This document shows positions 1 through 51,608 of a stretch of DNA of 51,608 bases, piece by piece. A program made the position numbers and the translations under genes. The stretch lies in IMG/VR virus record IMGVR_UViG_3300020215_000010; one strand, given 5' to 3'. The stretch comes from a virus. The notes under the pieces were generated by a model. It made no database searches, was not told the origin of the DNA, and saw nothing but the letters and a program-made list of their open reading frames with translations. How positions within the stretch are numbered: the first letter of the stretch is position 1; every line of letters begins with the position of its first letter.

Positions 1-127
1 GGTCGGCGCAATAAGCGTCGTGCAAATGAGTAGCCAGAAAACCAGCCGGTAAATTTGCTCATCGGTCATGCGATCTGGCCCGCTGCCTGTACGCGGCGCT
101 TCAGGTCTTTGCGCTTCTCTCCGTTCA
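1..127. repeat. 127-bp terminal direct repeat identical to 51482..51608 (circular-assembly overlap or terminal redundancy)
   Basis: Base-by-base comparison of window start and end; ORFs read through the junction intact. Confidence 0.9.
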
Positions 128-458
128 CCCGCAACTCACGGTCCCGGTAGAGCGCGCGGAACAGCTTCTCCTTGAGCTTGAAATCCGGTGTCTCGAATCC
201 CTTCACGTCCTCGACCACCTCGTAGGGTGTTCCTGGCTCCCGATAGGCGAAGTCCGCGATGTAGTCGCAGATGTGGAAGCCCTCCACGTCGAGCGGGTAA
301 CGCGGGTGGACTTTCAGGCCCCGGATTTCCTTCGCGCTCTCCAGCAACTTCAGTTCTCCGTAACGCTTGGCTTCGACCTTCGAGTCAAAAACGATCCCGT
401 CAACCTGGGTCTTGACGGCGTTGAACTTGTGCTTGCGCTTGGCGAACCAGCCCATCAA
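66..458 (-). CDS. DUF1064-like protein (nuclease-fold family common in phage early modules)
   Basis: 130 aa; KHKFNAVKTQVDGIVFDSKVEAKRYGEL pattern; stop overlaps (ATGA) the start of the small membrane ORF across the junction. Confidence 0.6.
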   Translation of the reverse strand: MMGWFAKRKHKFNAVKTQVDGIVFDSKVEAKRYGELKLLESAKEIRGLKVHPRYPLDVEGFHICDYIADFAYREPGTPYEVVEDVKGFETPDFKLKEKLFRALYRDRELRVNGEKRKDLKRRVQAAGQIA

Positions 459-784
459 GCGGCCACCATCTCCGCTAGTGCATCGAGTGCCGGCGAGAGC
501 TTGTTCACCGCCTGGATCGCCGCCGCCTTGCGCGCATCGCTCATCTTGGCGACGACCACGCCGTGGAGGCCGTAAACCTCGTTGGCGAATCCTGCGTCGA
601 AGAACTGGATCATCAGGCCCATCACGTAACCGTCCGGTTGCGAATATTCGTTGAGGTAATTGTCGATGGTGTCCTCGTCCTTCCCCAAAGCATCGGCAAG
701 GTGCCTCCGGGTTACGCCTGTATTCGGGTAGAGGCGAGTTCGGATGGCATTCGATAAGGCTTTTCGGAAGTCATGCCGTGTCAC
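455..784 (-). CDS. hypothetical early protein
   Basis: Track ORF 455..850; GTG at 784 makes a GTGA overlap with the upstream stop; 850 is an alternative start. Confidence 0.5.
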   Translation of the reverse strand: MTRHDFRKALSNAIRTRLYPNTGVTRRHLADALGKDEDTIDNYLNEYSQPDGYVMGLMIQFFDAGFANEVYGLHGVVVAKMSDARKAAAIQAVNKLSPALDALAEMVAA

Positions 785-1107
785 GCTGCGTCCGTTGGTG
801 CTGGTGAGTTCGGGGAAGGTTCTCCCTGGGGCGGGGGAAGTGTCGCGCACTGGTTGTCTCCACGATGTGACTCGTGAAGACCACCGAACGACGCAATGTG
901 AGCGGCCCAGATCGCCGCGAGATCGAAACCAAAGGTCAGGATGTTGAATGCCCGGTCCTCGTAGACTCCAGCTTGGCGGCAGTGGTCATCGAGCCGGGCG
1001 TTGAACGAACGATATTCGGTGAGGGGGACAACGTCGGCCCCCGGCACGTGAAGCACGCGGTTGGTGCGATACTGGCGCGGTTGAAGGGTGAATAGCTGTG
1101 CGGTCAT
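781..1107 (-). CDS. hypothetical early protein
   Basis: ATG 1107 in ATGA overlap with upstream stop; high third-position GC for most of its length. Confidence 0.5.
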   Translation of the reverse strand: MTAQLFTLQPRQYRTNRVLHVPGADVVPLTEYRSFNARLDDHCRQAGVYEDRAFNILTFGFDLAAIWAAHIASFGGLHESHRGDNQCATLPPPQGEPSPNSPAPTDAA

Positions 1108-1268
1108 GCCAAGGCCAGCCACACATAGGCGCCGCTCGTGGCGATACCGGACAAGCCGAGCCCGAGCTTCATCACGTTCGGCCGCCCATCGACGTAGTAG
1201 TCGTGAAGGATGACGGCCGCACAACCCAGGCTGAACACCGAAAGCAAAAGGAGACCGGCGGCAACCAT
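1104..1268 (-). CDS. small membrane / lipoprotein-like peptide (54 aa)
   Basis: Below track cutoff; AAGGAG 9 nt upstream of ATG 1268; MVAAGLLLLSVFSLGC lipobox-like N-terminus; high GC3. Confidence 0.5.
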   Translation of the reverse strand: MVAAGLLLLSVFSLGCAAVILHDYYVDGRPNVMKLGLGLSGIATSGAYVWLALA

Positions 1269-1498
1269 CTAAAACCCGCTCCTTCGCTCGGCCCTGTCCA
1301 TTTCCAAGCGGGGTGGAGCAACACGACGCGCTTGAGATCGGAGTCTATCCTGTTGCAGGCGATGACTTGATCGGCGGTGGTGGGCTTGGTCCAGCCCCAG
1401 CGCATGTGATCGTGCGATATCGTGAACATGATTTCAGAGACGGTCGGCGGGACTGCCGGCGTCCGCAGATTGTCCCAGAGATGGCTGGTATCGGTCAT
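1172..1498 (-). CDS. hypothetical early protein with run-on 3' tail
   Basis: ATG 1498 in ATGA overlap with DUF551 stop; GC3 high only down to about 1270, then the frame runs over the next gene. Confidence 0.45.
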   Translation of the reverse strand: MTDTSHLWDNLRTPAVPPTVSEIMFTISHDHMRWGWTKPTTADQVIACNRIDSDLKRVVLLHPAWKWTGPSEGAGFRWLPPVSFCFRCSAWVVRPSSFTTTTSMGGRT

Positions 1499-1752
1499 GG
1501 CTTCGGGGCCTCGGGGAGAGGCATCCAATGAGTGGGGTCGCCCGCATCAACCACATAGAAATCGTTGCCGGCGTTCCAGATGAGCCAGCCGCCGTATTTG
1601 GCGTACCCCCGATACCCAAGCTCCTCCGCGTCCTTTCCGCTGATGCGGCCGCCAACGCGAATGTCGGGCATTTCTGGAATCGTCTCGCCAAGCAAAAGCA
1701 GGACGCTCTTGCTACCCTTCGGCGCGCTGTCGATGGTGCGCCACTTGCTCAC
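1495..1752 (-). CDS. DUF551-like protein
   Basis: WRTIDSAPKG ... PTHWMPLPEAP signature; GTG 1752 in GTGA overlap with upstream stop (1791 also possible). Confidence 0.6.
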   Translation of the reverse strand: MSKWRTIDSAPKGSKSVLLLLGETIPEMPDIRVGGRISGKDAEELGYRGYAKYGGWLIWNAGNDFYVVDAGDPTHWMPLPEAPKP

Positions 1753-2030
1753 GGCGTCCCCGCAAACGGCTGCTCGCCGCAATCGCACCACTCAATCCAG
1801 GCACCGGGATACGAGTTGTCGCTGCTGAAATTCAGGGCGGCACCCAAGGGGGATCGGATGCCGCCCACGCCACCGACCCCAGGGAGGGCGAAGGTCGGAG
1901 CGGAAGCGAATGAGGGTGCCGGGCTGTCTGCCCCGTGCCCGGCGACGGGTGCAAAGGAAGGGGGCGGCCCGAAAGGTGACGTACCCACCGCCCTCGTCCT
2001 GCAGATTGTTGAGTGCGGGCCGGGCTTCAT
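1749..2030 (-). CDS. hypothetical Pro/Gly/Ala-rich protein
   Basis: 93 aa, ATGA overlap with upstream stop, GC3 high. Confidence 0.4.
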   Translation of the reverse strand: MKPGPHSTICRTRAVGTSPFGPPPSFAPVAGHGADSPAPSFASAPTFALPGVGGVGGIRSPLGAALNFSSDNSYPGAWIEWCDCGEQPFAGTP

Positions 2031-2482
2031 GCGCGGGCCGCCTGAAGTTCGGCCGCCAGCGCGGTCATATCAACTGCGCCGGTCCGATCACAAAGCTGGA
2101 GAGCTATCTCGGCCTCTCGGCGCTTCGTCACCAGATAAGGCAGCACCAACGTGAGGAATTGCTTGGAGCCCAGCGTATCCAGCGACCATCGCCACTGCGG
2201 CCGGATGCTCCAGCCGGATATCTGCCCGCGTGCGACACGCCCAGGGAAAAGGCGGTTGACGACCTCTATGGTTTCCCGGTGCGTCATCTTGATCTCGACG
2301 ATGACGTTCTTTCGCTTTGGCCACCGGCACCACACCGTGCCTTCGCCGTCGAACAGGCCGGCCAGCCAAGCAACGTCCGTGTCCTTGCGGGAACTCGAAA
2401 TGATTTCTGCCGTTGTTGATTGCAGGCGCCCTACGCCCTCGCCAGCGGCGGCCAAGCTTGGGATGTGGCCCCCGGGACGCAT
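2027..2482 (-). CDS. LAGLIDADG-family homing endonuclease, single-motif type (about 151 aa)
   Basis: WLAGLFDGEGTV motif; I-CreI-like size; ATG 2482 lies 3 nt after the cro stop. Confidence 0.7.
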   Translation of the reverse strand: MRPGGHIPSLAAAGEGVGRLQSTTAEIISSSRKDTDVAWLAGLFDGEGTVWCRWPKRKNVIVEIKMTHRETIEVVNRLFPGRVARGQISGWSIRPQWRWSLDTLGSKQFLTLVLPYLVTKRREAEIALQLCDRTGAVDMTALAAELQAARA

Positions 2483-2484
2483 TG

Positions 2485-2712
2485 CTAAGCGTCCGCCTTC
2501 TCGAAGAAATCGGCGTAGGTGAGCTTGCCCTCGGCCTTCCGCAGGAGCGTGTCTTGGTGCCGCGTGGGCACCTTGCCACCGGTGCCGCCTCGAGCCTTCG
2601 GGTACGTCCACCGGTGGACATTGGAAACGTCGAGATCGAGCAGCTTGGCGACGGCCTGGGCGCCTCCGAGCTTGCGAATTACATTGTGGGCGGGTGTGAC
2701 CATCCCCGCCAT
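2485..2712 (-). CDS. Cro-like HTH regulator
   Basis: KLGGAQAVAKLLDLDVSNVHRW helix-turn-helix; divergent from cI; starts at 2712 or 2703 avoid the operator. Confidence 0.7.
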   Translation of the reverse strand: MAGMVTPAHNVIRKLGGAQAVAKLLDLDVSNVHRWTYPKARGGTGGKVPTRHQDTLLRKAEGKLTYADFFEKADA

Positions 2713-2722
2713 TCTGCACATT

Positions 2723-2739
2723 CTTGCGGTTATCGCAAG
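2723..2739. promoter_or_regulatory. operator, perfect 17-bp palindrome CTTGCG-N5-CGCAAG
   Basis: Read directly; lies between the divergent cro and cI starts. Confidence 0.65.
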
Positions 2740-2745
2740 CCCCAA

Positions 2746-2762
2746 AATGCGGAATTCGCACT
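2746..2762. promoter_or_regulatory. second operator-like site AATGCG-GAATT-CGCACT
   Basis: TGCG/CGCA core half-sites with the same 5-bp spacer, centre 23 bp from the first site. Confidence 0.5.
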
Positions 2763-2798
2763 TACGGCCGCAAGCCTTGCCGGACTACTTATGAACCT

Positions 2799-3137
2799 AT
2801 GGATCTGGAGTGGATTCGTAAGGGCTTGAGCAAGCCCGGGAAAACGCAAGCTGGACTGGCGAAAGCCATCGGCCGCAGCGAATCCGTGGCATCCCGCATA
2901 CTTTCGGGAGAACGCGAGATAAAATCGCGCGAAATCCCCAAGATCGAGGCGTATCTAGGCGACAGCCCCAACGGCCACGCCAAAGCCATGCCCAGCGGCG
3001 GCCTGCCGACCCCGGAGGAAATTGCCGAGGCCCGCAAGGTTCAGGAGATCCTGCTCAAGATCGCGGGCGTGCCCCAGGACGATAAGAGCTTGGCCGCTTC
3101 CCTCGAAATCGTGCGCCGGGTGAAGGCGGGCAGCTAA
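2799..3137 (+). CDS. CI-like XRE-family repressor (112 aa, no S24 peptidase domain)
   Basis: GKTQAGLAKAIGRSESVASRILSGER HTH; ATG 2799 in frame within track ORF 2724..3137. Confidence 0.7.
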   Translation: MDLEWIRKGLSKPGKTQAGLAKAIGRSESVASRILSGEREIKSREIPKIEAYLGDSPNGHAKAMPSGGLPTPEEIAEARKVQEILLKIAGVPQDDKSLAASLEIVRRVKAGS

Positions 3138-3304
3138 GCGCCTTCCGTACCGCCCGGCGCACCAGAACGCACAGGCGGGCCAATTTACGGCCCTTAAGCC
3201 CCGTCCTCTCCGCAAGCACCGCTCGGATGAGCTGGTCAGCCGTGGAGCCGGGCCTACTAACTACGTCAGTAGTCATTTATTAACGCCCCCTTCCTTATCG
3301 TCCC

Positions 3305-3406
3305 GCCGCCCGAAAGGGCCGGCGGCCTCGCGAAAGCCTGGGGCGCGAGCATAATTCGCGCTGGATCAGGTGGTTAACGCCACCTGCCCCGCCGACCCCT
3401 CGGCGG
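3305..3406 (+). promoter_or_regulatory. array of four consecutive GC-rich stem-loops
   Basis: GCCGCC/GGCGGC 3305-3326; CTCGCG/CGCGAG 3327-3349; AGGTGG/CCACCT 3368-3385; CCGCCGA-CCCC-TCGGCGG 3389-3406. Confidence 0.5.
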
Positions 3407-3477
3407 AACGCCTCCGTATCTTAGCACTAAAGTTTAGCTGGCCAACGTTCACGTTTTGGACATGTGTGCGGTTTCCC

Positions 3478-3492
3478 ACCGCAAACGTGCGG
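3478..3492. promoter_or_regulatory. 15-nt element ACCGCAAACGTGCGG (palindrome CCGCA-AACG-TGCGG), identical copy at 45993..46007
   Basis: Exact repeat found by eye at two control regions. Confidence 0.6.
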
Positions 3493-3523
3493 GCGATGTG
3501 CCGTCACAAATATTTTGCACGGG

Positions 3524-3540
3524 CTTGCGTTTTCCGCATT
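3524..3540. promoter_or_regulatory. operator-like site CTTGCG-TTTTC-CGCATT
   Basis: Same left half-site and spacing as 2723..2739. Confidence 0.45.
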
Positions 3541-3567
3541 GACCGATCTTGCGATTAATGCAAGTAT
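3539..3567 (+). promoter_or_regulatory. candidate early-left promoter (-35 TTGACC, 17-nt spacer, -10 AAGTAT)
   Basis: Hexamers read from sequence; spacer is occupied by operator 3548..3564; about 55 nt upstream of the first early gene. Confidence 0.4.
3548..3564. promoter_or_regulatory. operator CTTGCG-ATTAA-TGCAAG (one mismatch from a perfect palindrome)
   Basis: Same 6-5-6 architecture as 2723..2739; centre 24 bp from 3524..3540. Confidence 0.6.
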
Positions 3568-3622
3568 GCTCCCCATCGCCCCTCACCCGAGGGCAGCAGC
3601 AGGAAAAGGGGAGCAGCGGAAC

Positions 3623-3823
3623 ATGGCGAACACAATCCAGATCAACAGCGGCAAGCGCGCGGTGGTCGCCATGCGGAACGACGCGGGCTCGCCGTGGTCC
3701 GCACGCCTGTACGTCAACGTGGCTGGCGGCGATGTCGTGACCGGCGATGCGACCCTCGTGTGCACCAAGCGGGCGACCGAGGCGGGCGTTCGTAAGTGGG
3801 CCGAGAAGGTGATGGCGGCATGA
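3623..3823 (+). CDS. hypothetical early protein (66 aa)
   Basis: ATG 3623 preceded by AGGAAAAGGGGAG; in frame within track ORF 3464..3823. Confidence 0.55.
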   Translation: MANTIQINSGKRAVVAMRNDAGSPWSARLYVNVAGGDVVTGDATLVCTKRATEAGVRKWAEKVMAA

Positions 3824-3981
3824 GCGACGACCGGGCCGCCGAGATGGAGCGCATCCGCAACAAGCCGATGACCGAACTGACCTCGGCCGAGTTCGACATG
3901 CTGACGGCCGAGGAGCGGCGCTGGGTGCTTTCGGCGCTGAACGATGACCAGCGACGCGCCCTCGCCAAGCCAACCCGCTAA
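3820..3981 (+). CDS. hypothetical early protein (53 aa)
   Basis: ATGA overlap with previous stop. Confidence 0.5.
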   Translation: MSDDRAAEMERIRNKPMTELTSAEFDMLTAEERRWVLSALNDDQRRALAKPTR

Positions 3982-4013
3982 CCCCAATCCAGCAGCAGGG
4001 AGGACAAGCAGAC

Positions 4014-4316
4014 ATGGCGACGACAATCAAAACGGTTGGCACCTACATGGGTTTCGCCGGCCCCGGCGTGACGGTTCGGCGCTTCCGCATTCAGAGCGAG
4101 AAGGGCTATTGCGAATTCGCCGTCACTGACGGCTCGCGGATGGTCATGACCTTCGGCGGCTCTTTGTGGCCTGACAGCTTCCCCGAGGTTTTCCAGCACT
4201 TCGGCCCGGACGCTGGGCAGCTCACGGCGCGAAGCGGCTACGAGCTAACCGACGCGGGCGCCGCGCGCATCGCTCGCCTCGATCAGGCCGCCACAGCCGA
4301 TCAGCCCGCCGTCTAA
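4014..4316 (+). CDS. hypothetical early protein
   Basis: 100-aa ORF with GGGAGG upstream. Confidence 0.55.
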   Translation: MATTIKTVGTYMGFAGPGVTVRRFRIQSEKGYCEFAVTDGSRMVMTFGGSLWPDSFPEVFQHFGPDAGQLTARSGYELTDAGAARIARLDQAATADQPAV

Positions 4317-4346
4317 CCCAGGGACACAGGGAGAAGGAACAAACCG

Positions 4347-4733
4347 ATGGCGACGAAAGCGAAAAGGAACGTGAAGGCGCTGCGCAGACTGCGGGCCGTG
4401 TTCGCCAAGGTGCCGGCGCACAAGGTGCACATGCGCGTCATCAATGGTCACAGCAAGTGCGGCACCGTTCATTGCCTGCTTGGCTGGGCCTACACAGACG
4501 CGAAGCTCGTCTCGCTCGGCTTGGACTGGGGAAGCCATGACATCATGAAGAACGCGGCGCGGACATTCGGCCTCCGCCTCGATGAGGCCAAGCGGATTTT
4601 CCTGAACGACCCTGCGCGTTTCGGGAGCGTGCTGATAACCGACCCCCACGCCATCGACAAGGCACAGGTCATGGACCGCCTGGACGACGCAATCGCCGGC
4701 AAGCGGATCAAGCCCTACGTCGTGAAGTCCTAA
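4347..4733 (+). CDS. hypothetical early protein
   Basis: 128-aa ORF with GGGAGAAGG upstream. Confidence 0.55.
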   Translation: MATKAKRNVKALRRLRAVFAKVPAHKVHMRVINGHSKCGTVHCLLGWAYTDAKLVSLGLDWGSHDIMKNAARTFGLRLDEAKRIFLNDPARFGSVLITDPHAIDKAQVMDRLDDAIAGKRIKPYVVKS

Positions 4734-4758
4734 CCCCTCACCCGAGGAATCAAACCCG

Positions 4759-5004
4759 ATGGCTGGGAAAGTGAAAGAAGAAGGGCATACGCCGACACCT
4801 GAGAAATGGGAGTGCGCTGGGTGCGGCGAGCGAAACGTCATGAGCTTTCGCGAGTGCCCGCGATGTGGTCGTCCAAAGGCCCTCGCTGGCCAGCAGGTTA
4901 CCGAATTCGCGCGTGATGCGTGCTCCGTTTGCGGTTGGGTCGTGGATTACGGATGTGGCTGCCCAAAGCCGACCATCCAAAACCGCTCTTTCCAAGGTGA
5001 TTGA
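4759..5004 (+). CDS. zinc-ribbon protein with a RanBP2-type finger pattern
   Basis: WECAGCGERNVMSFRECPRC fits W-x-C-x2-C-x3-N-x6-C-x2-C; second Cys cluster CSVCGW...GCGC. Confidence 0.55.
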   Translation: MAGKVKEEGHTPTPEKWECAGCGERNVMSFRECPRCGRPKALAGQQVTEFARDACSVCGWVVDYGCGCPKPTIQNRSFQGD

Positions 5005-5009
5005 GGGTA

Positions 5010-5243
5010 ATGGCAATGGCTGATTTCAAACGGATGGCGGAGGAGTACGCGGCGGCATTTCGCGAGAAGCAGTCGAAGGCGCTCCTGTTCTACACGGAAG
5101 CGACTGGCGAATTTATGGGGCGGGTGACCAGCGATGCCTACCTCGCTGGCGTGAACGCGGCGCTGGAAGCGGCGGCGAAAAGAGTGGCGACGGAGTCCGA
5201 TTACTTCGCCACCGCCATCCGCGCCCTCAAGCCCCAGCCATAG
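5010..5243 (+). CDS. hypothetical early protein
   Basis: Track ORF 5001..5243 (TTG); ATG at 5010 or 5016 more likely. Confidence 0.5.
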   Translation: MAMADFKRMAEEYAAAFREKQSKALLFYTEATGEFMGRVTSDAYLAGVNAALEAAAKRVATESDYFATAIRALKPQP

Positions 5244-5251
5244 AAAGGACA

Positions 5252-5551
5252 ATGAACGACATGGGCGCGCGATATGAAGTCGGCATGAACGTTGTGTGTG
5301 TGGATGCATCGATTGAGCCGGGCCAGCAATGGGAGACAGGCGCCGAACTGCACGAGCGCTCCGTCTACACCATCGCCACGATTATCCCAGAATACAACGG
5401 GAAGGTTGGCTTGCTGCTTGAGGAAACCCGGCGCGAGGATGGGTGGGCATACCGCGCCTCTCGCTTCCGCCCGTGCCAGCGCACCGACATCAGCGAGCTA
5501 AAGAAATTGGTGGTCAACCCGCCGCGCGAACTCGTGCGCGAAACCGCCTAG
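5252..5551 (+). CDS. hypothetical early protein
   Basis: 99-aa ORF, GAAAGGA upstream. Confidence 0.55.
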   Translation: MNDMGARYEVGMNVVCVDASIEPGQQWETGAELHERSVYTIATIIPEYNGKVGLLLEETRREDGWAYRASRFRPCQRTDISELKKLVVNPPRELVRETA

Positions 5552-5581
5552 CCCTGACCACCGAGGAGGCAAGGTAGGAAG

Positions 5582-5758
5582 ATGAGCGATTACCGCCATA
5601 TGTACAACGAACTGAAGGGCGCGAACTTCGGTGCCTACGAGAAGGCCATCGCGTATTCGGAGGGCATCGCGCTCAAGAACGATTTGAGCACCAAGCTTGC
5701 CGCCGAAATCGAAACGGCGATGGTCAGCCTCGCCCTGGACTTGATCAAGGGCCACTAG
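5582..5758 (+). CDS. hypothetical small protein (58 aa)
   Basis: Below track cutoff; GGAGGCAAGGTAGGAAG upstream of ATG; fills an otherwise empty gap. Confidence 0.5.
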   Translation: MSDYRHMYNELKGANFGAYEKAIAYSEGIALKNDLSTKLAAEIETAMVSLALDLIKGH

Positions 5759-5760
5759 CC

Positions 5761-6090
5761 ATGACCGCCCTCCCTCTCCCCACCCGCACCCTGGAACAGG
5801 CGAAGAAGGATTGCGCGTTCTCCGCTCTCCAGCGCGCCCTCGTCATCTCCCAGAACGCCCGCCTCAATCTCATGGACTGCAAGCGATCCGCTGAAAACGC
5901 AGGGTCCAAGTTCCTCGCCGCCGTCATCCAGGGCGCGGTTGAGCGGCAGGACGACAACATCGCGGAGCTTCGGTCTGAAGTCTCCACCATCGAATACGAG
6001 GAGCACCGCGAAGAGATCGAGCGCGAGGAGCGGGCAGAGTTCGTCAACGCCCTGGCCCTCGCCAGCCCTTCCAAGACGGGGAGGATCTGA
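5761..6090 (+). CDS. hypothetical early protein (coiled-coil, acidic C-terminus)
   Basis: 109-aa ORF. Confidence 0.5.
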   Translation: MTALPLPTRTLEQAKKDCAFSALQRALVISQNARLNLMDCKRSAENAGSKFLAAVIQGAVERQDDNIAELRSEVSTIEYEEHREEIEREERAEFVNALALASPSKTGRI

Positions 6091-6362
6091 TGATCACCCT
6101 CCCCCAGTTCTGCATCGCCTTATCGGCTGCCTGTTCTCTCACCTTCGGCTTGGCGAGATGGGACATGGACGAGCAGGTGAGCCAGCAAGTCTCAATCGAG
6201 ATTAGAGAGCTGGAGCGCTACGCCGACAGTTGGAATGCCTCCCTCTCTCGCTGGCAAGCCTTCGGGGAAGTAGCGGAGGCGGTCTGCGGGGACAGGGTGG
6301 CGGCTTCTCAGGTGGTGAGGGTGCAGAACGAACAGAAGACTGTGGCGAGGGCGTGCGAATGA
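6090..6362 (+). CDS. hypothetical protein with hydrophobic N-terminus
   Basis: 90 aa; MITLPQFCIALSAACSLTFGLA signal/TM-like start; TGATG junction. Confidence 0.5.
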   Translation: MITLPQFCIALSAACSLTFGLARWDMDEQVSQQVSIEIRELERYADSWNASLSRWQAFGEVAEAVCGDRVAASQVVRVQNEQKTVARACE

Positions 6363-6850
6363 TCTGGCAGCTCTCACATAGAGCGGATCGCGCGGCCCTC
6401 CCCTTGGCTGACCGGCATTACAACCGGCAGAAAGTCGGCTCGCCGCAATTCGTCCCGCCCGGCCGCTGCATCGTCCTGCTGTCTCGCTGCGAGCGGGCCT
6501 TGTGGGTCACCAGCTGGCCCTTCGCGGAGTACGTCCGCCACGAATGGGCGGGCGCGTGGGTCAATAGCCTGTTCCGCAACGAAGGTGCTGGCCTCTCCAG
6601 CGAGCTTATCCAAGAAGCGGTGTCTGTGACGCGGCATTTCTGGGGCGACGGCCCCGAGCCACACGGCATCATCACCTTTGTAGATGCTGGCGAAATCCGC
6701 AGCACCAACCCGGGCTACTGCTACACGCGCGCCGGCTGGAAGCACATCGGCTTTTCCAAGGGTGGCCTCAAGGCGTTCGGGCAGGCCCCCGCCGAAATGC
6801 CTGCTGCTGAGCGCCCCTACTCCCCTCAAACGGAGTTCGCCTTCGCATGA
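6359..6850 (+). CDS. hypothetical enzyme-like protein; possible GNAT-fold Mom-like family (tentative)
   Basis: ATGA-coupled ATG 6359; ADRHYNRQK near the N-terminus and ITFVD...NPGYCYTRAGWKHIGFSKGG near the C-terminus. Confidence 0.5.
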   Translation: MIWQLSHRADRAALPLADRHYNRQKVGSPQFVPPGRCIVLLSRCERALWVTSWPFAEYVRHEWAGAWVNSLFRNEGAGLSSELIQEAVSVTRHFWGDGPEPHGIITFVDAGEIRSTNPGYCYTRAGWKHIGFSKGGLKAFGQAPAEMPAAERPYSPQTEFAFA

Positions 6851-6929
6851 TCTACCCCCTCACTTACCAGCCCCAATACGCAACAGGCGAGAGGGTCGGC
6901 AGCAACTACAGGATCGTGGATGCGGAGCA

Positions 6930-7778
6930 ATGATGATGCGCGAGCCGATTGAACGAGACCTTTTGGAGGAACCGATGCCCGATACAGGAACCGAGATCGC
7001 CGTGGCCGCGCCCGAGAAGGTGCCGGCCCTGCCGGCCGAGGCCCCCGCCAGCCCCGTGCTGCAGGCCATCATCGCGCTCGCCAAGGACCCGTCCGTGGAC
7101 GGCGCCAAGTTCAAGGACCTTGTCCTCCTGCAGGAGCATATGGAGGATCGGCAGGCGGTCGCCGCCTTCAACGCCGCCTTCGTCGTGATGCAGCCGAAGC
7201 TCCCGAGGATCAAAAAGAACGGCGTCCTCGAATACCCGGTAGACAAGAACAAGCCGGAAGGGGCCAAGCGGAAGGTCGCCAACTTCGCCACCTGGGAGGA
7301 CATCGACGCCGAAATTCGGCCGATCCTCACCGAGCACGGGTTCGCGCTGTCTTTCAGTCGGACCATCGAGGGAAGCACTCTGACCGTGACCGCCGTCCTG
7401 CGGCACTCGGCGGGGCACTCGACCGAAACCCCCGGCCCGCCCCTGCCCTGCGATTCCTCGGGCGGCAAGAACAACATCCAGGGCTGGGGCTCGGCCCTGT
7501 CTTACGGCAAGCGCTACGCGGCAACCATGGCCCTCAACATCGTCACCGAGAATCAGGATGACGACGGCAAGCTGGCGGGCATGTCCTTCCTCAAGTCGGA
7601 GCAGATCGAGGATTTGAGAATCCTGATCACCGAGACCGGCACCGACGAGCGGCGCTTCCTTGACTTGTTCGGGGTGGCCGATCTGGCCGATCTCCAGCAA
7701 AGCCACCATGTCGTGGCCCGCAACATGCTGCTGCAGAAGCGCGAGATGGCCAGCAAGAAGAAGGGCGCCGGGGCGTGA
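6930..7778 (+). CDS. erf: ERF-family single-strand annealing protein
   Basis: GWGSALSYGKRYAATMALNI motif; ATG triplet at 6930. Confidence 0.75.
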   Translation: MMMREPIERDLLEEPMPDTGTEIAVAAPEKVPALPAEAPASPVLQAIIALAKDPSVDGAKFKDLVLLQEHMEDRQAVAAFNAAFVVMQPKLPRIKKNGVLEYPVDKNKPEGAKRKVANFATWEDIDAEIRPILTEHGFALSFSRTIEGSTLTVTAVLRHSAGHSTETPGPPLPCDSSGGKNNIQGWGSALSYGKRYAATMALNIVTENQDDDGKLAGMSFLKSEQIEDLRILITETGTDERRFLDLFGVADLADLQQSHHVVARNMLLQKREMASKKKGAGA

Positions 7779-8509
7779 AGCTCTACCTCAACTTCGCGCA
7801 GGGCTCCGAGGACTGGTACCGGGCGCGGCTCGGCATACCCACGGCTTCGTCATTCGACCAGATCGTGACGCCGAAGAAGTGCGAGCCCTCCAAGTCCGCG
7901 GCGCGGTATGCCCTCAAACTGGTGGCCGAACGGCTGCTCAATATGCCGACCGATTCCATCGAGGGTCAGGCATGGATGGAGCGCGGCAAGGAGCTGGAGC
8001 CCGACGCCGTGCTGCAATACGAGTTTACCCACGAGGTGAAAACCGTCCCGGTCGGCTTCATCACCACGGATGACGGGAGAATCGGCTGCTCGCCTGACCG
8101 TATCGTGCTCAACGACCAGCGTATCGGACTGGAGATCAAGTGCCCGGCCCCGCACGTCCACCTCGGCTACCTGTTTGCCAACCTGGCCGACGAGTACAAG
8201 CCGCAAGTTCAGGGACAAATCCTCGTGGCCGAACTCGACCACGCGGACCTGTACTCCTATCACCCCCGGATGCCCCCGGCCCTGATCCGGTCGGAGCGCG
8301 AGGGCGACTACATCGCCAAGCTATCCGAGGGGCTTAAGGAGTTTGTCCATCTTCTGGACGACATGACGGAGCGGGCCAAGAAGCTCGGGGCCTATCAGGC
8401 CCTCCCGCGCCCGGCCAGCCCGCCAGAGGTTTACGAGGCGCAAGTCATTCACCGGACGCTTGAGGACGAGACTATCGCAACCTTCGCCAAACAAGGATTT
8501 GAGGCATAG
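7775..8509 (+). CDS. YqaJ-type (lambda Exo-like) recombination exonuclease
   Basis: [20 protein letters not shown]-terminus, LEIKCP motif; GTGA overlap with erf. Confidence 0.75.
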
Positions 8510-8511
8510 CC

Positions 8512-8967
8512 ATGGCTGGATCGGTCAACAAGGTAATCATCGTTGGCAACCTCGGGCGCGACCCCGAGGTCAAGACGTTTCAGAACGGCGGCAAGGTCTG
8601 CAACCTGTCCGTCGCCACCTCCGAGAACTGGCGCGACAAGGCGACCGGCGAGCGCAAGGAGCGCACCGAGTGGCACCGCGTCGCCATCTTCAATGAGCGC
8701 CTGGTCGATGTGGCCGAGAAGTATCTGCGCAAGGGGGCGAAGGTCTACCTCGAAGGCCAGCTTGAGACCCGCAAGTGGACGGACCAAAGCGGCGTCGAGA
8801 AGTATTCGACCGAGGTTGTGCTTCGCCAGTTTCGCGGCGAGCTGACGATGCTGGACAGCGGGCAGCGGCGCGACGAGGAGGACGACTCCCAGGCCGACTA
8901 CGGGGCGGCCACGGGCAAGAGCGAGCGTCGGCCGGTTGGCGACCTCGACGACGATATCCCGTTCTGA
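8512..8967 (+). CDS. ssb: single-stranded DNA-binding protein
   Basis: [17 protein letters not shown]-fold start, TEWHRV, acidic DDDIPF tail. Confidence 0.9.
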
Positions 8968-8969
8968 CG

Positions 8970-9386
8970 ATGCGCCTCGCCCCCCGCATCCCCCGCTCCG
9001 TCCCCGAGATACCGGATAAGGACGCATGGAAGAAGGCCCCCGACCATCTGGAATTGGTCAAGAAGCTGCCGTGTGCGGTCAGCGGGTGCAGCATCCAGCC
9101 GGTCGATCCCCACCACCTGATGAAACCGGAGGGCGAGTTCCGCGGCGGCATGAAGGCCGAGGACCGCTACACGATTCCGCTCTGCCGCGACCACCACACA
9201 ACCGGCCGTGACGCCGTGCACAAGAAAGGCACCGCCGACTACGAAGGCTACCTCACGAAGACCTGGGGCATCCTCGGTCGTGAGCTGGCCGATGCCCTGT
9301 GGGCTGTACGGGGTGATCTGGACGCCATGCAGCGTGTCGTGTTCCGCGCCCGCCAATCCGCAAACCTGAAGGAAATAGATCGATGA
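8970..9386 (+). CDS. Cys/His-rich putative nuclease (HNH / DUF968-like)
   Basis: LPCAVSGC...VDPHHL...IPLCRDHH pattern; ATG 8970 2 nt after the ssb stop. Confidence 0.5.
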   Translation: MRLAPRIPRSVPEIPDKDAWKKAPDHLELVKKLPCAVSGCSIQPVDPHHLMKPEGEFRGGMKAEDRYTIPLCRDHHTTGRDAVHKKGTADYEGYLTKTWGILGRELADALWAVRGDLDAMQRVVFRARQSANLKEIDR

Positions 9387-9445
9387 AGCCGATTCTAGAA
9401 GGCGCCGCTCTCTCCAGGGCGCGCGAATTGAGAGGGAGATAGGGG

Positions 9446-9685
9446 ATGTTTTTCGGCGGCGGCAACAGTTCAGAGCGCGATGACATTGGGCGCCTGTACG
9501 AGCGTATCGGCCGGGGCCTTATCGACCTGCAATTTGGTCGGACAATCGACACGCACCCGATTATGGCGGAGCTTGTGTCCTTGGGCCGGGAGGTGGCGCG
9601 GCTTCGCGAAGATATCAGCGCGCTCCGAAATTCTCTCGTCTCCTGGCACCCCCAGGCACCCAAGCCCCGCAAGGTGAAGAAGTGA
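9446..9685 (+). CDS. hypothetical protein
   Basis: 79-aa ORF, GAGGGAGATAGGGG upstream. Confidence 0.5.
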   Translation: MFFGGGNSSERDDIGRLYERIGRGLIDLQFGRTIDTHPIMAELVSLGREVARLREDISALRNSLVSWHPQAPKPRKVKK

Positions 9686-9882
9686 GCGACACCCTAAAAC
9701 CATCGCCGGCATTGCTCTGCAAACTCGGCAGCATCGCGGTCCACGTTGACGAGATGCTTTCGGCGGACGGTCACGCCTTTGACCGTGTCGCGCTGCAAGC
9801 CCTGATGGACGACCCCGACGTGAAGGAATGGCTCGCCGCGATGGACAAGATGGCGATGGTGCCAAGGAAGAGGAAGCCATGA
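9682..9882 (+). CDS. hypothetical protein
   Basis: GTGA overlap with previous stop. Confidence 0.45.
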   Translation: MSDTLKPSPALLCKLGSIAVHVDEMLSADGHAFDRVALQALMDDPDVKEWLAAMDKMAMVPRKRKP

Positions 9883-10253
9883 CCCCCGCCCCCCTGCCCG
9901 CCCCGGGCCTGTCGGAAGAGAAGCTGGCCGAATTGCTGGAGGGCATCACTTGGCGCTTCGCCACATTCGGCGGCGGCCACGTCAATACCGGCAACCCAAT
10001 CTCCGTGGCGACGAAAGACATGCCGCTGATGTTCTCAGCCAGCGTCGATGTGGCGGAAGTCGTCAAGTATGTCGCCGCCGTCTTGCTCAGCAAGGACCCG
10101 CAGATTTCCGAAGAGATGGTGGCGCGTGGCGCGAAGGGCCTGGCGCTTCTGTCGTGTCACCCGTCAAAGCTAACAGACGAGATGGTGGAAAGCCGGAAAC
10201 ACATGTCCCGCGCCTGCTTATCCGCCGCCCTCTCCAAGGAGCCCCAGCCATGA
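9879..10253 (+). CDS. hypothetical protein
   Basis: ATGA-coupled ATG 9879 inside track ORF 9828..10253. Confidence 0.5.
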   Translation: MTPAPLPAPGLSEEKLAELLEGITWRFATFGGGHVNTGNPISVATKDMPLMFSASVDVAEVVKYVAAVLLSKDPQISEEMVARGAKGLALLSCHPSKLTDEMVESRKHMSRACLSAALSKEPQP

Positions 10254-10672
10254 GCGACGTGAGTGACCTACTGGAGAGGTTGGAGAAGGCGACGGAGGGA
10301 AGCCGGGGCCTCTCGGACGCCGTTCTGTTCGCCGCCGGCTGGCGCATCAATTACGGCGCGGAGCAACTCAAGGGACTGTCGCCCGAAGACTTAGCCGACG
10401 CCTACGACGGCGGTTGCTGGTATCCGCCCGGCGAAAAGTTCAACTGGATACACGGCCACCTGCGGCCCGATCCGACCCGCAGCCTAGACGCGGCGATGAC
10501 GCTGCTAGAGCCCGGCGTCGAATACGAGATCAGCACGCTCTATGGCCTCGGCCACGCGACCGTCGGACTTAACCTGTCCGACGAGGGGGGTCCGTGGAGC
10601 GTGCGGCGCAAGGACGGCAACGTGATCCTGGCGCTTGTGACAGCCGCCCTCAAATCCCGGAGCCCCCGATGA
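10250..10672 (+). CDS. phage ABA-sandwich-domain-like protein
   Basis: ATGA-coupled; LLERLEKATEGSRGLSDAVLFAAGW ... PDPTRSLDAAMTLL pattern. Confidence 0.5.
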   Translation: MSDVSDLLERLEKATEGSRGLSDAVLFAAGWRINYGAEQLKGLSPEDLADAYDGGCWYPPGEKFNWIHGHLRPDPTRSLDAAMTLLEPGVEYEISTLYGLGHATVGLNLSDEGGPWSVRRKDGNVILALVTAALKSRSPR

Positions 10673-10893
10673 GCGCGAGGACACGACGGTTGAGCCGGGA
10701 TGCTGTCCTGCGCTGCGACCAATGCGCGTATATCGGCGTACTCAACCTGAGCAAGCTCCTGGCCGGCAGGAAGAAGCCTGTTTGGGAAGGGCGCGACGAG
10801 GCCCATCTGACCGGGTTCTACCCGCTCAAGTGCCAAGATGGCCTGTCGTCGCGAGCCTGCCAGATGCAATTCGAGACACGGAGCCCCCGATGA
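10669..10893 (+). CDS. hypothetical Cys-containing protein
   Basis: ATGA-coupled ATG 10669. Confidence 0.45.
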   Translation: MSARTRRLSRDAVLRCDQCAYIGVLNLSKLLAGRKKPVWEGRDEAHLTGFYPLKCQDGLSSRACQMQFETRSPR

Positions 10894-11072
10894 CCGCAGC
10901 CAAGGATACCCCCGAGTATTGGGCAAACTGGCTGGTCGATGCTGTCGCTACCGCCACACAGGACAGACGCTTCCTGCGAGATGATCCCGCAGAAGACAAG
11001 GTTGCCACCGAAGCGATCTATCTAAACGGGAAAAGGGCGATGGAGCGTCTTTTGCAGGAGTTACGTACATGA
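10890..11072 (+). CDS. hypothetical protein (60 aa)
   Basis: ATGA-coupled ATG 10890. Confidence 0.45.
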   Translation: MTAAKDTPEYWANWLVDAVATATQDRRFLRDDPAEDKVATEAIYLNGKRAMERLLQELRT

Positions 11073-12259
11073 CCGCAGCCAATACACCGTGCCCGGCGAC
11101 GCTTCGCTATGTTTCCGCAGCACTCTACATAGGCGCCAAGGAATATGCCCGGGGCGGGACCCCAGACACGGCCCTCCTAACCGCGCGCGACCACCTCAGC
11201 GCGAAAGCCGACGCTATCGAGGCCTCCGCCATAGAGCGCGCCGAGGGGGCGGAACAGCCTTCATTGTCACTCGTCTGCGGCCACGCGCCCCGGAAGAAGG
11301 GGTGTCGGTTTTGCGATGAAATTGCAGAGCCACCCGCCCCGGCACCGGCTATTTCTGGTGCCGACCAGACCAGGGCGTTTAACGAAGTCGTGGCCGCCTG
11401 CTCGCCCCCCTCAGAGACGAGTTACCGATTCGAGCCCGTCCCGCCGCATATGCTGTTGGCACTTCGGGAACGGCTGCGCGACGCGATGCACGGCAGGATT
11501 CGCGGCTGGCAAGGCGACCCGCCGGCCAAGAATTACGCGGCTTACGGAATGCAGACGGCCATCGAGATCGTCTGGAGCGTACTTAAGCCGCCGACCTACA
11601 TCGCCTTGGCGCAGGACGGCACCGCTACTGACATCGGCTTTGACCGCCGCACCCCCACCCCGCCAGCCGATGAGGCGGTGAGGGAGGTGGTGAAGCGGTT
11701 ACGCATTGATGCGGCGGCATGGCGCAACGCGCCCCCGGCTATTAGCTACGCCGGGACGGCCAAACTAGAAGACGAAGCCGCCGACCTGATCGACAAGCTC
11801 GCCGCACGGGTGGGGGCACTGGAAGCCGCCGACGTTCAGCGCGTCAAGGATATCTGCCGATTGACCGAGCAACGAGATGCCGCCGAAGCTGCCCTAGCGG
11901 CGGAGAGGGAGAGGGCGCGGGATAATCAAACGAGATACGAAACTGCCGAAGACAGGGTGCACAACATTGCGCGCGAAGCCTTTACCCTGTCTGAACGGCT
12001 GAATTCCGCCGAAGCCCTGGCCGAGCAGTACAGGGTGGTGGTGGAGGCTGCCGTCACCGAACTGGAGGAAGCCGAGGACAAGTTCTGGGTGATGCACTGC
12101 AATCATCCGGGCGGCAGCAAGTTTGAAGGGCTCACCGCAAAGCAACTCGACGAAGACAAGGCGTTCATGGCGTCGCACTCGAAGCGCATGGGTGAGGCCG
12201 CGCGGAAGGCCCGCCAAGTCGTTTCCGCCCTCCCTTCCGAAGGAGGCAAGCGTGGGTGA
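11069..12259 (+). CDS. hypothetical coiled-coil protein (396 aa)
   Basis: Largest early ORF; Ala/Glu-rich heptad-like C-terminal half. Confidence 0.6.
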   Translation: MTAANTPCPATLRYVSAALYIGAKEYARGGTPDTALLTARDHLSAKADAIEASAIERAEGAEQPSLSLVCGHAPRKKGCRFCDEIAEPPAPAPAISGADQTRAFNEVVAACSPPSETSYRFEPVPPHMLLALRERLRDAMHGRIRGWQGDPPAKNYAAYGMQTAIEIVWSVLKPPTYIALAQDGTATDIGFDRRTPTPPADEAVREVVKRLRIDAAAWRNAPPAISYAGTAKLEDEAADLIDKLAARVGALEAADVQRVKDICRLTEQRDAAEAALAAERERARDNQTRYETAEDRVHNIAREAFTLSERLNSAEALAEQYRVVVEAAVTELEEAEDKFWVMHCNHPGGSKFEGLTAKQLDEDKAFMASHSKRMGEAARKARQVVSALPSEGGKRG

Positions 12260-12331
12260 GCTTCTCATCAGCGTCATCGCCGCCGCTTTAGTTGTCGGCG
12301 TTATCTATCTAATCGCAAGGATCCATGAGCC

Positions 12332-12718
12332 ATGACCACCCGGGAGCAGCAGATGGCGACGGCGTTGCGGCGCTGCGAACGGCTTTTACCGCTTACCGTC
12401 ATCCACCTTGGGGCGGGCACCGGCAAAAGCCAGATTTTCGACAGCACGGGCGCTGTGCGCGCCATCGTCCATGACTGTCCCCCGCTGGCGGATGCCATTG
12501 TCGAAGCCCTATCCCCCTCAGTCTCGCCGGCAGGGACGGTGGAGGTGCCGCTTCATGTGGTTGAGGCCGCCGCCATCGCGATGGATGGCTATATCGAGGC
12601 AACCAAGAGGCTGGCTGAACTCAGCGGCGGCAAGGGCGAACTGCCGCCTGAATGTCAGAGCTTCGTCGAGGTGCGCGACCAGTTACGCGCCCTCCTGGCG
12701 GGGAAGGAGAAGGGATGA
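12332..12718 (+). CDS. hypothetical protein
   Basis: 128-aa ORF. Confidence 0.5.
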   Translation: MTTREQQMATALRRCERLLPLTVIHLGAGTGKSQIFDSTGAVRAIVHDCPPLADAIVEALSPSVSPAGTVEVPLHVVEAAAIAMDGYIEATKRLAELSGGKGELPPECQSFVEVRDQLRALLAGKEKG

Positions 12719-13044
12719 TGGGCGACGAAAAGGAACGTGAAGATTTCTACGACAAGGAGATCGCGCCCGAGTTAGCTAAGCTGCGCGACCGTTGCGTGGA
12801 ACGTGGCTTACAGTTCCTCGCCTTGGTCGAGTGGGAGCCGGGGGAGTACGGCCGAACTACAGGCCTTAAGGCGCCGCTGGGCCTCGCTATCGAGTGGGCG
12901 AATTGGGCCGGGCAGAGCAACGGCAACATTGACTCGTTCATGATCGCAGTAATGCGGCAAGCCCACGAGCGCGGACACTCGTCGGCAGTTCTATCAATGC
13001 TCGGCGTGCCGACCTCCCCAGTCAAAAGCGAGGTTGCCCCATGA
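12715..13044 (+). CDS. hypothetical protein
   Basis: ATGA-coupled ATG 12715. Confidence 0.5.
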   Translation: MMGDEKEREDFYDKEIAPELAKLRDRCVERGLQFLALVEWEPGEYGRTTGLKAPLGLAIEWANWAGQSNGNIDSFMIAVMRQAHERGHSSAVLSMLGVPTSPVKSEVAP

Positions 13045-13250
13045 CTGACGCTCTGAGGCAGAAGGCGTGGAACATGAAAGAGCGAGACGCCCTATTGGAG
13101 TCAGCGGCGGCTTATCACGACGGCTGCGTTCACACACAATCGACAGGCTTTCGAGGCGGCATCGTAGCCGGGTGCGGTTGTGGTTCGTGCTGCAAGCACC
13201 GCGAAGCCGCCACCGCCATCCGCTCCCTGAAAACCCCCACCCCTTCGTGA
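13041..13250 (+). CDS. hypothetical Cys-rich protein
   Basis: 69 aa, ATGA-coupled; GCGCGSCCKH cluster. Confidence 0.45.
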   Translation: MTDALRQKAWNMKERDALLESAAAYHDGCVHTQSTGFRGGIVAGCGCGSCCKHREAATAIRSLKTPTPS

Positions 13251-13286
13251 GCGAGAGAATGACATTGCGAGAAATGGAGTAGCGTT

Positions 13287-13640
13287 GTGGACGACCCCTG
13301 GCTGACAGCAGACGAGGCCGCCAAGGAGCTGCGCTGTTCCCCGGGAACGGTGCGCCGGGAGCGGCTGGACGGCAGGCTCGGCTATGCTACCGTGCGCGGC
13401 CGGGTGTTCTACCCCCTCTCCCAAATCGAAGCCTACAAAGCGGCACAGGTTAAAGCGCCATGCCAGACTACCGACTCGCCAAGATCCCCGGCAGTCCCCG
13501 TTGGTACATCACGTGGACCGAGGGACACCGTAGCTTTCGCAGAACGACAGGCACGGCGGATCGCGAGCAGGCTACCCAAGTCCTCGCGGCTTTCGTCCTC
13601 GAAGCTGCGCGTGGTCCAGTCGTCGAACCGGCCGACGTAG
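13287..13640 (+). CDS. excisionase-like HTH protein
   Basis: WLTADEAAKELRCSPGTVRRERLDGRL MerR/Xis-type HTH; directly upstream of int; tail overlaps int by 181 nt. Confidence 0.6.
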   Translation: MDDPWLTADEAAKELRCSPGTVRRERLDGRLGYATVRGRVFYPLSQIEAYKAAQVKAPCQTTDSPRSPAVPVGTSRGPRDTVAFAERQARRIASRLPKSSRLSSSKLRVVQSSNRPT

Positions 13641-14641
13641 AGGTTCGGGAGGTGCTGGAAACCTACTACCGCGAGCACGCCTCCAAGCGCCCCAGCGCCG
13701 AACAGGCCAGGATCGCCAAGGCGCACCTGATTGCCTTCTACGGTGTGGCCCGGGGCACGGCCGTAACCGCAAAATCTCATTCTATGTATGAGGAAAAGCG
13801 GCGGTTGCAGGGGGCCGGGTTCCAGACCATCAACCGGGAGCGCATGGTGCTCCGGGCGGCCTTTAATCACTCCCGCAGGCACCACGGGCTGACCGTGGTC
13901 CCCTACGTGCCGACCATCCCAGAGGATCACCCGGACAACGACCCGGTAGAGCCCAAGGGCAGGCCGCTGAAGCTGGGCGAGGTGACGGCCCTGCTCAAGG
14001 CGTGCGCCTACGTCCACGAGTGGCGGTTCCTGCAAATGCTGATCGGCACCCTCTGCCGGCCGGATGCCGCCTTCGACTTCGAACCCGACAAACAGGCCGA
14101 CTTCGAGCACGGGCTTATCGACCTGAGCCCGCCGGGTCGGAAGCAGACCAAGAAGTTCCGGCCGGTGGTGCCCATGCCGCGATTCCTGCGGGATGAGTTC
14201 AAGCGGGCCGGCAAGGGGCCGTTTATCGCGTATCACGGGGAGGGCATCCGAAGCAGCAAGACGGCGTTCCGCCGGATGCGGGCGGATGCGGGGCTGGATG
14301 AGAGGGTCAACCCCTACTCGCTCCGCCATACGATAGCGCGGGAGCTGCGCCGTCGCGGGGTCCCGGGCGACCAGATCAGCATCATGCTCGGCCACCGCCC
14401 GCCGAACACCAAGCGGACCGACCTTATCTATGCTCCCTACGAGCCCGGCTATTGCCAGGATGCGAAGCGGGCCATCGAATCGATATGGGCTACCGTTGCG
14501 CGCAACTTGCGCGCTCCGGCCGGGCCTGCGGAAATCTTGAAACCTGCAAGAAAGGCCCGTAGAATAATGGTGGGTGCGACAGGGATTGAACCTGTGACCC
14601 CTACCATGTCAAGGCACCGCCCTAGGTTTCAGAGGAGCTAA
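13460..14641 (+). CDS. int: tyrosine integrase
   Basis: YSLRHTIAREL (HxxR), MLGH, LIYAPY catalytic region; arm-type N-terminus; last about 25 codons run through the attP core. Confidence 0.85.
   Translation: MPDYRLAKIPGSPRWYITWTEGHRSFRRTTGTADREQATQVLAAFVLEAARGPVVEPADVEVREVLETYYREHASKRPSAEQARIAKAHLIAFYGVARGTAVTAKSHSMYEEKRRLQGAGFQTINRERMVLRAAFNHSRRHHGLTVVPYVPTIPEDHPDNDPVEPKGRPLKLGEVTALLKACAYVHEWRFLQMLIGTLCRPDAAFDFEPDKQADFEHGLIDLSPPGRKQTKKFRPVVPMPRFLRDEFKRAGKGPFIAYHGEGIRSSKTAFRRMRADAGLDERVNPYSLRHTIARELRRRGVPGDQISIMLGHRPPNTKRTDLIYAPYEPGYCQDAKRAIESIWATVARNLRAPAGPAEILKPARKARRIMVGATGIEPVTPTMSRHRPRFQRS
14568..14614 (-). other. attP core: 47-nt 3' part of a tRNA-Val(GAC)-like gene (anticodon loop to CCA), not a complete tRNA
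   Basis: Minus strand reads TTGACAT loop, GGTAG, GGGTC, ACAGG-TTCAATC-CCTGT T-arm, CGCACCC-A-CCA; the 5' anticodon-stem partner is absent. Confidence 0.75.
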
Positions 14642-14675
14642 GGCCTTGATGCAACTAGCCCGGGGTAATCCATAA

Positions 14676-15143
14676 ATGTCAGAATCAGGCAGATCAAACC
14701 GCGAACAGCGCGCAAGTTGCGCGCGTTGCATTTACTTCGTCCGGGCGGGGGCCAAAGGGCCGGTCAAGATCGGGTATGCCGTCAGCGTGGCGGAGCGGGT
14801 GGCGCTCCTACAAACCGGGAACCACCTCCCCCTGCTGCTCCTCGGCGTCTACCCCGGGACGGTAGCCCTTGAGTCGATGCTTCACGCAAAGTTCGCGCGC
14901 GAGCGCATACGCGGCGAGTGGTTCAAGCCGAGCGCCCGGCTACTGCGCTACATCGCCAACCTGAACACCGACTTCGATGCTCACGGCCACGACAAAATTT
15001 GGCGGGAGGAGATGATTAAGCGCATGGCCCGGGAGCACAGAGACGAAGGCTACCGTAAACGGGCGGCCCGGTCCTTCGGCATCAAGCTGCCCGGGAGGCC
15101 GGCGTTGCCGGGCGAAGGGCAGGGCCGGGTATCAGCGGTATAA
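14676..15143 (+). CDS. T5orf172 / MUG113-type (GIY-YIG superfamily) domain protein
   Basis: IYFVRAGAKGPVKIGYA...LQTGNHLPL...LHAKFARERIRGEWF. Confidence 0.65.
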   Translation: MSESGRSNREQRASCARCIYFVRAGAKGPVKIGYAVSVAERVALLQTGNHLPLLLLGVYPGTVALESMLHAKFARERIRGEWFKPSARLLRYIANLNTDFDAHGHDKIWREEMIKRMAREHRDEGYRKRAARSFGIKLPGRPALPGEGQGRVSAV

Positions 15144-15199
15144 TGCCGAAGCCGCCGTGTTCCGGCGCACAACCGAGATCAAGTAGGAGCCCCCAGTCC

Positions 15200-15427
15200 A
15201 TGACAGGTGAGGAGCGGGAGCTATGTACGAATTGTGATGACACCGGCTGGGTGTGTGAGAGTCACCATGACCGCCCATGGGGCGGCGTGAGCAACGCGGC
15301 GAATGCCTGCGAGTGCGGCCCGGGCGATCCGTGCCCGGTCTGCAACCCGTGCTCCGGCCGGGATGATCCCCCTCGAATGCCGCCGGGCTCGCGCACGATC
15401 ATCGACAAAGACGGCTGGAGGCACTGA
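15200..15427 (+). CDS. Cys-rich putative zinc-binding protein
   Basis: CTNCDDTGWVCESHHDRPW...CECGPGDPCPVCNPC; AGGAG upstream of ATG 15200. Confidence 0.5.
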   Translation: MTGEERELCTNCDDTGWVCESHHDRPWGGVSNAANACECGPGDPCPVCNPCSGRDDPPRMPPGSRTIIDKDGWRH

Positions 15428-15684
15428 TGCCCACCCCCGCAGAGAAGGCGATGGAGGAGGCGCGAGAAATGTACGCGTCAACCATCAAGCGCGGGCACTC
15501 GCTGACGATCCGCGAATTCGAAGAATCACAGGACGCGGCGCTTAAAGCCGCCGTCCTCTCCTTTCTCAAGAAATTGCAGAAACAGGATCTGGGGCTGTTG
15601 CCGGGCATGGAGAGCGCGGGCGAAGATGGCGAGGGCTGGTGCAAAGCCATGCTCGCCGCCCTGATATCCCAGGTGGAGAGGTAG
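15427..15684 (+). CDS. hypothetical cargo protein
   Basis: 85-aa ORF, TGATG junction. Confidence 0.5.
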   Translation: MPTPAEKAMEEAREMYASTIKRGHSLTIREFEESQDAALKAAVLSFLKKLQKQDLGLLPGMESAGEDGEGWCKAMLAALISQVER

Positions 15685-15687
15685 AGG

Positions 15688-15957
15688 ATGACAAGCAGGC
15701 TTCGGCGCAACGCCCGAGAAGCGAAAATTATGCTGGGCGAAACCGGGACCCTAAACCGCGTGGCCGCGACCGCCACCGTATTTAAGGACCCGGAGTCCGC
15801 CGATTGGATTGTCTCGTCTATCGACTCTTCCGGTGACGGCGGGGTCTACACCGTCATTTTCAGCGGCCCCTTCGCCCGCGAACGGTCTGTCGAGTACGCG
15901 TCCGAAAAGTATTCCGGACTTCTGCTGCGTGAGTCTGATCTACCAGAGTATCTGTGA
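15688..15957 (+). CDS. hypothetical cargo protein
   Basis: 89-aa ORF. Confidence 0.5.
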   Translation: MTSRLRRNAREAKIMLGETGTLNRVAATATVFKDPESADWIVSSIDSSGDGGVYTVIFSGPFARERSVEYASEKYSGLLLRESDLPEYL

Positions 15958-15971
15958 GCTGAGAAGGGCCA

Positions 15972-16256
15972 ATGGCGCGCGACATTATCAAAGAGCTTGA
16001 CGCGAAGGCGTGGCAAAGTAGTCGCCGCAACAAGAGCCACCGCGATCACGTTTGCTGGCGCGCCGCACGGGAGATAGAGCGCCTGCGTAAGATCGAGAAC
16101 GCTAGCGACGCCGAGAAGAGCTGGCTGACGTTCTGGCGTGCCTTTTCTGATCACTTGGGGCTCTCGCGCTACCAGCGCACTTACGGGTGGCACGACCTGA
16201 TGGACGCGTGTTCAAAGGGCATGGATGCCGTCAAAGCGGCCTGTGCCGGCAAGTGA
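15972..16256 (+). CDS. hypothetical cargo protein
   Basis: 94-aa ORF; last plus-strand gene before the convergence zone. Confidence 0.5.
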   Translation: MARDIIKELDAKAWQSSRRNKSHRDHVCWRAAREIERLRKIENASDAEKSWLTFWRAFSDHLGLSRYQRTYGWHDLMDACSKGMDAVKAACAGK

Positions 16257-16363
16257 GGGCTGGGTGAATTCGCCTGCCGCCGATTTCTTTAAGGCCTTTG
16301 CCGTTGCCTTCGCAATCTGGTGGTTGCTCTGCCTGCTTTGGTAAGCCCCTAGTCACGCAGAAA

Positions 16364-16394
16364 GGGCCGCCCCCGGTGTGAAGGAGAGCGGCCC
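16364..16394 (-). terminator. stem-loop GGGCCGC/GCGGCCC with a short T-run on the minus strand
   Basis: 7-bp GC stem, 17-nt loop, then TTTCT on the minus strand; about 280 nt past the holin stop. Confidence 0.4.
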
Positions 16395-16676
16395 TATACA
16401 CCGAGGCTTGCCCGGTGGGGGAATTACTCACCCGGCGATCAACCCGGATGCCTCCGAGCGGGAGGTTTTAGACGCCGATCACCTTGCGGTGAGAGCGGCT
16501 GACGAAAAGCACTGCGGAACGATCCGGCCGAACCTTTATCGCGTCCGGGTTCCCAAGGTTAAGGGCGATCCCCGGAAGGTGCCCACCCGACCTCGATGTA
16601 CGGTAAACCGCCATCCGTGTCGCGACGCGACCGCAGCACTCAAGATTCTAAACGAGACGCCCCGTAGCGACAAGGG

Positions 16677-17186
16677 TTACTTGCGAATCAGCGCGTCGGT
16701 TTTCTGGATGCTGCCGTAGCTCGATCCCGTCCAGAAGGCGATGACACCGCCGAGGGCTGCCAAGAGGGAGCCGGCGTACAGCATGGCCAGGTCTTTGTTC
16801 CCGGCCGGGATCGCATCCGTGAAGATATAGTAGCCCATGGCGCAATTCGCGATGACCACGGCGAGAGACACGGCAGCCGCGCCCCAGGCGAGCTTTGAGC
16901 CCTGCCCCGCCAGCGTCACCATCGTGCCCCGGGCGTTCTGGATATCCGCCAGTACCGCCCGCATGACTTCGGTGTGCTGTTCCTGAACCGCCTTCTGGAA
17001 TTCGATCAGCTTGTCCGGGTTGGCCTTCAGGGCTTCGATCAACTGGTCCTTGGGCGTGCCCGGCAGGACGGCGGAGGCGATATCGACAACCTTCTGCGCG
17101 TTCTCCTGCACCTTGGAGCCGCCGAACCAACCAGCCACTATCGGAGCCAGTTGCGCAAGGCCGAGGGCTATGGTGATGGGGTCCAT
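16677..17186 (-). CDS. holin (3-TM, GTA-holin-like)
   Basis: Hydrophobic N-terminus plus two C-terminal TM segments; directly after the endolysin; last gene of the late operon. Confidence 0.6.
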   Translation of the reverse strand: MDPITIALGLAQLAPIVAGWFGGSKVQENAQKVVDIASAVLPGTPKDQLIEALKANPDKLIEFQKAVQEQHTEVMRAVLADIQNARGTMVTLAGQGSKLAWGAAAVSLAVVIANCAMGYYIFTDAIPAGNKDLAMLYAGSLLAALGGVIAFWTGSSYGSIQKTDALIRK

Positions 17187-17191
17187 GCAAG

Positions 17192-17491
17192 CTATTCCTT
17201 CGGATCGTACTCAAGGTGGATGTGGGTGGCTTCAAGGATCACGTCGTAATTCCTTCCCAGCGTTGCCTTGATGGCGGCCACCACCGCGTCTTTCTTCTCG
17301 TCCGGTATGTGCTTCGAGCGGATGTCCACGGCGAATCCCTTGTAGTGCAGGGAGCCTTGCTTGTGCTTGCCGTCGAGGCAGGCCGTGAGGGTGAACTGTC
17401 CCGTCCCTTCCATCAGGTGATGGATCTTGGCGCAGGCTTCCAGTATCTCGGGCTGTACGCCGTTCATATCGACGCCGGGCTTGAGGTTCAT
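17192..17491 (-). CDS. endolysin, peptidase M15 (VanY-like zinc peptidase)
   Basis: SLHYKGFAVD (H-x6-D) and THIHLEYD (HxH) zinc ligands. Confidence 0.7.
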   Translation of the reverse strand: MNLKPGVDMNGVQPEILEACAKIHHLMEGTGQFTLTACLDGKHKQGSLHYKGFAVDIRSKHIPDEKKDAVVAAIKATLGRNYDVILEATHIHLEYDPKE

Positions 17492-17754
17492 CGATCCGTC
17501 ACCATCACGCCGGTCCGGGCATAGCCGGCGATGTCCTGCCACGAGTCCAGATGCGCCGGGTTCTCAATCAATCGGGATATCTTGACCGCGATGCTGTCGA
17601 GCGCCTCCCTCGCTTCTGGGTGCGGGCACTCGGCAATGATGGCCTTGAGCTTCTGGATGCGGGCGAAGTTGGCCGAGGGGTGGCCGTAGTCCTCCCCCCT
17701 CACCCGCACGAGGTCCTGAACGGCAGCGTCGAATTTGGCTAGGCGTTCGCTCAT
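17488..17754 (-). CDS. DUF6378-like protein
   Basis: VRVRGEDYGHPSANFARIQKL pattern; ATGA-coupled at both ends. Confidence 0.5.
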   Translation of the reverse strand: MSERLAKFDAAVQDLVRVRGEDYGHPSANFARIQKLKAIIAECPHPEAREALDSIAVKISRLIENPAHLDSWQDIAGYARTGVMVTDR

Positions 17755-18131
17755 GCGTAGACCCTGACGATGTTGTCGGGCACGATGCCGGGCGTCATAT
17801 GGATGATCGGCTTGCCCCATTTCTTGAACCAGCCGATTTCCTGCGTGACGCCGTGGCTGGTGTCCCAGCCCTCCAGCAGCAGGACGAGCAGCACATCGGA
17901 GCGGGCGGCCAGAGCCTCATCGACCCTTAGCCACAGTTCGTAGTCCCTGCGGTTGACCGGCGTATCGTGCGCGTGGGCAATCGGGCAGAACACGTTGAGT
18001 CCGGCTGAGAGAAGCAGCCCGTGGTTGGCGCGGGCCAGCCTTGCGGCTTCGTCCAGTCCGCCGGGGAACTTACTGTACGGGCTGGCGAGATAGAGGAGCG
18101 GTTTCACGTTATCGGCCTTACCTTTCGCCAT
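17751..18131 (-). CDS. DUF1937 / nucleoside 2-deoxyribosyltransferase-like protein
   Basis: LYLASPYS...VFCPIAHAH...LLLEGWDTSHGVTQEI. Confidence 0.55.
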   Translation of the reverse strand: MAKGKADNVKPLLYLASPYSKFPGGLDEAARLARANHGLLLSAGLNVFCPIAHAHDTPVNRRDYELWLRVDEALAARSDVLLVLLLEGWDTSHGVTQEIGWFKKWGKPIIHMTPGIVPDNIVRVYA

Positions 18132-18575
18132 TTACGATGGCGCTTCACGGATTGAGATTGCCTTGACGCTGCCGCCACAGCCCTCGTCGCAAAGGATGGC
18201 GATCTCAACCGCTCGTCTGGCGTCGGCGCCCATGTGCATTGCGGCGGTCGCAGCGACGGCACCGGAGCCGATGGCATAGAACTCGTCCTCAATGGGGACG
18301 GATATCCGCTCGTCCTCCCACTCTTCGAGCTTGCCGTCCGGGGAGAGGACGAGGGCATGGAAGCGCTCGCGGTCCTTCTCGGCAAAGGTCGGGCGGTCGC
18401 CCTCGTTTTCGAGGAACCGCTTGAACAGGTAGAAGTTCGTCGGGTTGCCGGCGAAGCCGCAGATACGGCCATCCGATAGCTGGAATACCTTGGTCCCGTA
18501 TGACTTCAACCCACGGTCCCCGGTGAACAGAGTGTCGGCAGCGAGGATGCCGGCGCGGTAGGCAATGATGGTCAT
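18132..18575 (-). CDS. HslV / proteasome-beta-like Ntn peptidase
   Basis: Met-Thr start (MTIIAYRAGILAADT), GFAG, YAIGSGAVAATAAM align with the HslV TTIV..., GFAGG, AIGSGG blocks. Confidence 0.6.
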   Translation of the reverse strand: MTIIAYRAGILAADTLFTGDRGLKSYGTKVFQLSDGRICGFAGNPTNFYLFKRFLENEGDRPTFAEKDRERFHALVLSPDGKLEEWEDERISVPIEDEFYAIGSGAVAATAAMHMGADARRAVEIAILCDEGCGGSVKAISIREAPS

Positions 18576-19612
18576 GCTTTGGCCCGCTTGCGCCGAAAGC
18601 GCAGGTAGTCCACCGCCTCGTCCATGTCGGCAAAGCACTGGACGAATCCCGCCATGCTCTTGGCCTCGGGATCGATGATTGCGGTGATCGCCGCGCCTTC
18701 CTGCTGACCGGCGTGCCCCAGCTTCTCCGCGTGATCGTCGATGAACTTGTAGCCGCGCGAGCGGATGAGCCAGTAGACGAAGCCCTTGGACGCGGACTCC
18801 TCCTGATGCACCGCCCAGTTATGGGTGTGCCCGGCCGCATAGATATCCGCCGCGTCCTTGGTGTGTGCGGCTTTCTGGGGGCCGTGAAGGGTGTTCCACA
18901 TCGAGTGGCCGGCGAAGTTGTGCGCGGCCCAGACCCGGCACTCCCTCCCCTTGGGAAACACCAATCTGAACTGGGCCTGCCAGTCGTGCATCGGGACGAC
19001 ATGCCCGGCCATCGCCTCAAGGATGGCGGCGCCGTCGTTCCAGTCATCGTGGTTGCCGAAGAGGTTGGCGAGCCAGGTCACACCGCTATCGAGAAGCAGC
19101 CACTTGGCGAGCTTGCGGGCGGAGGACTGCGAGGTGTCAGACTTTGCCGCCAGCCGAAGGAGCCGGCCCATCCAGTTGTCCGTGGTGTCACCGATGTTGA
19201 CCGCGAACAGGGCGTCGTTCTTCCGGTGCAGGTCGCAATGATGATCGAGCAGCGGCCAGTTGCAGCCGTTGTTATCGACGTGCGGGTCTCCGAAGAACGA
19301 GACGCCGATGGGCCCCGCGACGTTGACCTTGATCGGGAACCATTTGCGGGCAGTGGCGTGGGCTTCCCGTTTGACGAACCTCTTCTTGTTGATCTCGATC
19401 AGGTCGCGGACAGGTAGATCGTCCTCGGGGAACTCCGGCAGGGTGATGGGTTTGAGCGAGTCCTTTCGCGCCAGCGCGTTCACCAGCCGGCTACAGAAGG
19501 TCTTGCGGTTGAGGCCGAGGAGCTTTGCCGCCTCCGTCTTGTTCCCCTCGCAAGCCTCCAGTGCGTCGATTGCTTTCCTACAGTCATCGTCAGATAGGGC
19601 GGCCTGGGTCAT
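18572..19612 (-). CDS. Fis-type HTH fused to a calcineurin-like metallophosphoesterase
   Basis: GNKTEAAKLLGLNRKTFCSRL HTH; GDPHVD, GDTTDN, GNHDD, GHTH phosphoesterase motifs. Confidence 0.7.
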   Translation of the reverse strand: MTQAALSDDDCRKAIDALEACEGNKTEAAKLLGLNRKTFCSRLVNALARKDSLKPITLPEFPEDDLPVRDLIEINKKRFVKREAHATARKWFPIKVNVAGPIGVSFFGDPHVDNNGCNWPLLDHHCDLHRKNDALFAVNIGDTTDNWMGRLLRLAAKSDTSQSSARKLAKWLLLDSGVTWLANLFGNHDDWNDGAAILEAMAGHVVPMHDWQAQFRLVFPKGRECRVWAAHNFAGHSMWNTLHGPQKAAHTKDAADIYAAGHTHNWAVHQEESASKGFVYWLIRSRGYKFIDDHAEKLGHAGQQEGAAITAIIDPEAKSMAGFVQCFADMDEAVDYLRFRRKRAKA

Positions 19613-19870
19613 CTACTCGCCCCCTCGTCCGCCCTGCCGTCTTTGCTCGGCCGCGACGAGGAAGCGGACTTGGGCTCTCAGTTCCGCGATGTCCGCCGCG
19701 AAGCCTTCCATGCGATCCAGCCGCCGCTCGATCTGGGCCACGGCGGATTTCTGGCCGCCGTTTGCCTCGGCCACCGCGTAGGCCGCTGTCAGGATGGCGA
19801 GGACGACGCCCACCGCCTGCCAGTTGATCTTGCCGTTGCCGTTACGGCGCTCGTTGCTGGGGTCGCTCAC
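19613..19870 (-). CDS. N-terminal TM plus coiled-coil protein (i-spanin-like architecture)
   Basis: WQAVGVVLAILTAAYAV TM then heptad-like region; GTGA-coupled start 19870. Confidence 0.45.
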   Translation of the reverse strand: MSDPSNERRNGNGKINWQAVGVVLAILTAAYAVAEANGGQKSAVAQIERRLDRMEGFAADIAELRAQVRFLVAAEQRRQGGRGGE

Positions 19871-20256
19871 GACGGCTGCCCCGGCCCGCGCTTGAGCTTC
19901 TGATAGTCTTTCTGCGCCCAGCCCTGCGTTGTGACCACGCATCCTTCGTTCGAGACGATCACCATCACGACATCGGGGAAATGCGGGGAGAAAAACGTGG
20001 TGATCAGGTCAGCCGTTTCGTTCGTCGGGGGCGGTTCCTCGTTCCACGCCTCCATAAATCTGGTGGCTGCTTCGCCGGTCAAGGTCTCGGCGATCTGAAC
20101 GTCGGGCGCGGACATTTGTATGCGCGCGACTTGGATTGCGAGTGGAAAACAGCCCTGGCTGTGACCCGGCGCACTTCCGAGAAGCAGCGGAATCAGGCAG
20201 GCTATATAGGCCGATGTACGTCGGTAGGCGGGGGATCTGAGCGCGCGTAGGATCAT
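19867..20256 (-). CDS. secreted/periplasmic protein
   Basis: ATG 20256; signal-like YIACLIPLLLGSAPGHS. Confidence 0.45.
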   Translation of the reverse strand: MILRALRSPAYRRTSAYIACLIPLLLGSAPGHSQGCFPLAIQVARIQMSAPDVQIAETLTGEAATRFMEAWNEEPPPTNETADLITTFFSPHFPDVVMVIVSNEGCVVTTQGWAQKDYQKLKRGPGQPS

Positions 20257-20277
20257 GCAGGTACACTCCTGTATTCG

Positions 20278-20297
20278 GCCGCGTCTGAACACGCGGC
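20278..20297 (-). promoter_or_regulatory. stem-loop GCCGCGT-N6-ACGCGGC after the fibre genes
   Basis: Perfect 7-bp stem, no U-run. Confidence 0.3.
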
Positions 20298-20308
20298 TGG
20301 CCCCGCCG

Positions 20309-20956
20309 TTAAGCCGGCCCCCAAGAAGCGGCAACGAGGCCCTGGTCGCTGGAGGCGCTGGGGTCGCACGAGATGGCTAGTCCGGTCTGTGTCGTGGCGA
20401 AGGCATCCGAGGCGCCCGTGTGGGTGTTGGCACCCTCAACCACCTCGTCATAGTTCTCGGTCACGCCGGCCCATGTGAAAGTTGAGCCGTTGGAATTGAA
20501 GGCTGCGGCGATGACCACGCCGCCGGCCGGGCAGTTGAGGCTTACGCTCAGCGGGTCGGAGCCGTCCGAATCCGCGGCCGTGGCATGGGCGGAGGATTCG
20601 GCGCCGTACACCGCCCAGACGCCGATGCCGCAGCGCAGGACGCCCGCCGACCACGTGACCACGATGTCTGCCGTGGTGCCGGATGGGACATCGATCTGGA
20701 ACAGGCGGATTTCGCCGCCGCCGTTGGTGACGCTGGCGATCTGCGTCGCGGCGTTGCCGCCCAGTGTGGCCGTGGCGTTGGCCGGGCCGTTGCTGGCATA
20801 GGCCGCGAAGACCACCTTGCGATTCGAGGCCGCCGTGCCGATGGCTTGGCCCGAGAAGGTGTAGACCGTGCCGTTGGTCGCATCGACGGACGAGTCGGTG
20901 AAGGTGACCGTCGCGGGAGCGCCGCCGGCTGCCGAGAAGAATTGCCAGCGCCTCAT
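20309..20956 (-). CDS. tail fibre-associated / receptor-binding candidate
   Basis: 215 aa, Ser/Thr/Ala/Gly-rich beta-type composition; ATGA-coupled to the fibre gene. Confidence 0.5.
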   Translation of the reverse strand: MRRWQFFSAAGGAPATVTFTDSSVDATNGTVYTFSGQAIGTAASNRKVVFAAYASNGPANATATLGGNAATQIASVTNGGGEIRLFQIDVPSGTTADIVVTWSAGVLRCGIGVWAVYGAESSAHATAADSDGSDPLSVSLNCPAGGVVIAAAFNSNGSTFTWAGVTENYDEVVEGANTHTGASDAFATTQTGLAISCDPSASSDQGLVAASWGPA

Positions 20957-21627
20957 GTGCGGGTGGTCTTGATGGTGAACCAGAAATCCGCCGCCGAGGT
21001 CAGGCCGGTGGGGATGAGGACAACCCGGGCAGAGGTTGCCACCGAATTGCCGCCGGTCGCCGCCGCCGAATTGGAGCTGCCGGCCGAAACGCCGACCGCG
21101 GCGAGGCCGGAGACGTCTACCCCGTCCACCTTGACCGCCACGGTCCCGGTCCCGGCGGACGCTTTGATGACCAGCGAGTTGATCTGGTAGGAGAACGGTG
21201 CCGCCTGATCCAGGACATAGGACTTGCCCGAGGTCGGGGATTCGATGTGCCCGGTGATCGCCTCCGTGAGGCCGTTGAAGACCGAAGCGGTGACCACCGC
21301 CTGGAACACCGTGCGTCCGAACGCCCCTATCCCAAGCTTGTCCTGGGCCGAGGCCGTGTTGGTCGCGGTAAAGACGCTCTGCCCCACCGTCGATCCACCG
21401 AGGTTCCCCAGCGCCGAGGCGGTGGTGCCGGCTCCGATCAGGATCGCCCCGAGAGCCCCGAGTGTTCGGGTGGTGGCCGAGGCGGTGCTTTCCACCTCGA
21501 CAATCCCCGTGGCCCCCGCCGTGGGGATGAACACGCAGGAATCGATCCAGTCGGCGAACTGCTGTTGCGTCGGCTTGTCGCCGGATTCAAAGAAAGCCTG
21601 GATGGCGGATTTCGTGCGTATGGCCAT
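20953..21627 (-). CDS. tail fibre protein
   Basis: N-terminal FFESGDKPTQQQFADWIDS fibre-anchor motif; Gly/Ala/Thr-rich body. Confidence 0.6.
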   Translation of the reverse strand: MAIRTKSAIQAFFESGDKPTQQQFADWIDSCVFIPTAGATGIVEVESTASATTRTLGALGAILIGAGTTASALGNLGGSTVGQSVFTATNTASAQDKLGIGAFGRTVFQAVVTASVFNGLTEAITGHIESPTSGKSYVLDQAAPFSYQINSLVIKASAGTGTVAVKVDGVDVSGLAAVGVSAGSSNSAAATGGNSVATSARVVLIPTGLTSAADFWFTIKTTRT

Positions 21628-21630
21628 GAA

Positions 21631-21656
21631 TCAAAAGGGCGCCCGAAGGCGCCCTC
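21631..21656 (-). terminator. rho-independent terminator
   Basis: Minus strand GGGCGCC-TTCG-GGCGCCC followed by TTTTGATT. Confidence 0.7.
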
Positions 21657-21678
21657 TCCGTCTGTTATTCGGGCTCTG

Positions 21679-21801
21679 TTACTTCATCGCGCCGTTGTAG
21701 GTCGGCGACTTCTTCGAGCCCTTGAGGCCGCCGGAAACGGTCGGACCCTTGCCGCCGTTGCCGCCGCCCTGCTTGGTCTTCTGCGTCGGACGATAACCCA
21801 T
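21679..21801 (-). CDS. small basic Gly-rich peptide (40 aa)
   Basis: Below track cutoff; GGAGAAATAGC upstream of ATG; MGYRPTQKTKQGGGNGGKGPTVSGGLKGSKKSPTYNGAMK. Confidence 0.45.
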   Translation of the reverse strand: MGYRPTQKTKQGGGNGGKGPTVSGGLKGSKKSPTYNGAMK

Positions 21802-21802
21802 G

Positions 21803-23881
21803 CTATTTCTCCTGTGATTCACCGCCAAGATTGGCGATGTAGGTTTGCAGGCGTACTCGTGCGCGGTCGCCCTCCCGCGTCCTCAGATTGGCCAATAGGT
21901 CTTTGGCCAGTTGAGGATTCAATACGGCATCCCTGACCAGCTCGCCGAATTTCTCGTCAGAGCGTTCCGCAACCTCGAAAAGAAGCTGCCGACCAAGCCG
22001 CTTGAGGCTCAGAGGCTGTAGCTGACCAACCTGCCGTATCGGGGTTTCCGCCAGCCGCTTGGCAATCGAGTATTTCGCCATCGTGTCCGAGCCGGAGCCC
22101 AGCGGCTTCTGGGCCGTCTCAAGTCTCGCCACCAAGTTGCGGATCTGGTGCAGGCTCGCGACGTGCCCTTGCCCGTAGACCTCTTTCAGCAAGGACACAT
22201 TGCTCCCGATGAAGTTACCCAGGCGGAAGGCGGAGATTTTGTCGTTTGAGGAAGACTCGCGGACCAGCCGCTGGTTGAGGACGTTCTTCGCTGCTTCAAC
22301 GGCTTTCGATCTCTCCCCGGTCGCCTTGACGAGCTGTTTCCAGTCTTCGGGCTTGGCCGTCTTGCCGACGAAGAGTTTCGGCACGTCAACTTCCGCGACG
22401 TTGTAGCTTTTAGCGTATGACTCCGGCTTCTCGATAGCCTTGGCCACTGTCGGCGCGTCGGGATCCTCAAATCTGGAGACCGGCGGCGACATCTCCTTGA
22501 ACTTGGCCTGCGCGGCGGAGAAGCTGGGCTCCGCCTCAAGGGCATTGTCCAGATCGTCGCGGACACGCAAGAGCATCCGCTTGGTATTGCTGTCGTAGGC
22601 GTCGGGGCCTCGCTTGTCGATCAGGCGGTTGATCTCTTTGCGGGCGGCGTTGAGTCCCCGGGCCGAGGTATCGGGCTTGTCCCCCGCCATAAGGGCCTTG
22701 CGCGCCGCGTCCAAAGCGGCGGCGGCCTCGCCCTTCGCGCCCTTCGCAAGATCGTCGATGGACGCGAAGACGTTCGCGGTGTCGATCTCGGTGGGTGATT
22801 CCTCAGCCGCCCTGTAAAGGGGCGATACGGCTCTGGTTCTCTCAGAAACCACGCGGGCGTATCTGTCGGCGATATCCTGCCGGATGACCTGCCCCGCGCG
22901 GTCGGGGTCCAGATCTGTGGTCTGGTCGCCCCTGAGTCTGTCACGCACGGCGGCGCTTTGGGCGGCGTATCTGTCGGCAAACTGCCCCTGCTGCTGGGGT
23001 GCCCCCGTCTGGGCCATTGTGCGTTCGAGAGCGGCCAAGCCCTTGTCGTCGGCCGCCTGCGATAGGGTCGGGCGCACAGAGGGAAGCTTCTCGCCGAATT
23101 CTGACAGGCCGGCTTCCAGCCTGGGCTCCAGCTCACCCTGCGCGCTCGACTGCTCGCGCAGCATCTGGGCGGTTTTTTCCTCCCGGGCCTGCTGGCCGAC
23201 ACGGGGGCGGGCGACCTGTTTAAGCGCGGCGGCCGTACCGCCAGCCAACTGTCCGCCCGCTTCAGCAAGGTCACTTCCGGGAGCGACTTCGCGGGCGACC
23301 TGAGCGCCCGCCCCCGCCCCAACCGCGATTCCCAATTCATCGACAAGGAAGCGTCCCGGGTTCTCATATGCCTTGGCAAATAGCTGCTGGATGACGTTGC
23401 GGCTGCCGTCGAGACCGCGCGATACATAACGACCCGTAGCGGCAGCCGCACCACCGGGCACAGCCGTTGCGCCAAGCTCCTGCCCGATGCGGTTGGCGAA
23501 TCTCTGCGTAACGGTCTGCGGATCTATCCCGCCCGTCATGCCGAGCCGCTTGGCAAGATCGCTGAAGGCGCGAGACCCCGTCAAAAGATCGCCGATGTTG
23601 GCGACGCCTTGGTTGAAGCCCTCGACCCCGGTCCCGACGAGCCGGCCGATCTCTCTATCGGGCTGGGTCATCTGCTGCCACGGAACCGACTTCACAAAGT
23701 CTGTGGCGCGCTCGATGTGGCCCTTGGGCGGCCCCTCGATAGCAGGCTCGGCGGTGGTGCCGGCCTCGCCTGCCATACCGGGCACCAGTCCCCGGCGCCT
23801 TGCCTCTTCCAGCAGCGGGCGCTTGTCCGCCGGCAGGATGCCGCGCCGCTCCGCCTCCAGAATGAGGTCCAAGCTCGGCAT
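21803..23881 (-). CDS. internal virion / ejection protein (692 aa)
   Basis: Position after the nozzle gene as in T7 gp14-16; repeated RRG(I/L)(L/V)P N-terminus. Confidence 0.5.
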   Translation of the reverse strand: MPSLDLILEAERRGILPADKRPLLEEARRRGLVPGMAGEAGTTAEPAIEGPPKGHIERATDFVKSVPWQQMTQPDREIGRLVGTGVEGFNQGVANIGDLLTGSRAFSDLAKRLGMTGGIDPQTVTQRFANRIGQELGATAVPGGAAAATGRYVSRGLDGSRNVIQQLFAKAYENPGRFLVDELGIAVGAGAGAQVAREVAPGSDLAEAGGQLAGGTAAALKQVARPRVGQQAREEKTAQMLREQSSAQGELEPRLEAGLSEFGEKLPSVRPTLSQAADDKGLAALERTMAQTGAPQQQGQFADRYAAQSAAVRDRLRGDQTTDLDPDRAGQVIRQDIADRYARVVSERTRAVSPLYRAAEESPTEIDTANVFASIDDLAKGAKGEAAAALDAARKALMAGDKPDTSARGLNAARKEINRLIDKRGPDAYDSNTKRMLLRVRDDLDNALEAEPSFSAAQAKFKEMSPPVSRFEDPDAPTVAKAIEKPESYAKSYNVAEVDVPKLFVGKTAKPEDWKQLVKATGERSKAVEAAKNVLNQRLVRESSSNDKISAFRLGNFIGSNVSLLKEVYGQGHVASLHQIRNLVARLETAQKPLGSGSDTMAKYSIAKRLAETPIRQVGQLQPLSLKRLGRQLLFEVAERSDEKFGELVRDAVLNPQLAKDLLANLRTREGDRARVRLQTYIANLGGESQEK

Positions 23882-25227
23882 TACTGAGCCCCCAACTGGC
23901 GCAGCAATTCCTCGTCAGACATTTCTGCGGGCGGCTTGGGCTGGCTTGCGCCGGCCTTCCGCTCATAGATGACCGGCGCCTTGCTGTCGGGCGACCACGT
24001 CTTATAGAGAATGTCCAACTCCTTCTGGGCGTCGCCCTTCACGTCTTCCAGCACGGCCGCGAGTTGTCCCCGTGAGCCGGCGGCGCCGATGCGTTGCAGA
24101 GCGTCTTGCACGTCGCCCTTTGAGAGCGGACCGGGTCCGTTCTGGAGCCGAGCCACCACATAAGCCAGCTTGACGAGATTGGATTGAAACACGGCCGAGC
24201 CCTTGGCCATCTCGCCGAGACCGGAAAGGTTGTAGTTGGCGGGGTCGGCCAAGCCCCGGTCCACCTTGTAACCGTAAGTCTCCGAAACCTGGGCCAACTG
24301 ATCGACCATGTTGTCCAGCCCGCGTATGACGCGCCCGAACACCCCCGTGGACGGACTGCTGGCCAGTTGCTGCTGGATGCTGTTGGCGGTCTCGATAACC
24401 CGCCTGCCGGCAAGCTCGGTCTTCTTCAGATCCTCAACCACCTTGCCCTGCTGGTTCTTGGCCATGCCGCTCAGGTCGATCTTTATGGGGCCGTCTGGGG
24501 TGGGGATTTCAATGCTGCCGCCCGCCCCGCCAGCGCCCAACATTCTCTGAACGCGCTGCTGCTGCTCAGGCGTGCGCTGGCCTTCAGGAATGGCCGACAA
24601 GCGCTCGAATTCGCTTCCGCCAGAAGGGGGCGGCGACCCCGTAATCACCCCTTCCGAGAAGGCATCCGAGGCAAGCTGGCGGGCCATCTGGGCGGCATTG
24701 GCCAAAGTGATCTGGCCGTACCGCTGCTTGTTCTTGTCCATGTAGTTGAGGATGGCCAGCTTGTCGCGGGGCTGGGTGACGAACCGGGTCAGCTCTCCGT
24801 CGAATATCTTGGCCGGCTGGTTGCCCATCTCGACCATCAGCTTCAACTGGGACAGGGAGTTGTGCGATTCCTGGATATTCAGGCGCCTTTCGTCCCGCTG
24901 CGACGAACGCTCGCGGTCGAGCATGTTGTAGAGGTTGGAGGCGGAAGCGCGCTCGCTGGCCCGCAGCGTGTTCATCGCCTCGCCGTAGGTGGACTTGCCG
25001 CCTACCGCTCTGGCGATGGCTCTGGTCACCGTGTCGGAAGACGGCCGGTCGCTGGTCAGCAGCTTGGTGATCTTGTCCTTGTGCTGCATCAACTGGCCGG
25101 CGAAGTCGATGGGCTGGACCGGACCCCCGTTCGCCATGTCGGAGGCAGCCCCCGGCATGTTCCGCTTGAGCACTTCCGAGAGAACGATGGTGGTCGGGTC
25201 GCCATCGCCCGGAAACATCTCAGGCAT
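23881..25227 (-). CDS. internal virion protein (448 aa)
   Basis: Synteny; no enzymatic motif seen. Confidence 0.5.
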   Translation of the reverse strand: MPEMFPGDGDPTTIVLSEVLKRNMPGAASDMANGGPVQPIDFAGQLMQHKDKITKLLTSDRPSSDTVTRAIARAVGGKSTYGEAMNTLRASERASASNLYNMLDRERSSQRDERRLNIQESHNSLSQLKLMVEMGNQPAKIFDGELTRFVTQPRDKLAILNYMDKNKQRYGQITLANAAQMARQLASDAFSEGVITGSPPPSGGSEFERLSAIPEGQRTPEQQQRVQRMLGAGGAGGSIEIPTPDGPIKIDLSGMAKNQQGKVVEDLKKTELAGRRVIETANSIQQQLASSPSTGVFGRVIRGLDNMVDQLAQVSETYGYKVDRGLADPANYNLSGLGEMAKGSAVFQSNLVKLAYVVARLQNGPGPLSKGDVQDALQRIGAAGSRGQLAAVLEDVKGDAQKELDILYKTWSPDSKAPVIYERKAGASQPKPPAEMSDEELLRQLGAQ

Positions 25228-25915
25228 AGTTGTAATCCCGGCGGATGTCAGGCTTGGAGAGCTTGGGGTCGGCGCCCGCCCAGTTGTTCGCGGGCTGGCT
25301 GCCCCCCGGCGTGGAGTTGGGCCACCAGCTTATGTTCTGGCCGATGCTGGGCTGATTGCCCCGGAGGTTGAAGATATCGCCCACCATGCCGATGGAGTCC
25401 TGCGCCGCCTCCAGGAAATCCCCCTGCCGCTGGCGGCCCATGTTGGCGTAGGCCAACTGGGAATTTATCTGCGGATAGAAGGACTGGGCGGAGCGCATGG
25501 CGGCATTCGAGGCGGCCATCAGCTTGTCGGTCGCCAATCGCTTTGCTCTTTCCCCGGCATCGGCGAAGGCACGCGCCACCGCCTGGGAGCGGAACTCGTC
25601 CCGCCTCTCCGGGTTGACCGAGAACCCCACCCGTCCAGTTGCAGCCGCTCTGCGGTTGGCCTTCATGATCTCCTCGATGGAGGTCACGAGGTCGTGCTTG
25701 ATGCGCTGCTCCTCGATGGTGGCGAGGTTCTTGAACTCGGGGGAATCGGGGTTGGCCGCCGCGTCGGCGTATCTCCGCGCGGCAAGGGATGCCTCCTCCG
25801 CCTGGCGGAGGGCGGGCGAATCCTCGTAAGGGTCGGGCTTGTCGAAAAGGTTCTTGAGGCCGACGGCCGCGCCGACCAGCTTCGCGCCGCCCTCGAAGAT
25901 ATCGAATAGTGACAT
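25220..25915 (-). CDS. internal virion protein (231 aa)
   Basis: ATG 25915 in TAATG junction with the nozzle gene. Confidence 0.5.
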   Translation of the reverse strand: MSLFDIFEGGAKLVGAAVGLKNLFDKPDPYEDSPALRQAEEASLAARRYADAAANPDSPEFKNLATIEEQRIKHDLVTSIEEIMKANRRAAATGRVGFSVNPERRDEFRSQAVARAFADAGERAKRLATDKLMAASNAAMRSAQSFYPQINSQLAYANMGRQRQGDFLEAAQDSIGMVGDIFNLRGNQPSIGQNISWWPNSTPGGSQPANNWAGADPKLSKPDIRRDYNYA

Positions 25916-27969
25916 TAGCGGACTCCGAACGTCGTGCCGTAAAGGGTGAAACGGGAGATCACGTCGGGACCGTTGGCGTCCTCGGTCGTGATCGTGATGC
26001 GCGCCTGCTCGCCCCTCCACCTCAAGGCATACTTCCGGTCCTGGATGGAGGAGCCGCCGATCGTGAAGGGGATGGTAGCGATGCCGATGGGCTGGGAACC
26101 GCCCGAGGTGGCAACCGTGATGGTCTCGCGGGAGTCGGGCATGAACCCGCCCTCCGCCGTGATCGAGTAGGTGACATCCCCGCCCACGTCGAGGAGCGGC
26201 TTGATATACAGCCCCTCCTTCTGGATCGTGCTTTTCTTGGGCTCCGTCAGGGTGAGCCAGGACGAGGTGAACTCGGTCTTGTAGACCTCGCCGTCATCCG
26301 AGAAGGTGCCGGCGTCGAACTTGTAGACCTTGCCGCCCGAGCCGACACAGATCAGGTCGGAATTGGCTCTGACAAAGTACCCGTTCTGGCGGGCGAACTT
26401 GCCGTCGAACAGCGACCATGACCCGGTCTGGGGGTTGATGTTCTTGACCTCGTTCAGCCGGTCGTCCCCGAGATAGGACGTGTAGTTGAAGACGTACATC
26501 TGCGAGCCGATCTTGATCAGCAGCCATGAACGCCTGGGGTAGTGGATCAGGATGATCTGGGACTCCGAGGTGTCCTCGATCTCGTTTCTGAGCGTGGTCT
26601 TGATCGCTTCCGAGATGTTCGCTCGTCCGAGGGATGAGGCATCCGAGACCATCGCCGCGGTCTGCACGCCGTCCTTGGTGACGAACACCAGATCGTTACC
26701 GATGGACAGCATCCCGTCCTTCGATACCGTGCCCTGGGGAAACAGGCCGACGATGCCGAAGGACTTGGCGTTCGCCGAGGTGTCAATGATCGGGTCCGTT
26801 CCCTCGAAGAGGAACAGGTTTGATTTACCGGCGATACCGAGGAATCTCTGGAACGAGTGCAGCGCCTTGATCACGTCGCCCTTGGGCTGCAGCTCGCCGA
26901 ACTTGAAGGTCGAGGAATCCAGCGTGGCCGCGTCGGTGGTCATGTCGTCGGACGCACCGGGACCAGAGATGCGGATCAGCCGCTCGTCCCGGGCATCGAC
27001 GTAGTACACCCGCCCGAAATGAGAGTGGATGTTTGAGGCAATGGGCATCGCCGATTTGAGGAAGACCAGCGAATCGGCTGATACCTGCCCGGCAATCGAG
27101 GTAACGGTCAGGGCCGTGGCCACCGCACTGACCTTGGCCACCGCCGAGCGGGTGGTGTTGGAGACGTAGTCACCAACCCGGATATCGGTGTTGGCGAAGT
27201 TCAGGCCCGAGACGGCTATGGTCCGGGCGCTGGTTCCCGGTCCTGCGACCGCCACATTGTCCAGCCCTGTAGCCGCCGAAACGATGTTCAACTCGACAAG
27301 GTCGATGACCTCGTAACGGTCCCCCGCCTTCTGGTTGTCGGTGGTCTGCCCCAATCCGGTGGCGGCCGTTCCAATGGCCGTATGCGTGACGTTGGCCGTG
27401 GTGACCGTGAGGGCCAGCCCGTAGGCGTTCTTGCTGACGTTGTGGATCAGGTCGTTGGCCACCGTGTCGGTGTTGGTGACCCAGTCCGTCACATCCGAAT
27501 CGTCGATGCCGGCGGCGGAGACAGCGCCCGCTGTTTCCCCCTTGATGATGACCGCCTGGTGCTCCTGGAAGACCGTCCCGTCCTCGGTGTAGATATTCCG
27601 GTCCACGCCGTTGATGAAGATCAGTCGCGCGCCGAACTGGACCGAGCGATAGATGGCGCTGGAGTTCCCCCCGGAATAAACCTCGGTGTAAGTGGAGGCG
27701 CCGTCGAACTTCCAGATTTTGCCCTCGCCCGAGACGAACAGGGTCTCGGTTCCGTCAGAACCCACCAGTTCGTGAGCGGCCGTCAGGTTCGGGGTTCCGG
27801 TGATCGTTGACCCGAGCTGCGACATGCCGGGGCGCTTCTCGGCACCACCGGCAGAGTTGATGAAGCGGTTGCGGAAGCGCAGCGCGTACTGGACGGGGGT
27901 CTCGGATTCGGTGAAGGAGGTCGCCAGCCCGAAGCGCGGGATGGGGTAGGACGCCTCGATGCGCCCCAT
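25915..27969 (-). CDS. tail tubular protein B-like (nozzle)
   Basis: 684 aa, follows the gp11-like gene; size and order as T7 gp12. Confidence 0.55.
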   Translation of the reverse strand: MGRIEASYPIPRFGLATSFTESETPVQYALRFRNRFINSAGGAEKRPGMSQLGSTITGTPNLTAAHELVGSDGTETLFVSGEGKIWKFDGASTYTEVYSGGNSSAIYRSVQFGARLIFINGVDRNIYTEDGTVFQEHQAVIIKGETAGAVSAAGIDDSDVTDWVTNTDTVANDLIHNVSKNAYGLALTVTTANVTHTAIGTAATGLGQTTDNQKAGDRYEVIDLVELNIVSAATGLDNVAVAGPGTSARTIAVSGLNFANTDIRVGDYVSNTTRSAVAKVSAVATALTVTSIAGQVSADSLVFLKSAMPIASNIHSHFGRVYYVDARDERLIRISGPGASDDMTTDAATLDSSTFKFGELQPKGDVIKALHSFQRFLGIAGKSNLFLFEGTDPIIDTSANAKSFGIVGLFPQGTVSKDGMLSIGNDLVFVTKDGVQTAAMVSDASSLGRANISEAIKTTLRNEIEDTSESQIILIHYPRRSWLLIKIGSQMYVFNYTSYLGDDRLNEVKNINPQTGSWSLFDGKFARQNGYFVRANSDLICVGSGGKVYKFDAGTFSDDGEVYKTEFTSSWLTLTEPKKSTIQKEGLYIKPLLDVGGDVTYSITAEGGFMPDSRETITVATSGGSQPIGIATIPFTIGGSSIQDRKYALRWRGEQARITITTEDANGPDVISRFTLYGTTFGVR

Positions 27970-28214
27970 TATGCGCCCCTCAGGCGGCGCATCAGCGCCT
28001 CAAGCATCATCAGAAAATCGCCGTCCCTGACGGTTGGCATCAGCGCCGTGCGCGGACCGCCATAGATTTCCATGTCATCCGCGAACGACCTGCTGGGGAC
28101 GCCAAAGCCGCGCCCTCCAGGCCCAACTGGTCCCTGGAAATCCTCATCCGGAGCAAAAACGCTCTCGTCATCGGCCCGTAGCCGGCGCGGGCTGAAGATG
28201 CGACCGCGAGGCAT
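27969..28214 (-). CDS. hypothetical virion-module protein (81 aa)
   Basis: TAATG junctions on both sides. Confidence 0.45.
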   Translation of the reverse strand: MPRGRIFSPRRLRADDESVFAPDEDFQGPVGPGGRGFGVPSRSFADDMEIYGGPRTALMPTVRDGDFLMMLEALMRRLRGA

Positions 28215-28900
28215 TACATCCCGCCCGTGGGGACGAACTGCACATCGCCCCCGGTATCCGCCGTGAGCCGGTTCAGGGCTTCCTTCCTCATGCGGAGGTA
28301 TTCCTGGTAGGCCGTCTCATACTGGCGGCTTCGCTCCTCGCCGGATTCCTTCAGCACCGCCTTGGCGTAAAGACCCTGAACAAGGACTCGGGACGGATAG
28401 TGCGGGATGGCTGAATTGTCCGACGTGGTGTAGAGCCGGTTCTTCTCGTAGACGGCGACATCGAACAGTCTTCCATCGTCCGCCGAGGTTGGGATGGGAC
28501 TGGTCCTGAACTTGGCGTTGACCCCCGAGACCTTGGTCACCGCCACATTACGCGGGGTGCCGAAGCTGCGGGTCTTCTGCAGCCTGCGGATATCCGCCAC
28601 GTTGACGATGTTCAGCGGCGATATCTCGTTGTGGAAATGGATCTCGTGGATGCGCTTTATGGGAGCGGAGGACTTGACCTCGAACTCCTCGACCGAGGAG
28701 GAGGCGGTGACCGAAATCTCGTTGAACATATGGGGCCAGTCCCCATAGTCGTTGAGCTCGTCTATCACGTCGTTGGTGAAGTCGAGCAGCATCTTGGAGA
28801 ACGAGGTCGAACCCAGAGAGGTGGATTCGCTCAGGCCAAGCTTTCTCTCGACCTCGTTGACGATGCCGATCAGGCTCTTGTTGACATCTTCCGTAGCCAT
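28214..28900 (-). CDS. tail tubular protein A-like (adaptor)
   Basis: 228 aa; N-terminal LIGIVNEVERKLGL...DWPHM resembles the T7 gp11 N-terminal logic. Confidence 0.5.
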   Translation of the reverse strand: MATEDVNKSLIGIVNEVERKLGLSESTSLGSTSFSKMLLDFTNDVIDELNDYGDWPHMFNEISVTASSSVEEFEVKSSAPIKRIHEIHFHNEISPLNIVNVADIRRLQKTRSFGTPRNVAVTKVSGVNAKFRTSPIPTSADDGRLFDVAVYEKNRLYTTSDNSAIPHYPSRVLVQGLYAKAVLKESGEERSRQYETAYQEYLRMRKEALNRLTADTGGDVQFVPTGGM

Positions 28901-29676
28901 TATTGGCGCTTCACATAGAAGATGTGGATACGCCCCGAGGCGGCGGAGGCGATAGCCCCGGAGGCGGCGGTCGTATGGACGTAGAGCTGGGCATTCGCAC
29001 CAGAGACCGAGAGCCAGCCCGAGGTCCTGACCGAGCTTGAAACCCGGTAGTAGCCCTGCGCGGAGACGTTGTTGAAGCGGGCCACGCGGTCGTCATGCGC
29101 CGACGTGCCCAGGATGATATTGGTCTGTGACAGGGCCGAGGTGGAGGTCGGGTTCTGGACGAACATCGTCACGTCCACGATATCCGCCCCGTTGGGCAGC
29201 GGCGTCACCGCCACCTTGGTATTGTTGGCGGGGATGGTGACCTGCCGGCAGAGCAGGGTATCCCCAAGATCGGCCGCCGAGCTGCCGACCCGCAACCGTC
29301 CCGAATAGGTCCCGCTGGAGGCGGATACCGATTGCACGTTCAGGATATTGACGGTGGCGGCCGAGGCGGAGACAAGCTGCACATTCAGGGTGTTGATGTT
29401 GGCAATCGAGGCGGAGACCGTCGCGGCGTTCACCCGGTCGATATTGCCTATCGCCGCGTTGACCACCGAGGCCGACACTTCCGTGGTGTTGACCTGGGGG
29501 GAGGAGACCTCCGTCGTCCCGATCAGCTTGATCGCCGAGAGGTCGGACGACAGCGCCTGGGCGGTGGTGTCGGCGATGGCGACGAAGGAGTCGATGAGGT
29601 CGGCGTAGTTCGAGCCGGTGGGCTTGTCGCCGTCCTCGAACCGGGCCTTGTTGACTGTGCGTGTCTGAACAGTAAT
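28900..29676 (-). CDS. fibre/decoration-like protein with a non-canonical (ATT) start
   Basis: First canonical start is GTG 29478, but 66 upstream in-frame codons have high GC3 and encode FEDGDKPTGSNYADLIDSF; AAGGAG 8 nt upstream of ATT 29676. Confidence 0.6.
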   Translation of the reverse strand: MTVQTRTVNKARFEDGDKPTGSNYADLIDSFVAIADTTAQALSSDLSAIKLIGTTEVSSPQVNTTEVSASVVNAAIGNIDRVNAATVSASIANINTLNVQLVSASAATVNILNVQSVSASSGTYSGRLRVGSSAADLGDTLLCRQVTIPANNTKVAVTPLPNGADIVDVTMFVQNPTSTSALSQTNIILGTSAHDDRVARFNNVSAQGYYRVSSSVRTSGWLSVSGANAQLYVHTTAASGAIASAASGRIHIFYVKRQ

Positions 29677-29688
29677 TGTCGTTACTCC

Positions 29689-30024
29689 TTAGCGAACGAT
29701 AAAGCTGTTCTCGATCTCCATGTCCCCGATGCCGGGGTCGAAGAGATGCGTGGCGGGGCCGGTGCCGGTTCGTATGGTGGTATTGCCGATGAATAGCGGC
29801 TGGACGAGATCGGGCTCCTCCACCAGGACATCGGGAAAGACATTCCGCAGGGGCTTCGGGTCTTTGCGCGCCCGAATGAACTCCTGCGGATGCCGCGTCT
29901 CGGTATTGGTCCAGTGGCGCCAGGTGCCGTTCCAGATTTTCACCATCTCGTCGTCGTAGTGAACCAGTCCCGATTCGCTATCGACCATGAGATGGCGGCC
30001 GGGCCGCCATGTGTTGCGTATCAC
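29689..30024 (-). CDS. hypothetical virion-module protein
   Basis: GTGA-coupled GTG 30024. Confidence 0.45.
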   Translation of the reverse strand: MIRNTWRPGRHLMVDSESGLVHYDDEMVKIWNGTWRHWTNTETRHPQEFIRARKDPKPLRNVFPDVLVEEPDLVQPLFIGNTTIRTGTGPATHLFDPGIGDMEIENSFIVR

Positions 30025-30362
30025 GTACCGGCCTGCGTCACGCGGAAGCTGAGATTGGACGAGGCCGAAGCGCTGACCACCTGGACCCGGATGGCTCTCA
30101 TGGGGGTCTGTGTATTGCCGGCGACGCTGGTGGCCGCCGAGGCGGTGATGTCGAAAGTGACGGCGCTGGTGATGGCGGGGTCGAGGATGTTGTCGAGCGT
30201 TCCCTGGACCTTGAAGTTGATCTGCCCGCTGGCCGACTTCTTGCCCACGTAAGCGACGCGGAAATCGGACAGATGGATGTCCAGGGGAATCCACGGGAGA
30301 GAGGTGACGGGGGTGGCGGCTTGCGCCGACACCGCCACGTCCTGCTTTGCTTCCACAGGCAT
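30021..30362 (-). CDS. hypothetical virion-module protein (beta-rich)
   Basis: 113-aa ORF. Confidence 0.5.
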   Translation of the reverse strand: MPVEAKQDVAVSAQAATPVTSLPWIPLDIHLSDFRVAYVGKKSASGQINFKVQGTLDNILDPAITSAVTFDITASAATSVAGNTQTPMRAIRVQVVSASASSNLSFRVTQAGT

Positions 30363-30371
30363 AGCGCTAGC

Positions 30372-30935
30372 TCACTGTTTGCGGATGTACTTGATGCCGA
30401 TGAACCCGGACGTACCGGAGGCAATGGCACCAGAGACCGCCGTGGTATGGACGAGGAACTTCGAGTTGACGCCCGAGACGTTCGACCACGCCGAGGTCTG
30501 GGACAGGGTGTTGCGGTCGTAGTAGCCCTGGGTGCTGACGTTGGTCAGGGCCAGCAACCGCCCATCGTGGGCGGAGGTGCCGACCAGGATGTGGCAGGTT
30601 GATTGTGCTGAACCGCCGGGCGGGGTCTGGACAAAGGCCATGCAGCCGATGATGTCCGAACCCTCCGGCACTTCCGCCGTGACCTTGGTGTTGTTGGCCG
30701 GGATGGTGACGCGCTTGACGCACAAGACCTCGCTAAGCGTGGCCGCGGCGTCGGCACCGGCCTGGATGCGTCCCTTGAACGCAACCGAGCCGCTGACCTC
30801 TACCGTGTTGGCGACAAGCACGCCGCCGACGTTGAGGCCCTGGGCGAAAGAGGCCGAGCCGGAGGCGTCGAACGACACGACGGTGGTTTCCGTCTGGTGC
30901 CGCTTGATGTTGAAAGGAGCTGCGTGTGTGGTCAT
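30372..30935 (-). CDS. decoration/fibre-like protein, paralog of the 28900..29676 C-domain
   Basis: Shared blocks VTIPANNTKV, (V/L)GTSAHD, VS(T/A)QGYY, VHTTA.SGAIAS. Confidence 0.6.
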   Translation of the reverse strand: MTTHAAPFNIKRHQTETTVVSFDASGSASFAQGLNVGGVLVANTVEVSGSVAFKGRIQAGADAAATLSEVLCVKRVTIPANNTKVTAEVPEGSDIIGCMAFVQTPPGGSAQSTCHILVGTSAHDGRLLALTNVSTQGYYDRNTLSQTSAWSNVSGVNSKFLVHTTAVSGAIASGTSGFIGIKYIRKQ

Positions 30936-30956
30936 CTGGTTCTCCTGAAAGAGAGT

Positions 30957-30980
30957 GGGGAGGAGACGAATCCCCTCCCC
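30957..30980 (-). terminator. stem-loop 6 nt after the capsid gene stop (attenuator/terminator candidate)
   Basis: Minus strand GGGGAGG-N10-CCTCCCC then ACTCTCTTTC. Confidence 0.45.
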
Positions 30981-30986
30981 GTTCCC

Positions 30987-31883
30987 TTACGCGCCCGGGG
31001 TGAAGTAGAAGCCCCGGGGATCGGTCCAGCCGGACGAGAACCGGCGGGTCGTGAGCATCTTCAAGTTCTGGGTGTCGAACTCGTTGTCGCGCACGATCTC
31101 CGCGGCTCGCCGGTCGTACCAGACCAGACCGTTCGGAACGTCGGTGATGATCGACCAGGCGTCCGGATCGGTGAGCCAGGGCGAAACCACCAGGTCCTTG
31201 AACAGGCCCTTGATGACGCTCTTGTCGTTGTCCGCCGTGCCGACCACGAAGTCGGTCTCCAGCAGCTTGACGGCGGTGTGGTTGTTGGCCGTCGCCACGA
31301 CGAGGCACTTCGGCATGACGCGGATTTTCAGGCCCTGGTCATCGACGAAGTCCATCAGGTTCTGCGTGGCCGTCTCCAGCGAGGTGTTGGTCAGGTCCGC
31401 CGGAGTGGCGAGCTGGTTGGAGTACGTCCCGCCCGCAACCAGCGGGTGGGAGGCACTGGCCAGCGTCACGCCGTCCGCACCATTGATGCCCGAGGTCTGG
31501 GCATTGTTGATGTGGTTGAACGCGATGGTCTCCTCGGTCTGGTGCATGGACCGCGCGAGCATCTTCGGAAGATCGTTGATGTAGTTGTAGAGATCATCCT
31601 CGTGCATCTCGCGCGTCACCGACGTGCCCAGGGCATACGTCACGTTGACGTATTCCTTCTGGAAGCCCTGGAACGGGTCGGAATAGGAGGCGTTCTTGCC
31701 TTCATCCTTCACCGCGGCCAGGGGCAGGCCGGTAAGGCCCTGCTCCTTCTCGAAGCGCTTGTCAGACTGCTTGATCTGGAAGATCTTCTTGTAGAGCGGG
31801 GGGTAGTCGTTGTAGCTGGTGCCGAACTTGTCCGCGATGCCGGGCCAGAGGAGTTCGGCGAAGTTGCCGGTTCCGATTGTCAT
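30987..31883 (-). CDS. major capsid protein (HK97-fold type)
   Basis: 298 aa after scaffold-like genes; composition and position typical. Confidence 0.7.
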   Translation of the reverse strand: MTIGTGNFAELLWPGIADKFGTSYNDYPPLYKKIFQIKQSDKRFEKEQGLTGLPLAAVKDEGKNASYSDPFQGFQKEYVNVTYALGTSVTREMHEDDLYNYINDLPKMLARSMHQTEETIAFNHINNAQTSGINGADGVTLASASHPLVAGGTYSNQLATPADLTNTSLETATQNLMDFVDDQGLKIRVMPKCLVVATANNHTAVKLLETDFVVGTADNDKSVIKGLFKDLVVSPWLTDPDAWSIITDVPNGLVWYDRRAAEIVRDNEFDTQNLKMLTTRRFSSGWTDPRGFYFTPGA

Positions 31884-31898
31884 TTGTGATTACTCCTC

Positions 31899-32504
31899 TT
31901 AGAACGCGCCGATGCGCTTGAACATGCGGCGGAACTCGTGATCGGCGATGATCACCTCGACATCGTTGCCGCCCGCGAACTCGGTGCCCGAAGGCCCGAG
32001 ACGTTCCGCGGGGGAGACGCCGAGAATCTTGAAGCGGTGACCCACGGACGAAGCCGAGGAATCAACCATCTTCACGCCCATGCCCGAGATGCCCGCCGCC
32101 GTGGTGCCGGCGCCTGCCGTGACACGGACGAACATGCCCGTGTTGCCGGCCGAGGCCGTGCCGTCGGCGTCCGCGACATAGACGATGTCGGGGTCGTCGT
32201 AGACGTAGGCCCAGCCCGCCGTCGAGGCGGGGAGCAGGTTGCCGGTCGCCGGCAGGTTGTGGGTCAGCGGCCGGTCGTTGGAGTTGTGGACGCGCGCCAC
32301 GACACCAAGGGTGCCCCGCTCGTTGACCGAGACGGCCGAGGTGTCGATGACGCGAATGTTGCCGTCGCCCAGAAGCTCGACCACGTCGCCCGGCATGACC
32401 GAGCGCGCATGGTTGGCTGAGACGGGATAGCGACCGGTGTTGAAGCTCGTGATCCCGTGGAGGTGACGGCTCGGGCGAAACCCGTAGCGTGCTGTGGTAG
32501 GCAT
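31899..32504 (-). CDS. head-module structural protein
   Basis: 201-aa ORF immediately upstream of the capsid gene. Confidence 0.5.
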   Translation of the reverse strand: MPTTARYGFRPSRHLHGITSFNTGRYPVSANHARSVMPGDVVELLGDGNIRVIDTSAVSVNERGTLGVVARVHNSNDRPLTHNLPATGNLLPASTAGWAYVYDDPDIVYVADADGTASAGNTGMFVRVTAGAGTTAAGISGMGVKMVDSSASSVGHRFKILGVSPAERLGPSGTEFAGGNDVEVIIADHEFRRMFKRIGAF

Positions 32505-32516
32505 TGTCTTGAATCC

Positions 32517-32954
32517 TTATTCGATGACGACTCGTCCTTCGGCCTTCAATCCGAGGCCGGTCTTGTCGAGGTCTGTCTGCAAATTGCGCTTGATCTGCGC
32601 GGTGCGCTGGTTGGTCTCGTTCTGGTAATAGGCGTCGCGCGCTTCCTTGATCTCCATCGGGAGACCCATCAGCGCCAGCTCTCCGACACGCTTCGCTCCG
32701 GTGATGTCGCTCGCTTCCTTGGCCACCTTGTCCACGCCCGGGTGTTTCTCGGGAATCTGGGAGGTGGTCGTCTTGTTGACGTAGAAGTAGCCGCGCTCGA
32801 GGCGCTGCTCGTTCTTGATCTCGCTCTTGGTATCGACCCATCGGTAATGGGTGTCCGGGTCTTTCTTGCTCAAAGTCAGTTGGTCCCTGAGGGGCGCCCA
32901 CACCGCGTTGCCCTTCTTCTTCGGCTTGTCAGTGGTCTCCGGTGTTTTGCTCAT
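32517..32954 (-). CDS. head-module protein
   Basis: 145-aa ORF, ATGA-coupled. Confidence 0.5.
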   Translation of the reverse strand: MSKTPETTDKPKKKGNAVWAPLRDQLTLSKKDPDTHYRWVDTKSEIKNEQRLERGYFYVNKTTTSQIPEKHPGVDKVAKEASDITGAKRVGELALMGLPMEIKEARDAYYQNETNQRTAQIKRNLQTDLDKTGLGLKAEGRVVIE

Positions 32955-33754
32955 GACGCCCTTCCGTATTTCTGCTTGGCTTCGCGGTAGCGCTCCTCGG
33001 CCTTGAGCCTCGGAAGCTCCGAGTACATGCGGTGTGCGATCAGCTTCTCGTCCTGCGAGAGCGGTGCGGCACGGGTTGACGGTCGCGCGCCCGCGTCATC
33101 GGACAGCACGTTCGCGGCGGTGCGCTGCACGGTCGGCGTGCCCATCAGGCGGTCCACCTCGCGCAGGCAGGCGGCAACACCCTGGGTCGTGAACTCCGGG
33201 TCCTCGAACACGCCGGCCGCCGTGCTCACGGCGCGCCTGTTCTTTGGATGACCGGCCTGTGCCCACGGGCGCTTGAAGTTGCCGTTGGCATCCGTTTCGG
33301 CCTGCCACGCCTGAATCGCGACCTGAACATCGGGGGGCAATAAGGCGGGCTCCGCTTGGCCGTTTCCGGCCGGCGGCTTTTTGGCCGCCAGCTTTTCCTC
33401 GGCCTTCAGCTCGGCGATGCTTTCGGCGGCATCCCCGGCGGCCTTGAAGTCGGCCCGCTCCAGGGCGGCGGTGTGCTTCTCTTTCAGCTCGGCAATCGCC
33501 TTGGCCCGGCCGCGCTGCTCGGCTTCCGCCTCCAGGCGCTGCTGGTTCTCGACGATCAGCCGCATCTGCGACGCCATCGAATCGATGACGCGCTCGTTCT
33601 GCTTCATGTGGCCGTAGACGCGGTTGAACCGGGCCTGCGTGTCCGGGTCCATCGGGACCGGCTTGCGGCCCTCTTCGCCCTGTGTGGGAGCCGGAGCCTG
33701 TTCGGCGGCCGGCTTGCTGTCAGGCGCCGGGGCCTGCTCCTGGGTGTCGCTCAT
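32951..33754 (-). CDS. scaffolding protein candidate
   Basis: Ala/Glu/Lys-rich coiled-coil; between portal and capsid genes. Confidence 0.55.
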   Translation of the reverse strand: MSDTQEQAPAPDSKPAAEQAPAPTQGEEGRKPVPMDPDTQARFNRVYGHMKQNERVIDSMASQMRLIVENQQRLEAEAEQRGRAKAIAELKEKHTAALERADFKAAGDAAESIAELKAEEKLAAKKPPAGNGQAEPALLPPDVQVAIQAWQAETDANGNFKRPWAQAGHPKNRRAVSTAAGVFEDPEFTTQGVAACLREVDRLMGTPTVQRTAANVLSDDAGARPSTRAAPLSQDEKLIAHRMYSELPRLKAEERYREAKQKYGRAS

Positions 33755-34041
33755 GATTCGATGCACCACGCCCCGAGGATGTCCTCCTCGTGGCAGATGA
33801 AGCGCTCGACACCGTCGATCTTGATCCAGTCGCCGCTGTTCTTCTTGAACAGCACCTTCTGGCCCTTGAGGCGCTTGATATCGTCATCGGCCGTCTTGCC
33901 GACCGCGATGATGATCCCCTCGGCCGGGGCGTTGCGCTTCTCCGCTGTCTCGGGAATGATCAGGGAGGTGGTCTTCTGGATGGACTCGCGCTCAAGCAGC
34001 ACAAAAGCCCAGAAGGGGTGAAACCCCTGGGTAACGCTCAT
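33751..34041 (-). CDS. GroES-like co-chaperonin
   Basis: LIIPETAEKRNAPAEGIIIAVG...KGQKVLFKK...EEDILG aligns with GroES blocks. Confidence 0.65.
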   Translation of the reverse strand: MSVTQGFHPFWAFVLLERESIQKTTSLIIPETAEKRNAPAEGIIIAVGKTADDDIKRLKGQKVLFKKNSGDWIKIDGVERFICHEEDILGAWCIES

Positions 34042-34115
34042 GACACACTCGTAAGTTGTTGATCCGACGCGCTGATTACCCGTGCGGAAGCGTCGATTTT
34101 CCGCCGGGATTCGGC

Positions 34116-34121
34116 TATAAT
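34116..34121 (+). promoter_or_regulatory. perfect TATAAT -10 box 6 nt upstream of the lipoprotein ATG (leaderless-type promoter)
   Basis: ggcTATAATccgggcATG read directly; the -35 is weak. Confidence 0.45.
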
Positions 34122-34127
34122 CCGGGC

Positions 34128-34700
34128 ATGGCAAAGCGCCTCGGATTAGTCCTGGCTCTGGCAATTTCGCTGGGGGGTTGTGCGGCTTCAGCGCCGCACG
34201 AGATCGACCCGTCGTCTATCAGGCCGCTCGTGGAGTTCGTCGAGCGCGAGACGGGTTACAGGCTCGATCCACTGCCCAGAATCATCGTGGACAGGGAGAG
34301 AATGTCGAAAGACTGGTCAGGTTCGGCCAGTGTGTTTGCTTACGTGCCCCAGGCATCGTTCTCCGCGTTCAGCGGCGAACCGATTGTCTACCTTGACCAC
34401 ACCCGCTATATGCCCGGCACCTCACAATGGAATGCCGCCATCGTCCACGAGCTGGTGCACTACGGCCAGTATCTGACCTACATGGCGGCGGTGCGGGCAG
34501 GACCCGCCGCTGTCACCGAATTACGCAGCCGCAAGGGCTGGGTCTGTACAAGGTCAACAGAGATCGAGGCAACGAACGCCGAGATCCGGTATCTCCGAAA
34601 CCACGATCCCGTTTATGCCCGCCGCATGGAGGCAGTAAATCTTGCCGAGTATTCCGCCTGCGTCAGCGGCTACAAGCCAACGCTATTTGGCCGACCCTAG
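34128..34700 (+). CDS. lipoprotein with HExxH zinc-metallopeptidase motif
   Basis: MAKRLGLVLALAISLGGC lipobox; VHELVHYGQ; opposite strand to the surrounding operon. Confidence 0.6.
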   Translation: MAKRLGLVLALAISLGGCAASAPHEIDPSSIRPLVEFVERETGYRLDPLPRIIVDRERMSKDWSGSASVFAYVPQASFSAFSGEPIVYLDHTRYMPGTSQWNAAIVHELVHYGQYLTYMAAVRAGPAAVTELRSRKGWVCTRSTEIEATNAEIRYLRNHDPVYARRMEAVNLAEYSACVSGYKPTLFGRP

Positions 34701-34708
34701 GGGGCGAA

Positions 34709-34882
34709 ATGAAACCGTTTTTGGCCGCTATGTTTCTTGTCGCTGCGGCGCTGCCGGCGCTCGCTCAAACCCTGGCTTGCGGGATTCCCCCGCTCGCGCC
34801 GCTCGGCTGCATCACCGGCCGACCCGTCTGTGTGTGTGATGCCGCCGGTAATTGCGGTTGGGTTTTTGTCGGCTGCTTCTAG
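34709..34882 (+). CDS. secreted Cys-rich peptide (57-aa precursor)
   Basis: Signal MKPFLAAMFLVAAALPALA; 6 Cys in the 38-aa mature part; GGGGGCGAA upstream. Confidence 0.5.
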   Translation: MKPFLAAMFLVAAALPALAQTLACGIPPLAPLGCITGRPVCVCDAAGNCGWVFVGCF

Positions 34883-36195
34883 GAGCTGAGTATCGCTTCC
34901 AACAGCGCCCGCGTCTGGTTCGGGGCGGCAATGCCCCGCGAGCCCAGATAGCCGAGTTCCGTACCCAGCAGGTTGGCAAAGTCCGGCATCTGGCCGGCGT
35001 CTGAGATCAGCCCGCGCTGGGTCAGGTTCTTCCAGTAATCGAATGCTTCGTCGGTGGCCCACTTGCCGCCCGTGCCCTGTGTGGCGAAGGTGGCGATCTT
35101 GGCGCGGCGCTGGAGCGGATCGTCGGACTCGAAGTCGAGGAACGACGGCGCATCCATCGCCGCGGGGCGGCTGAGGCTGGTCGGCGCGGCAACATTGCTC
35201 GGCTTAACGAAGGGGGAACCAACGCCGCCCTCGCTGCCGCCAGTATCGCCGCCGGGCGCGGGATCGGCCTTGCCGGTTCGCGCGCTGTCCCGTTCCATTG
35301 TCGCGTCCAGTAGCGAGACAAGTCCGTTGATTGCCGTGCCGGGCCCAAGGCCCAATACAGAGTTGACCACGGCCTGCTGCGACATCATACCGGGGTTTTG
35401 CGGGAAACCCGCCTTCTCGGCGGCTTTCTCCATGACGCTGCGAAACCCGCCGACCGGTGCTTGGCCCGGAGCCTGACCCGAACCGCCGCCGGTTCCGCCA
35501 GTAGCTCCGCCCGGACCCGGGCCGCCGACGCTGCCGGCCTGCCCGCCCTGGTGGCCGGGGGCGCCACCCGGATTGGGACCACCAATTGCGCCTTCGCCAA
35601 ATCCGCCCATGCCGTGAGGATCGCTGACATTGCCGCCGAGCCCTCGCCCGCCGGCACCCGTGTTGCCGCCCTGTGTGCCGGCGCCGTCCGGGCTGTCTTG
35701 GCTGTTGTCGTTGGAGGTGCTGTCCGTTGTGCCGCCGCCGCCCATGCCGCTGGAATCCTGCCCGCCCTGTCCGCCGGGACCACCGGGGCCGTCGCTCCAG
35801 AACTCCAGCAATCCGGTCTGCGGGTTGATCGAGCCGCCGTCCGTGTTCTGGTGAAGCATCTGCGCTTCTTGCGGATTGATGTGCGCCAGCACGGTATCGC
35901 CCATGCGGCCCTGCTGCTGCAGGGCAAACGCCATCCGCTTCAGTTCGTCCTGATACCCGCTGCCCATGCCGGGCATCGGACCCATGCCGGCGGGGTTGCC
36001 TCCCAATGCACGCAGGAAGGCCGCCGCCGTCGCATCGCTGGGCGCGGAACCAACCGCCTGACGCGCCATCTCCGCGCCTCGGCCGCTGACCTTCCCCGCG
36101 TTGGGATCGCGGTACCGGCCCATGCCCATCGTGCGCGCCATCTCCGGGATCATCCGGGAGCGTGACGAGCCGTAATTCGCCGCCTGGGTATGCAT
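34879..36195 (-). CDS. Gly-rich virion-associated protein
   Basis: 438 aa; GDTVLAHINPQEAQML...GSINPQTGLLEF motif, then a low-complexity Gly region of about 150 aa. Confidence 0.55.
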   Translation of the reverse strand: MHTQAANYGSSRSRMIPEMARTMGMGRYRDPNAGKVSGRGAEMARQAVGSAPSDATAAAFLRALGGNPAGMGPMPGMGSGYQDELKRMAFALQQQGRMGDTVLAHINPQEAQMLHQNTDGGSINPQTGLLEFWSDGPGGPGGQGGQDSSGMGGGGTTDSTSNDNSQDSPDGAGTQGGNTGAGGRGLGGNVSDPHGMGGFGEGAIGGPNPGGAPGHQGGQAGSVGGPGPGGATGGTGGGSGQAPGQAPVGGFRSVMEKAAEKAGFPQNPGMMSQQAVVNSVLGLGPGTAINGLVSLLDATMERDSARTGKADPAPGGDTGGSEGGVGSPFVKPSNVAAPTSLSRPAAMDAPSFLDFESDDPLQRRAKIATFATQGTGGKWATDEAFDYWKNLTQRGLISDAGQMPDFANLLGTELGYLGSRGIAAPNQTRALLEAILSS

Positions 36196-36197
36196 CG

Positions 36198-36404
36198 CTA
36201 TTCGTCCTTCGGTAACTCGTTGCTAAGCTGGAGGGGCAGCTCCCTGAGAAAGTCCGCCACTTCCCGCCATCCCTGGACCTTGCTCAGCCTGTCCTGCGTA
36301 GCTGCCGTCTTCCATGCCTGCTCCGGGAACCTCCGGTCCAGGGCGGCCAGCACCCACCGGGTCGTCGGCTCCTGGAGCCAGTCCTTGAGCGTTTGCCTGT
36401 CCAT
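36198..36404 (-). CDS. hypothetical protein (68 aa) nested over the portal 3' tail
   Basis: GC3 very high in this frame and about half in the portal frame over the same bases. Confidence 0.55.
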   Translation of the reverse strand: MDRQTLKDWLQEPTTRWVLAALDRRFPEQAWKTAATQDRLSKVQGWREVADFLRELPLQLSNELPKDE

Positions 36405-38331
36405 TCATCTGCATCCCTTGGTTCATCACCCCCGACATCATCACCGCATGGGCCTTGACGTGCTCCATCAGCAGCGAGCGGCCGAGCGAGGACAGCGCCG
36501 ATACCGGGTTGTTCAACTCCGCCATGTGAAGTTGGAGGTGCATCTGGTGGTCCTGGTCCGGGAAGGCCATCGGCATCATCGGCGTCTGCTGGAGCGCCAG
36601 TAGATTTTCCATCCCCGGATCGTCGATCCGCATCATCATGGTATTGCCCGGGTTGGGCAGGATTTCGTCGATGTTCTCCGACTGCATCGCTTCCAGGTAA
36701 CGGCGCGAGGCGTTGTAGAGGTGCTGGGGCGAGTTCAGGACCAGCGGGTTGGTTGACAGGAACTGCCACTCCGCATTTGCTTTTGTAAGCCGCTGCTGCT
36801 CCGTCGCCATCTTGGGGTCGGCAACCGGAAGGATCTGAAGGTCGGGCGCGTAGTCCTCTCTCGCGACGGTGAACTGCTTGAGTTCCCCGGCGACATCGAG
36901 GACCGCGAAGTATTCCTTCGGGTCGAGGAATTTGTGGTTGAGGCGGTAGAGCTTTGAAAGCTCGTTCGACCACGCCTCGTTGATCCGCTCGTAGACCGAG
37001 GAGAAGACCTGTAGCGACTGCTCGATAAGAGCCAGCAAGGCGGTAGGCTGAACAACCTTGTCGGTCTGCCCCGTGATCGCCTCGGTTACCGTTGCCAATC
37101 GGTCGGAGCGGGCCGCGAGCAATTCGATGGCCTGGAGCATCGAGACCTGGGGGCCGGGATACTTGGGGACCCAGATGCCCTTTTGCAAATCTTCCACAGA
37201 GCCGGGGACCTTGACGAACTGGCCCAGCTTCATCTGGATTTCCCGGCCTTCGATGCCCCCAAGCTGCTGGGACATGAATCCGGAATTGTTGCCGACATTG
37301 GCCAGCGTGGCCGCGTCGATGAACTGGCGGAGAAGCTTGTTCACGCTCGCGTTGGGCTGGGAGATCAGATGCCCCAGTCCAAGGCCATAGAACCCGTCCG
37401 GGTTCTCCATATAGGGGTAGTGGGTGAAGTACTCGACTGGCTCCTTGTCCGCCGTGGGATTACCCAGCTCATCCGTATCGTAACGGACGACAATGCGGAG
37501 CACCTTCCGGGTCGCGGCGTCAACCGTGACGACGTAGGGCTCCTCTATTCCATCGTCGTCCAGATCGAGCAGCCGGTGCTGCTCCAGCAGGACCACGGGC
37601 TGATAGACGATCATCCCGGGCTCGGTCAGGCCATGCGACTGGTCGTGCGCCCGGTCGATGTTGTTCTTGGCCTCATCCCATACAGCGGGAGTGCCTTCGT
37701 CGATGAAGACGCCCTTCTCCTTGAGGATGCGCGTCTTGTTGACCGACATACGGATGATGTGCGTCTTGCGCTCTATGTCCTCCAATTCACGGGGACCCAC
37801 CCCGTAGGAAACCGTGAGGTCGATGGCGCGGACGTTATCGACGATGTTCCGCTTGCGGGCCGGGCAGTAGTACGACTTGGTGAACACCGAGCCGTGGAGG
37901 GGAACGCCGAGCAGAAGGCGGTCCTTGCCCCGCTTGTAGAGCTTGTCCTTGACGGTGCACTGCCAGGCCATATGCGCGCCCACGCGCTTGGCCCGCTCAA
38001 TCGAATGGGAGTCGTCCTTGCCAACCGGGATGGCCTTGATGAAGTTCCGGCTGGGGAACATGGCCTTGTAGGCTCTGGCTGCAAACTGGGTGCAGCCCTC
38101 GGCCAGCAGCGGTAATGATTCGCTCGAAGAGCCTTCCCACGGGGGGTTCTTCGGCTTGTCGTCCTGGTAATACATCTTGAGCCAGAAAGCGTGCTTCTCG
38201 ATCCATTGCTTTCTTGACTCCTCGTCGTGCCGCCACTCCTCGTAGACCCGGTTGCCGATCTCGGTCAGTTCTTTCTCGTCGAGCTTTGCCGCGATATTCC
38301 GTGTTTCTGGGTGCAGGAATTCGTCGCTCAT
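36223..38331 (-). CDS. portal protein
   Basis: 702 aa; PPWEGSSSESLPLLAEGCTQFAARAYKAMFP resembles the podovirus portal N-region; position upstream of scaffold and capsid. Confidence 0.7.
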   Translation of the reverse strand: MSDEFLHPETRNIAAKLDEKELTEIGNRVYEEWRHDEESRKQWIEKHAFWLKMYYQDDKPKNPPWEGSSSESLPLLAEGCTQFAARAYKAMFPSRNFIKAIPVGKDDSHSIERAKRVGAHMAWQCTVKDKLYKRGKDRLLLGVPLHGSVFTKSYYCPARKRNIVDNVRAIDLTVSYGVGPRELEDIERKTHIIRMSVNKTRILKEKGVFIDEGTPAVWDEAKNNIDRAHDQSHGLTEPGMIVYQPVVLLEQHRLLDLDDDGIEEPYVVTVDAATRKVLRIVVRYDTDELGNPTADKEPVEYFTHYPYMENPDGFYGLGLGHLISQPNASVNKLLRQFIDAATLANVGNNSGFMSQQLGGIEGREIQMKLGQFVKVPGSVEDLQKGIWVPKYPGPQVSMLQAIELLAARSDRLATVTEAITGQTDKVVQPTALLALIEQSLQVFSSVYERINEAWSNELSKLYRLNHKFLDPKEYFAVLDVAGELKQFTVAREDYAPDLQILPVADPKMATEQQRLTKANAEWQFLSTNPLVLNSPQHLYNASRRYLEAMQSENIDEILPNPGNTMMMRIDDPGMENLLALQQTPMMPMAFPDQDHQMHLQLHMAELNNPVSALSSLGRSLLMEHVKAHAVMMSGVMNQGMQMNGQANAQGLAPGADDPVGAGRPGPEVPGAGMEDGSYAGQAEQGPGMAGSGGLSQGAAPPA

Positions 38332-38855
38332 TTACGCGGCTGCGCTAGGTAATGGCGCATGGCTTCGAGCAGATATGTCTGCTTGTCCGTGTACGTCCCG
38401 GACTTGCGCCACTCGTCCCTCTCATCGGGCGCGAGGTAGCCTCTGATGTATGCGTCAAGCCATGACCTATCCATCCAGTCATCGTAGGAACGGGTTTCCT
38501 TGCCGCTGCTGTGAAGCTGGTTGTATTTGCGCCTGTCGAATTCGCGCTGCTCTGGCGTAAGAGAGCCCCGGAACTGTTCTCGAAAATCCCTGAACTTGGG
38601 ATCGACCTGCGGCATGTAGTGCAGCATGTCGCCAAAAACCGCGCGCTGGAGCGCGTCGCCCGTTAGGTTCTTGTCGTAAACTTCGATGGTGGGTCGGCCG
38701 GGGTACGGATTTGTCGGCTCGTCCGGGTTGAAAAATTCAAGGCTGCCGCCGTATTGCGACACATCACCGCGACGAGCGGCCCAGTTATGCCCAGAGAGGG
38801 CGGGGTACTGGTTCAGAATATTCGAGATGACTGGGGCGAACTCGTCCTCAGACAA
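38328..38855 (-). CDS. hypothetical protein upstream of portal
   Basis: 175-aa ORF, ATGA-coupled. Confidence 0.5.
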   Translation of the reverse strand: MSEDEFAPVISNILNQYPALSGHNWAARRGDVSQYGGSLEFFNPDEPTNPYPGRPTIEVYDKNLTGDALQRAVFGDMLHYMPQVDPKFRDFREQFRGSLTPEQREFDRRKYNQLHSSGKETRSYDDWMDRSWLDAYIRGYLAPDERDEWRKSGTYTDKQTYLLEAMRHYLAQPRK

Positions 38856-40401
38856 CTACGTCGCTCATCTCGGCGCGTCTGCGAACACGGGAATTCCAGA
38901 TATGCGGCACCATGCCGGGGCCGTACATCTCGACATCGATCATATAAGGCATGTCGAGGACCCGGGCGATGTCCTGGCACTGGGCGATCTTTTCATGGTC
39001 GGTGACGAATTCCTTGCCGTCGATGGTGACCTTGACGAATTTCGGCTGGCCGCGCTTGTCGAGCGTCGAGAAGTCGATCTTGTCCGTGTCGGGATAGGAG
39101 CAGTCGTAGCCGTAGCCCTTGAACTTCCTGAAGCCGATGGCGTGCAGGATCGAGATGCCGCGCATGGCCGCCGAGCAGCCGCCGGGAATGAGAAAATGCC
39201 CCTCGCCCAATCGCTGGGCGACGACATCCTGCTCTCCCGCTCCGACCTGGGCATGGTAGCCATAGACCCTCGCTTTCTTCTCGATGAGGCGGTCAATCGT
39301 GGTTGGATGGACCATTGAGGCGACGAGGTAGCGCACCTCGGGATGGGGGTTCTCGATAAAGTCCTGGACGTGCGAGCGGGGATCGAGGAGCACGCAGGCC
39401 CACGGGATTATTCCCTGGGCAATCAGGTCGTCATGCGCCGACTTGACGCAGACGACGTAGTGGTTGGGCTTCTGCTGAAGCTCCTTGATGGTCTCGTAGT
39501 AGTCCTTGAGGCTGGGGCCGCCGGAGCAGAACACGGCGATGCCGTCGTGAATCTTGCACTCGACCAGCCAGTCCTTGAGCAACGTGGCCGAATAATGGAC
39601 GTTGGCCCGGATGTTGACCTCGGGGACGCAGTTCTTGGTCTTGACCATGATCTCCATCCCTCCAGCGGAGGTATGGGCGATGGCCCCGATGCCCTTCATG
39701 CCGTCGGGGCGCTTCTGCTTCATCTTCTTCTTGGCGACCGGCCCCTTGTCGTGGCGCATCCTTGTGCCGAGGATGGACTGGTTGAATACCTCCAGCCCGG
39801 ATAGGTCGGCGCTGATGTTGTGCCACCAGCCTTCACGAAGCTGGTCGAACACGTAGGAGTCGTGCCACTCCTTCATGTTGAAGATTTCGCCCGTGACATA
39901 GGCGTTCCTGAACTTCGCCAGGAACTCGTCCGCCCGGTATTGAGTATTGAACCCGACGAAGCCGCACTCCGAATGCGGCCAGTCCTTGCGACCGAGGTAG
40001 GAGCCCGCGAATCCCTCGGGGCAGACCGCTTCGACGAATTCCTCGTCCACCTTGGCGTGGGTCTCTATGTCGGCATCGAGCCAGATCCACCACTGAGCCG
40101 CTTTGCTGGCGATCCGCTTGGGATCGGTCAGGGCAAAGACCTTGTGGCTGAAGCGCACGGCCTGGAAGCGGTAGTCCGACGAGGTGTCGAACTTCTCGTC
40201 CATGAACTTCTGCCGGTCCGCGTCCTGGTCGAGATCGACATAGGTAATGCGCGGGGACTGGATATCCGGCTTCGTCCCCTCGTAGTAGACCCACAGGGGG
40301 ATCGAGACGGGCCAGTGCTTCAAGTAGGATTCGATGAAGCGTCTGCCGTAAAGCCCGTAGTGCTTCCGGCCGAACGTGGTGACGCAGGCAAAGCGTGTCA
40401 T
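38848..40401 (-). CDS. two-domain glycosyltransferase: GT-A-like N-domain plus MptE/Maf (DUF115)-like C-domain
   Basis: WLDADIE (DxD); AVFCSGGPSLKD, VVCVKSAHDDLIAQGIIPWACVLLDPR, GGCSAAMRGISILHAIGF..GYGYDCSY. Confidence 0.6.
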   Translation of the reverse strand: MTRFACVTTFGRKHYGLYGRRFIESYLKHWPVSIPLWVYYEGTKPDIQSPRITYVDLDQDADRQKFMDEKFDTSSDYRFQAVRFSHKVFALTDPKRIASKAAQWWIWLDADIETHAKVDEEFVEAVCPEGFAGSYLGRKDWPHSECGFVGFNTQYRADEFLAKFRNAYVTGEIFNMKEWHDSYVFDQLREGWWHNISADLSGLEVFNQSILGTRMRHDKGPVAKKKMKQKRPDGMKGIGAIAHTSAGGMEIMVKTKNCVPEVNIRANVHYSATLLKDWLVECKIHDGIAVFCSGGPSLKDYYETIKELQQKPNHYVVCVKSAHDDLIAQGIIPWACVLLDPRSHVQDFIENPHPEVRYLVASMVHPTTIDRLIEKKARVYGYHAQVGAGEQDVVAQRLGEGHFLIPGGCSAAMRGISILHAIGFRKFKGYGYDCSYPDTDKIDFSTLDKRGQPKFVKVTIDGKEFVTDHEKIAQCQDIARVLDMPYMIDVEMYGPGMVPHIWNSRVRRRAEMSDVVV

Positions 40402-41852
40402 TTCAGCCCAAATAGTGGGGAGTCAACCTCCCCGATGATGTTGATGTATTTCCGGTAGCCATCGCCCTTCAGTCGAGGAGCGACCCCGTGCACCGAGTCC
40501 GGCGTGTTGAGGAAGAACAGAACGGTTCCGGGAAGGCACTCAATCGTCTCGACGATCTCGACGCTTCCGGGCTCCGCTTCCGCTTTCTTGACCATGCCCT
40601 CGCGGCCGACAAACGAGCGCGGACCCTTCCAGCGATAGATTTCAAGCTCGCCGCCGCCGAGATAAACCAGGCCCGCATAAAGTTCCTTCGGGTCATCGAT
40701 GTGGGGTCCTCTCACCGATGAGGTTTCCTCGACCGGTGTATTCACCGCGAACTGGCAGTCGAGGCGGAACGGTTGCTTATCCCTGCCCCTAACCCCGGCG
40801 GTGAGCGGGAGGGACCCCAGTTGCGGATAGAGACGACGGATCTCGGGGGCGAAGATGAGGAACAGCTCGTTGAGGAACTGCTCCCCGGTGTGAAGCTCGA
40901 AAAACTCGCGCCAGAAGGCGGAGGTGGATTCGTCGCCGAGGACTTCGCGGGCCGAGCGCTGGTAGAGGGTGTTCTGTTTTGCCGGTCGGCCGAGGATGAT
41001 GTCCGCAGGATCGGGGAAATTCTTTTCAAGCTGTTCCAGGTAAACCGGGTCAAGCCGGCCAGCAATGTAAGGGAATGGCTTGACACGGTCCCTCCTTTCA
41101 ACAAGGGCGCCAAGAACGGATTTCAGCCGAACGCCTGGGTTATGCCGTAGCGGTTCAGCAGGTTTTGCTCCCACGTCAGCCGGGGCGTGGTGGCGGTACT
41201 TGCCCTGGACCGGGACCTTGAATCCTTCGTCGCTCGTTTTTCTGAGGGCGCAGACGAGCATGATGTTCTTGTCGGTCGGTTCCGGTCTTTTGATCTCTTT
41301 CGGGTCGATGTTTTCGATGAGGACATTGCCATCCCGATCCCCGGCGTACATCTCAAGGATTTCGTAGCCGTTGGCGTGAGCAAGATCGAAGAACAGGACG
41401 GGGTTGAAGTTGTAGAAACCGTGGTTCCGCCAGTTGATCCACGGCAGCACGTGCAGGATCACCCCCCTTCGTTTGCAGAGGTTGTGACAGGTCTCGAAGA
41501 TGGCCGCCTGGTTGAAGATGTGCTCGCCGGTTCCGTTGTTGGTGACGAGGTCGGCCGGCTCTAGATGCGGGTACGGTGTCGTCGCAGCGCTGGTGGCAAT
41601 TTCGATCTCCTTCGGGATACTGATAACCGTTCGATTCAAATCGAGGCTAACCGTCCCCTTCCCGTCGAAGTCGATGGACTCGTAGCGGGTAAACCCGAGG
41701 AAATCGTAGTAGTCGGGCACGTCCTTGAACGTGCGGTCCTTCAACTGGAAGGTCAGGGTCTGCGAGCCAAGCTCGATCACCGAGAGGTCCTGGCCCTCGA
41801 TGTGCTGGCGGACTTTCATCACCGCCTTGCCGGCCATCGGATTGAATGTCAT
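40398..41852 (-). CDS. class-I SAM methyltransferase fused to a P4H-like 2OG-Fe(II) oxygenase
   Basis: VIELGSQ, ADLVTNNGTGEHIFNQ...GVILHVLP; C-domain PHIDDP (HxD), YAGLVYLGGGELEIY, DSVHGV. Confidence 0.55.
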   Translation of the reverse strand: MTFNPMAGKAVMKVRQHIEGQDLSVIELGSQTLTFQLKDRTFKDVPDYYDFLGFTRYESIDFDGKGTVSLDLNRTVISIPKEIEIATSAATTPYPHLEPADLVTNNGTGEHIFNQAAIFETCHNLCKRRGVILHVLPWINWRNHGFYNFNPVLFFDLAHANGYEILEMYAGDRDGNVLIENIDPKEIKRPEPTDKNIMLVCALRKTSDEGFKVPVQGKYRHHAPADVGAKPAEPLRHNPGVRLKSVLGALVERRDRVKPFPYIAGRLDPVYLEQLEKNFPDPADIILGRPAKQNTLYQRSAREVLGDESTSAFWREFFELHTGEQFLNELFLIFAPEIRRLYPQLGSLPLTAGVRGRDKQPFRLDCQFAVNTPVEETSSVRGPHIDDPKELYAGLVYLGGGELEIYRWKGPRSFVGREGMVKKAEAEPGSVEIVETIECLPGTVLFFLNTPDSVHGVAPRLKGDGYRKYINIIGEVDSPLFGLK

Positions 41853-42457
41853 TCAAACACCATCACGCAGTCGCGGTTCACCTTGTCGGCGCGTCTCCAG
41901 CCCCAGGACTGGAGGATCAGCACGCCATCGTTGACGTTCGTCGCGTTCTCCTCGATCAGGATCACGGGGCGGTGCTTCAGCAATGTCTGCCGTCCGCCCT
42001 CAAGTACGTGTTCCTCGAAGCCCTGAACGTCGATCTTCACGAAGTCCGGGGCGAGGTCGTAGGTGTCGAGTGGCATGACGGGGACTAACTCGACGTTGTC
42101 GTATTTCATTTCTTTCGTTTCCCAAGCGCCGGAGTTTTCCGCCTTGGGCGTGTCCAGTGCTCCCCAGCACTGCCGTGAGCCGAGCGCGACGTTGTGCAGG
42201 ACGGCGTTATCCGGCCGGTTCTTCTTCAGGCAGGCGAAGTTCTCGGGTTGAGGCTCAAAAGCCACCACCTTCTCGAATCTCTTGCCCAGCGCGCGGGTGA
42301 AGAACCCGACATGCGCGCCGATGTCGATGGCTAGCCCGAAGCGCTTGACGTGCCTTAGAGCCGCTTCAAGCTGTTTAGACTGATAGGTGCCGGCGAGGGC
42401 GAAGGGGGCGAAGTGCGTGTCATCGTCGGGAAGCCAGAACTGGCCGGCCTGTTTCAC
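41849..42457 (-). CDS. FkbM-family methyltransferase
   Basis: AIDIGAHVGFFT and FVKIDVQGFEEHVLEG. Confidence 0.65.
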   Translation of the reverse strand: MKQAGQFWLPDDDTHFAPFALAGTYQSKQLEAALRHVKRFGLAIDIGAHVGFFTRALGKRFEKVVAFEPQPENFACLKKNRPDNAVLHNVALGSRQCWGALDTPKAENSGAWETKEMKYDNVELVPVMPLDTYDLAPDFVKIDVQGFEEHVLEGGRQTLLKHRPVILIEENATNVNDGVLILQSWGWRRADKVNRDCVMVFE

Positions 42458-43212
42458 GCGCTTTCCTTCAGCCTGTCCCAGATTGAGGGTCTGGGGTTTC
42501 TCATCCGGGAGCGTTCAAGCTCCCACAGCCCGCCGTGCTCGATAAACCACGGGGCCTTTTCCGAGTAGTGGACCGCCTTGGGTGTTACATCCGGTGACAC
42601 ACCCTGTATCCAGTTCCACTCGGGAGGTAGCTCTCCGATATCCTCGTCCTTCAGCCAGGAGAAGGAATGCAACCACGAGCCGGGTTTGTGGTTCACCACG
42701 TCAACCGTCAGATCGGCGTTGAGCGGGTGCTGGAGGTTGAACAGCACGAGGCTCGACCAGTTTTTGCGGTGGTATGAAGTCTGGGCTACCCCGTCCATCT
42801 TTACAGAGTCAGTAGGGGTGTGACGGTGCTTGACACACATCACCGCAAATCTTTCGTCCGCGAGAGCGAACAATTCCTTGATATTGGCCTGAAACAGAAA
42901 GTCGCAGTCCATGAACGCCGCCCATTTGGCAGAGGGCACGTCGCGCTTCGCCAGCAGGTAAGTCAGCCAGCGAGAATGGGAGAACTCGGTCGAGAATGGC
43001 TTTCCATCACGCTCGTCAACGTATTGACCTGTCTCCCCAACTCTCCAGGGTCGGTCGAACAGGCCCTCCGCTCTCAAGGTGCGGTGCTTCAGGGGCCGGA
43101 TATAGGTTGAGGCTTTGGTGCGGTCGATGATCGAGAAGCGGCAGACCTCGTAGGCGTCCTGTTCGCGACTGTCCCACCCGATATAGATCGGCAAGACCTC
43201 AGAATCGGTCAT
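42454..43212 (-). CDS. GT8-like (GT-A fold) glycosyltransferase
   Basis: PIYIGWDSRE start, FMDCDFLF DxD, KNWSSLVLFN. Confidence 0.55.
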   Translation of the reverse strand: MTDSEVLPIYIGWDSREQDAYEVCRFSIIDRTKASTYIRPLKHRTLRAEGLFDRPWRVGETGQYVDERDGKPFSTEFSHSRWLTYLLAKRDVPSAKWAAFMDCDFLFQANIKELFALADERFAVMCVKHRHTPTDSVKMDGVAQTSYHRKNWSSLVLFNLQHPLNADLTVDVVNHKPGSWLHSFSWLKDEDIGELPPEWNWIQGVSPDVTPKAVHYSEKAPWFIEHGGLWELERSRMRNPRPSIWDRLKESA

Positions 43213-43957
43213 TCAGTATTCTCCACGCCGTCCCGTTCCTCATCTCATCGAGGCGAAACTGGTGATAAGCGAGCGCGTGGCACCAGCGCTCGCGCGGCGG
43301 CCACCAGGGTTTTTCGATGTCCTCGAACACCCACGAAACCGTCTCGCACGCCGACTCGCCCAGCACCACGGCCGGAACCCCCGCCAGCAGCGCATCGACG
43401 GCGCTGTTCGATGAATGCGTGACGACGCACCAGCAATCGCGCAACGCGTCCGAAATCTCCCCCTCTCCCTTGGGCTTGACCACGATAGGCCGGGAGGTGT
43501 TGCGGCTAATCTCCGTCGTCACTGTCCGCAACCACTGATCCGCATTGATGCCGTAGAACCCGGCGATAGCCCCGGTCAACGGGATGACCAGCACGTGCCG
43601 GCCGTCCTTGCGCCACGGGCTCAAGCCGAGGTTCAGGTCTTTCCAGCGGTTCTCGGGGTAGACGTATTCCCCCTGGTCAGGGAGGTCGGCCTGCCGGCCG
43701 TTCTTCGTCACCCGGTAGAAGCCTTCATAATGTCCGGGCTTGAAATACCCGTGGTCGATGTAGAAGAAATCCCGCTGCACCCACTCGCATTGCTTCAGGA
43801 TTTCCCCCGTTCCCCGCAGGATGCCGTACATGGCGGCGGGTCCCTCTAGGAGCTGCGTAGGAGGGACGATCCTGCCCTTACACCCTTCGGCAAACGCACT
43901 CATGATCACCTTGGAGTGCTGGTGGTCGGTGGTGTAGCAGCAGGGTTGGCTAGTCAT
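43199..43957 (-). CDS. GT-B-like / capsule-synthesis-like glycosyltransferase
   Basis: HVLVIPLTG...VVTHSSNSAVDALLAGVPAVVLGES Rossmann-type C-terminal block; ATG 43957. Confidence 0.45.
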   Translation of the reverse strand: MTSQPCCYTTDHQHSKVIMSAFAEGCKGRIVPPTQLLEGPAAMYGILRGTGEILKQCEWVQRDFFYIDHGYFKPGHYEGFYRVTKNGRQADLPDQGEYVYPENRWKDLNLGLSPWRKDGRHVLVIPLTGAIAGFYGINADQWLRTVTTEISRNTSRPIVVKPKGEGEISDALRDCWCVVTHSSNSAVDALLAGVPAVVLGESACETVSWVFEDIEKPWWPPRERWCHALAYHQFRLDEMRNGTAWRILNDRF

Positions 43958-44150
43958 GCAACACCGGGATATCGAACTCCACTCGCGGCCATAGCGTGAA
44001 CGAACGGCCGTCGCCATCCGGCGTGGCGAAGTATTCCAGTGCCAGGCGTTGCGCTTCCCATTCGTGCGGCGCGGCGACGACGTAGGAGACGCGCTTTCTG
44101 GTCCCCGTCCCGGAGACAAAGGTGACGGGGCAGCGCCAGGCGGTTGTCAT
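43950..44150 (-). CDS. hypothetical protein (66 aa)
   Basis: ATGA overlap with the terL stop. Confidence 0.45.
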   Translation of the reverse strand: MTTAWRCPVTFVSGTGTRKRVSYVVAAPHEWEAQRLALEYFATPDGDGRSFTLWPRVEFDIPVLHD

Positions 44151-45649
44151 GACAGGGCGTAGGGGTCCTCGGTCTTCCCCCTGGCGCGCTTCATGTCTTC
44201 ATGGTTCTCGGCAAGCCAGCGGTCTTCTTCGGTCGTCACGAAAGGCCTCGATCTCAAGGCATAGGCCACTTCGTCATAAACGTGATTCTCATCCGAGGGC
44301 TTATCCCCCGGCCCCTTCTCGCCATCGATCTCGTCGAGCAATAGGGTGGGGCAGGTTCTCCAGAACTGGGTACAATCAGCCGTGACAAAGAACATCGGGT
44401 CGTTGAAGGATTCGCCTGTTTCGAGATAGCGGTCGTTGCCCGCTAACCTTGAGATCACCTCGTTGTAGTTCCGCTTGCGGTCCTTCTTGGCTTTTCGCAT
44501 CACCAGGCGCGGATCGGTCTGGAACAGGGTTTCTGCGACACATGTACCCCCCCGGTCGGCCCACATCTCCGTGTCCCCGACCCGGTAGTCCATGCGCTCG
44601 CCCATGCGCTCCAGCTCACGCTTGATGATGCCCTTCCCCACTTCCTGGGGACTCAGCCTCAAGCCTTCGTTCGGCCGGCCGTTCCAGCCGTACCATTCGG
44701 CGTAGCGGATCAGGGCTCCGGCCGGTAACCAGCGGCTCGGCCAATTTCCTTTTGCCGCAAGCTCAACCCCCTCGCTGACGCAGTACCAGCCAATCGAGAA
44801 GGGGCGGACGACGCCCCAGTCGATGACCATGAAGCGTGTCCAGTGCTTCGGAGGGGTAAAAGCCCTCAACATATGCCTGTCGCGGGACAGGTTGAACAAA
44901 GCCTGCCCAACCACCGCGTCCCAGTCGCCCTCTCGTAGCTGCTTCGCCAATTCCGGCGGCAACCCCGAGAACTGACCGGCATACCCCTTATCCAGATAAC
45001 TGTTGTCCTGCATCCGGGCGGGGATATAGACCGTCGCCCAACCCTTCGATTCAGGATCCGAGGGGTCCGACATCGTCTTGTCCCAGAACAGCGTCTCCGC
45101 CGGGGCAGGGTCGATCATGGTTTTTTTCAGGAACGAATGACCGGGGCCGCCGGGGTTCGAGCACAGCACCACTCTTGGCAGCAGATGCTTGCAGGCTTCC
45201 GCGGGTTTGTATCTTCCCAACCGGACGCGGGTTCTCAGATAGTTGATCTGGAACGCCGTTAAGTGTGCCGCCTCATCGATCCCGAGCCAGTGAATCTCGG
45301 CGCCTTGGTACCGGGTGACATCGTCCTCTTTTTCGCAGTACGCGAGGTTGATCCCGGCCCCGTTGTAGAACTCGAACCGCTTCTTGGTGTCGTTGTAGGA
45401 CCCCAATTCAGTGGGGATCTCCGCCTTGATCTTGCGGATGTGGTTCGCCTCGAGCTCCGGCAGGGTCCGCCTGAATATGAACGCATCCAGCCCGGGGTTG
45501 CTGAGGCAGAAGCCTATCGCGTCCCACCTCAGGCTGTGCGACTTCCCGCCTCCCGCAGCACCCCCATAGAAAATCTGCCGGGCCAGGGACGCGTGTAGCA
45601 GCCTCTGCCGGCTCTGCGGCTCATAGTCGAGCCGTATCGTTTGCTGCAA
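44147..45649 (-). CDS. terL: terminase large subunit
   Basis: Walker A GGAAGGGKS, IDEAAH Walker B-like; 500 aa; TTG start per track. Confidence 0.85.
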   Translation of the reverse strand: MQQTIRLDYEPQSRQRLLHASLARQIFYGGAAGGGKSHSLRWDAIGFCLSNPGLDAFIFRRTLPELEANHIRKIKAEIPTELGSYNDTKKRFEFYNGAGINLAYCEKEDDVTRYQGAEIHWLGIDEAAHLTAFQINYLRTRVRLGRYKPAEACKHLLPRVVLCSNPGGPGHSFLKKTMIDPAPAETLFWDKTMSDPSDPESKGWATVYIPARMQDNSYLDKGYAGQFSGLPPELAKQLREGDWDAVVGQALFNLSRDRHMLRAFTPPKHWTRFMVIDWGVVRPFSIGWYCVSEGVELAAKGNWPSRWLPAGALIRYAEWYGWNGRPNEGLRLSPQEVGKGIIKRELERMGERMDYRVGDTEMWADRGGTCVAETLFQTDPRLVMRKAKKDRKRNYNEVISRLAGNDRYLETGESFNDPMFFVTADCTQFWRTCPTLLLDEIDGEKGPGDKPSDENHVYDEVAYALRSRPFVTTEEDRWLAENHEDMKRARGKTEDPYALS

Positions 45650-46035
45650 GGTTCAGTCGGGCTCTGTGTGAAGCCGCGTCACCCGCACAGAGGCGTCGGG
45701 GACTGAGCATTGCGCGGCCCTAAACCCCTTCGGGGCCGAAACGTGACGCAAGCTTCACCTCGTGGTTTTACAAGTCGGCGATATAGCCCGTAGCCGGCGC
45801 GGCGAGGCCCCGGCTCGACCCCAAAGGGGGTGGCATTACCCTAGCCAGATCAATGCTTTAGCCCGTAGCTGACCGGCTCAATGCGTCCTGGCCCAGCAAT
45901 AACAGGCAGATAGGGGTGCCCTCCAGCAACCCATTGATACGATTGAGCTAAATGCTCATCGCATAAGATGCATTATCGTAAGTGTTAACGAAACCGCAAA
46001 CGTGCGGCGAGAGGCGCAAGTGCGGGCGGGCTATC
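45650..46035 (-). other. 386-bp structured non-coding spacer upstream of terL (candidate pac/cos or late control region)
   Basis: No credible ORF; several hairpins; TAGCCCGTAGC at 45784 and 45859; 15-mer at 45993. Confidence 0.5.
45993..46007. promoter_or_regulatory. second copy of ACCGCAAACGTGCGG
   Basis: Identical to 3478..3492. Confidence 0.6.
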
Positions 46036-46308
46036 TCAATCTGTCGCCTTGCCGATGTCTCCCCGCTTCTCGGCCTGCGCGATCTTTGCCGTGATGTCCC
46101 GCGTCGCGATGCAATTGGCTTCGTGGTCCCAGTAGGTGATGAAGAATGCCGTGCCGAAGACCGTGGCGTGCCGCACATCGGAGATGGCTGCATCGGCCAT
46201 GCCGCCTTCGGGCTTTCCGCCGTGGGCGTACTGAGCAAGTGGTGCATCGGCCGGGCATTGGCCGGCGTCCATCATCGCGTCAAAGCGCGCATCGAATTCC
46301 TTGTTCAC
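46036..46308 (-). CDS. hypothetical protein
   Basis: 90-aa ORF, ATGA-coupled. Confidence 0.5.
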   Translation of the reverse strand: MNKEFDARFDAMMDAGQCPADAPLAQYAHGGKPEGGMADAAISDVRHATVFGTAFFITYWDHEANCIATRDITAKIAQAEKRGDIGKATD

Positions 46309-46505
46309 TGGCTCTGCCCCTCAGAGCCGCACATCGGGCATGGCGTGACTGGTACCCAGCAGTTATCGGCCGCGTTTAGCCAGTGCGGTCCCTTGTCGGT
46401 GACGATAACCACCAGGCCGTTCCATTCCGTGACGCGGCTTATGTGGCCATCGAACACGGGGCCGACTTGCGACATGCCGCTGCGCCTCTGGGGCTCGTCG
46501 GTCAT
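46305..46505 (-). CDS. hypothetical protein with C-terminal CPMCG
   Basis: 66-aa ORF, ATGA-coupled to terS. Confidence 0.5.
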   Translation of the reverse strand: MTDEPQRRSGMSQVGPVFDGHISRVTEWNGLVVIVTDKGPHWLNAADNCWVPVTPCPMCGSEGQSQ

Positions 46506-47182
46506 TCCGCCTGCCCCTCTATCACAATAGCATTGTCCCCCGGCTGTTCGGCCCTGGGGATGTTGAGCACAACCTGGATGTTTACTCCGCCCTTGCCTGC
46601 TGATTCGGGGGGCTTGAAGTCGTCTCGCGTGTGGGCCGATCTCTCAACGAGATAGGCTCCTGCCTTCCAGTCGCCTCGCTTTCGGGCGTCGTGGATGTCG
46701 GTCAGGTTGTCCCGCCTGAACTTGGCCTTGGCCCCCTCGACGAGGGCCAAGAATTCGGGGTCGTCCTTCTTCCAGTTCAGGATGGTCTGATCGGATACGC
46801 CTGCGTGCTCCGCGGCCCGGGCCTCTGATAGCCCCAACTCCAGATCCGTAACGATCTTGGCGATGGTCTCGGGGGTCTTCTTGCCCCAACCCCTCATGAC
46901 CGCTACCGAGCGGGGGACCTTGATGTTCGGTACTTGCGCCTGTGCTTGCGCGATGGCTTGGAGCGCTTGCGACGCTTGCATCCCCCTTGCGGCCTCTATC
47001 GCCTCGGGGCTGGCGCCTTTTACCCAGTGTTCCCGCCTGGCCCGGTCGTCTATCGCCTGGCGGGTGAGCTGCCTGCCATCGGGGAGAGCTGGCAATGTCT
47101 TGGCAATCGCGCTCGATCCCTCTCCTGCACACCAGCGCCTTTGGATGGTTGCCCAGTCAGCGGGTGCGGTGGGGAATGGCAT
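46502..47182 (-). CDS. terS: terminase small subunit
   Basis: Two HTH-like segments (GSSAIAKTL; LSEARAAEHAGVSDQTILNWKKDDPEF); position. Confidence 0.6.
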   Translation of the reverse strand: MPFPTAPADWATIQRRWCAGEGSSAIAKTLPALPDGRQLTRQAIDDRARREHWVKGASPEAIEAARGMQASQALQAIAQAQAQVPNIKVPRSVAVMRGWGKKTPETIAKIVTDLELGLSEARAAEHAGVSDQTILNWKKDDPEFLALVEGAKAKFRRDNLTDIHDARKRGDWKAGAYLVERSAHTRDDFKPPESAGKGGVNIQVVLNIPRAEQPGDNAIVIEGQAE

Positions 47183-47358
47183 TAGTCACCAAGCTCAACG
47201 CTGAAGGCCGACCACGTGAAGCGGTTGCGGTCATGCCGATCAACCAGCGCCTCGAAAACAGTGTCCTCGCAGTCTCGCGAGCGATAGTAGCGGTTGGGCT
47301 CCGGGCTCCCGGTGATGTCCTCACGGAAAGGAAGGCGCCGGAAGGACCGCCTGCTCAT
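47182..47358 (-). CDS. hypothetical small protein
   Basis: ATG 47358 (TTG 47394 alternative); TAATG junction with terS. Confidence 0.4.
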   Translation of the reverse strand: MSRRSFRRLPFREDITGSPEPNRYYRSRDCEDTVFEALVDRHDRNRFTWSAFSVELGD

Positions 47359-47422
47359 TTCGACATTCACGGGCTTACCCCCATCCGGGCGCAACTCGTC
47401 TCAGTTTATGGATGTGCGCCTA

Positions 47423-47450
47423 ACTCTATAGAATCCCTAGGGGGCGTCAA
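47423..47450 (-). promoter_or_regulatory. candidate promoter for the packaging/late genes (-35 TTGACG, 16 nt, -10 TAGAGT) with CCCTAGGG in the spacer
   Basis: Read on the minus strand in the 180-bp AT-richer gap 47395..47575. Confidence 0.4.
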
Positions 47451-47575
47451 CACTTATTTTGGCCGCCACGCGACACGCGTTTTTGTGCCCTACCGCGCAG
47501 CCACGCATCAAGCCAGAGCTCGAGCCGTAGCAGCATGGCTGATAATGAGATTCGTAACTTCATCTAGGCCGCTCT

Positions 47576-47812
47576 CTATTCAGGAAGGGGCGACCAAGGA
47601 AGCCCCTTAGACGCGCGCCACATCGCCCGGTAGACGAGCGGAGCCCAATAGGCCTCGGTCGAAAACCGGCGCTCGAACGCTTCAAGCACGCGCGCGCCCG
47701 CCTCGATCATCTCGGGCGTGATTTCAGGCCCGTCGAATTCTTCGGCCAGCATCAGATACAGCTCCTCCCAACTAACATCCCGCATGCCGGGGCGGCGGAC
47801 GGTCTCGGTCAT
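47576..47812 (-). CDS. hypothetical protein
   Basis: 78-aa ORF. Confidence 0.5.
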   Translation of the reverse strand: MTETVRRPGMRDVSWEELYLMLAEEFDGPEITPEMIEAGARVLEAFERRFSTEAYWAPLVYRAMWRASKGLPWSPLPE

Positions 47813-47838
47813 ACTGGCCTCGCTATTGAGTGTAATTG

Positions 47839-47877
47839 GCGGGCCACGACTCTCGGTTCTAGGGTTTCGTGGCCCGC
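47839..47877. promoter_or_regulatory. perfect 10-bp inverted repeat GCGGGCCACG-N19-CGTGGCCCGC
   Basis: Intergenic between 47890 and 47812; no U-run. Confidence 0.5.
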
Positions 47878-47889
47878 GAAGCTTGCAGA

Positions 47890-48135
47890 TTAGGCCGGCG
47901 CGGCTGGCTCCCCGATGGGCAGCTTCCCGAGTTCGTGCATTGTCTTGCCGGCCTCGATCCTGACTTTTCCGGTCTTCACTTCCGAATAGAACGATTCGTT
48001 GATTTGGCCGGCCATCTTGATGATTCGGGCAGCGGCCGTGTCGTTGATCTGCTCATCGCGGATCGCGAGCATCATGTTCGCCATGAACTCACGCAGCTTT
48101 CCGGTCGTGTCGATGCTTGCTGTTCCTGCCTTCAC
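47890..48135 (-). CDS. hypothetical protein
   Basis: GTG 48135 with AAAGGAG 6 nt upstream. Confidence 0.5.
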   Translation of the reverse strand: MKAGTASIDTTGKLREFMANMMLAIRDEQINDTAAARIIKMAGQINESFYSEVKTGKVRIEAGKTMHELGKLPIGEPAAPA

Positions 48136-48619
48136 GGTGCACTCCTTTTAGCTCTCGATAGAGGCGCATGTAGAACAACTGCCTGCGCTTCGCCTCGATA
48201 AGCGCAGGCGGCATCTCTCTCGGCTGGGGTGCGCTGGTGGCGCGAATGACCTGTTTGACGTAAGTATCCCCCAGCCCGGCACGGTAATTCTTTTGTTTGG
48301 CAAGAATTGCCGGCCGGTTCGCAGCGTAGTGAGAGGCGCGGTAGCGAACCGCGTGTTGCTTATTCTTCCTGTGCCAAGCTTTGCTTTCCTTTAGGCGCTT
48401 GGCGCGGCGCTTGGCCCTGTAATACAAATCAAGGGCTCGCCACAAAATCGGGTTTGCTAAGCGGCGCTGGCGATTGTAGGCCGAGACGCGGTCTCGGTTT
48501 TTTTCATACCACTCTTTATTGGCGAGAATGCACTTTTTTCTGTGCCGCCTATAAAATCTGCCGGATGCGCTCAGGCTTCTGAGCGGCTTCTGCGGACGCA
48601 ATTTCGCTAGACTGCTCAC
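48089..48619 (-). CDS. highly basic protein with repeated W/Y-x2-(K/R)N motifs (possible DNA binding)
   Basis: 176 aa; KEWYEKNRDRVSAYNRQRR, KAWHRKNKQHAVRYR; GTGA-coupled. Confidence 0.5.
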   Translation of the reverse strand: MSSLAKLRPQKPLRSLSASGRFYRRHRKKCILANKEWYEKNRDRVSAYNRQRRLANPILWRALDLYYRAKRRAKRLKESKAWHRKNKQHAVRYRASHYAANRPAILAKQKNYRAGLGDTYVKQVIRATSAPQPREMPPALIEAKRRQLFYMRLYRELKGVHREGRNSKHRHDRKAA

Positions 48620-49146
48620 GCCGCCCTCGCCGCGTCATACCCGAAATGCCGGGCCAGCGCTGTCAGCCCATTGAGAAGCGATAATCTCTCCGCCTCCGCC
48701 ATCGGCGTTACCAGCCTCACACGCCTGACCCAATTGGGGGTGTCGAGATACACAGCACAGCGCATGACGACGTGCAGGGATGAGCTGCCGGCGGTCTTTA
48801 GGGCGTTCACCGCATTGAGATAGGCGATCTCCTGCCGCTCGTCCCTGGCTGATCCGGGTTCAGGGGGTGTTGATCCTGAATAGAACCCACTGACCATGCG
48901 CTTGTAGACCTCGCACGCCCAGCCCTTCGGCCGCCCGTAGACCTGGTATCTCAAGCGGCATAGTTCTTTAGCTGACCTCGCCTGCGCCTCGCTGATGATT
49001 CCAAGGCGGTGCATCACGTCGATGGGGTTGTCGTGCTGGATGCTCGCATCCCCGCTGGCCTCTAGCCGGTGTCTACGCAATTCGTCGGTTCCTTTGTCGA
49101 TCAATGGGCGGAACTTGTAACGCTTGGTCTTTCTCGGCCGGCTCAT
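48616..49146 (-). CDS. hypothetical protein
   Basis: ATG 49146 with GGAGAGG upstream. Confidence 0.5.
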   Translation of the reverse strand: MSRPRKTKRYKFRPLIDKGTDELRRHRLEASGDASIQHDNPIDVMHRLGIISEAQARSAKELCRLRYQVYGRPKGWACEVYKRMVSGFYSGSTPPEPGSARDERQEIAYLNAVNALKTAGSSSLHVVMRCAVYLDTPNWVRRVRLVTPMAEAERLSLLNGLTALARHFGYDAARAA

Positions 49147-50450
49147 GCTGCTGCCTCTCCGGTGCGGGAATTCTGGCGTGCCCAGTCGAGTCCTGCGTCT
49201 AGTTCGCTGTCGCGGTCGTATCCCGCTTGCTCCGCCACTGGCGCATGATCTCGGCCACACGCTGGCGCTCCGCCTCCGTTGCTTTCGGGGATGGCCCTTC
49301 CACCGGGCAGCGCTTGGCCATCTCCAGCTTGAGCAAGAGCGATCTCCGCTCCGCCATCTGCTCGGCTACCGAGTTCAGGATCTCGCTCGGTAAGGGCAGC
49401 CTCATGCCCCATTTGTGCGTTGCCCGGATGGTCCTGAACGCCTCCGCGAGCAGGTCGGGCGGCAGGTGGCTCAACGCTTCCGTGTAGGACACCGCGGCGG
49501 TTTTCAGGTCGCTTGCCGGGATGCTGAACGCCTTGGCCCAATCCCCGAGTTTGCGAATCTCCACCGCCAGGATTTCCGGCGTCGTCGGTTCGAGCTGGCG
49601 CTTCGCCGCATACAGCGCCACCGGCACCATCGCCGCTTTCGCCGCTGGTATGCGCTCCTCGCTGCTCACGATACCCAGCAGCCACCCCCGCAAGGATGTC
49701 AGCGTTCTCGCGGCTTCGTGCGGATTGTGAATCTTCGGCAGTGTGGTCATCGTAGTTGCCTTCCATCACGCGGGTAAATCCACGCTGCGACACGAGAAAA
49801 TCGAAGGTGCAGCGCCAGTTCGGATTGCTCTTCGAGGGCTTGTCCCCGGTCAGCCAGGGGTTCACGGCGATCTTTTCGAGCGCCGCCTGCCAGCCGAGGA
49901 TGCCCCCGGATTCGCGCAAGCGGGCCGCCAGCGCCGCGCGCCGTGCGTCGGTCAGGCGTTGGACAGCGGGCAATCGAGGAAAGCGGCTTGCGAGTTCGTT
50001 CCAAGCCTCGACGGCCAGCGGAACCTCGCTTTGGACGGGGTCGGGCAAATTCTTATTTGCCCCTTGCCTCTTATCTCCCTCTGTCTCTGCTCTGTCTCTG
50101 CTCTGTCTCTCTCTCTGGTCTAGCGCCTTGCTAGCAGATTGCTCCACTGGCTTTGGTTCTTCTGGAGCGCCTTGTTCGACAATGATAAATCCAGCTTTCG
50201 CCAAGGCGTCGAGATCGACGGGCTCGCGCGCCCCAATCTTCCCGCCGACCCAAACTGCATCGTATGGAATACGGTTGTCGGAGCGACTTGCTAGCAACCA
50301 GATAGCAATTAAGTGTGCCTTGCTGGCGTCGGCCAAGGACGCAAAGTCGTAATCCTCCAGAATTCGCCCGTAGAGCTTGATCCATGGCGGGGAGCGGTCC
50401 CGGTAGTGCTGGAACTCGTCAAAGTTCTTGACGGAGAAGAAGCGGGCCAT
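49143..50450 (-). CDS. replication-organizer-like protein; conserved part 49750..50450, then an about 200-codon run-on frame
   Basis: MARFFSVKNFDEFQHYRDRSPPWIKLY N-domain and NPWLTGD...WRCTFDFLVSQRGFTRVMEGNY C-domain; no stop until 49143. Confidence 0.5.
   Translation of the reverse strand: MARFFSVKNFDEFQHYRDRSPPWIKLYGRILEDYDFASLADASKAHLIAIWLLASRSDNRIPYDAVWVGGKIGAREPVDLDALAKAGFIIVEQGAPEEPKPVEQSASKALDQRERQSRDRAETEGDKRQGANKNLPDPVQSEVPLAVEAWNELASRFPRLPAVQRLTDARRAALAARLRESGGILGWQAALEKIAVNPWLTGDKPSKSNPNWRCTFDFLVSQRGFTRVMEGNYDDHTAEDSQSARSRENADILAGVAAGYREQRGAHTSGESGDGAGGAVCGEAPARTDDAGNPGGGDSQTRGLGQGVQHPGKRPENRRGVLHGSVEPPAARPARGGVQDHPGNAQMGHEAALTERDPELGSRADGGAEIALAQAGDGQALPGGRAIPESNGGGAPACGRDHAPVAEQAGYDRDSELDAGLDWARQNSRTGEAAA
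49199..49750 (-). CDS. hypothetical replication-module protein
   Basis: 183 aa; GC3 very high in this frame; GGAAGG upstream of the ATG. Confidence 0.6.
   Translation of the reverse strand: MTTLPKIHNPHEAARTLTSLRGWLLGIVSSEERIPAAKAAMVPVALYAAKRQLEPTTPEILAVEIRKLGDWAKAFSIPASDLKTAAVSYTEALSHLPPDLLAEAFRTIRATHKWGMRLPLPSEILNSVAEQMAERRSLLLKLEMAKRCPVEGPSPKATEAERQRVAEIMRQWRSKRDTTATAN
50079..50110. repeat. 11-bp tandem repeat CTCTGTCTCTG x about 2.9 inside a coding sequence
   Basis: Read directly; encodes the QRERQSRDRAETE linker. Confidence 0.8.
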
Positions 50451-50788
50451 CAGGGGACCACCCATTGCGCCCAGAAGGTCAGCACCTCTTGCGGGGCGGC
50501 GGCTATCCACTCTCCGCGCACCGACACAGCGCGGAACTCCGCCAGGGTTGCTCGCTCGATATACCGGCAGTCTTCGCGGAGGCCGCTGAATACGGCGACG
50601 AAGTGCAGCCGGCGAGGGTTGCCGCACTGAAGGGTGGACATGCGGCGCACAGGATGCTGGCACAACCCCACCTTCACGGGGCCGCCCTCCTCGCGAAGCA
50701 GATAGAGCGAGTCTCCGAACGACCACGCCTCGTTAAGCACGGGCATCTTGGCCAAGTCGAACGGCTTGATGGTGCGGATGCGTGCCAT
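50450..50788 (-). CDS. second T5orf172 / MUG113-type domain protein
   Basis: LYLLREEGGPVKVGL...LQCGNPRRL...RGEWI; ATG 50788 (50872 alternative); ATGA-coupled downstream. Confidence 0.55.
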   Translation of the reverse strand: MARIRTIKPFDLAKMPVLNEAWSFGDSLYLLREEGGPVKVGLCQHPVRRMSTLQCGNPRRLHFVAVFSGLREDCRYIERATLAEFRAVSVRGEWIAAAPQEVLTFWAQWVVP

Positions 50789-50840
50789 TGTCTCAGTCCA
50801 ATTCGAGTCGCGCGCTAATGATGATTCTAACCCGCGCCGT

Positions 50841-51110
50841 TCAGCCAACACGCCACAGTCGAATTGCGCCATTTTCGTGCCGTACGCTTATCTTCGCCCC
50901 CGCCCTGAACTCGTAGCGCTCCCGCCAGCGGTGGAACGCCTTGTGGATGCGCTTCTCTGCCGCCGTGATGGTCTCGCCCGCGTACATGCGGCAGACGATT
51001 GAGTCCCCAACCTCAAGCCGCCCGAAGTCATAGGCCGTGTGCCTGGGTATCGGCAGCGGAACGCCGCGCTCCACCTCGGGTGTTCGCATGTAGTGCGTCG
51101 GACTTTCCAT
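50841..51110 (-). CDS. hypothetical protein
   Basis: 89-aa ORF. Confidence 0.5.
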   Translation of the reverse strand: MESPTHYMRTPEVERGVPLPIPRHTAYDFGRLEVGDSIVCRMYAGETITAAEKRIHKAFHRWRERYEFRAGAKISVRHENGAIRLWRVG

Positions 51111-51137
51111 TACCCCACACCCCCGCCGCGCTGCCCG

Positions 51138-51422
51138 TCAGGCGGCTGATTTCACAATGCGATAACGATGCAACCCGTTCTCGACATGCTCGCGAATGAC
51201 CGTGTATCCGGCCCGCCGAAGATCGCGCAGACGGGCGCTCGCCGATGCTTCCGGTGTCCCCGTGCCCTTGGAGATTTCTGCCAGGGTGTGCCATGCGCCA
51301 TCGGATACAAAGTTGAGAACACGTTGCGCCTGCTCGGCCAAGCGCTTCCCGTCGCGCGGTTGGTTGAACGTCGCGCCCAAGGGGGTTGGCGTCCACGACA
51401 GCAAGGGAAGCGCGTCGGTCAT
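51138..51422 (-). CDS. winged-helix DNA-binding protein
   Basis: WHTLAEISKGTGTPEASASARLRDLRRAGYTV; ATG 51422. Confidence 0.55.
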   Translation of the reverse strand: MTDALPLLSWTPTPLGATFNQPRDGKRLAEQAQRVLNFVSDGAWHTLAEISKGTGTPEASASARLRDLRRAGYTVIREHVENGLHRYRIVKSAA

Positions 51423-51550
51423 GCGAGCTTGCCCAGCAGCACGGCGACCGCAAGCCCCCAAGCCACCGCGCGGCCCCATACGGTCGGCGCAATAAGCGTC
51501 GTGCAAATGAGTAGCCAGAAAACCAGCCGGTAAATTTGCTCATCGGTCAT
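51419..51550 (-). CDS. small membrane protein (43 aa) spanning the repeat/junction
   Basis: MTDEQIYRLVFWLLICTTLIAPTVWGRAVAWGLAVAVLLGKLA; ATGA-coupled at both ends. Confidence 0.45.
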   Translation of the reverse strand: MTDEQIYRLVFWLLICTTLIAPTVWGRAVAWGLAVAVLLGKLA

Positions 51551-51608
51551 GCGATCTGGCCCGCTGCCTGTACGCGGCGCTTCAGGTCTTTGCGCTTCTC
51601 TCCGTTCA
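51482..51608. repeat. second copy of the 127-bp terminal repeat
   Basis: Identical to 1..127. Confidence 0.9.

Follow-up and report, generated by a model that had tools for sequence, protein, structure and literature searches.

A phage metallophosphoesterase operon with HslV-like, DUF1937 and DUF6378 genes as a candidate accessory DNA/nucleotide-processing unit

A four-gene block between tail and lysis genes

The window considered here is the whole 51,608-nucleotide stretch of IMG/VR virus record IMGVR_UViG_3300020215_000010. The source virus is a temperate phage of alphaproteobacteria. Its integrase gene, of the tyrosine type, lies at positions 13460-14641. A preliminary description made from the sequence had placed a block of four open reading frames between tail and lysis genes, and the block is present on the minus strand in that order. 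In the direction of transcription, the genes of the region are as follows.

19867 to 20256, minus strand: protein of 129 amino acids with an N-terminal signal-like hydrophobic segment (independent gene call, 129 aa)
19613 to 19870, minus strand: single-TM coiled-coil protein of 85 aa, whose stop codon abuts the start of the next gene, TAGATG (independent gene call, 85 aa)
19612 to 18572, minus strand: protein with a helix-turn-helix (HTH) and a calcineurin-like metallophosphoesterase (MPE) domain, 346 aa, here called PE
18575 to 18132, minus strand: HslV-like Ntn (threonine) peptidase, 147 aa
18131 to 17751, minus strand: DUF1937 protein, a member of the NDT-like clan, 126 aa
17754 to 17488, minus strand: DUF6378 protein, 88 aa
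17192 to 17491, minus strand: probable small endolysin of the LAS/M15 type, 99 aa, with the motifs HYKGFAVD and HIH and a weak match to Pfam HH_signal (0.002)
16677 to 17186, minus strand: holin-like membrane protein, 169 aa, last in the operon (phrog_1544, 1.3e-23)

The surroundings also agree with the preliminary description, with a tail-type protein (phrog_553), the secreted protein and the small single-TM protein upstream, and lysis-type genes downstream. Neither the 129-aa nor the 85-aa protein has a family match in Pfam or PHROG. The 99-aa gene is translationally coupled to DUF6378 through an ATGA overlap and probably encodes a LAS/M15-type endolysin, to judge from its HxxxxxxD ... HxH motifs and the weak Pfam match. 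In relatives, the endolysin slot holds other types, namely GH24, Hydrolase_2, M15_3 and SLT-like. The 169-aa holin-like protein resembles a GTA-type holin-like cluster of relatives, and its gene is followed by a terminator-like hairpin at 16675-16660.

An independent gene caller, run on identical contigs, returned the same genes of 346, 147, 126, 88, 99 and 169 aa. The HslV-like protein begins with MTIIAY; the GTG farther upstream, at which the mechanical open reading frame begins, is not its start. The DUF6378 gene exists as described, but the 110-aa reading frame that starts at 17820 overlaps DUF1937; the start is placed at the ATG at 17754, which makes an ATGA junction. The four genes had been said to be joined by ATGA-type overlaps. 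This is true of the PE/HslV-like and DUF1937/DUF6378 junctions, whereas the HslV-like and DUF1937 genes merely abut (TAAATG). No promoter or terminator signal was seen within the packed operon. The GC3 of all four block genes is 0.80 to 0.84, which matches their neighbours, and this argues that they are real coding sequence with no compositional anomaly. Pfam and PHROG matches reproduce the domain calls of the preliminary description for all four genes, which are enzyme-like and carry no structural or lytic signature, as it had also proposed.

The phosphoesterase

PE consists of an N-terminal Fis-type HTH (approximately residues 8-48; Pfam HTH_8, 4e-8), a long linker helix, and the calcineurin-like domain, and it matches phrog_7339, annotated "DNA repair exonuclease" (1.6e-26). 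The motifs GDPHVD, GDTTDN, GNHDD and GHTH, noted previously, are indeed present and, in an alignment of 25 family members, occupy invariant columns. Together with GHS they make up all five metal-binding MPE motifs, and residues D109, H111, D142, N187, H188, H231, H262 and H264 are invariant among the 25 homologues. The AlphaFold model (pLDDT 85.5) has its best Foldseek matches in PolD DP1, LpxH and Mre11, each with probability 1.00 but with TM-scores of only 0.37-0.50, and it resembles many phage MPEs in BFVD. Judged by its motifs and its predicted fold, PE is a member of the calcineurin-like metallophosphoesterase superfamily. The family is large (505 proteins; 442 IMG/VR contigs), and a profile search of the PDB with it found no solved-structure relative by sequence.

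At the profile level only, PE appears to be related to phage phosphoesterases of the Bxb1 gp47 type. When the PE profile is aligned by hhalign with three HTH-bearing phrog_221 members plus gp47, the probability is 81.6% (E 1e-5) over 213 columns that include the HTH, whereas alignment with Bxb1 gp47 alone is weak (probability 5%). An MPE from one other locus (L222) matches both families, phrog_221 at 5e-25 and phrog_7339 at 1.8e-4. Like Bxb1 gp47, L5 gp54 and A10ZJ24 gp48, all of phrog_221, PE is a calcineurin-like MPE with five motifs, and its predicted fold is nearest to the same three proteins as that of gp47, for which Mre11, PolD DP1 and LpxH have been reported (PMC11795197). The differences are clear as well. 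PE matches phrog_7339 and not phrog_221, which gp47 matches at 4.5e-116; it has the Fis-type HTH and a linker of ~100 residues, both of which gp47 lacks; and it is encoded at the end of the late operon beside lysis genes, in contrast to the early replication arm that holds gp47.

Weak exonuclease activity has been reported for phosphoesterases of the Bxb1 gp47 type, and the gp47 family has phosphodiesterase/nuclease activity (PMC11795197, PMC12287305). The family, as represented by Bxb1 gp47 and A10ZJ24 gp48, is needed for replication of the phage's DNA, and its disruption of host DNA serves as counter-defence (PMC12287305, PMC11795197). The preliminary statement that no related system has been described is thus too strong, since the core enzyme lies within a studied superfamily of phage phosphoesterases. 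A role as recombination directionality factor (RDF) for a serine integrase is not expected of PE, because this phage has a tyrosine integrase.

Two other identities were considered for PE. Lambda NinI is likewise phage-borne and has a calcineurin fold, and the PE homologue of Pseudomonas phage IME307 is directly upstream of antiterminator gene Q, the position that ninI has in lambda. However, PE does not carry the PPP signature set (GDxHG, GDxVDRG and GNHE): GDxVDRG and GNHE are missing, and it has GDPHVD, GDTTDN and GNHDD instead; it carries an extra HTH; and it has no PPP-family match in Pfam or NCBIfam. It is therefore not a PPP phosphatase of the NinI type. The HTH, and a TerL gene directly after PE in seven relatives, brought the small terminase subunit into consideration, which is rejected here because this phage has separate TerS (46502-47182) and TerL (44147-45649) genes.

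The three partner genes

The HslV-like protein matches phrog_1040, "peptidase HslV family" (1.4e-32), and falls below threshold for Pfam Proteasome (20.4 bits versus a cut-off of 22.4). Its family profile matches solved HslV structures in the PDB at 7e-11. Across 35 sequences, M1 and T2 hardly vary, and little or no variation is seen at D14, K29 and G103-S104-G105. The protein thus retains the threonine behind the initiator Met, and counterparts of Asp17, Lys33 and the Ser/Gly loop (GSG) of HslV (ClpQ) and proteasome beta subunits, which by sequence makes it a predicted Ntn peptidase. Unlike HslV, it is about 30 residues shorter (147 versus ~175 aa), belongs to a phage-borne family that occurs beside phosphoesterases or within head and packaging modules, and has no HslU-like ATPase gene beside it: Pfam and PHROG found no HslU-type AAA+ ATPase among the genes of the block and its flanks. 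The gene is apparently frameshifted in a variant that is 99.1% identical, so the HslV component may be dispensable. Some HslV-like loci adjoin RhuM or SocA-type genes. A literature search for HslV, metallophosphoesterase and phage found nothing relevant.

The DUF1937 protein matches its Pfam family at 5.5e-10 (40.3 bits, above the cut-off of 23) and phrog_355 at 1.5e-13. It resembles other members of the NDT-like clan, which includes NDT, DNPH1/Rcl and DUF4406: similarity to PF05014 (Nuc_deoxyrib_tr) and DUF4406 is weak, PDB entry 1T1J is matched over residues 13-108 (E 2e-3), and the Glu of the C-terminal motif "GW..S.G...EI" is kept and is invariant in four homologues. It differs from the true NDT family in scoring below the curated cut-off (PF05014, 2.9e-5; 24.6 bits versus 28.8) and in having DUF6378 as a pair or fusion partner, in this phage as in many others. 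No literature on DUF1937 was found.

The DUF6378 protein matches Pfam at 4.1e-11 (43.4 bits, above the cut-off of 27.1) and phrog_474 at 8.4e-17. It is predicted to be all-alpha with four helices, and its conserved residues are R19, K58, R61, D70, D74 and Y78. The AlphaFold model is poor (pLDDT 66), Foldseek returned nothing at E < 1 with it, and a PDB profile search gave only noise; to call the protein MazG-like is a guess. Its family surfaces in genome reports of newly isolated phages, and at least 695 phage records wrongly label it "phosphofructokinase". The profile searches for the HslV-like (A3) and DUF6378 (A5) proteins used narrowed alignments.

In Alteromonas phage ZP6 and in Burkholderia phage BCSR129, a cluster of the PurZ/DatZ/MazZ type ends with a DUF6378 gene, and in RcTitan the neighbour of DUF6378 is MazG. 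More broadly, DUF6378 genes occur in nucleotide and replication modules with PurZ/DatZ/MazG, PolA, primase or VRR-Nuc. The present block resembles such nucleotide-pool editing clusters in this respect, but it has no PurZ, DatZ or MazG homologue, and there is no sign of a modified genome.

Recurrence of the partners

Outside copies of this phage, the exact set of four genes was not found. As a conserved four-gene system the block does not hold up, because none of 100 loci ascertained through PE carries all four genes. Among these loci, HslV-like genes are present in 2, NDT-like genes in 5 and DUF6378 genes in 17, as counted with profiles and jackhmmer; single-sequence phmmer undercounted the partners. 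The closest relative, whose PE is 84% identical, has none of the three. Searched at the DNA level against 50,697 phage records, the block and its flanks gave no match. The slot that follows PE is hypervariable: its 505 open reading frames form 415 clusters, and the gene immediately downstream of PE alone represents 73 clusters over 101 loci; in relatives the slot is occupied, for example, by a GNAT, by MazG-like genes or by small genes of unknown type. Some of the co-location could therefore stem from use of the same insertion hotspot. Perhaps PE is simply conserved in its phage group, and three small accessory genes landed between it and the endolysin with no joint function. The variable slot, the other genes that relatives carry there, the bare closest relative, the absence of the full set from the 100 loci, and the HslV-like genes that have no MPE and are part of head or packaging modules all fit this explanation. 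We nonetheless regard it as unlikely, because three observations are at odds with it.

First, the partners adjoin MPEs of four PHROG families in varied lineages and positions, including the replication module, the nin region and the late-operon end. Linkage in other genomes had been set as a check on the preliminary description, and the pairs MPE-DUF6378, NDT-like-DUF6378 and MPE-HslV, as well as the combination of PE, NDT-like, DUF6378 and peptidase genes, are found again in phage lineages that are unrelated. Of 80 loci ascertained through DUF6378, 20 have an MPE, which in 15 is no more than 1 kb away. Cluster A mycobacteriophages have DUF6378 close to such an MPE, as in Bxb1, where the gene order is gp47-gp48-gp49 and gp49, two genes from gp47, is a DUF6378 protein (1.7e-29). 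IME307, a D3-like phage, has the order PDDEXK-DUF6378-PE-Q, two loci (L104 and L145) have an HTH-bearing MPE of phrog_221 followed by DUF6378, and DUF6378 adjoins such phosphoesterases in many metagenomic phages. Fisher tests of co-occurrence gave p = 0.03 and 0.007, values that overstate independence because many counts come from related contigs. Of the distinct HslV-like loci, 16 are informative, and in 8 of these an MPE gene adjoins that for the peptidase, in both gene orders; these MPEs are of phrogs 7339, 221, 704 and 284. Two of them (L129 and L140) were recognised through PHROGs and missed by a motif regex. In a further locus (L147), upstream of HslV there is a 418-aa protein with MPE-like motifs, which matches no PHROG and so counts at motif level only.

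Second, 20 loci encode a single protein that joins an NDT-like to a DUF6378 domain (DUF4406::DUF6378; confirmed by Pfam in L200, L221 and L222), and such fusions are hard to explain by chance insertion. A phrog_221 MPE gene directly follows the fusion in about 10 loci, within a replication module (RusA ... helicase). Adjacent NDT-like and DUF6378 genes are found in this phage, in L037, L042/L087 and L146, and in Gordonia phage Vendetta. The NDT-like half of one fusion was matched by phrog_12019, which is annotated as MazG-like.

Third, the four roles are repeated in two loci (L146 and L037), where PE, DUF1937 and DUF6378 occur in a different gene order with a SprT-like peptidase that replaces HslV.

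The position of the genes differs among phages. Here the block is at the late-operon end by the lysis genes, whereas the trio is in the replication module in most other phages.

Possible functions of the block

The block may well be an accessory unit for DNA/nucleotide processing with a gp47-like phage metallophosphoesterase at its core, and this is the reading that we favour, with some reserve. The sequence analysis establishes the genes with their domains and conserved catalytic residues, the packing of the operon, and the repeated linkage and fusion; what the enzymes act on, in which order, and what the phage gains (replication, salvage or counter-defence) are inferred as follows. PE would be a DNA-directed nuclease or phosphodiesterase that is guided or tethered by its N-terminal HTH. 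By analogy with Bxb1 gp47 and A10ZJ24 gp48, its target may be the host chromosome or intermediates of replication or recombination. The NDT-like (DUF1937) and DUF6378 proteins, whose counterparts form one fused polypeptide in other phages, would act as a pair on deoxynucleotides or nucleosides freed by the nuclease, or on the nucleotide pool, perhaps by cleaving N-glycosidic bonds or exchanging bases. The HslV-like peptidase would be an optional partner of the phosphoesterase, swapped for a SprT-like peptidase in other phages, and would probably process or control the nuclease or a protein bound to the nuclease's DNA substrate.

The preliminary description had proposed a nucleotide- or signal-processing module, or one for counter-defence. 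The broad DNA/nucleotide theme, possibly with counter-defence, is reasonable because a gp47-family homologue has published nuclease, replication and counter-defence roles; the part specific to signals lacks pointers. Read that way, the block would destroy immune signalling molecules or NAD-derived products (CBASS, Thoeris, Pycsar), with the phosphoesterase cleaving nucleotide signals, whether cyclic or linear, and the NDT-like protein cutting N-glycosidic bonds. Cyclic-nucleotide phosphodiesterases are found among metallophosphoesterases, and NDT-like enzymes hydrolyse nucleotide N-glycosidic bonds. However, PE has a DNA-binding HTH, and its top fold matches in the PDB are nucleases (PolD DP1, Mre11) and LpxH, not 2H or MBL phosphodiesterases. 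Nothing points specifically to degradation of cyclic-nucleotide or NAD-derived signals, and in other phages the partners occupy replication and nucleotide-metabolism modules. Eight proteins of the block and flanks had no match to PADLOC defence models at E <= 0.01, and an NCBIfam search of the block proteins gave nothing useful. A gp47-family enzyme does have a reported counter-defence phenotype, but it works through degradation of host DNA and not through signal hydrolysis (PMC12287305). Destruction of signals by this block consequently seems improbable.

Alternately, the block might be expressed from the prophage for superinfection exclusion or defence, so that in a lysogen the HTH-nuclease attacks incoming DNA. 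The phage is temperate, with the block close to the late-operon end and the integrase arm; the region from tail to integrase is a frequent site of such genes in temperate phages; an integrase gene is often just downstream of PE in relatives; and the RhuM and SocA-type neighbours of some HslV-like genes are in keeping with this idea. Translational coupling to upstream late genes and to the downstream endolysin, with no promoter-like site between, argues against this idea, as do the lack of PADLOC matches and the fact that other phages carry the same gene sets in replication modules; some of these phages show no integrase in the stretch examined. We therefore consider prophage defence very improbable.

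Returning to the DNA/nucleotide-processing unit, a more ambitious and doubtful form of it is that the block represents an undescribed, widespread system of four roles: a gp47-like nuclease, an HslV- or SprT-like peptidase, an NDT-like N-glycosidase, and DUF6378. The peptidase would then be interchangeable by non-orthologous displacement. The combination of a nuclease like Mre11 or DP1 with a peptidase of the SprT or proteasome type suggests the clearing of protein-blocked or damaged DNA and the recycling of nucleotides. If such a system exists, its targets might be DNA-protein adducts or ends that are blocked, and it would aid the phage in replicating or in escaping host attack on its DNA.

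Implications

Phosphoesterases like gp47 are found in many phage lineages, and in mycobacteriophages they are essential or determine host range. They repeatedly travel with DUF6378, NDT-like proteins, and HslV-like or SprT-like peptidases, including as neighbours of NDT-like::DUF6378 fusions. This recurrent linkage supplies concrete partners and testable hypotheses for four uncharacterised families. If the partners modulate a nuclease that degrades host DNA, or feed salvage, they would bear on replication strategy, host range and the engineering of phages for therapy.

Gene organization of the block

The window is essentially the whole genome (~51.6 kb) of a temperate phage, and several metagenome samples contain its sequence in contigs of 51,622 bp. 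No DNA-level relative was found among 50,697 isolated phages. After the portal gene, the minus strand carries tail genes, the block under study, and then probable endolysin and holin-like genes. The plus-strand genes converge on these.

Genes of the window, in minus-strand order
49143-50726, minus strand, replication initiator
46502-47182, minus strand, TerS
44147-45649, minus strand, TerL
36223-38331, minus strand, portal
19612-18572, minus strand, phosphoesterase with N-terminal HTH (PE), 346 aa
18575-18132, minus strand, HslV-like Ntn peptidase, 147 aa, ATG start giving MTIIAY
18131-17751, minus strand, DUF1937, a nucleoside 2-deoxyribosyltransferase-like (NDT-like) protein, 126 aa
17754-17488, minus strand, DUF6378, 88 aa
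17491-17192, minus strand, probable LAS/M15 endolysin
17186-16677, minus strand, holin-like protein
14676-15143, plus strand, MUG113/T5orf172 gene
13460-14641, plus strand, tyrosine integrase
7775-8509, plus strand, YqaJ
6684-7778, plus strand, ERF

The ORF ends of the block touch or overlap, with junctions TAGATG, ATGA, TAAATG, ATGA and ATGA in order, the last of which couples DUF6378 to the next gene downstream. Independent gene calling on identical public contigs returned the same six genes (346, 147, 126, 88, 99 and 169 aa). All four ORFs of the preliminary description are present, with the boundaries of the HslV-like and DUF6378 genes (the latter starting at 17754 and encoding 88 aa) corrected; its domain assignments were reproduced by family searches, and the phosphoesterase motifs it listed occur in PE. 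The GC3 of the four genes is 0.80-0.84, and that of their neighbours is alike. A scan of the block interior found no promoter-like or terminator-like site, and a terminator-like hairpin lies 3' of the last gene of the operon. That the block is an exclusion function expressed from the prophage seems very improbable.

A 99.1%-identical variant of this phage from another sample (L226:5030-5490, one of the comparison loci, L-numbers, from database searches; window 18575-18132) has a 1-bp deletion in a C-run that shifts the HslV-like reading frame midway through the gene, which gene calling passed over there. Either an assembly error or a natural loss of function could account for it.

PE and its variable downstream slot

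The HTH-phosphoesterase architecture of PE is common to a large family, with 505 proteins in a set of 5.8 billion and matches on 442 IMG/VR contigs. Relatives in bacterial genomes come chiefly from Alphaproteobacteria (for example, Bradyrhizobium, Rhizobium, Aestuariivirga and Reyranella). The metal-binding residues are all invariant in an alignment of 25 sequences. The position of the gene is also fixed in relatives: PE comes after tail fibres and small membrane proteins and before variable genes, an endolysin of varying type and a holin-like protein, with integrase or TerL next.

The slot 3' of PE is hypervariable. The 505 ORFs predicted there across 101 loci make up 415 clusters, with 73 for the first downstream gene alone. 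The closest relative, whose PE is 84% identical, has no HslV-like, DUF1937 or DUF6378 gene. Among 100 loci found through PE, 17 have DUF6378, 5 an NDT-like gene and 2 an HslV-like gene, and none has all four families; likewise, the tblastn lists from the 50,697 isolated phage records for PE (4), HslV-like (4) and DUF1937 (6) share no record. The conserved four-family linkage for which the preliminary description proposed a check was not found, and taken alone, these counts, lists and the variable slot would lead to rejection of a four-gene system. They are the setting for another explanation, in which the block is unrelated cargo in an insertion hotspot. We consider this unlikely; pairwise links among the block families recur far outside this phage group, as described in the next section.

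The slot also accepts insertion sequences, given an apparent IS3-type transposase pair (90 and 270 aa) directly 3' of the SprT-like gene in L037 (8345-9474). The endolysin 3' of the block (window 17192-17491) is swapped non-orthologously among relatives (L091, L104, L089, L005 and L127): LAS/M15-like in the window, it is Hydrolase_2, GH24 lysozyme, Peptidase_M15_3 or SLT-like elsewhere, while the holin-like protein stays similar. In a subset of relatives (L039, L066, L093:2613-4918 and L099:3124-5204), the HTH-phosphoesterase is directly or nearly directly upstream of the large terminase gene, a position that a small terminase, or else an HNH accessory nuclease, usually takes.

Recurrent links among the block families

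DUF6378 matches occur in 695 phage records, 557 of them Mycobacterium phages, including Bxb1-like genomes of ~50 kb. In Bxb1, the metallophosphoesterase gp47 is followed by one small gene and then by gp49, which contains DUF6378 (1.7e-29). Pseudomonas phage IME307 has the order PDDEXK nuclease, DUF6378, PE homologue, antiterminator Q, and in L104 and L145 DUF6378 follows another HTH-phosphoesterase (phrog_221). Nucleases and enzymes of the nucleotide pool usually neighbour DUF6378, among them PurZ/DatZ/MazG, VRR-Nuc, PD-(D/E)XK, PolA and primase.

An NDT-like domain is present in 24 of the 80 IMG/VR loci found through DUF6378, and in 20 of these 24 both domains lie within one ORF. Pfam places DUF4406 N-terminally and DUF6378 C-terminally in the fusions of L200, L221 and L222; the next gene in the latter two is a phrog_221 phosphoesterase, flanked in L222 by RusA and a DEAD/ResIII helicase. 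The window, L037, L042/L087 and L146 have NDT-like and DUF6378 as separate, adjacent genes. Gordonia phage Vendetta has DUF7768, one small gene and DUF6378, and a few genes upstream of these lies a phrog_284 phosphoesterase. L087 carries two different NDT-like genes 3' of PE and DUF6378 (7711-8058 and 8485-8856), one DUF4406 and the other a second small NDT-type protein.

The HslV-like peptidase is found at 26 distinct loci, 16 with enough flank to judge, and a phosphoesterase directly adjoins it in 8 of the 16, in both gene orders. The adjoining phosphoesterases belong to PHROG families 7339 (window, L006, L008), 221 (L093 group), 704 (L097) and 284 (L099 group, L129, L140). L147 adds a motif-level case with DUF6378 in the same operon. 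The same four roles recur elsewhere with a different peptidase: L146 combines PE, DUF1937 and DUF6378 with an SprT-like metallopeptidase, and L037 combines PE, DUF6378 and DUF1937 with an SprT-like protein.

Fisher tests on the locus sets gave p = 0.03 and p = 0.007, values that are only indicative because many loci are related. The stronger argument for linkage comes from the fusions and from the range of phosphoesterase families involved.

In two unrelated loci with different gene orders (L099:1752-2048, L140:735-1040), the phrog_284 phosphoesterase and the HslV-like gene are joined by a conserved protein of ~100 aa with no family match. In several phages, the HslV-like gene lies in the head/packaging module with no phosphoesterase nearby: L096:1827-5624 has the order TerL-HslV-portal, L098:3301-6238 has TerL and then HslV, and L092 and L094 have capsid and connector genes around it. 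The peptidase may thus have another context, one related to the virion.

Predicted properties of the proteins

PE is modelled with confidence (pLDDT 85.5). Among solved structures the model matches best, with modest TM-scores, to the PolD DP1 exonuclease subunit, LpxH and Mre11, the same three given as nearest to Bxb1 gp47 (PMC11795197). The PE profile aligns with that of HTH-bearing phrog_221 plus gp47 over 213 columns including the HTH (probability 81.6%, E 1e-5), and weakly with gp47 alone. Unlike gp47, PE is not a member of phrog_221. The common nearest structures and the profile alignment suggest that PE works like the gp47 family, of which it is probably distant kin. The serine integrase of Bxb1 has gp47 as its recombination directionality factor (PMC11795197). 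In phage A10ZJ24, the early phosphodiesterase gp48 causes damage to host genomic DNA, which prevents induction of anti-phage genes, and the phage needs it to replicate its DNA in M. tuberculosis (PMC12287305). The earlier proposal that the block degrades immune signalling molecules appears improbable.

The HslV-like family matches solved HslV structures and retains the Met-Thr start, the GSG loop and equivalents of Asp17 and Lys33. In contrast to HslV, the window's protein is shorter, with no HslU gene alongside. DUF1937 matches the structural-genomics protein 1T1J and keeps the C-terminal Glu motif of its clan. DUF6378 has Arg, Lys and Asp residues that are conserved, and is predicted to be all-helical; a fold search of its model and a PDB profile search gave no assignable fold. 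GenBank and PHROGs (phrog_474, phrog_1167) widely label such proteins "phosphofructokinase", for example, Bxb1 gp49, Vendetta gp72, RcTitan gp54 and CRP-810 gp30. We found no support for the name, which looks like a propagated misannotation.

Possible role of the block

The block is not categorically new, since catalogues already list its component families and studies exist for one superfamily member. Our literature search turned up no account in which gp47-like phosphoesterases are associated with DUF6378, with NDT-like proteins and with HslV-like or SprT-like peptidases, and no mention of NDT::DUF6378 fusions.

On balance, we lean toward the block being an accessory DNA- or nucleotide-processing unit with a gp47-like nuclease at its core. 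PE would bind DNA through its HTH and then cut or trim it, and the NDT-like/DUF6378 pair would handle deoxynucleotides or nucleosides. The peptidase would be an optional partner whose target is the nuclease or proteins found at its substrate. Most other phages have the trio in the replication module; unusually, in this phage group the block closes the late operon and is coupled to the endolysin gene. The analysis shows which genes are present, that their catalytic residues are conserved, how the operon is built, and that linkage and fusion recur; on which substrates the proteins act, which way the flux runs and what the phage gains (replication, salvage or counter-defence) are inferred. More speculatively, and with considerable doubt, the families might form a system of four roles, its peptidase interchangeable, for clearing DNA that is damaged or blocked by protein and for recycling nucleotides.

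Follow-up and report, generated by a model that had tools for sequence, protein, structure and literature searches.

A predicted leaderless, antisense accessory cassette encoding a zincin-like lipoprotein of the DUF6647 family and a six-cysteine peptide in the head-gene region of a temperate phage

Described systems closest to the cassette

Morons are typically genes that lie antisense to the lytic genes of a phage and have a promoter of their own (PMC7067206). Lambda bor, a lipoprotein gene in the late region of a temperate phage that is antisense, has its own promoter and is absent from related phages (PMC7067206), resembles in these respects the two-gene cassette described here, whose own promoter is, for this comparison, a putative one deduced from a conserved -10 element. 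However, the cassette has no sequence relationship to bor or to other morons in the Juhala/Hendrix definition, such as lom and rexAB, and it differs from bor in having two cistrons, a zincin-like motif and a first cistron that appears to be leaderless, and in lacking a terminator. Alphaproteobacteria commonly have leaderless mRNAs (PMC4117421). In the mRNA of lambda cI transcribed from PRM and in about 10% of Caulobacter coding sequences, as in the first gene of the cassette, the -10 element ends 6 nt upstream of the A of the start codon and a Shine-Dalgarno sequence is lacking (PMC4117421), whereas the cassette has a weak -35 region and its 5' end is predicted from the sequence.

The lipoprotein encoded by the first gene can be compared with three groups of proteins. 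DUF6647 is an uncharacterised family that has been proposed for peptidase clan MA (PMC11467057). Its members resemble the lipoprotein in size and share with it the HELxHxxQ helix, the ExEA motif, a conserved pair of Cys residues and an export signal at the N-terminus, but the lipoprotein contains two insertions of ~10 and ~17 residues and is encoded by a phage, while the canonical members are found on the chromosomes of Rhodospirillales and Micavibrio-like bacteria. In the predicted structure, HExxH lies on one long helix of what looks like a small alpha/beta zincin core, with a Glu-bearing helix further downstream, and this arrangement recalls the minigluzincins and the M56/M48 peptidases (proabylysin 4jiu, BlaR1 8exq/8exr). 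These are the top fold matches in the PDB, yet at Foldseek E values of 0.017-3, with TM scores of ~0.3-0.5 and no significance at the sequence level, and the lipoprotein is predicted to be a lipid-anchored soluble domain in contrast to the integral-membrane M56/M48 proteins. Finally, T5 Llp, phi80 Cor and TP-J34 Ltp are phage lipoproteins that act in superinfection exclusion at the cell envelope. They offer a functional analogy for the role proposed below but no homology, as judged by PHROG, Pfam and PADLOC searches, and they act by binding and blocking; to our knowledge none of them is a metallopeptidase.

The cassette, its two products and its setting

The window, meaning the whole stretch of 51,608 nucleotides that was analysed, is a complete circular genome of ~51.5 kb that was assembled as a free circle. 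The phage encodes an integrase, an HTH_3 regulator, Erf, YqaJ and SSB, and since it has an integrase and an HTH regulator it is called temperate; judged from its genes, it belongs to a small lineage of the SU10-portal type. Its portal protein is at most 34% identical to that of any phage isolate, no tRNA was found in the window, and megablast and tblastn searches of 50,697 phage records returned no match to the region or to the lipoprotein. Scans of viral and metagenome sequences with the Cpn10 protein gave only a contig that was already known, and a scan of viral sequences with the lipoprotein profile gave no additional members of the phage clade. The cassette consists of two antisense genes between a Gly-rich late gene and a GroES-like gene of the head module (Table 1). 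The earlier note had described them as the only plus-strand genes within about 30 kb, in agreement with the public gene calls over 20 kb and with our survey of open reading frames and GC3 over 16.7-51.6 kb.

Table 1. Features of the cassette and its surroundings, in positions of the window.
Feature	Position	Strand	Remarks
GroES/Cpn10-like gene (context)	33751..34041	-	Pfam Cpn10, 7.8e-13; first late gene downstream of the insertion; ATG at 34041
Divergent intergenic region, 86 bp, between GroES-like gene and lipoprotein gene	34042..34127	.	~40-70% of columns invariant, promoter block excepted
Conserved block GGCTATAATCCGGGCATG	34113..34130	+	Putative -10, discriminator and start codon; 18 nt
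Putative -10 hexamer TATAAT	34116..34121	+	Perfect match; spacing would put +1 at the A of ATG 34128
Inverted repeat TAATCCG...CGGATTA around start codon	34118..34148	.	In 4/4 loci, loops of 9-27 nt
Gene 1, predicted lipoprotein, 190 aa, divergent DUF6647 zincin-like domain	34128..34700	+	Basis: dN/dS, hhalign, homologue model
Predicted signal peptide with lipobox, residues 1-18	34128..34181	+	Cys18 codon at 34179-34181; conforms to lipobox rule
HELVH, H107-E108-x-x-H111, extended HExxHxxQ with Q114	34446..34460	+	The two H, the E and the Q are invariant, or almost so, across the family
E145-I-E147 (ExEA motif of the family), candidate third metal ligand	34560..34568	+	E145, E147 and A148 nearly invariant; metal-ligand role putative
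G-run Shine-Dalgarno of gene 2	34700..34704	+	Anti-SD duplex -9.3 kcal/mol
Gene 2, 57-aa precursor	34709..34882	+	Predicted signal peptide 34709-34765; six-Cys mature peptide, 38 aa, 34766-34879
CTAG common to the convergent stops of gene 2 and the Gly-rich gene	34879..34882	.	Plus-strand TAG 34880-34882, minus-strand TAG 34881-34879
Gly-rich late gene, 438 aa (context)	34879..36195	-	Convergent with the cassette; adjoins the Cpn10 gene directly in relatives

Gene 1 is carried by four diverged loci, and homologues lie in the same position in L001-L005. The earlier note would have given up its reading had homologous phages shown the region to be non-coding, but both open reading frames are conserved and under purifying selection. 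The site is empty in five related phages (L040, L041, L044, L045 and L046; capsid 64-73% identical), in all of which the upstream late gene abuts or overlaps the Cpn10 gene on the same strand. The GC3 values of genes 1 and 2 are 0.71 and 0.67, respectively, against 0.80-0.90 in the neighbouring genes. When the window was compared with the sister phage L001, the lipoprotein was 68.5% and the Cys domain 44% identical, while the portal, Cpn10 and capsid proteins were 90-97% identical, and this comparison of sequences shows that the cassette evolves faster than the neighbouring genes. By sequence comparison, the cassette is an insertion that was gained by a single small phage lineage. The proposal that it is a moron agrees with the empty site, the deviant codon composition and the conserved -10 element. 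The cassette has no terminator of its own: its last stop codon overlaps that of the convergent gene in the CTAG reported earlier, which we found again in the sequence, and the only terminator-like hairpin (34841-34858) was rejected on the grounds that it sits within gene 2 and lacks conservation. The 4-nt overlap with the stop of the Gly-rich gene is kept in all four loci, including those in which gene 2 is fused or absent.

The first product had been described as a lipoprotein with an LGGC lipobox and a VHELVH zincin motif, and both elements hold. K3/R4, the hydrophobic core LGLVLALAISL and L-G-G-C18 agree with the PS51257-type rule (a positive n-region, a hydrophobic core and [LVI][ASTVI][GAS]C within the first ~35 residues), and HELVH occupies residues 107-111. 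Gene 1 shows dN/dS values of 0.17-0.33, at dS values of 1-1.6 that are saturated. According to the PS51257-type regular expression, a lipobox is present in 11 of the 12 subfamily members and in 5 of 112 canonical DUF6647 members, while HExxH occurs in all 112 of the DUF6647-like matches; H107, E108, H111, Q114, C140, E145, E147, A148 and C178 are the residues conserved in the family. By profile comparison, gene 1 is a divergent, lipobox-bearing branch of Pfam DUF6647 (PF20352): when the phage-clade profile was aligned with 32 PF20352 proteins using hhalign, the probability was 99.3% with an E value of 2.5e-20 over 129 columns, and a profile search also joined the clade of gene 1 with DUF6647. 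The window protein itself falls below the gathering threshold of the Pfam HMM, with no DUF6647 match at E<=1, and its relatives P0013 and P0017 pass at 34-35 bits against a cut-off of 24.1.

In the AF2 model of P0003, a fused homologue that is 69% identical, the core has pLDDT values above 90; HELVH aligns with the long helix 101-126 of this model, and E145 and E147 with the next-but-one helix. The top Foldseek matches are all zincins (BlaR1, anthrax LF, abylysin and a viral 'Peptidase' of BFVD at E 6.8e-3), and they are weak, at E 0.017-0.14 for the PDB and TM scores of 0.3-0.5 for AF2 models. A sequence-profile search of the PDB gave nothing significant, the best match being proabylysin at E 0.38. 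Searches of Pfam, PHROGs, NCBIfam and PADLOC returned nothing significant for either protein of the cassette, the sole Pfam trace being a weak match to eCIS_core/DUF4157 (E 0.14). We call the domain zincin-like on the basis of the motif, the DUF6647 homology and the weak fold matches, none of the structural matches being significant. The public gene call (P0001) starts the lipoprotein at an internal GTG and so loses the signal peptide, which we regard as an annotation error.

For gene 2, the 57-aa precursor with six Cys in 38 mature residues was found as described, with a signal peptide of the Sec type and a predicted cleavage between ALA and QT. The Cys residues are spaced C-9-C-6-C-1-C-5-C-6-C, and all six are kept in three loci, at pN values of 0.15-0.37 against pS values of 0.76-0.84. 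In the L005 locus, GGGGGAAGG occupies the place of the gene 2 Shine-Dalgarno. The peptide is an orphan: a search of 5.8 billion proteins returned the window's own protein only, and a Cys-rich partner is absent downstream of 26 chromosomal DUF6647 genes. An assignment as knottin or inhibitor cystine knot was not supported, with no Pfam match and no homologues outside the phage clade, and the AF2 prediction of the Cys domain has low confidence (pLDDT 53-62). The earlier note had proposed to look for the pair in other genomes, and three arrangements were found: the two genes stand separately in the window and in L005, the lipoprotein of the sister phage L001 (P0003) carries the Cys domain, stripped of its signal peptide, as a C-terminal fusion, and L004 has an intact lipoprotein under purifying selection and no Cys-rich gene. 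The fusion in the sister phage links the products of genes 1 and 2 functionally, and since gene 2 is fused in one phage and absent in another, it looks, from these sequences, like a dispensable partner domain of the lipoprotein, not an immunity protein.

The TATAAT block and the start of gene 1

A perfect TATAAT had been reported 6 nt upstream of ATG 34128, and it is indeed there, separated from the start codon by CCGGGC; this spacing between the -10 and the A of the ATG is what one would expect of a leaderless mRNA. The window contains two copies of the hexamer against 2.5 expected, so that its presence alone is within chance, but its position and conservation go beyond chance. In the block GGCTATAATCCGGGCATG, 17 of 18 positions are invariant across the four loci (P ~1e-6), compared with 15/38 and 26/70 positions (~38%) in the flanks, and the block is unique in the window even when three mismatches are allowed. 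Gene 1 has no Shine-Dalgarno, its anti-SD duplex reaching -2.5 kcal/mol against -9.3 for gene 2, and its closest homologues elsewhere (L032, L033 and L097) have ordinary GAGG or GGAGG leaders. At the sequence level, the conservation of GGCTATAATCCGGGCATG supports an own promoter and a leaderless start for gene 1. The -35 region is poor (TCGATT, 34093-34098, 3/6) and unconserved, an extended -10 is absent at the TATAAT site, and a sigma-70 promoter scan made no call there. Other genes of the window are likewise without a strong Shine-Dalgarno.

Since the discriminator is invariant and a palindrome surrounds the ATG, the block could instead serve as an RNA hairpin on the late antisense transcript or as a regulator-binding site. 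In one reading of this kind, the TATAAT block would not be a plus-strand promoter but would act in cis on the minus strand, in the late transcript or promoter, either as a hairpin for processing or stability ahead of the GroES, scaffold and capsid genes or as a leftward GATTAT -10, and the mRNA of the lipoprotein would start elsewhere. Consistent with this, the block lies within inverted repeats that can fold on either strand (z = -3.3 for the plus and -2.3 for the minus strand in L001), GATTAT retains the critical A2 and T6, and the discriminator is invariant, which a -10 alone would not demand. Against it, the inverted repeat shows no compensatory changes or covariation across the loci, its loop varies from 9 to 27 nt, and its z-scores in the window are only -0.9 and -1.6. 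In addition, gene 1 has no other possible start further upstream in the 86-bp intergenic region, it is without a Shine-Dalgarno, and its signal peptide needs ATG 34128. We consider it improbable that the block acts on the minus strand instead of as a plus-strand promoter; the two roles are mutually compatible. A further imperfect copy of the repeat lies upstream at 34103-34111, and Rfam gave no match for an RNA element. A reading of AATCCGGGC as an operator was rejected, since it is not enriched (18 matches in the window against 22 expected) and no second palindrome was found.

Proposed function and competing explanations

Judged from its sequence, the cassette is probably an accessory ("moron") module expressed in lysogens. 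In the best explanation, it is a two-gene accessory module encoding a leaderless, lysogen-expressed envelope zincin and a Cys-rich partner, and we put the probability of this reading as a whole at roughly 0.6. The host sigma-70 RNA polymerase would start at the A of ATG 34128 through the conserved TATAAT and, mainly in lysogens, would make a leaderless mRNA that covers both cistrons and runs against late transcription without depending on it. The lipoprotein would be exported, lipidated and disulfide-bonded, presenting a small zinc-metallopeptidase domain in the periplasm, while the Cys-rich mini-protein would be exported separately, oxidised and bound to the lipoprotein, serving it as an accessory domain for targeting or regulation. 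The pair may then act proteolytically on a protein of the envelope or of an incoming phage, and the likeliest benefit to the lysogen would be superinfection exclusion or surface remodelling. Against this explanation stand the poor promoter context described above, the overlap with the convergent stop in place of a terminator, the position of the window protein below the Pfam DUF6647 threshold with non-significant structural matches (best E 0.007-0.14), the silence of PADLOC, PHROGs and NCBIfam, and the assembly of the phage as a free circle.

The same two products could instead form a zymogen or inhibitor pair, in which the Cys-rich mini-protein is a tight-binding inhibitor or a pro-domain and the zincin stays latent until released by a trigger, be it lysis, envelope stress or an attacking phage. 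Small disulfide-rich proteins are well known as inhibitors of metalloproteases. The C-terminal fusion in P0003 is reminiscent of zymogens among the minigluzincins, for example proabylysin, in which the C-terminal tail occludes the cleft, and proabylysin is also the best (non-significant) PDB profile match and appears in the Foldseek lists. However, gene 2 resembles no inhibitor family, and the zincin of L004 is intact without a Cys-rich gene, so that inhibition is not obligatory. The strict protease-inhibitor pair suggested in the earlier note is thus weakened by a partner that is fused to the zincin in one phage and missing in another, and we regard a zymogen or inhibitor pair as unlikely. 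The same distribution, fused in cis in L001 and absent in L004, tells against the bacteriocin-like pair that had also been suggested. In such a toxin-immunity arrangement, one product would be an exported toxin and the other would protect the producer, which would fit two small exported proteins and the weak eCIS_core match, as the zincin domains DUF4157 and Tox-MPTase occur in polymorphic toxins (PMC11467057). But the lipobox would tether the gene 1 product to the membrane of the very cell that makes it, genes for export or processing are absent, and bacteriocin, toxin and defence models gave no matches; we find this arrangement scarcely credible.

The location of the cassette inside the late region would suit a function in the lytic cycle, in which its products would be expressed during infection and help virions to leave the cell or the envelope to be remodelled, for instance through cleavage of outer-membrane proteins or proteins associated with peptidoglycan. 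Phage lysis does involve lipoproteins, the o-spanins among them. This is nevertheless rather unlikely: the cassette opposes every late gene and should be silenced by late transcription running into it, relatives that share the head module do entirely without it, which means that the lytic cycle does not need it, and its consensus host-type -10, a hexamer found just twice in the window, is unlike the rest of the late region. Returning to the lysogen-expressed module, we can make its mechanism more specific, although in this form we consider it unlikely: a lipid-anchored DUF6647 zincin, guided by the fast-evolving six-Cys peptide as a recognition module, may cleave the ejection proteins of an incoming phage, or the receptor, in the periplasm. 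If such protease-based exclusion or envelope editing proved true, it would be the first function for DUF6647 and a new mechanistic class of prophage-encoded phage resistance.

The cassette, probably a moron, is a neat instance of a type of phage feature that is already known, and its practical weight is limited by the fact that the phage is known from metagenomes only. If the above interpretations hold, it represents a minimal expression design, antisense and abutted by its promoter, with a leaderless first cistron and a second cistron led by a Shine-Dalgarno, and having neither a UTR nor a terminator would let a foreign cassette fit into a tightly packed late operon. DUF6647 would also be placed in a biological context for the first time, that of an accessory gene of a phage acting at the cell envelope, and the series of separate, fused and absent states would mark the orphan six-Cys peptide as a partner domain that the enzyme can do without. 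Beside the homologues in L032 and L097 there are genes of 64-79 aa that look HTH-like by eye and have no Pfam match, and we do not call them repressors. Two further homologues of the subfamily, P0007 and P0024, were also found in phage-like contexts.

The antisense cassette and its genome

The window closes with a copy of its own first 127 nt, which identifies it as a circular, complete assembly of about 51.5 kb (~51.48 kb). The phage is temperate, as it encodes a tyrosine integrase and an HTH_3 regulator together with Erf, YqaJ exonuclease and SSB, and it is distant from isolates, its portal being at most 34% identical to that of any of them. From ~16.7 kb to the window end the gene direction is the minus strand, and this region encodes terminase, MptE-like and FkbM-type enzymes, portal, a Gly-rich protein, a Cpn10-like protein, a scaffold-like protein and capsid. 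Within its head module, a plus-strand lipoprotein gene (gene 1) and a Cys-rich peptide gene (gene 2) form an antisense cassette between the Cpn10-like gene and the Gly-rich gene.

When we examined the sequence and the ORF table, all sequence-level statements of the earlier note were confirmed. It had called these the sole plus-strand genes within ~30 kb, which is consistent with the public calls for the same phage and a sister phage, where they are the only exceptions over 20 kb. The TATAAT reported 6 nt before the ATG of gene 1 is followed by CCGGGC and then by the ATG. The 190-aa product starts with MAKRLGLVLALAISLGGC and satisfies the lipobox rule with Cys18, as claimed, and the zincin motif noted there includes HELVH at residues 107-111. 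Gene 2, which is preceded by a G-run Shine-Dalgarno sequence, indeed encodes a 57-aa precursor with six Cys in 38 mature residues and a predicted AxA-type cleavage site (between ALA and QT). Its TAG shares the described CTAG palindrome with the TAG of the convergent Gly-rich gene; the stops overlap, no terminator exists between the two genes, and the 4-nt overlap is retained in four of four loci. The public gene call of the lipoprotein (P0001, 156 aa) starts at an internal GTG (window 34230) and thus misses the signal peptide and the lipobox, and this misplaced start is likely due to the true ATG having no Shine-Dalgarno sequence.

Coordinates of the cassette and of other features in the window
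Feature	Position	Strand	Remark
Terminal repeat	1-127 and 51482-51608		
HTH_3 regulator	2724-3137		
Tyrosine integrase	13460-14641		
Other TATAAT copy	15139-15144	+	end of T5orf172/MUG113 gene, just before strand-switch region
GroES/Cpn10-like co-chaperonin gene	33751-34041	-	Pfam 7.8e-13
Terminator-like hairpin, T-rich tail	34008-34031	-	within first 12 codons of Cpn10 gene
Cassette TATAAT	34116-34121	+	
Gene 1, lipoprotein	34128-34700	+	ATG at 34128
Gene 2, Cys-rich peptide	34709-34882	+	
Shared CTAG	34879-34882		
Gly-rich late protein gene	34879-36195	-	438 aa, convergent with gene 2
SU10-type portal	36223-38331	-	
Terminase-portal interval	38848-44119	-	

Several features surround the cassette. 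The GroES/Cpn10-like gene immediately precedes the scaffold and capsid genes and is kept in related phages (L039-L049); the nucleotides of the hairpin at its beginning, which may be an attenuator or stability element, are nearly identical in two homologous loci, L001 and L004. The terminase-portal interval, present in L001 too, encodes an MptE/Maf-like protein, an FkbM-type methyltransferase and a weak glycosyltransferase-like ORF, which suggests virion glycosylation or modification. The Gly-rich protein had no match in family searches; its N-terminal motif GDT(V/M)LAHINPQEAQ...NP.TGL is conserved in relatives L044 and L047, and its C-terminal region shares 38% identity with a gene in the phage-like contig L097.

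Conservation, insertion and expression signals

In a search of 5.8 billion proteins, gene 1 had only three close homologues (63-69% identity), all of which occupy the equivalent interval, flanked by the Cpn10 and Gly-rich genes. The pairwise dN/dS of gene 1 was 0.17-0.33, with synonymous sites near saturation, and the Cys-rich peptide showed pN of 0.15-0.37 versus pS of 0.76-0.84, a substitution pattern which indicates that both are real genes. The cassette diverges faster than its neighbours, with identities of 68.5% for the lipoprotein and 44% for the Cys domain versus 90-97% for portal, Cpn10 and capsid, and its GC3 is 0.67-0.71 versus 0.80-0.90 in the surroundings. Among 59 more distant relatives recovered through capsid, five cover the region (L040, L041, L044, L045 and L046); in these the upstream late gene abuts or overlaps the Cpn10 gene, with no opposite-strand ORF between them, and this uninterrupted junction is the empty site expected of a moron. 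At the neighbouring junction of another relative (L047, 4520-4890, minus strand), between a portal-side gene and the Gly-rich gene, lies an unrelated gene on the opposite strand, which encodes an exported protein of 122 aa that contains Cys, and its stop again overlaps the convergent gene. The head module of this lineage therefore tolerates such insertions.

The window contains two TATAAT copies versus 2.5 expected, so that the hexamer alone is not beyond chance, and a sigma-70 scan called no promoter at the site because the -35 (TCGATT) is weak. When four loci were aligned, however, 17 of the 18 positions of GGCTATAATCCGGGCATG were invariant, compared with 15/38 in the adjacent intergenic DNA and 26/70 in the adjacent coding DNA (~1e-6 by a binomial estimate). 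With its spacing to the A of the ATG, the hexamer has the geometry that is canonical for an mRNA beginning at its start codon, and the Shine-Dalgarno duplex is essentially absent for gene 1 (-2.5 kcal/mol) versus strong for gene 2 (-9.3). Where the nearest homologues occur in other genomic settings (L032, L033 and L097), they follow ordinary GAGG/GGAGG leaders and TATAAT is missing; the start abutting a putative promoter is therefore specific to the head-module insertion. Based on these observations, we infer a leaderless start for gene 1. The distribution of the family suggests a host in the Alphaproteobacteria, a class in which leaderless mRNAs occur commonly and are translated with good efficiency (PMC4117421).

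The same block could, instead or in addition, serve as a hairpin on either transcript or as a binding site, since the invariant AATCCGGGC and an imperfect copy upstream of it form an inverted repeat, as do AATCCGGGC and CCGGATT in codons 5-7. However, the loops vary among loci from 9 to 27 nt and compensatory changes are absent among them; in addition, the rest of the window shows no enrichment of the motif, and Rfam gave no match.

The lipoprotein and its Cys-rich partner

No library gives a name to the gene 1 protein, and an exhaustive profile search across 1.84 billion representatives yielded no more than 18 relatives. Pfam DUF6647 was matched by 12 of 20 aligned relatives, and a second search gave 142, mostly DUF6647 proteins of 150-175 aa encoded on chromosomes of Rhodospirillum centenum, Oleisolibacter, Rhodocista and Micavibrio-like MAGs. 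In a profile-profile comparison with 32 canonical members, the phage clade, which carries two insertions relative to them, matched with 99.3% probability (E 2.5e-20, 129 columns). The common signature comprises an export signal, IRP..EFVE..TGY, IYLD, HELxHxxQ, C...ExEA and a C-terminal Cys; HExxH occurs in 112/112 DUF6647-like relatives, while a lipobox is found in 11 of 12 proteins of the long-insert subfamily, the window protein included, versus 5/112 canonical members. It has been proposed from embedding similarity to DUF4157 that DUF6647 belongs to peptidase clan MA (PMC11467057), and the weak eCIS_core/DUF4157 matches obtained here agree with this similarity. In an AF2 model built from 67 sequences (core pLDDT above 90), an N-terminal helix and a small sheet accompany long helices that bear the HExxH and ExEA motifs. 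The best Foldseek matches were BlaR1 (M56), anthrax lethal factor, proabylysin, MATCAP and IrrE-like proteins, and in a viral library a 'Peptidase', IrrE, WLM, SprT and lethal-factor-like proteins, with E of only 0.007-0.14 over both sets. We conclude that the product is a zincin-like lipoprotein, probably of gluzincin type; its membership of the zincin fold has support short of proof, and catalysis is putative.

Elsewhere in the family, P0011 (344 aa) is a tandem duplication whose second domain has no HExxH, and L100 carries two adjacent copies of the gene (2-469 and 509-1135). Chromosomal DUF6647 genes of Micavibrio-like MAGs have a conserved inverted repeat, approximately GTGAAATCATCAC-N8-GTGGTGATTTC, about 40 nt upstream (L009, L010, L012-L014, L018, L019, L023 and L029), which may be an operator.

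The Cys-rich peptide had no family match, and a protein search gave nothing beyond this phage clade. L005 encodes it separately, with a Shine-Dalgarno sequence and a signal peptide of its own. In L001-L003, from three samples, a ~57-nt deletion took out the stop codon, the Shine-Dalgarno sequence and the signal peptide, and therefore placed the mature Cys domain in frame with the lipoprotein (P0003, 233 aa). The window peptide is ~42% identical to the other two peptides, which are ~85% alike, and has therefore undergone fast evolution or exchange. Since the junction in P0003 coincides with the predicted signal-peptidase site, the fusion shows that the two products would act together in the same compartment. 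In L004 the peptide is absent and the lipoprotein stop directly overlaps the Gly-rich stop, a natural loss showing that the peptide is apparently dispensable. Fusion and loss together speak against the peptide being an immunity protein or inhibitor of an obligatory kind, and we favour an accessory binding or regulatory domain.

Function of the cassette

The cassette is best explained as a moron, in which a host-type promoter would drive transcription against the late operon and yield a leaderless mRNA with two cistrons, one for a lipid-anchored zincin in the periplasm and one for its disulfide-rich partner. Antisense position and an own promoter typify prophage accessory loci expressed in lysogeny (PMC7067206). 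The classic lipoprotein example among such loci is lambda bor. Superinfection exclusion or envelope remodelling would be the most plausible benefit. The earlier note's interpretation thus stands for cassette structure and moron nature, while its bacteriocin-like and inhibitor readings are weakened by the fused or lost partner. Among the rival readings, a zymogen/inhibitor pair, a role in the lytic cycle and a minus-strand cis element in place of the promoter are each unlikely, and a toxin-immunity pair is highly improbable.

The cassette belongs to a known kind, the phage moron encoding an envelope lipoprotein, and is neat rather than surprising to a specialist. New are the divergent DUF6647 zincin-like protein, the orphan six-Cys partner with its series of fission, fusion and loss, and the unusually compact, putatively leaderless design. 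Two homologues of the lipoprotein subfamily, P0007 (L097) and P0024 (L032), also lie in phage-like DNA, and L097 carries homologues of two window virion genes, which suggests that this subfamily moves with phages. At the edge of L097 is a fragment of a LysR-type regulator (11167-11820, minus strand), which may be host flank, the element then being an integrated prophage.

What the first reader, a model, noticed from the sequence alone, without database searches (positions are those of the whole stretch)
38848..43957. Five-gene sugar/methyl/hydroxyl-transfer cassette wedged between terminase and portal genes
In this kind of morphogenesis operon terL is normally followed closely by the portal gene. 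Here five co-directional enzyme genes with 4-14 nt overlaps sit between them. They are a GT-B-like transferase, a GT8-like GT-A (FMDCDFLF), an FkbM methyltransferase, a SAM-methyltransferase fused to a 2OG-Fe(II) oxygenase, and a GT-A-like domain fused to an MptE/Maf (DUF115)-like domain. I saw no nucleotide-sugar synthesis genes, flippase or membrane proteins. The cassette would therefore draw on host sugar pools and act on a cytoplasmic substrate late in infection. My preferred reading is multi-step hydroxylation, glycosylation and methylation of virion proteins. The Ser/Thr/Ala-rich fibre/decoration paralogs at 28900..30935 are obvious candidate substrates. The alternative is DNA hypermodification. 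I cannot match this enzyme combination in a head operon to any described phage system.
Basis: partly seen in the sequence, partly recalled or inferred. Interest (0 to 1): 0.85.

Follow-up and report, generated by a model that had tools for sequence, protein, structure and literature searches.

The report
Phage sugar-building island between terminase and portal
An uncultured phage carries, between its DNA-packaging and portal genes, a set of sugar-transferring, methylating and hydroxylating enzymes that is shared by a large phage lineage and most likely decorates a phage component, probably a virion protein, with a small methylated sugar chain.

Summary
On the minus strand, terL (44147-45649) and the SU10-type portal (36223-38331) are separated by seven co-directional genes with 4-14 nt overlaps.

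- **Fold calls.** Four are well supported: a GT8-like GT-A, an FkbM methyltransferase, a class-I methyltransferase fused to a 2OG-Fe(II) oxygenase with an intact HxD…H…R triad, and a retaining GT-A fused to a PF01973 domain whose best structural match is the flagellin glycosyltransferase Maf. The "GT-B-like" call for the first gene is only weakly supported.
- **Lineage trait.** P1, P2 and P5 sit at the terL-portal junction in dozens of IMG/VR contigs. P3 and P4 are accessory and are replaced elsewhere by sugar-nucleotide enzymes and other methyltransferases. Cassette-less relatives have terL directly abutting the portal.
- **Function.** This is a glycan assembly and tailoring island. The acceptor is unresolved. 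A virion protein is my best guess. DNA glycosylation and host-envelope remodelling remain open.
- **Precedent.** Mycobacteriophage Corndog has a methyltransferase plus glycosyltransferases in its head operon, so the concept is not new, but this enzyme set is.
- **Test systems.** Related modules in cultured Caulobacter and Pelagibacter phages make it testable.

The parts
44147..45649 (-). Large terminase (terL); upstream boundary of the cassette
   Evidence: PF03237 Terminase_6N at 27.5 bits against a cut-off of 22, and phrog_979 at E 2e-35.
43950..44150 (-). orf66, a small ORF of unknown function that overlaps terL by 4 nt and P1 by 8 nt
   Evidence: Called as a gene on the source contig. No family hit.
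43199..43957 (-). P1, a core gene: a putative glycosyltransferase related to DUF6716 (weak GT-B C-terminal-domain signature 'VTHSSNSAVDALLAGVPAVV')
   Evidence: Sub-threshold hits only: DUF6716 E 0.002, TIGR04396 E 0.013, GT9 structure 3tov E 0.68. The family is large, with 2849 clusters at 50% identity, and includes fusions to FkbM, Methyltransf_23 and GT4 domains. Present in 36 of 39 relatives.
42454..43212 (-). P2, a core gene: a GT8-like retaining GT-A glycosyltransferase with a DxD motif (D102, D104) and invariant H215
   Evidence: phrog_28018 at E 5e-59. The family profile hits the GT8 structures WbbM (E 9e-4), GlyE, the Skp1 alpha-galactosyltransferase and glycogenin. Present in 37 of 39 relatives.
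41849..42457 (-). P3, an accessory gene: an FkbM-family SAM methyltransferase, probably a sugar O-methyltransferase
   Evidence: PF05050 at 62.4 bits against a cut-off of 22.7; TIGR01444 at 91.7 against 37.7; phrog_8156. Present in 12 of 39 relatives.
41178..41852 (-). P4 N-terminal domain (about residues 1-225): class-I SAM methyltransferase fold
   Evidence: AlphaFold model with pLDDT 88.7. Foldseek hits SAMTOR at about E 5e-5. PF13489 is recorded for several homologs. Stand-alone 282-aa homologs occur in marine bacterial assemblies.
40401..41117 (-). P4 C-terminal domain (about residues 246-484): 2OG-Fe(II) oxygenase of the prolyl-hydroxylase / PolD-PasI type
   Evidence: H384, D386, H455 and R467 are invariant in 35 homologs. 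Foldseek hits PolD 9blq (E 6.8e-8), PasI, P3H1, OGFOD1 and MINA53, with no TET/JBP entry in the top 50. The PF13640 hit is weak, E 0.028. Present in 8 of 39 relatives.
39715..40401 (-). P5 N-terminal domain (about residues 1-229): retaining GT-A glycosyltransferase with DxD (D109, D111)
   Evidence: Model with pLDDT 89.8. Foldseek hits the GT6 enzymes alpha-1,3-galactosyltransferase, GTA/GTB and BoGT6a, and the GT8 enzymes LARGE1 and GlyE, at about E 1e-6. Homologous stand-alone genes occur in Pelagibacter phage Mosig and podovirus MW202713.
38851..39654 (-). P5 C-terminal domain (about residues 250-517): PF01973 MptE-like / Maf_flag10 domain, a putative CMP-ulosonic-acid (Kdo or nonulosonate) transferase
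   Evidence: PF01973 at 59.9 bits against a cut-off of 34.6. The top Foldseek PDB hit is Maf, 5mu5, at E 1.1e-7. A weak PseD hit. Invariant motifs include GGPSL, LLDPR, GYH and GYD. P5 was the search query that defined the cassette-bearing loci, and the portal directly abuts it in 37 of 39 relatives.
38328..38855 (-). orf175, unknown function; an insertion between P5 and the portal that was seen only on this phage's own contigs
   Evidence: No family hits. Absent from the relative with 84% identical P5. In 37 of 39 relatives the portal directly follows P5.
36223..38331 (-). Portal protein; downstream boundary of the cassette
   Evidence: PF23899 SU10_portal at 40 bits against a cut-off of 30, and phrog_1216.
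34879..36195 (-). g438, a Gly/Ser/Thr-rich low-complexity protein just after the portal; it co-occurs with the cassette and may be linked to it or be a clade marker
   Evidence: The family is present in 46 of 49 cassette-bearing loci and in 0 of 26 cassette-less loci that share the same head module. Phylogeny confounds this comparison.
28900..30935 (-).
   Evidence: 49% identity over 136 aa. 21-22% Ser+Thr. No PHROG hit. The family is also present in 9 cassette-less loci.

Best explanation
The cassette is a phage-encoded, cytoplasmic island for building and tailoring a glycan. It is transcribed with the late head operon.

Core enzymes. The conserved core is three proteins carrying four transferase domains. 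P1 is a DUF6716-like putative glycosyltransferase. P2 is a GT8-like retaining GT-A. P5 is a retaining GT-A fused to a Maf/CstII-like PF01973 domain. Together they would assemble a short oligosaccharide from nucleotide sugars.

Donors. This phage encodes no sugar-nucleotide enzymes, so the donors would come from host pools. By analogy with Maf, the PF01973 domain would use a CMP-activated ulosonic acid such as Kdo or a pseudaminic/legionaminic-type sugar. UDP-hexoses would serve the GT-A domains.

Accessory enzymes. P3 (an FkbM methyltransferase) and P4 (a methyltransferase fused to a 2OG-Fe(II) oxygenase) would then O-methylate and hydroxylate the glycan. In other members of the lineage they are swapped for other methyltransferases, an SDR epimerase/dehydratase, a nucleotidyltransferase, a radical-SAM enzyme or an FAD oxidoreductase, so the glycan differs from phage to phage.

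Acceptor. The most likely acceptor is Ser/Thr of a phage late protein, that is, a virion component modified in the cytoplasm before or during assembly. This is what happens in mycobacteriophage Corndog and in chloroviruses.

What is shown and what is inferred. Shown: the folds, the intact catalytic motifs, the conservation, the core-plus-accessory architecture, the operon position, and the absence of membrane segments and of DNA-base-activating enzymes. Inferred: the donors, the order of steps, and the identity of the acceptor.
For: - Folds and motifs.
- All genes overlap by 4-14 nt between terL and the portal. The consensus scan of the region found only weak terminator-like matches.
- P1-P5 have no transmembrane-like segment.
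- Purifying selection, with dN/dS of 0.10-0.25.
- Core versus accessory genes: P1 in 36, P2 in 37, P3 in 12 and P4 in 8 of 39 relatives. P5 directly abuts the portal in 37 of 39.
- In relatives the variable slot between P2 and P5 holds an SDR NAD-dependent epimerase/dehydratase (26 ORFs), an RfaE-domain-II/TagD-like nucleotidyltransferase (23), Methyltransf_24 (28), radical SAM/SPASM (4), GT9 (4) and a DAO oxidoreductase (3). This is the signature of a glycan locus.
- P1-family fusions to FkbM, Methyltransf_23 and GT4 domains.
- A bacterial island holds FkbM, Methyltransf_23, P4N-like, P4C-like and P1-like genes side by side.
- Maf-type PF01973 enzymes O-glycosylate Ser/Thr of flagellin with nonulosonic acids or Kdo in the cytoplasm (PMC11339370; bioRxiv 10.1101/2020.06.03.131540).
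- Several GT8 structural matches are protein-glycan enzymes: GlyE, the Skp1 alpha-galactosyltransferase and glycogenin.
- The window holds no C5-methyltransferase, TET/JBP or thymidylate-synthase-like enzyme and no DNA polymerase.
- The same module (P1 + P2 with MptE-like, GT9 or FkbM genes) sits directly after the tail genes in Caulobacter phage CcrColossus.
Against: - No acceptor was identified.
- The major capsid protein has no cassette-specific insertion or Ser/Thr-rich extension of the kind I recall for glycosylated mycobacteriophage capsids (the mycobacteriophage detail is from memory, because Freeman et al. 2023 was not readable).
- The P1-P2(-P5N/MptE) module occurs in three unrelated phage groups with different virion proteins. 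That fits a generic acceptor such as DNA or a host glycoconjugate at least as well as a specific virion protein.
- The GT8, GT9-like and ulosonic-acid-transferase folds are also those of LPS-core enzymes and of the phage DNA glycosyltransferases described by Pyle et al. Fold therefore does not discriminate between acceptors.
- The PF01973 fold is shared with CstII-type sialyltransferases, which act on glycans, not proteins.
- The P1 fold assignment is weak.
Confidence: 0.45

Rival explanations
1. Post-replicative DNA hypermodification. The cassette would attach a methylated oligosaccharide to a base in phage DNA just before packaging, which would explain its place next to the terminase. The P4 methyltransferase-oxygenase fusion would play the role of the methyltransferase plus 5-methylpyrimidine dioxygenase pair that creates the hydroxymethyl handle.
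For: - Pyle et al. (bioRxiv 10.1101/2023.12.21.572611) show phage gene clusters that put mono- to trisaccharides, including heptose, Kdo-like and uronic sugars, on 5hmC. Those clusters use GT-A and GT-B primary transferases and GT8-like secondary transferases, carry cytidylyltransferases and epimerases, and are sometimes next to terminase or structural genes.
- P4 fuses a methyltransferase fold to a 2OG oxygenase.
- The module is portable between unrelated phages.
- It lies next to terL.
Against: - P4 is absent from 31 of 39 relatives that keep P1, P2 and P5, so it cannot supply an obligatory handle.
- The P4 N-domain has no invariant cysteine, so it cannot be a C5-cytosine methyltransferase. 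Its structural matches are SAMTOR-like, not DNA methyltransferases.
- The P4 C-domain matches PolD/PasI, prolyl hydroxylases and ribosomal oxygenases. No TET/JBP entry is in the top 50.
- The window has no C5-methyltransferase, TET/JBP or thymidylate-synthase homolog and no DNA polymerase. The phage looks temperate, with an integrase, ERF, YqaJ and SSB.
- P1-P5 are neutral to acidic, pI 5.9-7.3 (weak evidence).
- Cellular homologs of P1, P3 and P4 sit next to McrBC, which restricts modified DNA.
Confidence: 0.17
2. Remodelling of a host glycoconjugate during lytic growth. The enzymes would act at the cytoplasmic face on LPS core or O-antigen precursors, or on a host glycoprotein such as flagellin or pilin. 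This would alter or mask the receptor, giving superinfection exclusion or stopping progeny from being trapped on cell debris.
For: - GT8-like, GT9-like, ulosonic-acid-transferase-like, FkbM/RfbT-like and 2OG-oxygenase enzymes are the toolkit of LPS core and O-antigen synthesis and tailoring. That statement rests on general knowledge of these families; the fold calls are.
- A cellular island carries homologs of P1, P3 and both halves of P4 with no phage context.
- The module is shared by phages of related (alphaproteobacterial) hosts but of unrelated morphology.
- Maf enzymes natively modify flagellin (PMC11339370).
Against: - The cassette lies inside the late head operon, not near the integrase, and it would be silent in a lysogen.
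- Remodelling the envelope minutes before lysis has little obvious payoff.
- The enzymes have no membrane anchor or amphipathic membrane segment.
- It has been kept as a core gene set at one fixed position, abutting the portal, over deep divergence (about 30% identity for P5). That suggests a virion-linked role.
Confidence: 0.18
3. The cassette glycosylates a non-virion target, such as a host cytoplasmic protein or a phage non-structural protein, or it makes a soluble glycoside. Its position in the head operon would then be only a tolerated insertion hot spot.
For: - The terL-portal junction accepts unrelated cargo in a relative: Pelagibacter phage HTVC027P has two unrelated genes there.
- orf175 and orf66 are extra insertions at the same junction.
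- No acceptor could be identified.
Against: P1-P2-…-P5 is strictly conserved at this site across a large lineage and is under purifying selection. There is no precedent for such a target.
Confidence: 0.1

Closest known systems
Virion glycosylation cassette of Cluster O (Corndog) and Cluster F (Che8-type) mycobacteriophages
   Same: An O-methyltransferase plus several glycosyltransferases are embedded in the head-morphogenesis operon. The enzymes are expressed in infected cells but absent from virions (PMC4351075). [quoted passage not shown] 2023). The overall logic is the same: soluble late enzymes working from host sugar pools.
   Different: - In Corndog the genes lie between the portal and the protease, not between terL and the portal.
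- The host is an actinobacterium and the phage is a siphovirus.
- Corndog has no PF01973/Maf-like domain and no 2OG oxygenase.
- tblastn with P1, P2 and P5 finds no mycobacteriophage, so the enzymes are not detectably homologous.
- The capsid protein here has no extra Ser/Thr-rich extension.
Maf (motility-associated factor) flagellin glycosyltransferases, PF01973
   Same: The P5 C-domain passes the PF01973 threshold, and its best structural match is Maf from Magnetospirillum, 5mu5. Maf enzymes work in the cytoplasm and O-link CMP-activated nonulosonic acids or Kdo to Ser/Thr (PMC11339370).
   Different: - P5 lacks the flanking Maf domains and instead carries an N-terminal GT-A domain.
- The PseD model scores 22.6 bits against a cut-off of 670.
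- The window has no flagellin and no nonulosonate synthesis genes.
- Donor and acceptor are untested.
Phage clusters that hypermodify DNA with glycans: methyltransferase + 5mYOX + glycosyltransferases (Pyle et al., bioRxiv 10.1101/2023.12.21.572611)
   Same: These are multi-enzyme phage clusters with GT-A and GT-B transferases and GT8-like secondary transferases, plus sugar-activating enzymes in some members. They use host sugar pools and are sometimes next to terminase or structural genes. They also pair a methyltransferase with a 2OG oxygenase.
   Different: Those clusters are defined by a C5-cytosine methyltransferase plus a TET-like dioxygenase, or by a thymidylate-synthase homolog. None is present here. 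The methyltransferase-oxygenase fusion P4 is accessory in this lineage.
Chlorovirus PBCV-1 capsid glycosylation machinery (A064R and partners)
   Same: A virus-encoded, cytoplasmic and ER-independent set of GT-A transferases plus a sugar methyltransferase builds a methylated glycan on the major capsid protein. The virus also encodes a prolyl 4-hydroxylase. This comparison rests on my own knowledge; PBCV-1 is mentioned as a structural match in Pyle et al..
   Different: It is a eukaryotic giant virus, the glycan is N-linked, and the enzymes are different. No homology was tested here.
Skp1 hydroxyproline glycosylation pathway (Dictyostelium, Toxoplasma)
   Same: It is a cytoplasmic sequence in which a 2OG-Fe(II) prolyl hydroxylase acts first and soluble GT-A/GT8-type transferases follow. 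The Skp1 alpha-galactosyltransferase structure is among the P2 profile matches.
   Different: In that pathway hydroxylation is the obligatory first step. Here the oxygenase is dispensable in most of the lineage. The similarity is at fold level only.
P1-P2 modules in cultured phages: Caulobacter phage CcrColossus gp126-gp131 (also CcrPW, CcrSC, CcrBL9 and Bertelyvirus) and Pelagibacter phage Mosig genes 00185-00191
   Same: These are true homologs. P1 and P2 are adjacent, at 26-32% and 36-45% identity respectively. In CcrColossus they sit with an MptE-like gene (PF01973 at 31.8 bits) and a GT9 gene. In Mosig they sit with a P5N-like GT-A and two FkbM methyltransferases.
   Different: The genomic positions differ: after the tail genes in CcrColossus, and next to nucleotide-metabolism genes in Mosig. 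The domains are not fused, there is no P4, and the phage morphotypes are unrelated. The function of these modules is also unstudied; no paper was found.

Membership tests
Maf / PF01973 (MptE-like, Maf_flag10) glycosyltransferases | PF01973 domain above Pfam's gathering score | tested here: met
   P5 residues 287-438 score 59.9 bits against a cut-off of 34.6.
Maf / PF01973 (MptE-like, Maf_flag10) glycosyltransferases | Fold of the central Maf domain (CstII-like) | tested here: met
   The top Foldseek PDB hit is 5mu5, Maf, at E 1.1e-7 over 283 columns. The model has pLDDT 89.8.
Maf / PF01973 (MptE-like, Maf_flag10) glycosyltransferases | Three-domain Maf architecture and equivalence to PseD/Maf flagellin-modification proteins | tested here: not met
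   The NF050051 PseD model scores 22.6 bits against a cut-off of 670. The N-terminal half of P5 is a GT-A glycosyltransferase, not the Maf N-domain.
Maf / PF01973 (MptE-like, Maf_flag10) glycosyltransferases | Genomic association with flagellin and nonulosonic-acid biosynthesis genes | tested here: not met
   None is present in the window.
Maf / PF01973 (MptE-like, Maf_flag10) glycosyltransferases | Transfer of a CMP-activated ulosonic acid to Ser/Thr of a protein | not testable with these tools
   This needs an enzyme assay or glycoproteomics.
CAZy GT8-type retaining GT-A (P2) | Pfam PF01501 above threshold | tested here: not met
   12.7 bits against a cut-off of 24.3.
CAZy GT8-type retaining GT-A (P2) | DxD metal/nucleotide-sugar motif, a downstream conserved His, and profile similarity to solved GT8 enzymes | tested here: met
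   D102, D104 and H215 are invariant in 41 orthologs. The profile hits WbbM (E 9e-4), GlyE (E 0.013), the Skp1 alpha-galactosyltransferase and glycogenin.
FkbM methyltransferases (P3) | PF05050 / TIGR01444 above the curated thresholds | tested here: met
   62.4 bits against 22.7, and 91.7 against 37.7.
2OG-Fe(II) oxygenase superfamily (P4 C-domain) | HxD/E…H iron triad, a basic residue that binds 2OG, and the double-stranded beta-helix fold | tested here: met
   H384, D386, H455 and R467 are invariant. Foldseek hits PolD, PasI, P3H1 and OGFOD1 at E 7e-8 to 3e-6. PF13640 itself is sub-threshold, 15.8 bits against 27.
Phage DNA glycan hypermodification clusters (methyltransferase + 5mYOX/ThyS + glycosyltransferase) | A C5-cytosine methyltransferase (catalytic Cys) together with a TET/JBP-type dioxygenase, or a thymidylate-synthase-type hydroxymethylase, near the glycosyltransferases | tested here: not met
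   The window has no such Pfam hit. The P4 N-domain has no invariant Cys. The P4 C-domain's top 50 structural matches contain no TET/JBP entry.
Phage DNA glycan hypermodification clusters (methyltransferase + 5mYOX/ThyS + glycosyltransferase) | Glycosylated nucleosides in phage DNA | not testable with these tools
   This needs LC-MS of nucleosides.
Phage virion-glycosylation cassettes (Corndog/Che8 type) | Methyltransferase and glycosyltransferase genes embedded in the virion structural operon | tested here: met
   Compare PMC4351075.
Phage virion-glycosylation cassettes (Corndog/Che8 type) | Sequence homology of the enzymes to the mycobacteriophage enzymes | tested here: not met
   tblastn with P1, P2 and P5 against 50,697 phage records returns no mycobacteriophage.
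Phage virion-glycosylation cassettes (Corndog/Che8 type) | Glycans demonstrated on capsid or tail proteins | not testable with these tools
   This needs mass spectrometry or glycan staining of virions. The capsid protein shows no cassette-specific extension.
GT-B glycosyltransferases (P1) | Two-Rossmann-domain GT-B fold, or a significant match to a GT-B family | tested here: inconclusive
   Only sub-threshold hits were found: DUF6716 at 17.6 bits against 27, TIGR04396 at E 0.013, and GT9 structure 3tov at E 0.68. hhalign against phage GT9-like proteins was not significant. P1 is only 252 aa, so at most about one and a half Rossmann domains.

The most novel reading that the evidence does not exclude
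A large, so far uncultured lineage of phages, probably of Alphaproteobacteria, together with cultured Caulobacter giant phages and a pelagiphage that share the module, uses a Maf-like PF01973 transferase with GT8-like and DUF6716-like partners to put a sialic-acid-like or Kdo-containing, methylated and phage-variable glycan on its own virion proteins. This would be the first ulosonic-acid O-glycosylation of a bacterial virus particle, and the first virion glycosylation system described for phages of Gram-negative hosts. The exchangeable tailoring slot between P2 and P5 would generate diversity in the surface glycan.
Probability: 0.25. Interest if true: 0.8.

Novelty: new variant of a known kind. 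Interest (0 to 1): 0.6.

Why it matters
As far as I know, glycosylation of phage particles has been shown experimentally only for a few actinobacteriophages, where it changes antibody recognition. If this reading is right, there is a second, unrelated and much more widespread system in phages of Gram-negative bacteria. P5 has 646 homologs at E ≤ 0.001 in the 90%-identity cluster database, P1 has 2849 clusters at 50% identity, and 71 IMG/VR loci carry the cassette.

The island has a fixed genomic address and a swappable tailoring slot, much like an O-antigen locus. That would bear on phage-host recognition, on escape from glycan-blind or glycan-directed defences, and on particle stability. It could also be used to glyco-engineer phages.

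If the acceptor turns out to be DNA instead, the cassette would extend DNA glycan hypermodification to clusters that lack the known methyltransferase/TET entry point. That would be at least as interesting.

Either way, the homologous modules in cultivable Caulobacter phages (the CcrColossus group) and in Pelagibacter phage Mosig make the question directly testable.

Tried and rejected
- **Nucleotide search.** Megablast of the region against deposited phages found nothing.
- **Direct sequence search of solved structures.** P4 and P5 gave nothing useful. Predicted structures and profiles were needed.
- **P1 fold.** The profile against PDB gave only GT9 at E 0.68. hhalign against phage GT9-like proteins was not significant. 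A profile search of the large protein database returned only unnamed family members, a few tagged DUF6716. P1's fold stays unresolved.
- **Prophage and host search.** Searching 185,579 species genomes with the P5 profile gave five hits, all phage-sized MAG contigs and none in an isolate genome. The host remains unknown. Alphaproteobacteria are suggested only by the MAG labels, by a GcrA gene in a relative and by the hosts of phages that share the module.
- **Portal-anchored survey.** It failed because the alignment was too divergent. It was replaced by a capsid-anchored survey.
- **Capsid acceptor signature.** No cassette-specific insertion or extension was found in the capsid protein.
- **g438 against deposited phages.** Only a 50-residue N-terminal motif matches.
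- **HTVC027P junction genes.** The two genes between terL and the portal in Pelagibacter phage HTVC027P have no transferase domains.
- **Rejected: TET-like DNA oxidation by P4.** See the DNA rival.
- **Rejected: lysogenic-conversion O-antigen modification of the Gtr type.** P1-P5 have no membrane segments, and the cassette lies in the late operon.
- **Literature.** Searches for DUF115 or MptE in phages, and for glycosyltransferases of Caulobacter phages, found no relevant study. Freeman et al. 2023 could not be read.

Full report
**1. What is there**

The window is essentially one 51.6-kb phage contig. Identical genes lie on 51,622-bp ENA contigs. It carries:
- an integrase, an ERF recombinase, a YqaJ exonuclease and SSB;
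- a head module of SU10-type portal, GroES, a Mu-gpT-like capsid protein and an SU10-type adaptor.

On the minus strand, terL (44147-45649) and the portal (36223-38331) are separated by seven genes whose ends overlap by 4-14 nt:

| Gene | Coordinates | Length |
|---|---|---|
| orf66 | 43950-44150 | 66 aa |
| P1 | 43199-43957 | 252 aa |
| P2 | 42454-43212 | 252 aa |
| P3 | 41849-42457 | 202 aa |
| P4 | 40398-41852 | 484 aa |
| P5 | 38848-40401 | 517 aa |
| orf175 | 38328-38855 | 175 aa |

The consensus scan of the region found only weak terminator-like matches. The stretch has slightly lower G+C than the rest of the genome, 0.58-0.61 against about 0.63.

**2. What the five proteins are**

- **P3** is a clear FkbM methyltransferase.
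- **P5** was modelled at pLDDT 89.8.
  - Its C-terminal half passes the PF01973 threshold. Its best PDB match is the flagellin glycosyltransferase Maf, 5mu5, at E 1e-7.
  - Its N-terminal half matches retaining GT-A enzymes of families GT6 and GT8 and keeps an invariant DxD motif.
- **P4** was modelled at pLDDT 88.7.
  - Its C-terminal half is a 2OG-Fe(II) oxygenase. The nearest structures are PolD and PasI (sugar-nucleoside tailoring enzymes), prolyl 3-hydroxylase, OGFOD1 and the ribosomal oxygenases. No TET/JBP entry appears in the top 50.
  - H384, D386, H455 and R467 are invariant in 35 homologs.
  - Its N-terminal half has a class-I methyltransferase fold (SAMTOR matches; PF13489 in homologs).
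- **P2** is GT8-like. Its DxD motif and a downstream His are invariant. Its family profile finds WbbM, GlyE, the Skp1 alpha-galactosyltransferase and glycogenin.
- **P1** has only sub-threshold similarity to DUF6716, TIGR04396 and GT9. "GT-B-like" is a reasonable guess, not a result.

None of the five has a transmembrane-like segment. All are under purifying selection against the relative with 84% identical P5, with dN/dS of 0.10-0.25. Those values are broadly similar to terL, the portal and the capsid protein at 0.07-0.10.

**3. It is a lineage trait, with a core and a variable slot**

- P5 has 646 homologs at E ≤ 0.001 in the 90%-identity cluster database, and most of the best 120 are from phage-sized contigs.
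- A pattern scan of IMG/VR gave 71 loci.
- Among 39 loci with at least 5.5 kb upstream of P5, P2 is present in 37, P1 in 36, P3 in 12 and P4 in 8. The portal directly follows P5 in 37.
- The interval between P2 and P5 is variable. In other members it holds:
  - an SDR NAD-dependent epimerase/dehydratase (26 ORFs);
  - a small nucleotidyltransferase closest to RfaE domain II and TagD (23);
  - a Methyltransf_24 enzyme (28), which is sometimes fused to P5;
  - small Methyltransf_23 enzymes;
  - radical SAM/SPASM, GT9 and FAD-oxidoreductase genes.
- Relatives with the same head module but no cassette have terL directly abutting the portal. These are Alcaligenes phage QDWS535, Roseobacter phage CRP-902, Caulobacter phage RW (which has only a tRNA between the two genes) and MW202796.
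- In a capsid-anchored sample, 6 of 31 informative loci carry P5. In 12 of 13 cassette-less loci inspected, a 430-550-aa ORF abuts the portal. Eight of the ten tested are confirmed terminases.

However, the cassette is an old, fixed feature of a large clade, not a recent wedge.

**4. The same module elsewhere**

- P1 and P2 are adjacent in the cultured Caulobacter giant phages (CcrColossus, CcrPW, CcrSC, CcrBL9 and Bertelyvirus) and in Pelagibacter myophage Mosig.
- In CcrColossus they lie just after the tail genes, with an MptE-like gene (PF01973 at 31.8 bits; hhalign to P5 at E 1.3e-3) and a GT9 gene.
- In Mosig they lie with a P5N-like GT-A, two FkbM methyltransferases and a sulfotransferase.
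- A marine bacterial assembly has FkbM, Methyltransf_23, P4N-like, P4C-like and P1-like genes side by side.

These contexts say that the proteins work together on a carbohydrate.

**5. Mechanism**

The best-supported reading is a soluble, late-expressed pathway that assembles and tailors a glycan.
- Four transferase domains (P1, P2, P5N and P5C) build the chain.
- The PF01973 domain would, by analogy with Maf (PMC11339370; bioRxiv 10.1101/2020.06.03.131540), use a CMP-activated ulosonic acid. CMP-Kdo, which Gram-negative hosts need for LPS (general knowledge), would do.
- P3 and P4 methylate and hydroxylate the product.

Because P4 is missing from most of the lineage, hydroxylation of the acceptor cannot be the entry step.

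**6. The acceptor**

The acceptor is not determined.

Evidence for a virion protein:
- the position inside the head operon, abutting the portal;
- the cytoplasmic Maf precedent;
- the protein-glycan GT8 relatives;
- the Corndog precedent (PMC4351075, PMC11600133).

Evidence against DNA:
- there is no C5-methyltransferase, TET/JBP enzyme, thymidylate-synthase homolog or DNA polymerase in the genome;
- P4N has no catalytic cysteine, and P4C is not TET-like;
- P4 is accessory;
- the enzymes are not basic.

Yet Pyle et al. show that the same folds can act on DNA and that such clusters can sit near structural genes. The module's portability between unrelated phages also fits a generic acceptor.

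A host glycoconjugate is a third possibility. My estimates are:
- virion protein, about 0.45;
- host glycoconjugate, about 0.18;
- DNA, about 0.17;
- something else, about 0.1;
- the remaining 0.1 is unassigned.

**7. Candidate acceptors**

They also occur in cassette-less relatives.
- The capsid protein shows no cassette-specific insertion.
- The only structural-region gene that tracks the cassette is g438, the Gly/Ser/Thr/Gln-rich low-complexity protein just after the portal. It is in 46 of 49 cassette-bearing loci and 0 of 26 cassette-less loci.
  - Shared ancestry confounds this comparison.
  - Its N-terminal motif resembles part of an internal "tape-measure" protein of a podophage.
  - It is therefore a lead, not a finding.

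**8. Novelty and verdict**

Putting glycosyl- and methyl-transferases in a phage head operon is a known idea, and so is phage DNA glycosylation. Three things appear undescribed: this enzyme set (a PF01973/Maf-like domain fused to a GT-A, a DUF6716-like partner, a GT8-like partner, and a methyltransferase-oxygenase fusion), its fixed terL-portal address with an exchangeable tailoring slot, and its breadth in uncultured phages. P2's PHROG is "unknown function", and no paper on these modules was found.

I rate it a new variant of a known kind, with interest 0.6.

Noticed in passing
window 34879-36195 (-): g438 is a Gly/Ser/Thr/Gln-rich low-complexity protein encoded just after the portal. Its family (140-490 aa) is present in 46 of 49 cassette-bearing loci and in none of 26 cassette-less loci with the same head module. 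Only its N-terminal motif (about aa 84-133, 'DTVLAHINPQEAQML…GGSINPQTGLLEFW') matches deposited phages, inside a 'tape measure' of podophage DSL-LC04.
   Followed up: partly
window 38328-38855 (-): orf175 has no family hit and sits between P5 and the portal only on this phage's own contigs. The relative with 84% identical P5 and 37 of 39 other relatives have the portal directly after P5. A homolog lies upstream of terL in locus L015 (127-438), so it looks like a small mobile gene.
   Followed up: partly
window 34229-34699 (+) and 34708-34881 (+): Two genes lie on the opposite strand inside the late operon, between g438 and GroES. One is a 156-aa protein with a lipoprotein signal (LGGC lipobox) and an HELVH zincin-like motif. 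The other is a 57-aa signal-peptide protein rich in cysteine. They look like morons, perhaps for exclusion or lysis control.
   Followed up: no
window 33751-34041 (-): A GroES (Cpn10) homolog is part of the head module. It is conserved in 72 of 75 related loci, with or without the cassette, and in the annotated phages QDWS535, HTVC027P, Caulobacter phage RW and MW202796.
   Followed up: no
L012 8525-13063 (GCA_902570155.1) and L013: A marine bacterial assembly holds an FkbM/RfbT-like methyltransferase, a Methyltransf_23 gene, a stand-alone P4N homolog, a stand-alone P4C-like 2OG oxygenase, a P1-like gene and a second 2OG oxygenase in a row. They lie between a type I R-M/McrBC block and purH. 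This may be the cellular source, or a cellular counterpart, of the accessory enzymes.
   Followed up: partly
L002 3549-7680 (Pelagibacter phage HTVC027P gp41-gp42): This related pelagiphage also has cargo between terL and the portal: two large genes of 483 and 892 aa with no transferase domains. The junction therefore tolerates unrelated insertions.
   Followed up: partly
L025 5024-5980, L045, L071 and L072: Four cassette variants carry a radical SAM/SPASM enzyme. That class often matures peptides or proteins, which is a hint towards a protein substrate in those phages.
   Followed up: no
window 13460-14641 (+) and about 6900-9000 (+): An integrase plus ERF, YqaJ and SSB, and no DNA polymerase. 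The phage looks temperate. Even so, a scan of 185,579 species genomes with the P5 profile found only phage-sized MAG contigs and no integrated prophage.
   Followed up: partly

What the first reader, a model, noticed from the sequence alone, without database searches (positions are those of the whole stretch)
38848..40401. Maf/MptE (DUF115)-like domain, known from flagellin nonulosonic-acid glycosylation, encoded by a phage
The C-terminal half shows the characteristic blocks FCSGGPSLKD, VVCVKSAHDDLIAQGIIPWACVLLDPR and GGCSAA...GYGYDCSY. The N-half carries a DxD-type WLDADIE motif. Maf-type enzymes are implicated in attaching pseudaminic or legionaminic acids to Ser/Thr of flagellins. A phage copy could put a host-like nonulosonic-acid coat on the virion, or it could interfere with host flagellin glycosylation.
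Basis: partly seen in the sequence, partly recalled or inferred. Interest (0 to 1): 0.65.

Follow-up and report, generated by a model that had tools for sequence, protein, structure and literature searches.

The report
Phage two-domain Maf-like glycosyltransferase
A temperate phage carries, between its terminase and portal genes, a fused enzyme with one ordinary sugar-transferase domain and one domain of the type bacteria use to put sialic-acid-like sugars on flagellin; it belongs to a sugar-adding gene set kept throughout an uncultured phage group, most likely to decorate the virus particle.

Summary
ORF 38848-40401 (-) encodes a 517-aa protein, and all quoted motifs are present. Residues 287-438 match Pfam PF01973 (MptE-like/MAF_flag10/DUF115) at E=3.4e-16, 59.9 bits against a cutoff of 34.6.

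The protein is not a classical Maf. A confident AlphaFold model shows two domains:
- **N-terminal domain:** retaining-type GT-A fold with an invariant DxD.
- **C-terminal domain:** best PDB match is the Magnetospirillum Maf structure 5MU5. D340 and D433 align with the two acidic residues essential in Maf.

The Maf flagellin-binding parts are absent. No flagellar or nonulosonic-acid synthesis genes occur in the window or in related loci.

The gene is translationally coupled inside a late-operon cassette: TerL, GT-B-like, GT8-like, FkbM methyltransferase, methyltransferase-dioxygenase fusion, this protein, portal. Every sampled relative with a portal at least about 40% identical has the Maf-like gene next to the portal; more distant relatives lack the cassette. 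All the enzymes are predicted soluble.

Best reading, inferred and not shown: cytoplasmic glycosylation of a virion protein. The Maf-like domain would add an acidic ulosonic sugar, possibly Kdo, and the GT-A domain a hexose. The acceptor, the donor and the host are unknown. I rate it a new variant of a known kind.

The parts
38848..40401 (-). Whole gene: 517-aa soluble two-domain glycosyltransferase (GT-A domain, disordered linker, Maf-like domain).
   Evidence: ORF and translation. Coding signature. AlphaFold2 model with pLDDT 89.4 and two domains joined by a disordered stretch at aa 229-249. No membrane segment. ATGA start/stop overlap with the upstream gene.
39718..40401 (-). N-terminal domain, aa 1-228: retaining-type GT-A fold with the DxD motif D109/D111 (nt 40069-40077).
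   Evidence: Foldseek matches to GT6 enzymes (alpha-1,3-GalT, GTA/GTB, BoGT6a) and GT8 enzymes (LARGE1, GlyE) at E about 1e-6 to 1e-7. D109 and D111 are invariant in 51 homologues. No Pfam family is matched. In some relatives this domain is a separate ORF just upstream of the Maf-like gene.
38851..39654 (-). C-terminal domain, aa 250-517: Maf / MAF_flag10 / PF01973 domain (Pfam match aa 287-438, nt 39088-39543). It contains the SGGPS motif (nt 39511-39525), LLD340PR (nt 39376-39390) and GYD433 (nt 39103-39105).
   Evidence: Pfam E=3.4e-16. Top PDB structural match is 5MU5 Maf at E=3.3e-8. hhalign to 5MU5 residues 273-418 gives probability 90.8%, E=1.2e-6. D340 aligns with E324 and D433 with D415, the residues reported as critical in Maf (bioRxiv 10.1101/2020.06.03.131540). 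D340 is invariant and D433 at least 90% conserved.
40398..41852 (-). Upstream neighbour, 484 aa: class I SAM methyltransferase fused to a 2-oxoglutarate/Fe(II) dioxygenase (H384-x-D386...H455...R467). Accessory cassette member, seen only in closer relatives.
   Evidence: Weak Pfam 2OG-FeII_Oxy_3 hit. Conserved iron-binding triad. Methyltransferase hit to 3cc8. AF2 model with pLDDT 89.3. Foldseek top hits are PasI and PolD, which act on octosyl-acid sugar nucleosides, followed by sugar-tailoring and prolyl hydroxylases; no TET/JBP. Found in 8 of 40 loci.
41849..42457 (-). FkbM-family methyltransferase, 202 aa. Accessory cassette member.
   Evidence: Pfam PF05050 E=7.6e-17. TIGR01444 E=5.7e-26. 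phrog_8156. Found in 9 of 40 loci.
42454..43212 (-). GT8-like retaining glycosyltransferase, 252 aa, with DxD at D102/D104. Core cassette member.
   Evidence: Profile hits to the WbbM GT8 domain (E=3.7e-4), GlyE, glycogenin and AgtA. Invariant D102, D104 and H215. phrog_28018 E=5e-59. Present in 35 of 40 loci.
43199..43957 (-). Small GT-B-like protein, 252 aa. The ORF list extends it to 44119, but homologues and the public gene call start at 43957. Core cassette member of unresolved activity.
   Evidence: Weak hits to DUF6716 putative glycosyltransferase and TIGR04396. Weak MGD1 C-terminal-domain match. Public gene call of 252 aa. Homologues are about 250 aa, and some carry PF20471. Present in 37 of 40 loci.
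44147..45649 (-). Terminase large subunit: upstream boundary of the cassette.
   Evidence: Pfam Terminase_6N. Synteny in the related loci.
36223..38331 (-). SU10-type portal protein: downstream boundary of the cassette.
   Evidence: Pfam PF23899 and phrog_1216. ATGA overlap with the preceding ORF.
38328..38855 (-). 175-aa ORF of unknown function between the Maf-like gene and the portal, overlapping both. It is absent from the relative whose Maf-like protein is 84% identical (L001).
   Evidence: ORF. Overlaps. Indel relative to L001. A 175-aa gene sits at the same position in another contig. No family hit.

Best explanation
The gene encodes a soluble, bifunctional glycosyltransferase. Its C-terminal Maf-type domain most likely transfers an acidic 2-keto-3-deoxy (ulosonic) sugar from a CMP-activated donor taken from the host pool. 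The donor could be Kdo, which every Gram-negative host makes, or a nonulosonic acid if the host makes one. Its N-terminal retaining GT-A domain most likely adds a hexose-type sugar from an NDP-sugar, using the DxD-bound metal.

The enzyme works with the co-transcribed GT-B-like and GT8-like transferases. In this phage it also works with two methyltransferases and a 2OG dioxygenase that would tailor the product. The set is expressed late, with the terminase, portal and capsid genes. It acts in the cytoplasm on a soluble acceptor, most likely Ser/Thr of a virion protein, so that particles leave the cell carrying a short, partly methylated, acidic O-glycan.

Shown: the domain identities, conservation of the Maf-critical acidic residues and the DxD, the operon position, conservation across the clade, and the absence of membrane or export components.

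Inferred: that the domains are active, the kind of donor, the order of additions, the late timing, and above all that the acceptor is a virion protein.
For: Domain identity:
- PF01973 at E=3.4e-16, above the cutoff.
- The best NCBIfam hit is the Maf-family PseD model.
- The AF2 model has pLDDT 89.4.
- Foldseek's top PDB hit is Maf 5MU5 for the C-domain, and GT6/GT8 retaining GT-A enzymes for the N-domain.

Active site:
- D340 (invariant) and D433 (at least 90% conserved) align with E324 and D415 of 5MU5.
- Those two residues are reported as essential for Maf activity (10.1101/2020.06.03.131540).
- The DxD at D109/D111 is invariant.

Functional link between the two domains:
- In some relatives the GT-A domain is a separate ORF immediately upstream of a methyltransferase-Maf fusion.

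Context:
- ATGA overlaps run from the upstream gene through to the portal.
- There is no convincing internal terminator. A strong one follows the capsid gene.
- The order TerL, GT-B-like, GT8-like, variable genes, Maf-like, portal holds in 40 loci. GT-B-like is present in 37 and GT8-like in 35.
- Maf-like identity co-varies with TerL (rho 0.88), capsid (0.72) and portal (0.63).
- All sampled relatives with at least about 40% portal identity carry the gene next to the portal. Thirty-five more distant loci and two complete relatives lack the cassette.
- Variable cassette genes in relatives are nucleotide-sugar enzymes and methyltransferases.
- No enzyme in the cassettes has a membrane segment.

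Precedents:
- Maf enzymes O-glycosylate Ser/Thr directly and accept CMP-Kdo and CMP-Neu5Ac (10.1101/2020.06.03.131540).
- Mycobacteriophage capsids are glycosylated by phage-encoded transferases (as summarised in PMC11256854).
- Chlorovirus A064R is a GT-GT-methyltransferase fusion that builds capsid glycans (PMC7826918).
Against: - No acceptor has been identified. The major capsid protein has no Ser/Thr-rich extension compared with a cassette-less relative.
- No donor is defined. Neither this phage nor its relatives encode a CMP-ulosonic-acid pathway.
- The accessory genes in relatives point to mannose, heptose or 6-deoxyhexose chemistry rather than ulosonic acids.
- Late expression is inferred from gene arrangement only.
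- The phage is uncultured and its host is unknown.
- GT8, GT9-like and Kdo-transferase-like enzymes are also the enzyme types used in LPS core synthesis, so a cell-envelope target is not excluded.
- Conservation within one clade is effectively a single evolutionary event.
Confidence: 0.45

Rival explanations
1. The cassette remodels a host envelope glycan (LPS core, O-antigen or capsule) rather than the virion. This could serve superinfection exclusion, prevent progeny from sticking to debris, or act as lysogenic conversion by this temperate phage. The Maf-like domain would act as a Kdo or nonulosonic-acid transferase onto a glycan acceptor.
For: - The phage is temperate, with an integrase, ERF, YqaJ and SSB.
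- GT8 enzymes, a GT9-like heptosyltransferase in relatives, and Kdo-type transfer are typical of LPS-core synthesis.
- A Maf-like protein is the predicted alpha-Kdo transferase of the E. coli K15 capsule (PMC7387560).
- Peripheral cytoplasmic transferases need no membrane segment.
Against: - The genes are translationally coupled between terminase and portal, with no promoter or terminator of their own.
- They are not near the integrase at 13460-14641.
- No flippase, polymerase, initiating phosphoglycosyl transferase or Gtr-type membrane protein occurs in any of 40 cassettes.
- The cassette is inherited along with the virion genes. Conversion modules are usually swapped between related phages.
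- Late expression would leave little time for export to the outer membrane.
Confidence: 0.2
2. This is the first reader's second idea: the enzyme acts on host flagellin, or another host surface protein such as pilin. It would either hijack or block host flagellin glycosylation.
For: All biochemically characterised PF01973 glycosyltransferases act on flagellin. The catalytic residues are conserved.
Against: - There is no Maf N-terminal region, no TPR or helical flagellin-binding domain, and no GlfM-like partner. Flagellin-binding modules of these kinds were required for activity in the Shewanella Mafs tested (10.1101/2023.12.03.569772).
- The PseD model is matched only in its central part, far below cutoff.
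- No flagellar gene is linked in the window or in 40 related loci.
- The domain is fused or adjacent to other sugar-building enzymes, which a blocker would not need.
Confidence: 0.05
3. The cassette glycosylates phage DNA (hypermodified bases) to evade restriction. The 2OG dioxygenase would create a hydroxylated base and the transferases would add sugars.
For: Phages are known to combine TET-type dioxygenases, methyltransferases and glycosyltransferases for DNA hypermodification (own knowledge). The window cassette holds a methyltransferase-dioxygenase fusion.
Against: - The dioxygenase's structural neighbours are sugar-nucleoside and sugar-tailoring oxygenases and prolyl hydroxylases, not TET/JBP.
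- It is an accessory gene, present in only 8 of 40 loci.
- No hydroxymethylase, DNA kinase or base-modifying enzyme was detected among the window ORFs scanned.
- The location is in the morphogenesis operon, not the replication module.
- No Maf-type or GT6/GT8-type enzyme is known to act on DNA (own knowledge).
Confidence: 0.05
4. The PF01973 domain is not a glycosyltransferase here. It would be a nucleotide-dependent kinase or pyrophosphokinase like the archaeal MptE that names the Pfam family, or an inactive binding module. The cassette would then make a soluble small molecule.
For: PF01973 is named after a pterin pyrophosphokinase. The donor has not been tested. The sequence link to the sialyltransferase CstII is not significant.
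Against: - The nearest annotated and structural relatives are Maf proteins.
- Both acidic residues essential for Maf glycosyl transfer are kept.
- Fusion partners across the family are GT-A domains and methyltransferases.
- No pterin or folate genes are nearby.
Confidence: 0.05

Closest known systems
Maf (motility-associated factor) flagellin nonulosonic-acid glycosyltransferases, e.g. Magnetospirillum magneticum Maf (PDB 5MU5), Clostridium botulinum and Geobacillus Maf, Shewanella Maf-1/Maf-2
   Same: Same central MAF_flag10/PF01973 domain. Best structural match. Both acidic residues critical for activity are aligned and conserved. Cytoplasmic and soluble.
   Different: No Maf N-terminal region and no flagellin-binding C-terminal or TPR domain. 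A GT-A glycosyltransferase domain is fused in front instead. Not linked to flagellin or Pse/Leg/Neu genes. Sits between terminase and portal of a phage. Far below the NCBIfam PseD cutoff.
Predicted alpha-Kdo transferase (ORF4) of the E. coli K15 capsule locus, a Maf-like fold outside flagella (PMC7387560)
   Same: A Maf-like domain working with a separate hexosaminyl transferase to build a sugar/ulosonic-acid structure. This shows the fold is not restricted to flagellin and that Kdo is a plausible donor.
   Different: That protein acts in a capsule export locus on a lipid-linked polymer. The phage cassette has no export or membrane components. No direct sequence comparison was made here.
Chlorovirus PBCV-1 multidomain capsid-glycan enzymes A064R (GT-GT-methyltransferase) and A111/114R (PMC7826918)
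   Same: Virus-encoded, cytoplasmic, multidomain fusions of glycosyltransferase and methyltransferase modules that build the glycan of a virion protein. The phage family likewise occurs as GT-A/Maf, methyltransferase/Maf and longer fusions.
   Different: Eukaryotic giant virus. Different transferase families and N-linked glycans. The function there is shown experimentally, whereas here it is inferred.
Mycobacteriophage virion glycosylation (Che8-type; Freeman et al. 2023, as cited in PMC11256854)
   Same: Phage-encoded glycosyltransferases, with methyltransferases in some phages, that put glycans on virion proteins.
   Different: Actinobacterial siphoviruses with ordinary GT families and no Maf-type domain. 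In at least one such phage (Maravista) the transferase genes lie near the 3' end of the genome rather than between terminase and portal. Glycosylation there was shown by mass spectrometry.
Auto-annotated 'MptE-like' proteins of uncultured Caudovirales phages in UniProt (e.g. A0A6J5PVH5, A0A6J5L5C1, A0A6J7XC21, A0A0F7L3H2)
   Same: Predicted structures match this protein at E from 1e-8 to 1e-37, and some also carry methyltransferase domains. Phage PF01973 proteins are therefore already in databases.
   Different: They carry only automatic names. No paper in the searchable library discusses them. The conserved position and the GT-A fusion had not been described there.

Membership tests
Pfam PF01973 (MptE-like / MAF_flag10 / DUF115) | Score above the curated gathering cutoff of the family HMM. 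| tested here: met
   59.9 bits against a cutoff of 34.6, E=3.4e-16, profile positions 26-170 of 171. Ten more distant relatives from the C-domain search also pass.
Maf flagellin nonulosonic-acid glycosyltransferases | Central domain with the fold of the Maf structure 5MU5. | tested here: met
   Foldseek top PDB hit is 5MU5, E=3.3e-8, 292 aligned columns. hhalign probability 90.8%.
Maf flagellin nonulosonic-acid glycosyltransferases | Acidic residues equivalent to E324 and D415 of M. magneticum Maf, which are required for activity. | tested here: met
   D340 aligns with E324 and D433 with D415 in two alignments. D340 is invariant and D433 at least 90% conserved. The residue roles come from 10.1101/2020.06.03.131540.
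Maf flagellin nonulosonic-acid glycosyltransferases | Conserved active-site serine (S334 in CbMaf, S356 in GkMaf), 23 residues before the second acidic residue. | tested here: inconclusive
   S410 lies 23 residues before D433. The family consensus has Ser at 409 and Ala at 410. Equivalence cannot be fixed without a structural superposition.
Maf flagellin nonulosonic-acid glycosyltransferases | Full-length architecture: Maf N-terminal region plus an acceptor-binding C-terminal or TPR domain, or a GlfM partner. | tested here: not met
   The N-terminus is a GT-A domain. The PseD model is matched only at positions 215-320 of 640, at 22.6 bits against a cutoff of 670. No TPR was detected.
Maf flagellin nonulosonic-acid glycosyltransferases | Genomic linkage to flagellin and to Pse/Leg/Neu biosynthesis genes. 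| tested here: not met
   The window ORFs scanned show only phage functions. Cassette genes of 40 related loci include no NeuB/PseI-type synthase or CMP-nonulosonic acid synthetase.
Maf flagellin nonulosonic-acid glycosyltransferases | Transfer of a CMP-activated ulosonic acid to Ser/Thr of a protein. | not testable with these tools
   Needs enzyme assays or mass spectrometry.
CAZy GT42 sialyltransferases (CstII-like) | Detectable sequence-profile similarity to CstII. | tested here: not met
   hhalign of the C-domain profile against the CstII sequence (checked against PDB 2WQQ) gives probability 0.9% over one 17-residue motif. The Maf-CstII structural resemblance is reported only in the literature.
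Retaining GT-A glycosyltransferases (GT6/GT8-like) - N-terminal domain | GT-A fold with a conserved metal-binding DxD. | tested here: met
   Foldseek hits to alpha-1,3-GalT, GTA/GTB, BoGT6a, LARGE1 and GlyE. D109 and D111 are invariant.
Retaining GT-A glycosyltransferases (GT6/GT8-like) - N-terminal domain | Match to a curated family model. | tested here: not met
   No Pfam, NCBIfam or PHROG family covers aa 1-230. No PDB sequence hit with the profile.
Archaeal MptE 6-hydroxymethylpterin pyrophosphokinase | Context of pterin/folate biosynthesis and a stand-alone small protein. | tested here: not met
   The domain is fused to a glycosyltransferase and surrounded by sugar-modifying genes. The nearest named model is Maf-type PseD.
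Virus-encoded virion glycosylation systems (mycobacteriophage Che8 type, chlorovirus A064R type) | Glycosyltransferase genes carried by the virus and expressed with virion genes. | tested here: met
   Overlapping reading frames run from the cassette into the portal gene, and no internal terminator is present. The position is conserved in 40 loci. Expression timing itself was not measured.
Virus-encoded virion glycosylation systems (mycobacteriophage Che8 type, chlorovirus A064R type) | A glycan covalently attached to a virion protein. | not testable with these tools
   Needs purified particles and mass spectrometry. There is no cultured member of the clade.
Lysogenic-conversion O-antigen modification modules (Gtr-type and similar) | Membrane transferase or flippase components, a position near the attachment site, and independent expression. 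| tested here: not met
   No membrane enzymes. About 24 kb from the integrase. No promoter or terminator of its own.

The most novel reading that the evidence does not exclude
A whole clade of uncultured temperate podovirus-like phages has retargeted a Maf-type protein O-glycosyltransferase from flagellin to its own virion. It would use the host's CMP-Kdo or CMP-nonulosonic-acid pool to prime Ser/Thr on a head- or portal-proximal protein, perhaps the Gly/Ser/Thr-rich protein encoded just after the portal. The fused GT-A domain and the two partner transferases would then extend the glycan. These would be the first phage particles known to carry a sialic-acid-like coat, made by a vertically inherited morphogenesis module.
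Probability: 0.2. Interest if true: 0.8.

Novelty: new variant of a known kind. Interest (0 to 1): 0.55.

Why it matters
Bacteriophage particles were long assumed to be unglycosylated, and the few proven exceptions use ordinary sugar transferases. This case is different in three ways:
- A transferase domain otherwise characterised only on bacterial flagellin, and predicted in one capsule locus, is fused to a second transferase.
- The fusion is fixed in the head-assembly operon.
- It is kept across a diverse phage lineage that is known only from metagenomes.

If the product is an acidic, sialic-acid-like glycan on the virion, it would bear on several questions: how phages shield or disguise their particles, how they adsorb, and how stable they are. 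It would also widen the known acceptor range of Maf enzymes, which are being developed for protein glyco-engineering. Even on the less novel reading, envelope remodelling, it is a compact, soluble two-step enzyme whose catalytic residues are already mapped and ready for mutagenesis.

Tried and rejected
- **Cultured relatives.** Megablast of the 10-kb region against 50,697 phage records found nothing. tblastn of the protein found only two records, both matching the N-domain alone. No cultured relative carries the C-domain at that sensitivity.
- **PDB by sequence.** phmmer found no hit. The family profile gave only 5MU5 at E=0.18.
- **Sequence link to CstII (GT42).** Not significant.
- **PHROGs.** No family for the target.
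- **Host identification.** One MAG contig in GTDB genomes, which is the same contig as an IMG/VR viral contig. No tRNA genes. No source names in the cluster look-up. A GcrA gene in a close relative is not present in the window. The host remains unknown.
- **Acceptor search.** The capsid protein shows no Ser/Thr-rich extension. The 'extra ORF after the portal' correlates with the cassette, at 35/38 loci against 8/35. These ORFs are not one family, however, and the contrast is essentially one phylogenetic split. I keep it as a lead only.
- **GT-B-like neighbour.** Profile-to-PDB and homologue searches did not resolve its activity.
- **DNA-modification reading of the dioxygenase.** Structural neighbours are sugar and protein hydroxylases, not TET/JBP.
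- **Nonulosonic-acid pathway genes.** None found in the window or in the cassettes of relatives.
- **Literature.** No paper on phage DUF115/MptE-like proteins. Freeman et al. 2023 is not held in the library. The Tannerella NulO transferase paper gave nothing indicating a Maf-type enzyme.


Full report
**1. The observation**

The minus-strand ORF 38848-40401 is real. It is a 517-aa ATG-started frame with GC3 of 0.86 and GC2 of 0.38, typical of genes in this 62% GC window. Its start overlaps the stop of the upstream gene (ATGA). Its stop overlaps the start of the next ORF.

Residues 287-438 match Pfam PF01973 (MptE-like, formerly DUF115/MAF_flag10) at E=3.4e-16, 59.9 bits against a gathering score of 34.6, covering nearly the whole profile.

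**2. What the protein is**

A database search found 646 homologues. Nearly all of the 120 listed are 500-600 aa and carry PF01973. They lie on contigs that top out at 40-52 kb, which is phage-sized.

An alignment of 51 of them (A1) shows these conserved residues:
- N-terminal half: D109 and D111 invariant.
- C-terminal half: S293, G295, K320, D340-P-R342, H344, E390, G407-G408 and R414 invariant; P296 and D433 in at least 90% of sequences.

The AlphaFold2 model built on this alignment is confident (mean pLDDT 89.4). It shows two globular domains, aa 1-228 and 250-517, joined by a disordered lysine-rich linker.

Against the PDB, the best match overall is the Maf glycosyltransferase of Magnetospirillum magneticum (5MU5, E=3.3e-8), which aligns with the C-domain. 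All other top matches are retaining GT-A enzymes that align with the N-domain. These are family GT6 (alpha-1,3-galactosyltransferase, blood-group GTA/GTB, BoGT6a) and family GT8 (the LARGE1 xylosyltransferase domain, GlyE). The best NCBIfam model is the Maf-family flagellin modification protein PseD, but only its central 106 positions match, at 22.6 bits against a cutoff of 670.

A profile-sequence comparison with 5MU5 residues 273-418 gives 90.8% probability. In that alignment, and in an independent HMMER alignment, D340 pairs with E324 and D433 with D415. [quoted passage not shown] It also reports that mutating the equivalent residues abolishes flagellin glycosylation by the Clostridium and Geobacillus enzymes (bioRxiv 10.1101/2020.06.03.131540). 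A third catalytic serine could not be placed with confidence.

I could not show a sequence link to the GT42 sialyltransferase CstII (probability 0.9%). The Maf-CstII resemblance rests on the literature.

The protein is therefore a fusion of a DxD GT-A transferase and a probably active Maf-type transferase. It lacks the N-terminal region and the acceptor-binding C-terminal or TPR domain that full-length Mafs have. Flagellin-binding modules of these kinds were required for activity in the Shewanella Mafs tested (bioRxiv 10.1101/2023.12.03.569772).

**3. The surroundings**

The window is a temperate tailed phage, with these identifiable genes:

| Function | Coordinates |
|---|---|
| Integrase | 13460-14641 |
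| ERF recombinase | 6684-7778 |
| YqaJ exonuclease | 7775-8509 |
| SSB | 8512-8967 |
| Small terminase candidate (weak hits only) | 46502-47182 |
| Large terminase | 44147-45649 |
| SU10-type portal | 36223-38331 |
| GroES | 33751-34164 |
| Major capsid protein | 30987-31883 |
| SU10-type adaptor | 28214-28900 |

Identical or near-identical contigs of about 51.6-52.7 kb occur in several samples.

Between terminase and portal lie these genes, in order:
- a 66-aa ORF;
- a 252-aa GT-B-like protein (43199-43957);
- a 252-aa GT8-like transferase with an invariant DxD (42454-43212);
- an FkbM methyltransferase (41849-42457);
- a 484-aa fusion of a SAM methyltransferase and a 2OG/Fe(II) dioxygenase (40398-41852);
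- the target gene;
- a 175-aa ORF of unknown function.

Start and stop codons overlap throughout. The pattern scan found no convincing terminator inside the block, and a strong one follows the capsid gene. None of these proteins has a membrane-spanning segment.

The dioxygenase model (pLDDT 89.3) most resembles PasI and PolD. These enzymes act on eight-carbon octosyl-acid sugar nucleosides. Next come sugar-tailoring oxygenases and prolyl hydroxylases. No TET/JBP enzyme appears.

No flagellar gene and no Pse/Leg/Neu or Kdo pathway gene was detected among the window ORFs scanned, which include nearly all ORFs over 200 aa.

**4. Relatives**

Seventy-one IMG/VR loci and a few others encode relatives. 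In all 40 loci that include both terminase and portal, the order is terminase, GT-B-like, GT8-like, variable genes, Maf-like, portal. GT-B-like is present in 37 and GT8-like in 35.

The variable genes are:
- SDR sugar epimerase/dehydratases (12 loci);
- a small HIGH-type nucleotidyltransferase (12 loci);
- a cupin related to the mannose-6-phosphate isomerase C-terminus (11 loci);
- several methyltransferases;
- radical-SAM/SPASM proteins;
- a GT9-like protein;
- a phosphomannomutase-type HAD protein.

These are nucleotide-sugar and glycan-tailoring functions. None is a nonulosonic-acid synthase or a CMP-sugar synthetase, and none of the enzymes is a membrane protein.

In several loci the GT-A domain is a separate 246-290-aa ORF immediately upstream of a methyltransferase-Maf fusion. 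An exhaustive search with the C-domain alone found 1,745 representative clusters. The domain is C-terminal in nearly all of the 150 listed, behind varied N-terminal modules, often Methyltransf_24. The two domains are thus functionally linked, and the Maf-like module behaves as one unit of a glycan-building toolkit.

Identity of the Maf-like protein to the window's copy rises and falls with that of the terminase (rho 0.88), capsid (0.72), portal (0.63) and GT-B-like protein (0.85). This fits long vertical association with the virion module. The loci are not independent samples, however, and the GT8-like gene does not follow the same ranking.

A second scan seeded with portal sequences shows a sharp boundary. 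Every sampled locus with a portal about 40% or more identical to the window's, and enough upstream sequence to judge, has the Maf-like gene beside it. Thirty-five unique loci with portals at 37% or less have none of the three core genes. The closest cultured relative is Alcaligenes phage vB_Af_QDWS535. Another complete relative is the metagenomic genome MW202796. Both go straight from terminase to portal to GroES.

**5. How it most likely works**

Established:
- a two-domain transferase with conserved catalytic residues;
- a place in a soluble, multi-enzyme sugar cassette;
- translational coupling to the head-assembly genes;
- conservation across a clade.

Inferred: late, cytoplasmic assembly of an O-linked glycan on a virion protein.

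The only domain in the core set whose characterised relatives attach sugar directly to protein Ser/Thr is the Maf-type domain. It is therefore a reasonable candidate for the priming step. It could equally add an ulosonic acid onto a sugar, as predicted for the Maf-like Kdo transferase of the E. coli K15 capsule (PMC7387560).

Characterised Mafs use CMP-activated ulosonic acids and are promiscuous, accepting CMP-Kdo and CMP-Neu5Ac. The phage encodes no donor pathway, so it must draw on the host pool. CMP-Kdo would be available in any Gram-negative host (own knowledge). A nonulosonic acid is possible only if the host makes one.

The GT-A domain, the GT8-like enzyme and the GT-B-like enzyme would add further sugars. 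The methyltransferases and the dioxygenase would tailor them.

Precedents exist. Mycobacteriophage capsids are glycosylated by phage transferases (Freeman et al. 2023, as summarised in PMC11256854). Chlorovirus A064R is a GT-GT-methyltransferase fusion that extends the capsid glycan (PMC7826918).

I give this explanation about 0.45. The acceptor is unknown. The capsid protein shows no obvious acceptor extension. The Gly/Ser/Thr-rich protein after the portal is only a lead.

**6. Rivals**

- **Envelope-glycan remodelling (0.2).** This is the main alternative, because GT8, GT9-like and Kdo-type enzymes are LPS-core-like and the phage is temperate. Against it: the position and coupling within the morphogenesis operon, the lack of any export component, and vertical inheritance.
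- **Action on host flagellin (0.05).** Unsupported for lack of binding modules and linkage.
- **DNA glycosylation (0.05).** Disfavoured by the dioxygenase's structural neighbours, its accessory status and the absence of base-modifying genes.
- **A non-transferase MptE-like role (0.05).** Disfavoured by the conserved Maf catalytic residues and the fusion partners.

**7. Comparison and novelty**

The protein is a member of Pfam PF01973 and works like a Maf in its C-domain. It fails the membership tests for a flagellin Maf on architecture, gene linkage and curated model cutoff.

Phage proteins with this domain already exist in UniProt under automatic 'MptE-like' names. The mere presence of the domain in phages is therefore not new, although no paper in the searchable library discusses it.

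The new points are:
- the GT-A/Maf fusion;
- its fixed place between terminase and portal;
- its partnership with two other transferases;
- its clade-defining distribution.

I rate it a new variant of a known kind, namely virus-encoded glycosylation machinery built from a bacterial protein-glycosylation domain.

**8. Verdict**

Interest is 0.55. A specialist in phage structure or bacterial glycobiology would find a conserved Maf-type module in a head-assembly operon unexpected, and the enzyme is immediately testable by heterologous expression. The function, acceptor, donor and host all remain inferred or unknown.

Noticed in passing
window 34879-36195 (-): A 438-aa protein directly after the portal has a long Gly/Ser/Thr/Asn-rich low-complexity middle and an N-terminal motif GDTVLAHINPQEAQML...NPQTGLLEF. 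An extra ORF of at least 120 aa at this position is found in 35 of 38 cassette-bearing loci but only 8 of 35 cassette-less relatives (G+S+T at least 25% in 14 against 2). The ORFs are not all homologous. It is a possible glycan acceptor, but unproven.
   Followed up: partly
window 40398-41852 (-): A fusion of a class I SAM methyltransferase and a 2OG/Fe(II) dioxygenase. The dioxygenase's closest solved structures are PasI and PolD, which cleave or modify eight-carbon octosyl-acid sugar nucleosides. About 281-aa relatives of the methyltransferase half occur on large cellular contigs, including marine samples.
   Followed up: partly
window 38328-38855 (-): A 175-aa ORF with no family match is wedged between the Maf-like gene and the portal, overlapping both. 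It is absent from the relative whose Maf-like protein is 84% identical (L001), but a 175-aa gene sits at the same spot in a 44%-identical relative. Whether it is an acceptor-specificity factor like GlfM was not tested.
   Followed up: no
window 33751-34164 (-): A GroES/Cpn10 co-chaperonin gene sits inside the head module between portal and capsid genes. The same arrangement is seen in related loci, in the Alcaligenes phage vB_Af_QDWS535, in MW202796 and in pelagiphage HTVC027P.
   Followed up: partly
L004/L063, L041, L059, L033 (related loci): In these relatives the GT-A domain is a separate ORF and the Maf-like domain is fused to a Methyltransf_24 methyltransferase instead. Longer relatives of about 620-920 aa add further N-terminal regions ahead of the methyltransferase-Maf unit.
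   Followed up: partly
L077 (MW202713.1, podovirus genome from Manatee Spring), locus 2165-6581: A stand-alone homologue of the N-terminal GT-A domain lies in an unannotated gap. Its neighbours are genes annotated as a TibC-type (heptosyl) glycosyltransferase, a methyltransferase and a PLP-dependent enzyme, just upstream of the large terminase. This is a second, different sugar cassette next to packaging genes.
   Followed up: no
L081 (Pelagibacter phage HTVC027P), locus 549-4680: Two large hypothetical proteins (483 and 892 aa) occupy the terminase-portal interval in this distant relative, which has the same portal type. Their nature was not examined.
   Followed up: no
window 17751-18131 (-) and 14676-15143 (+), 50450-50872 (-): A DUF1937 / nucleoside 2-deoxyribosyltransferase-like protein, and two T5orf172/MUG113 (GIY-YIG-like) domain proteins, elsewhere in the phage.
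   Followed up: no
window 38001-44000: The cassette region has slightly lower GC (0.59-0.60) than the flanking structural genes (0.62-0.65). This would fit an old acquisition that is largely ameliorated.
   Followed up: no
window 43199-44119 (-): The mechanical ORF list extends the GT-B-like gene to a TTG at 44119 (306 aa). Homologues and the public gene call indicate a 252-aa protein starting at 43957, preceded by a separate 66-aa ORF (43950-44150) that overlaps the terminase stop.
   Followed up: yes
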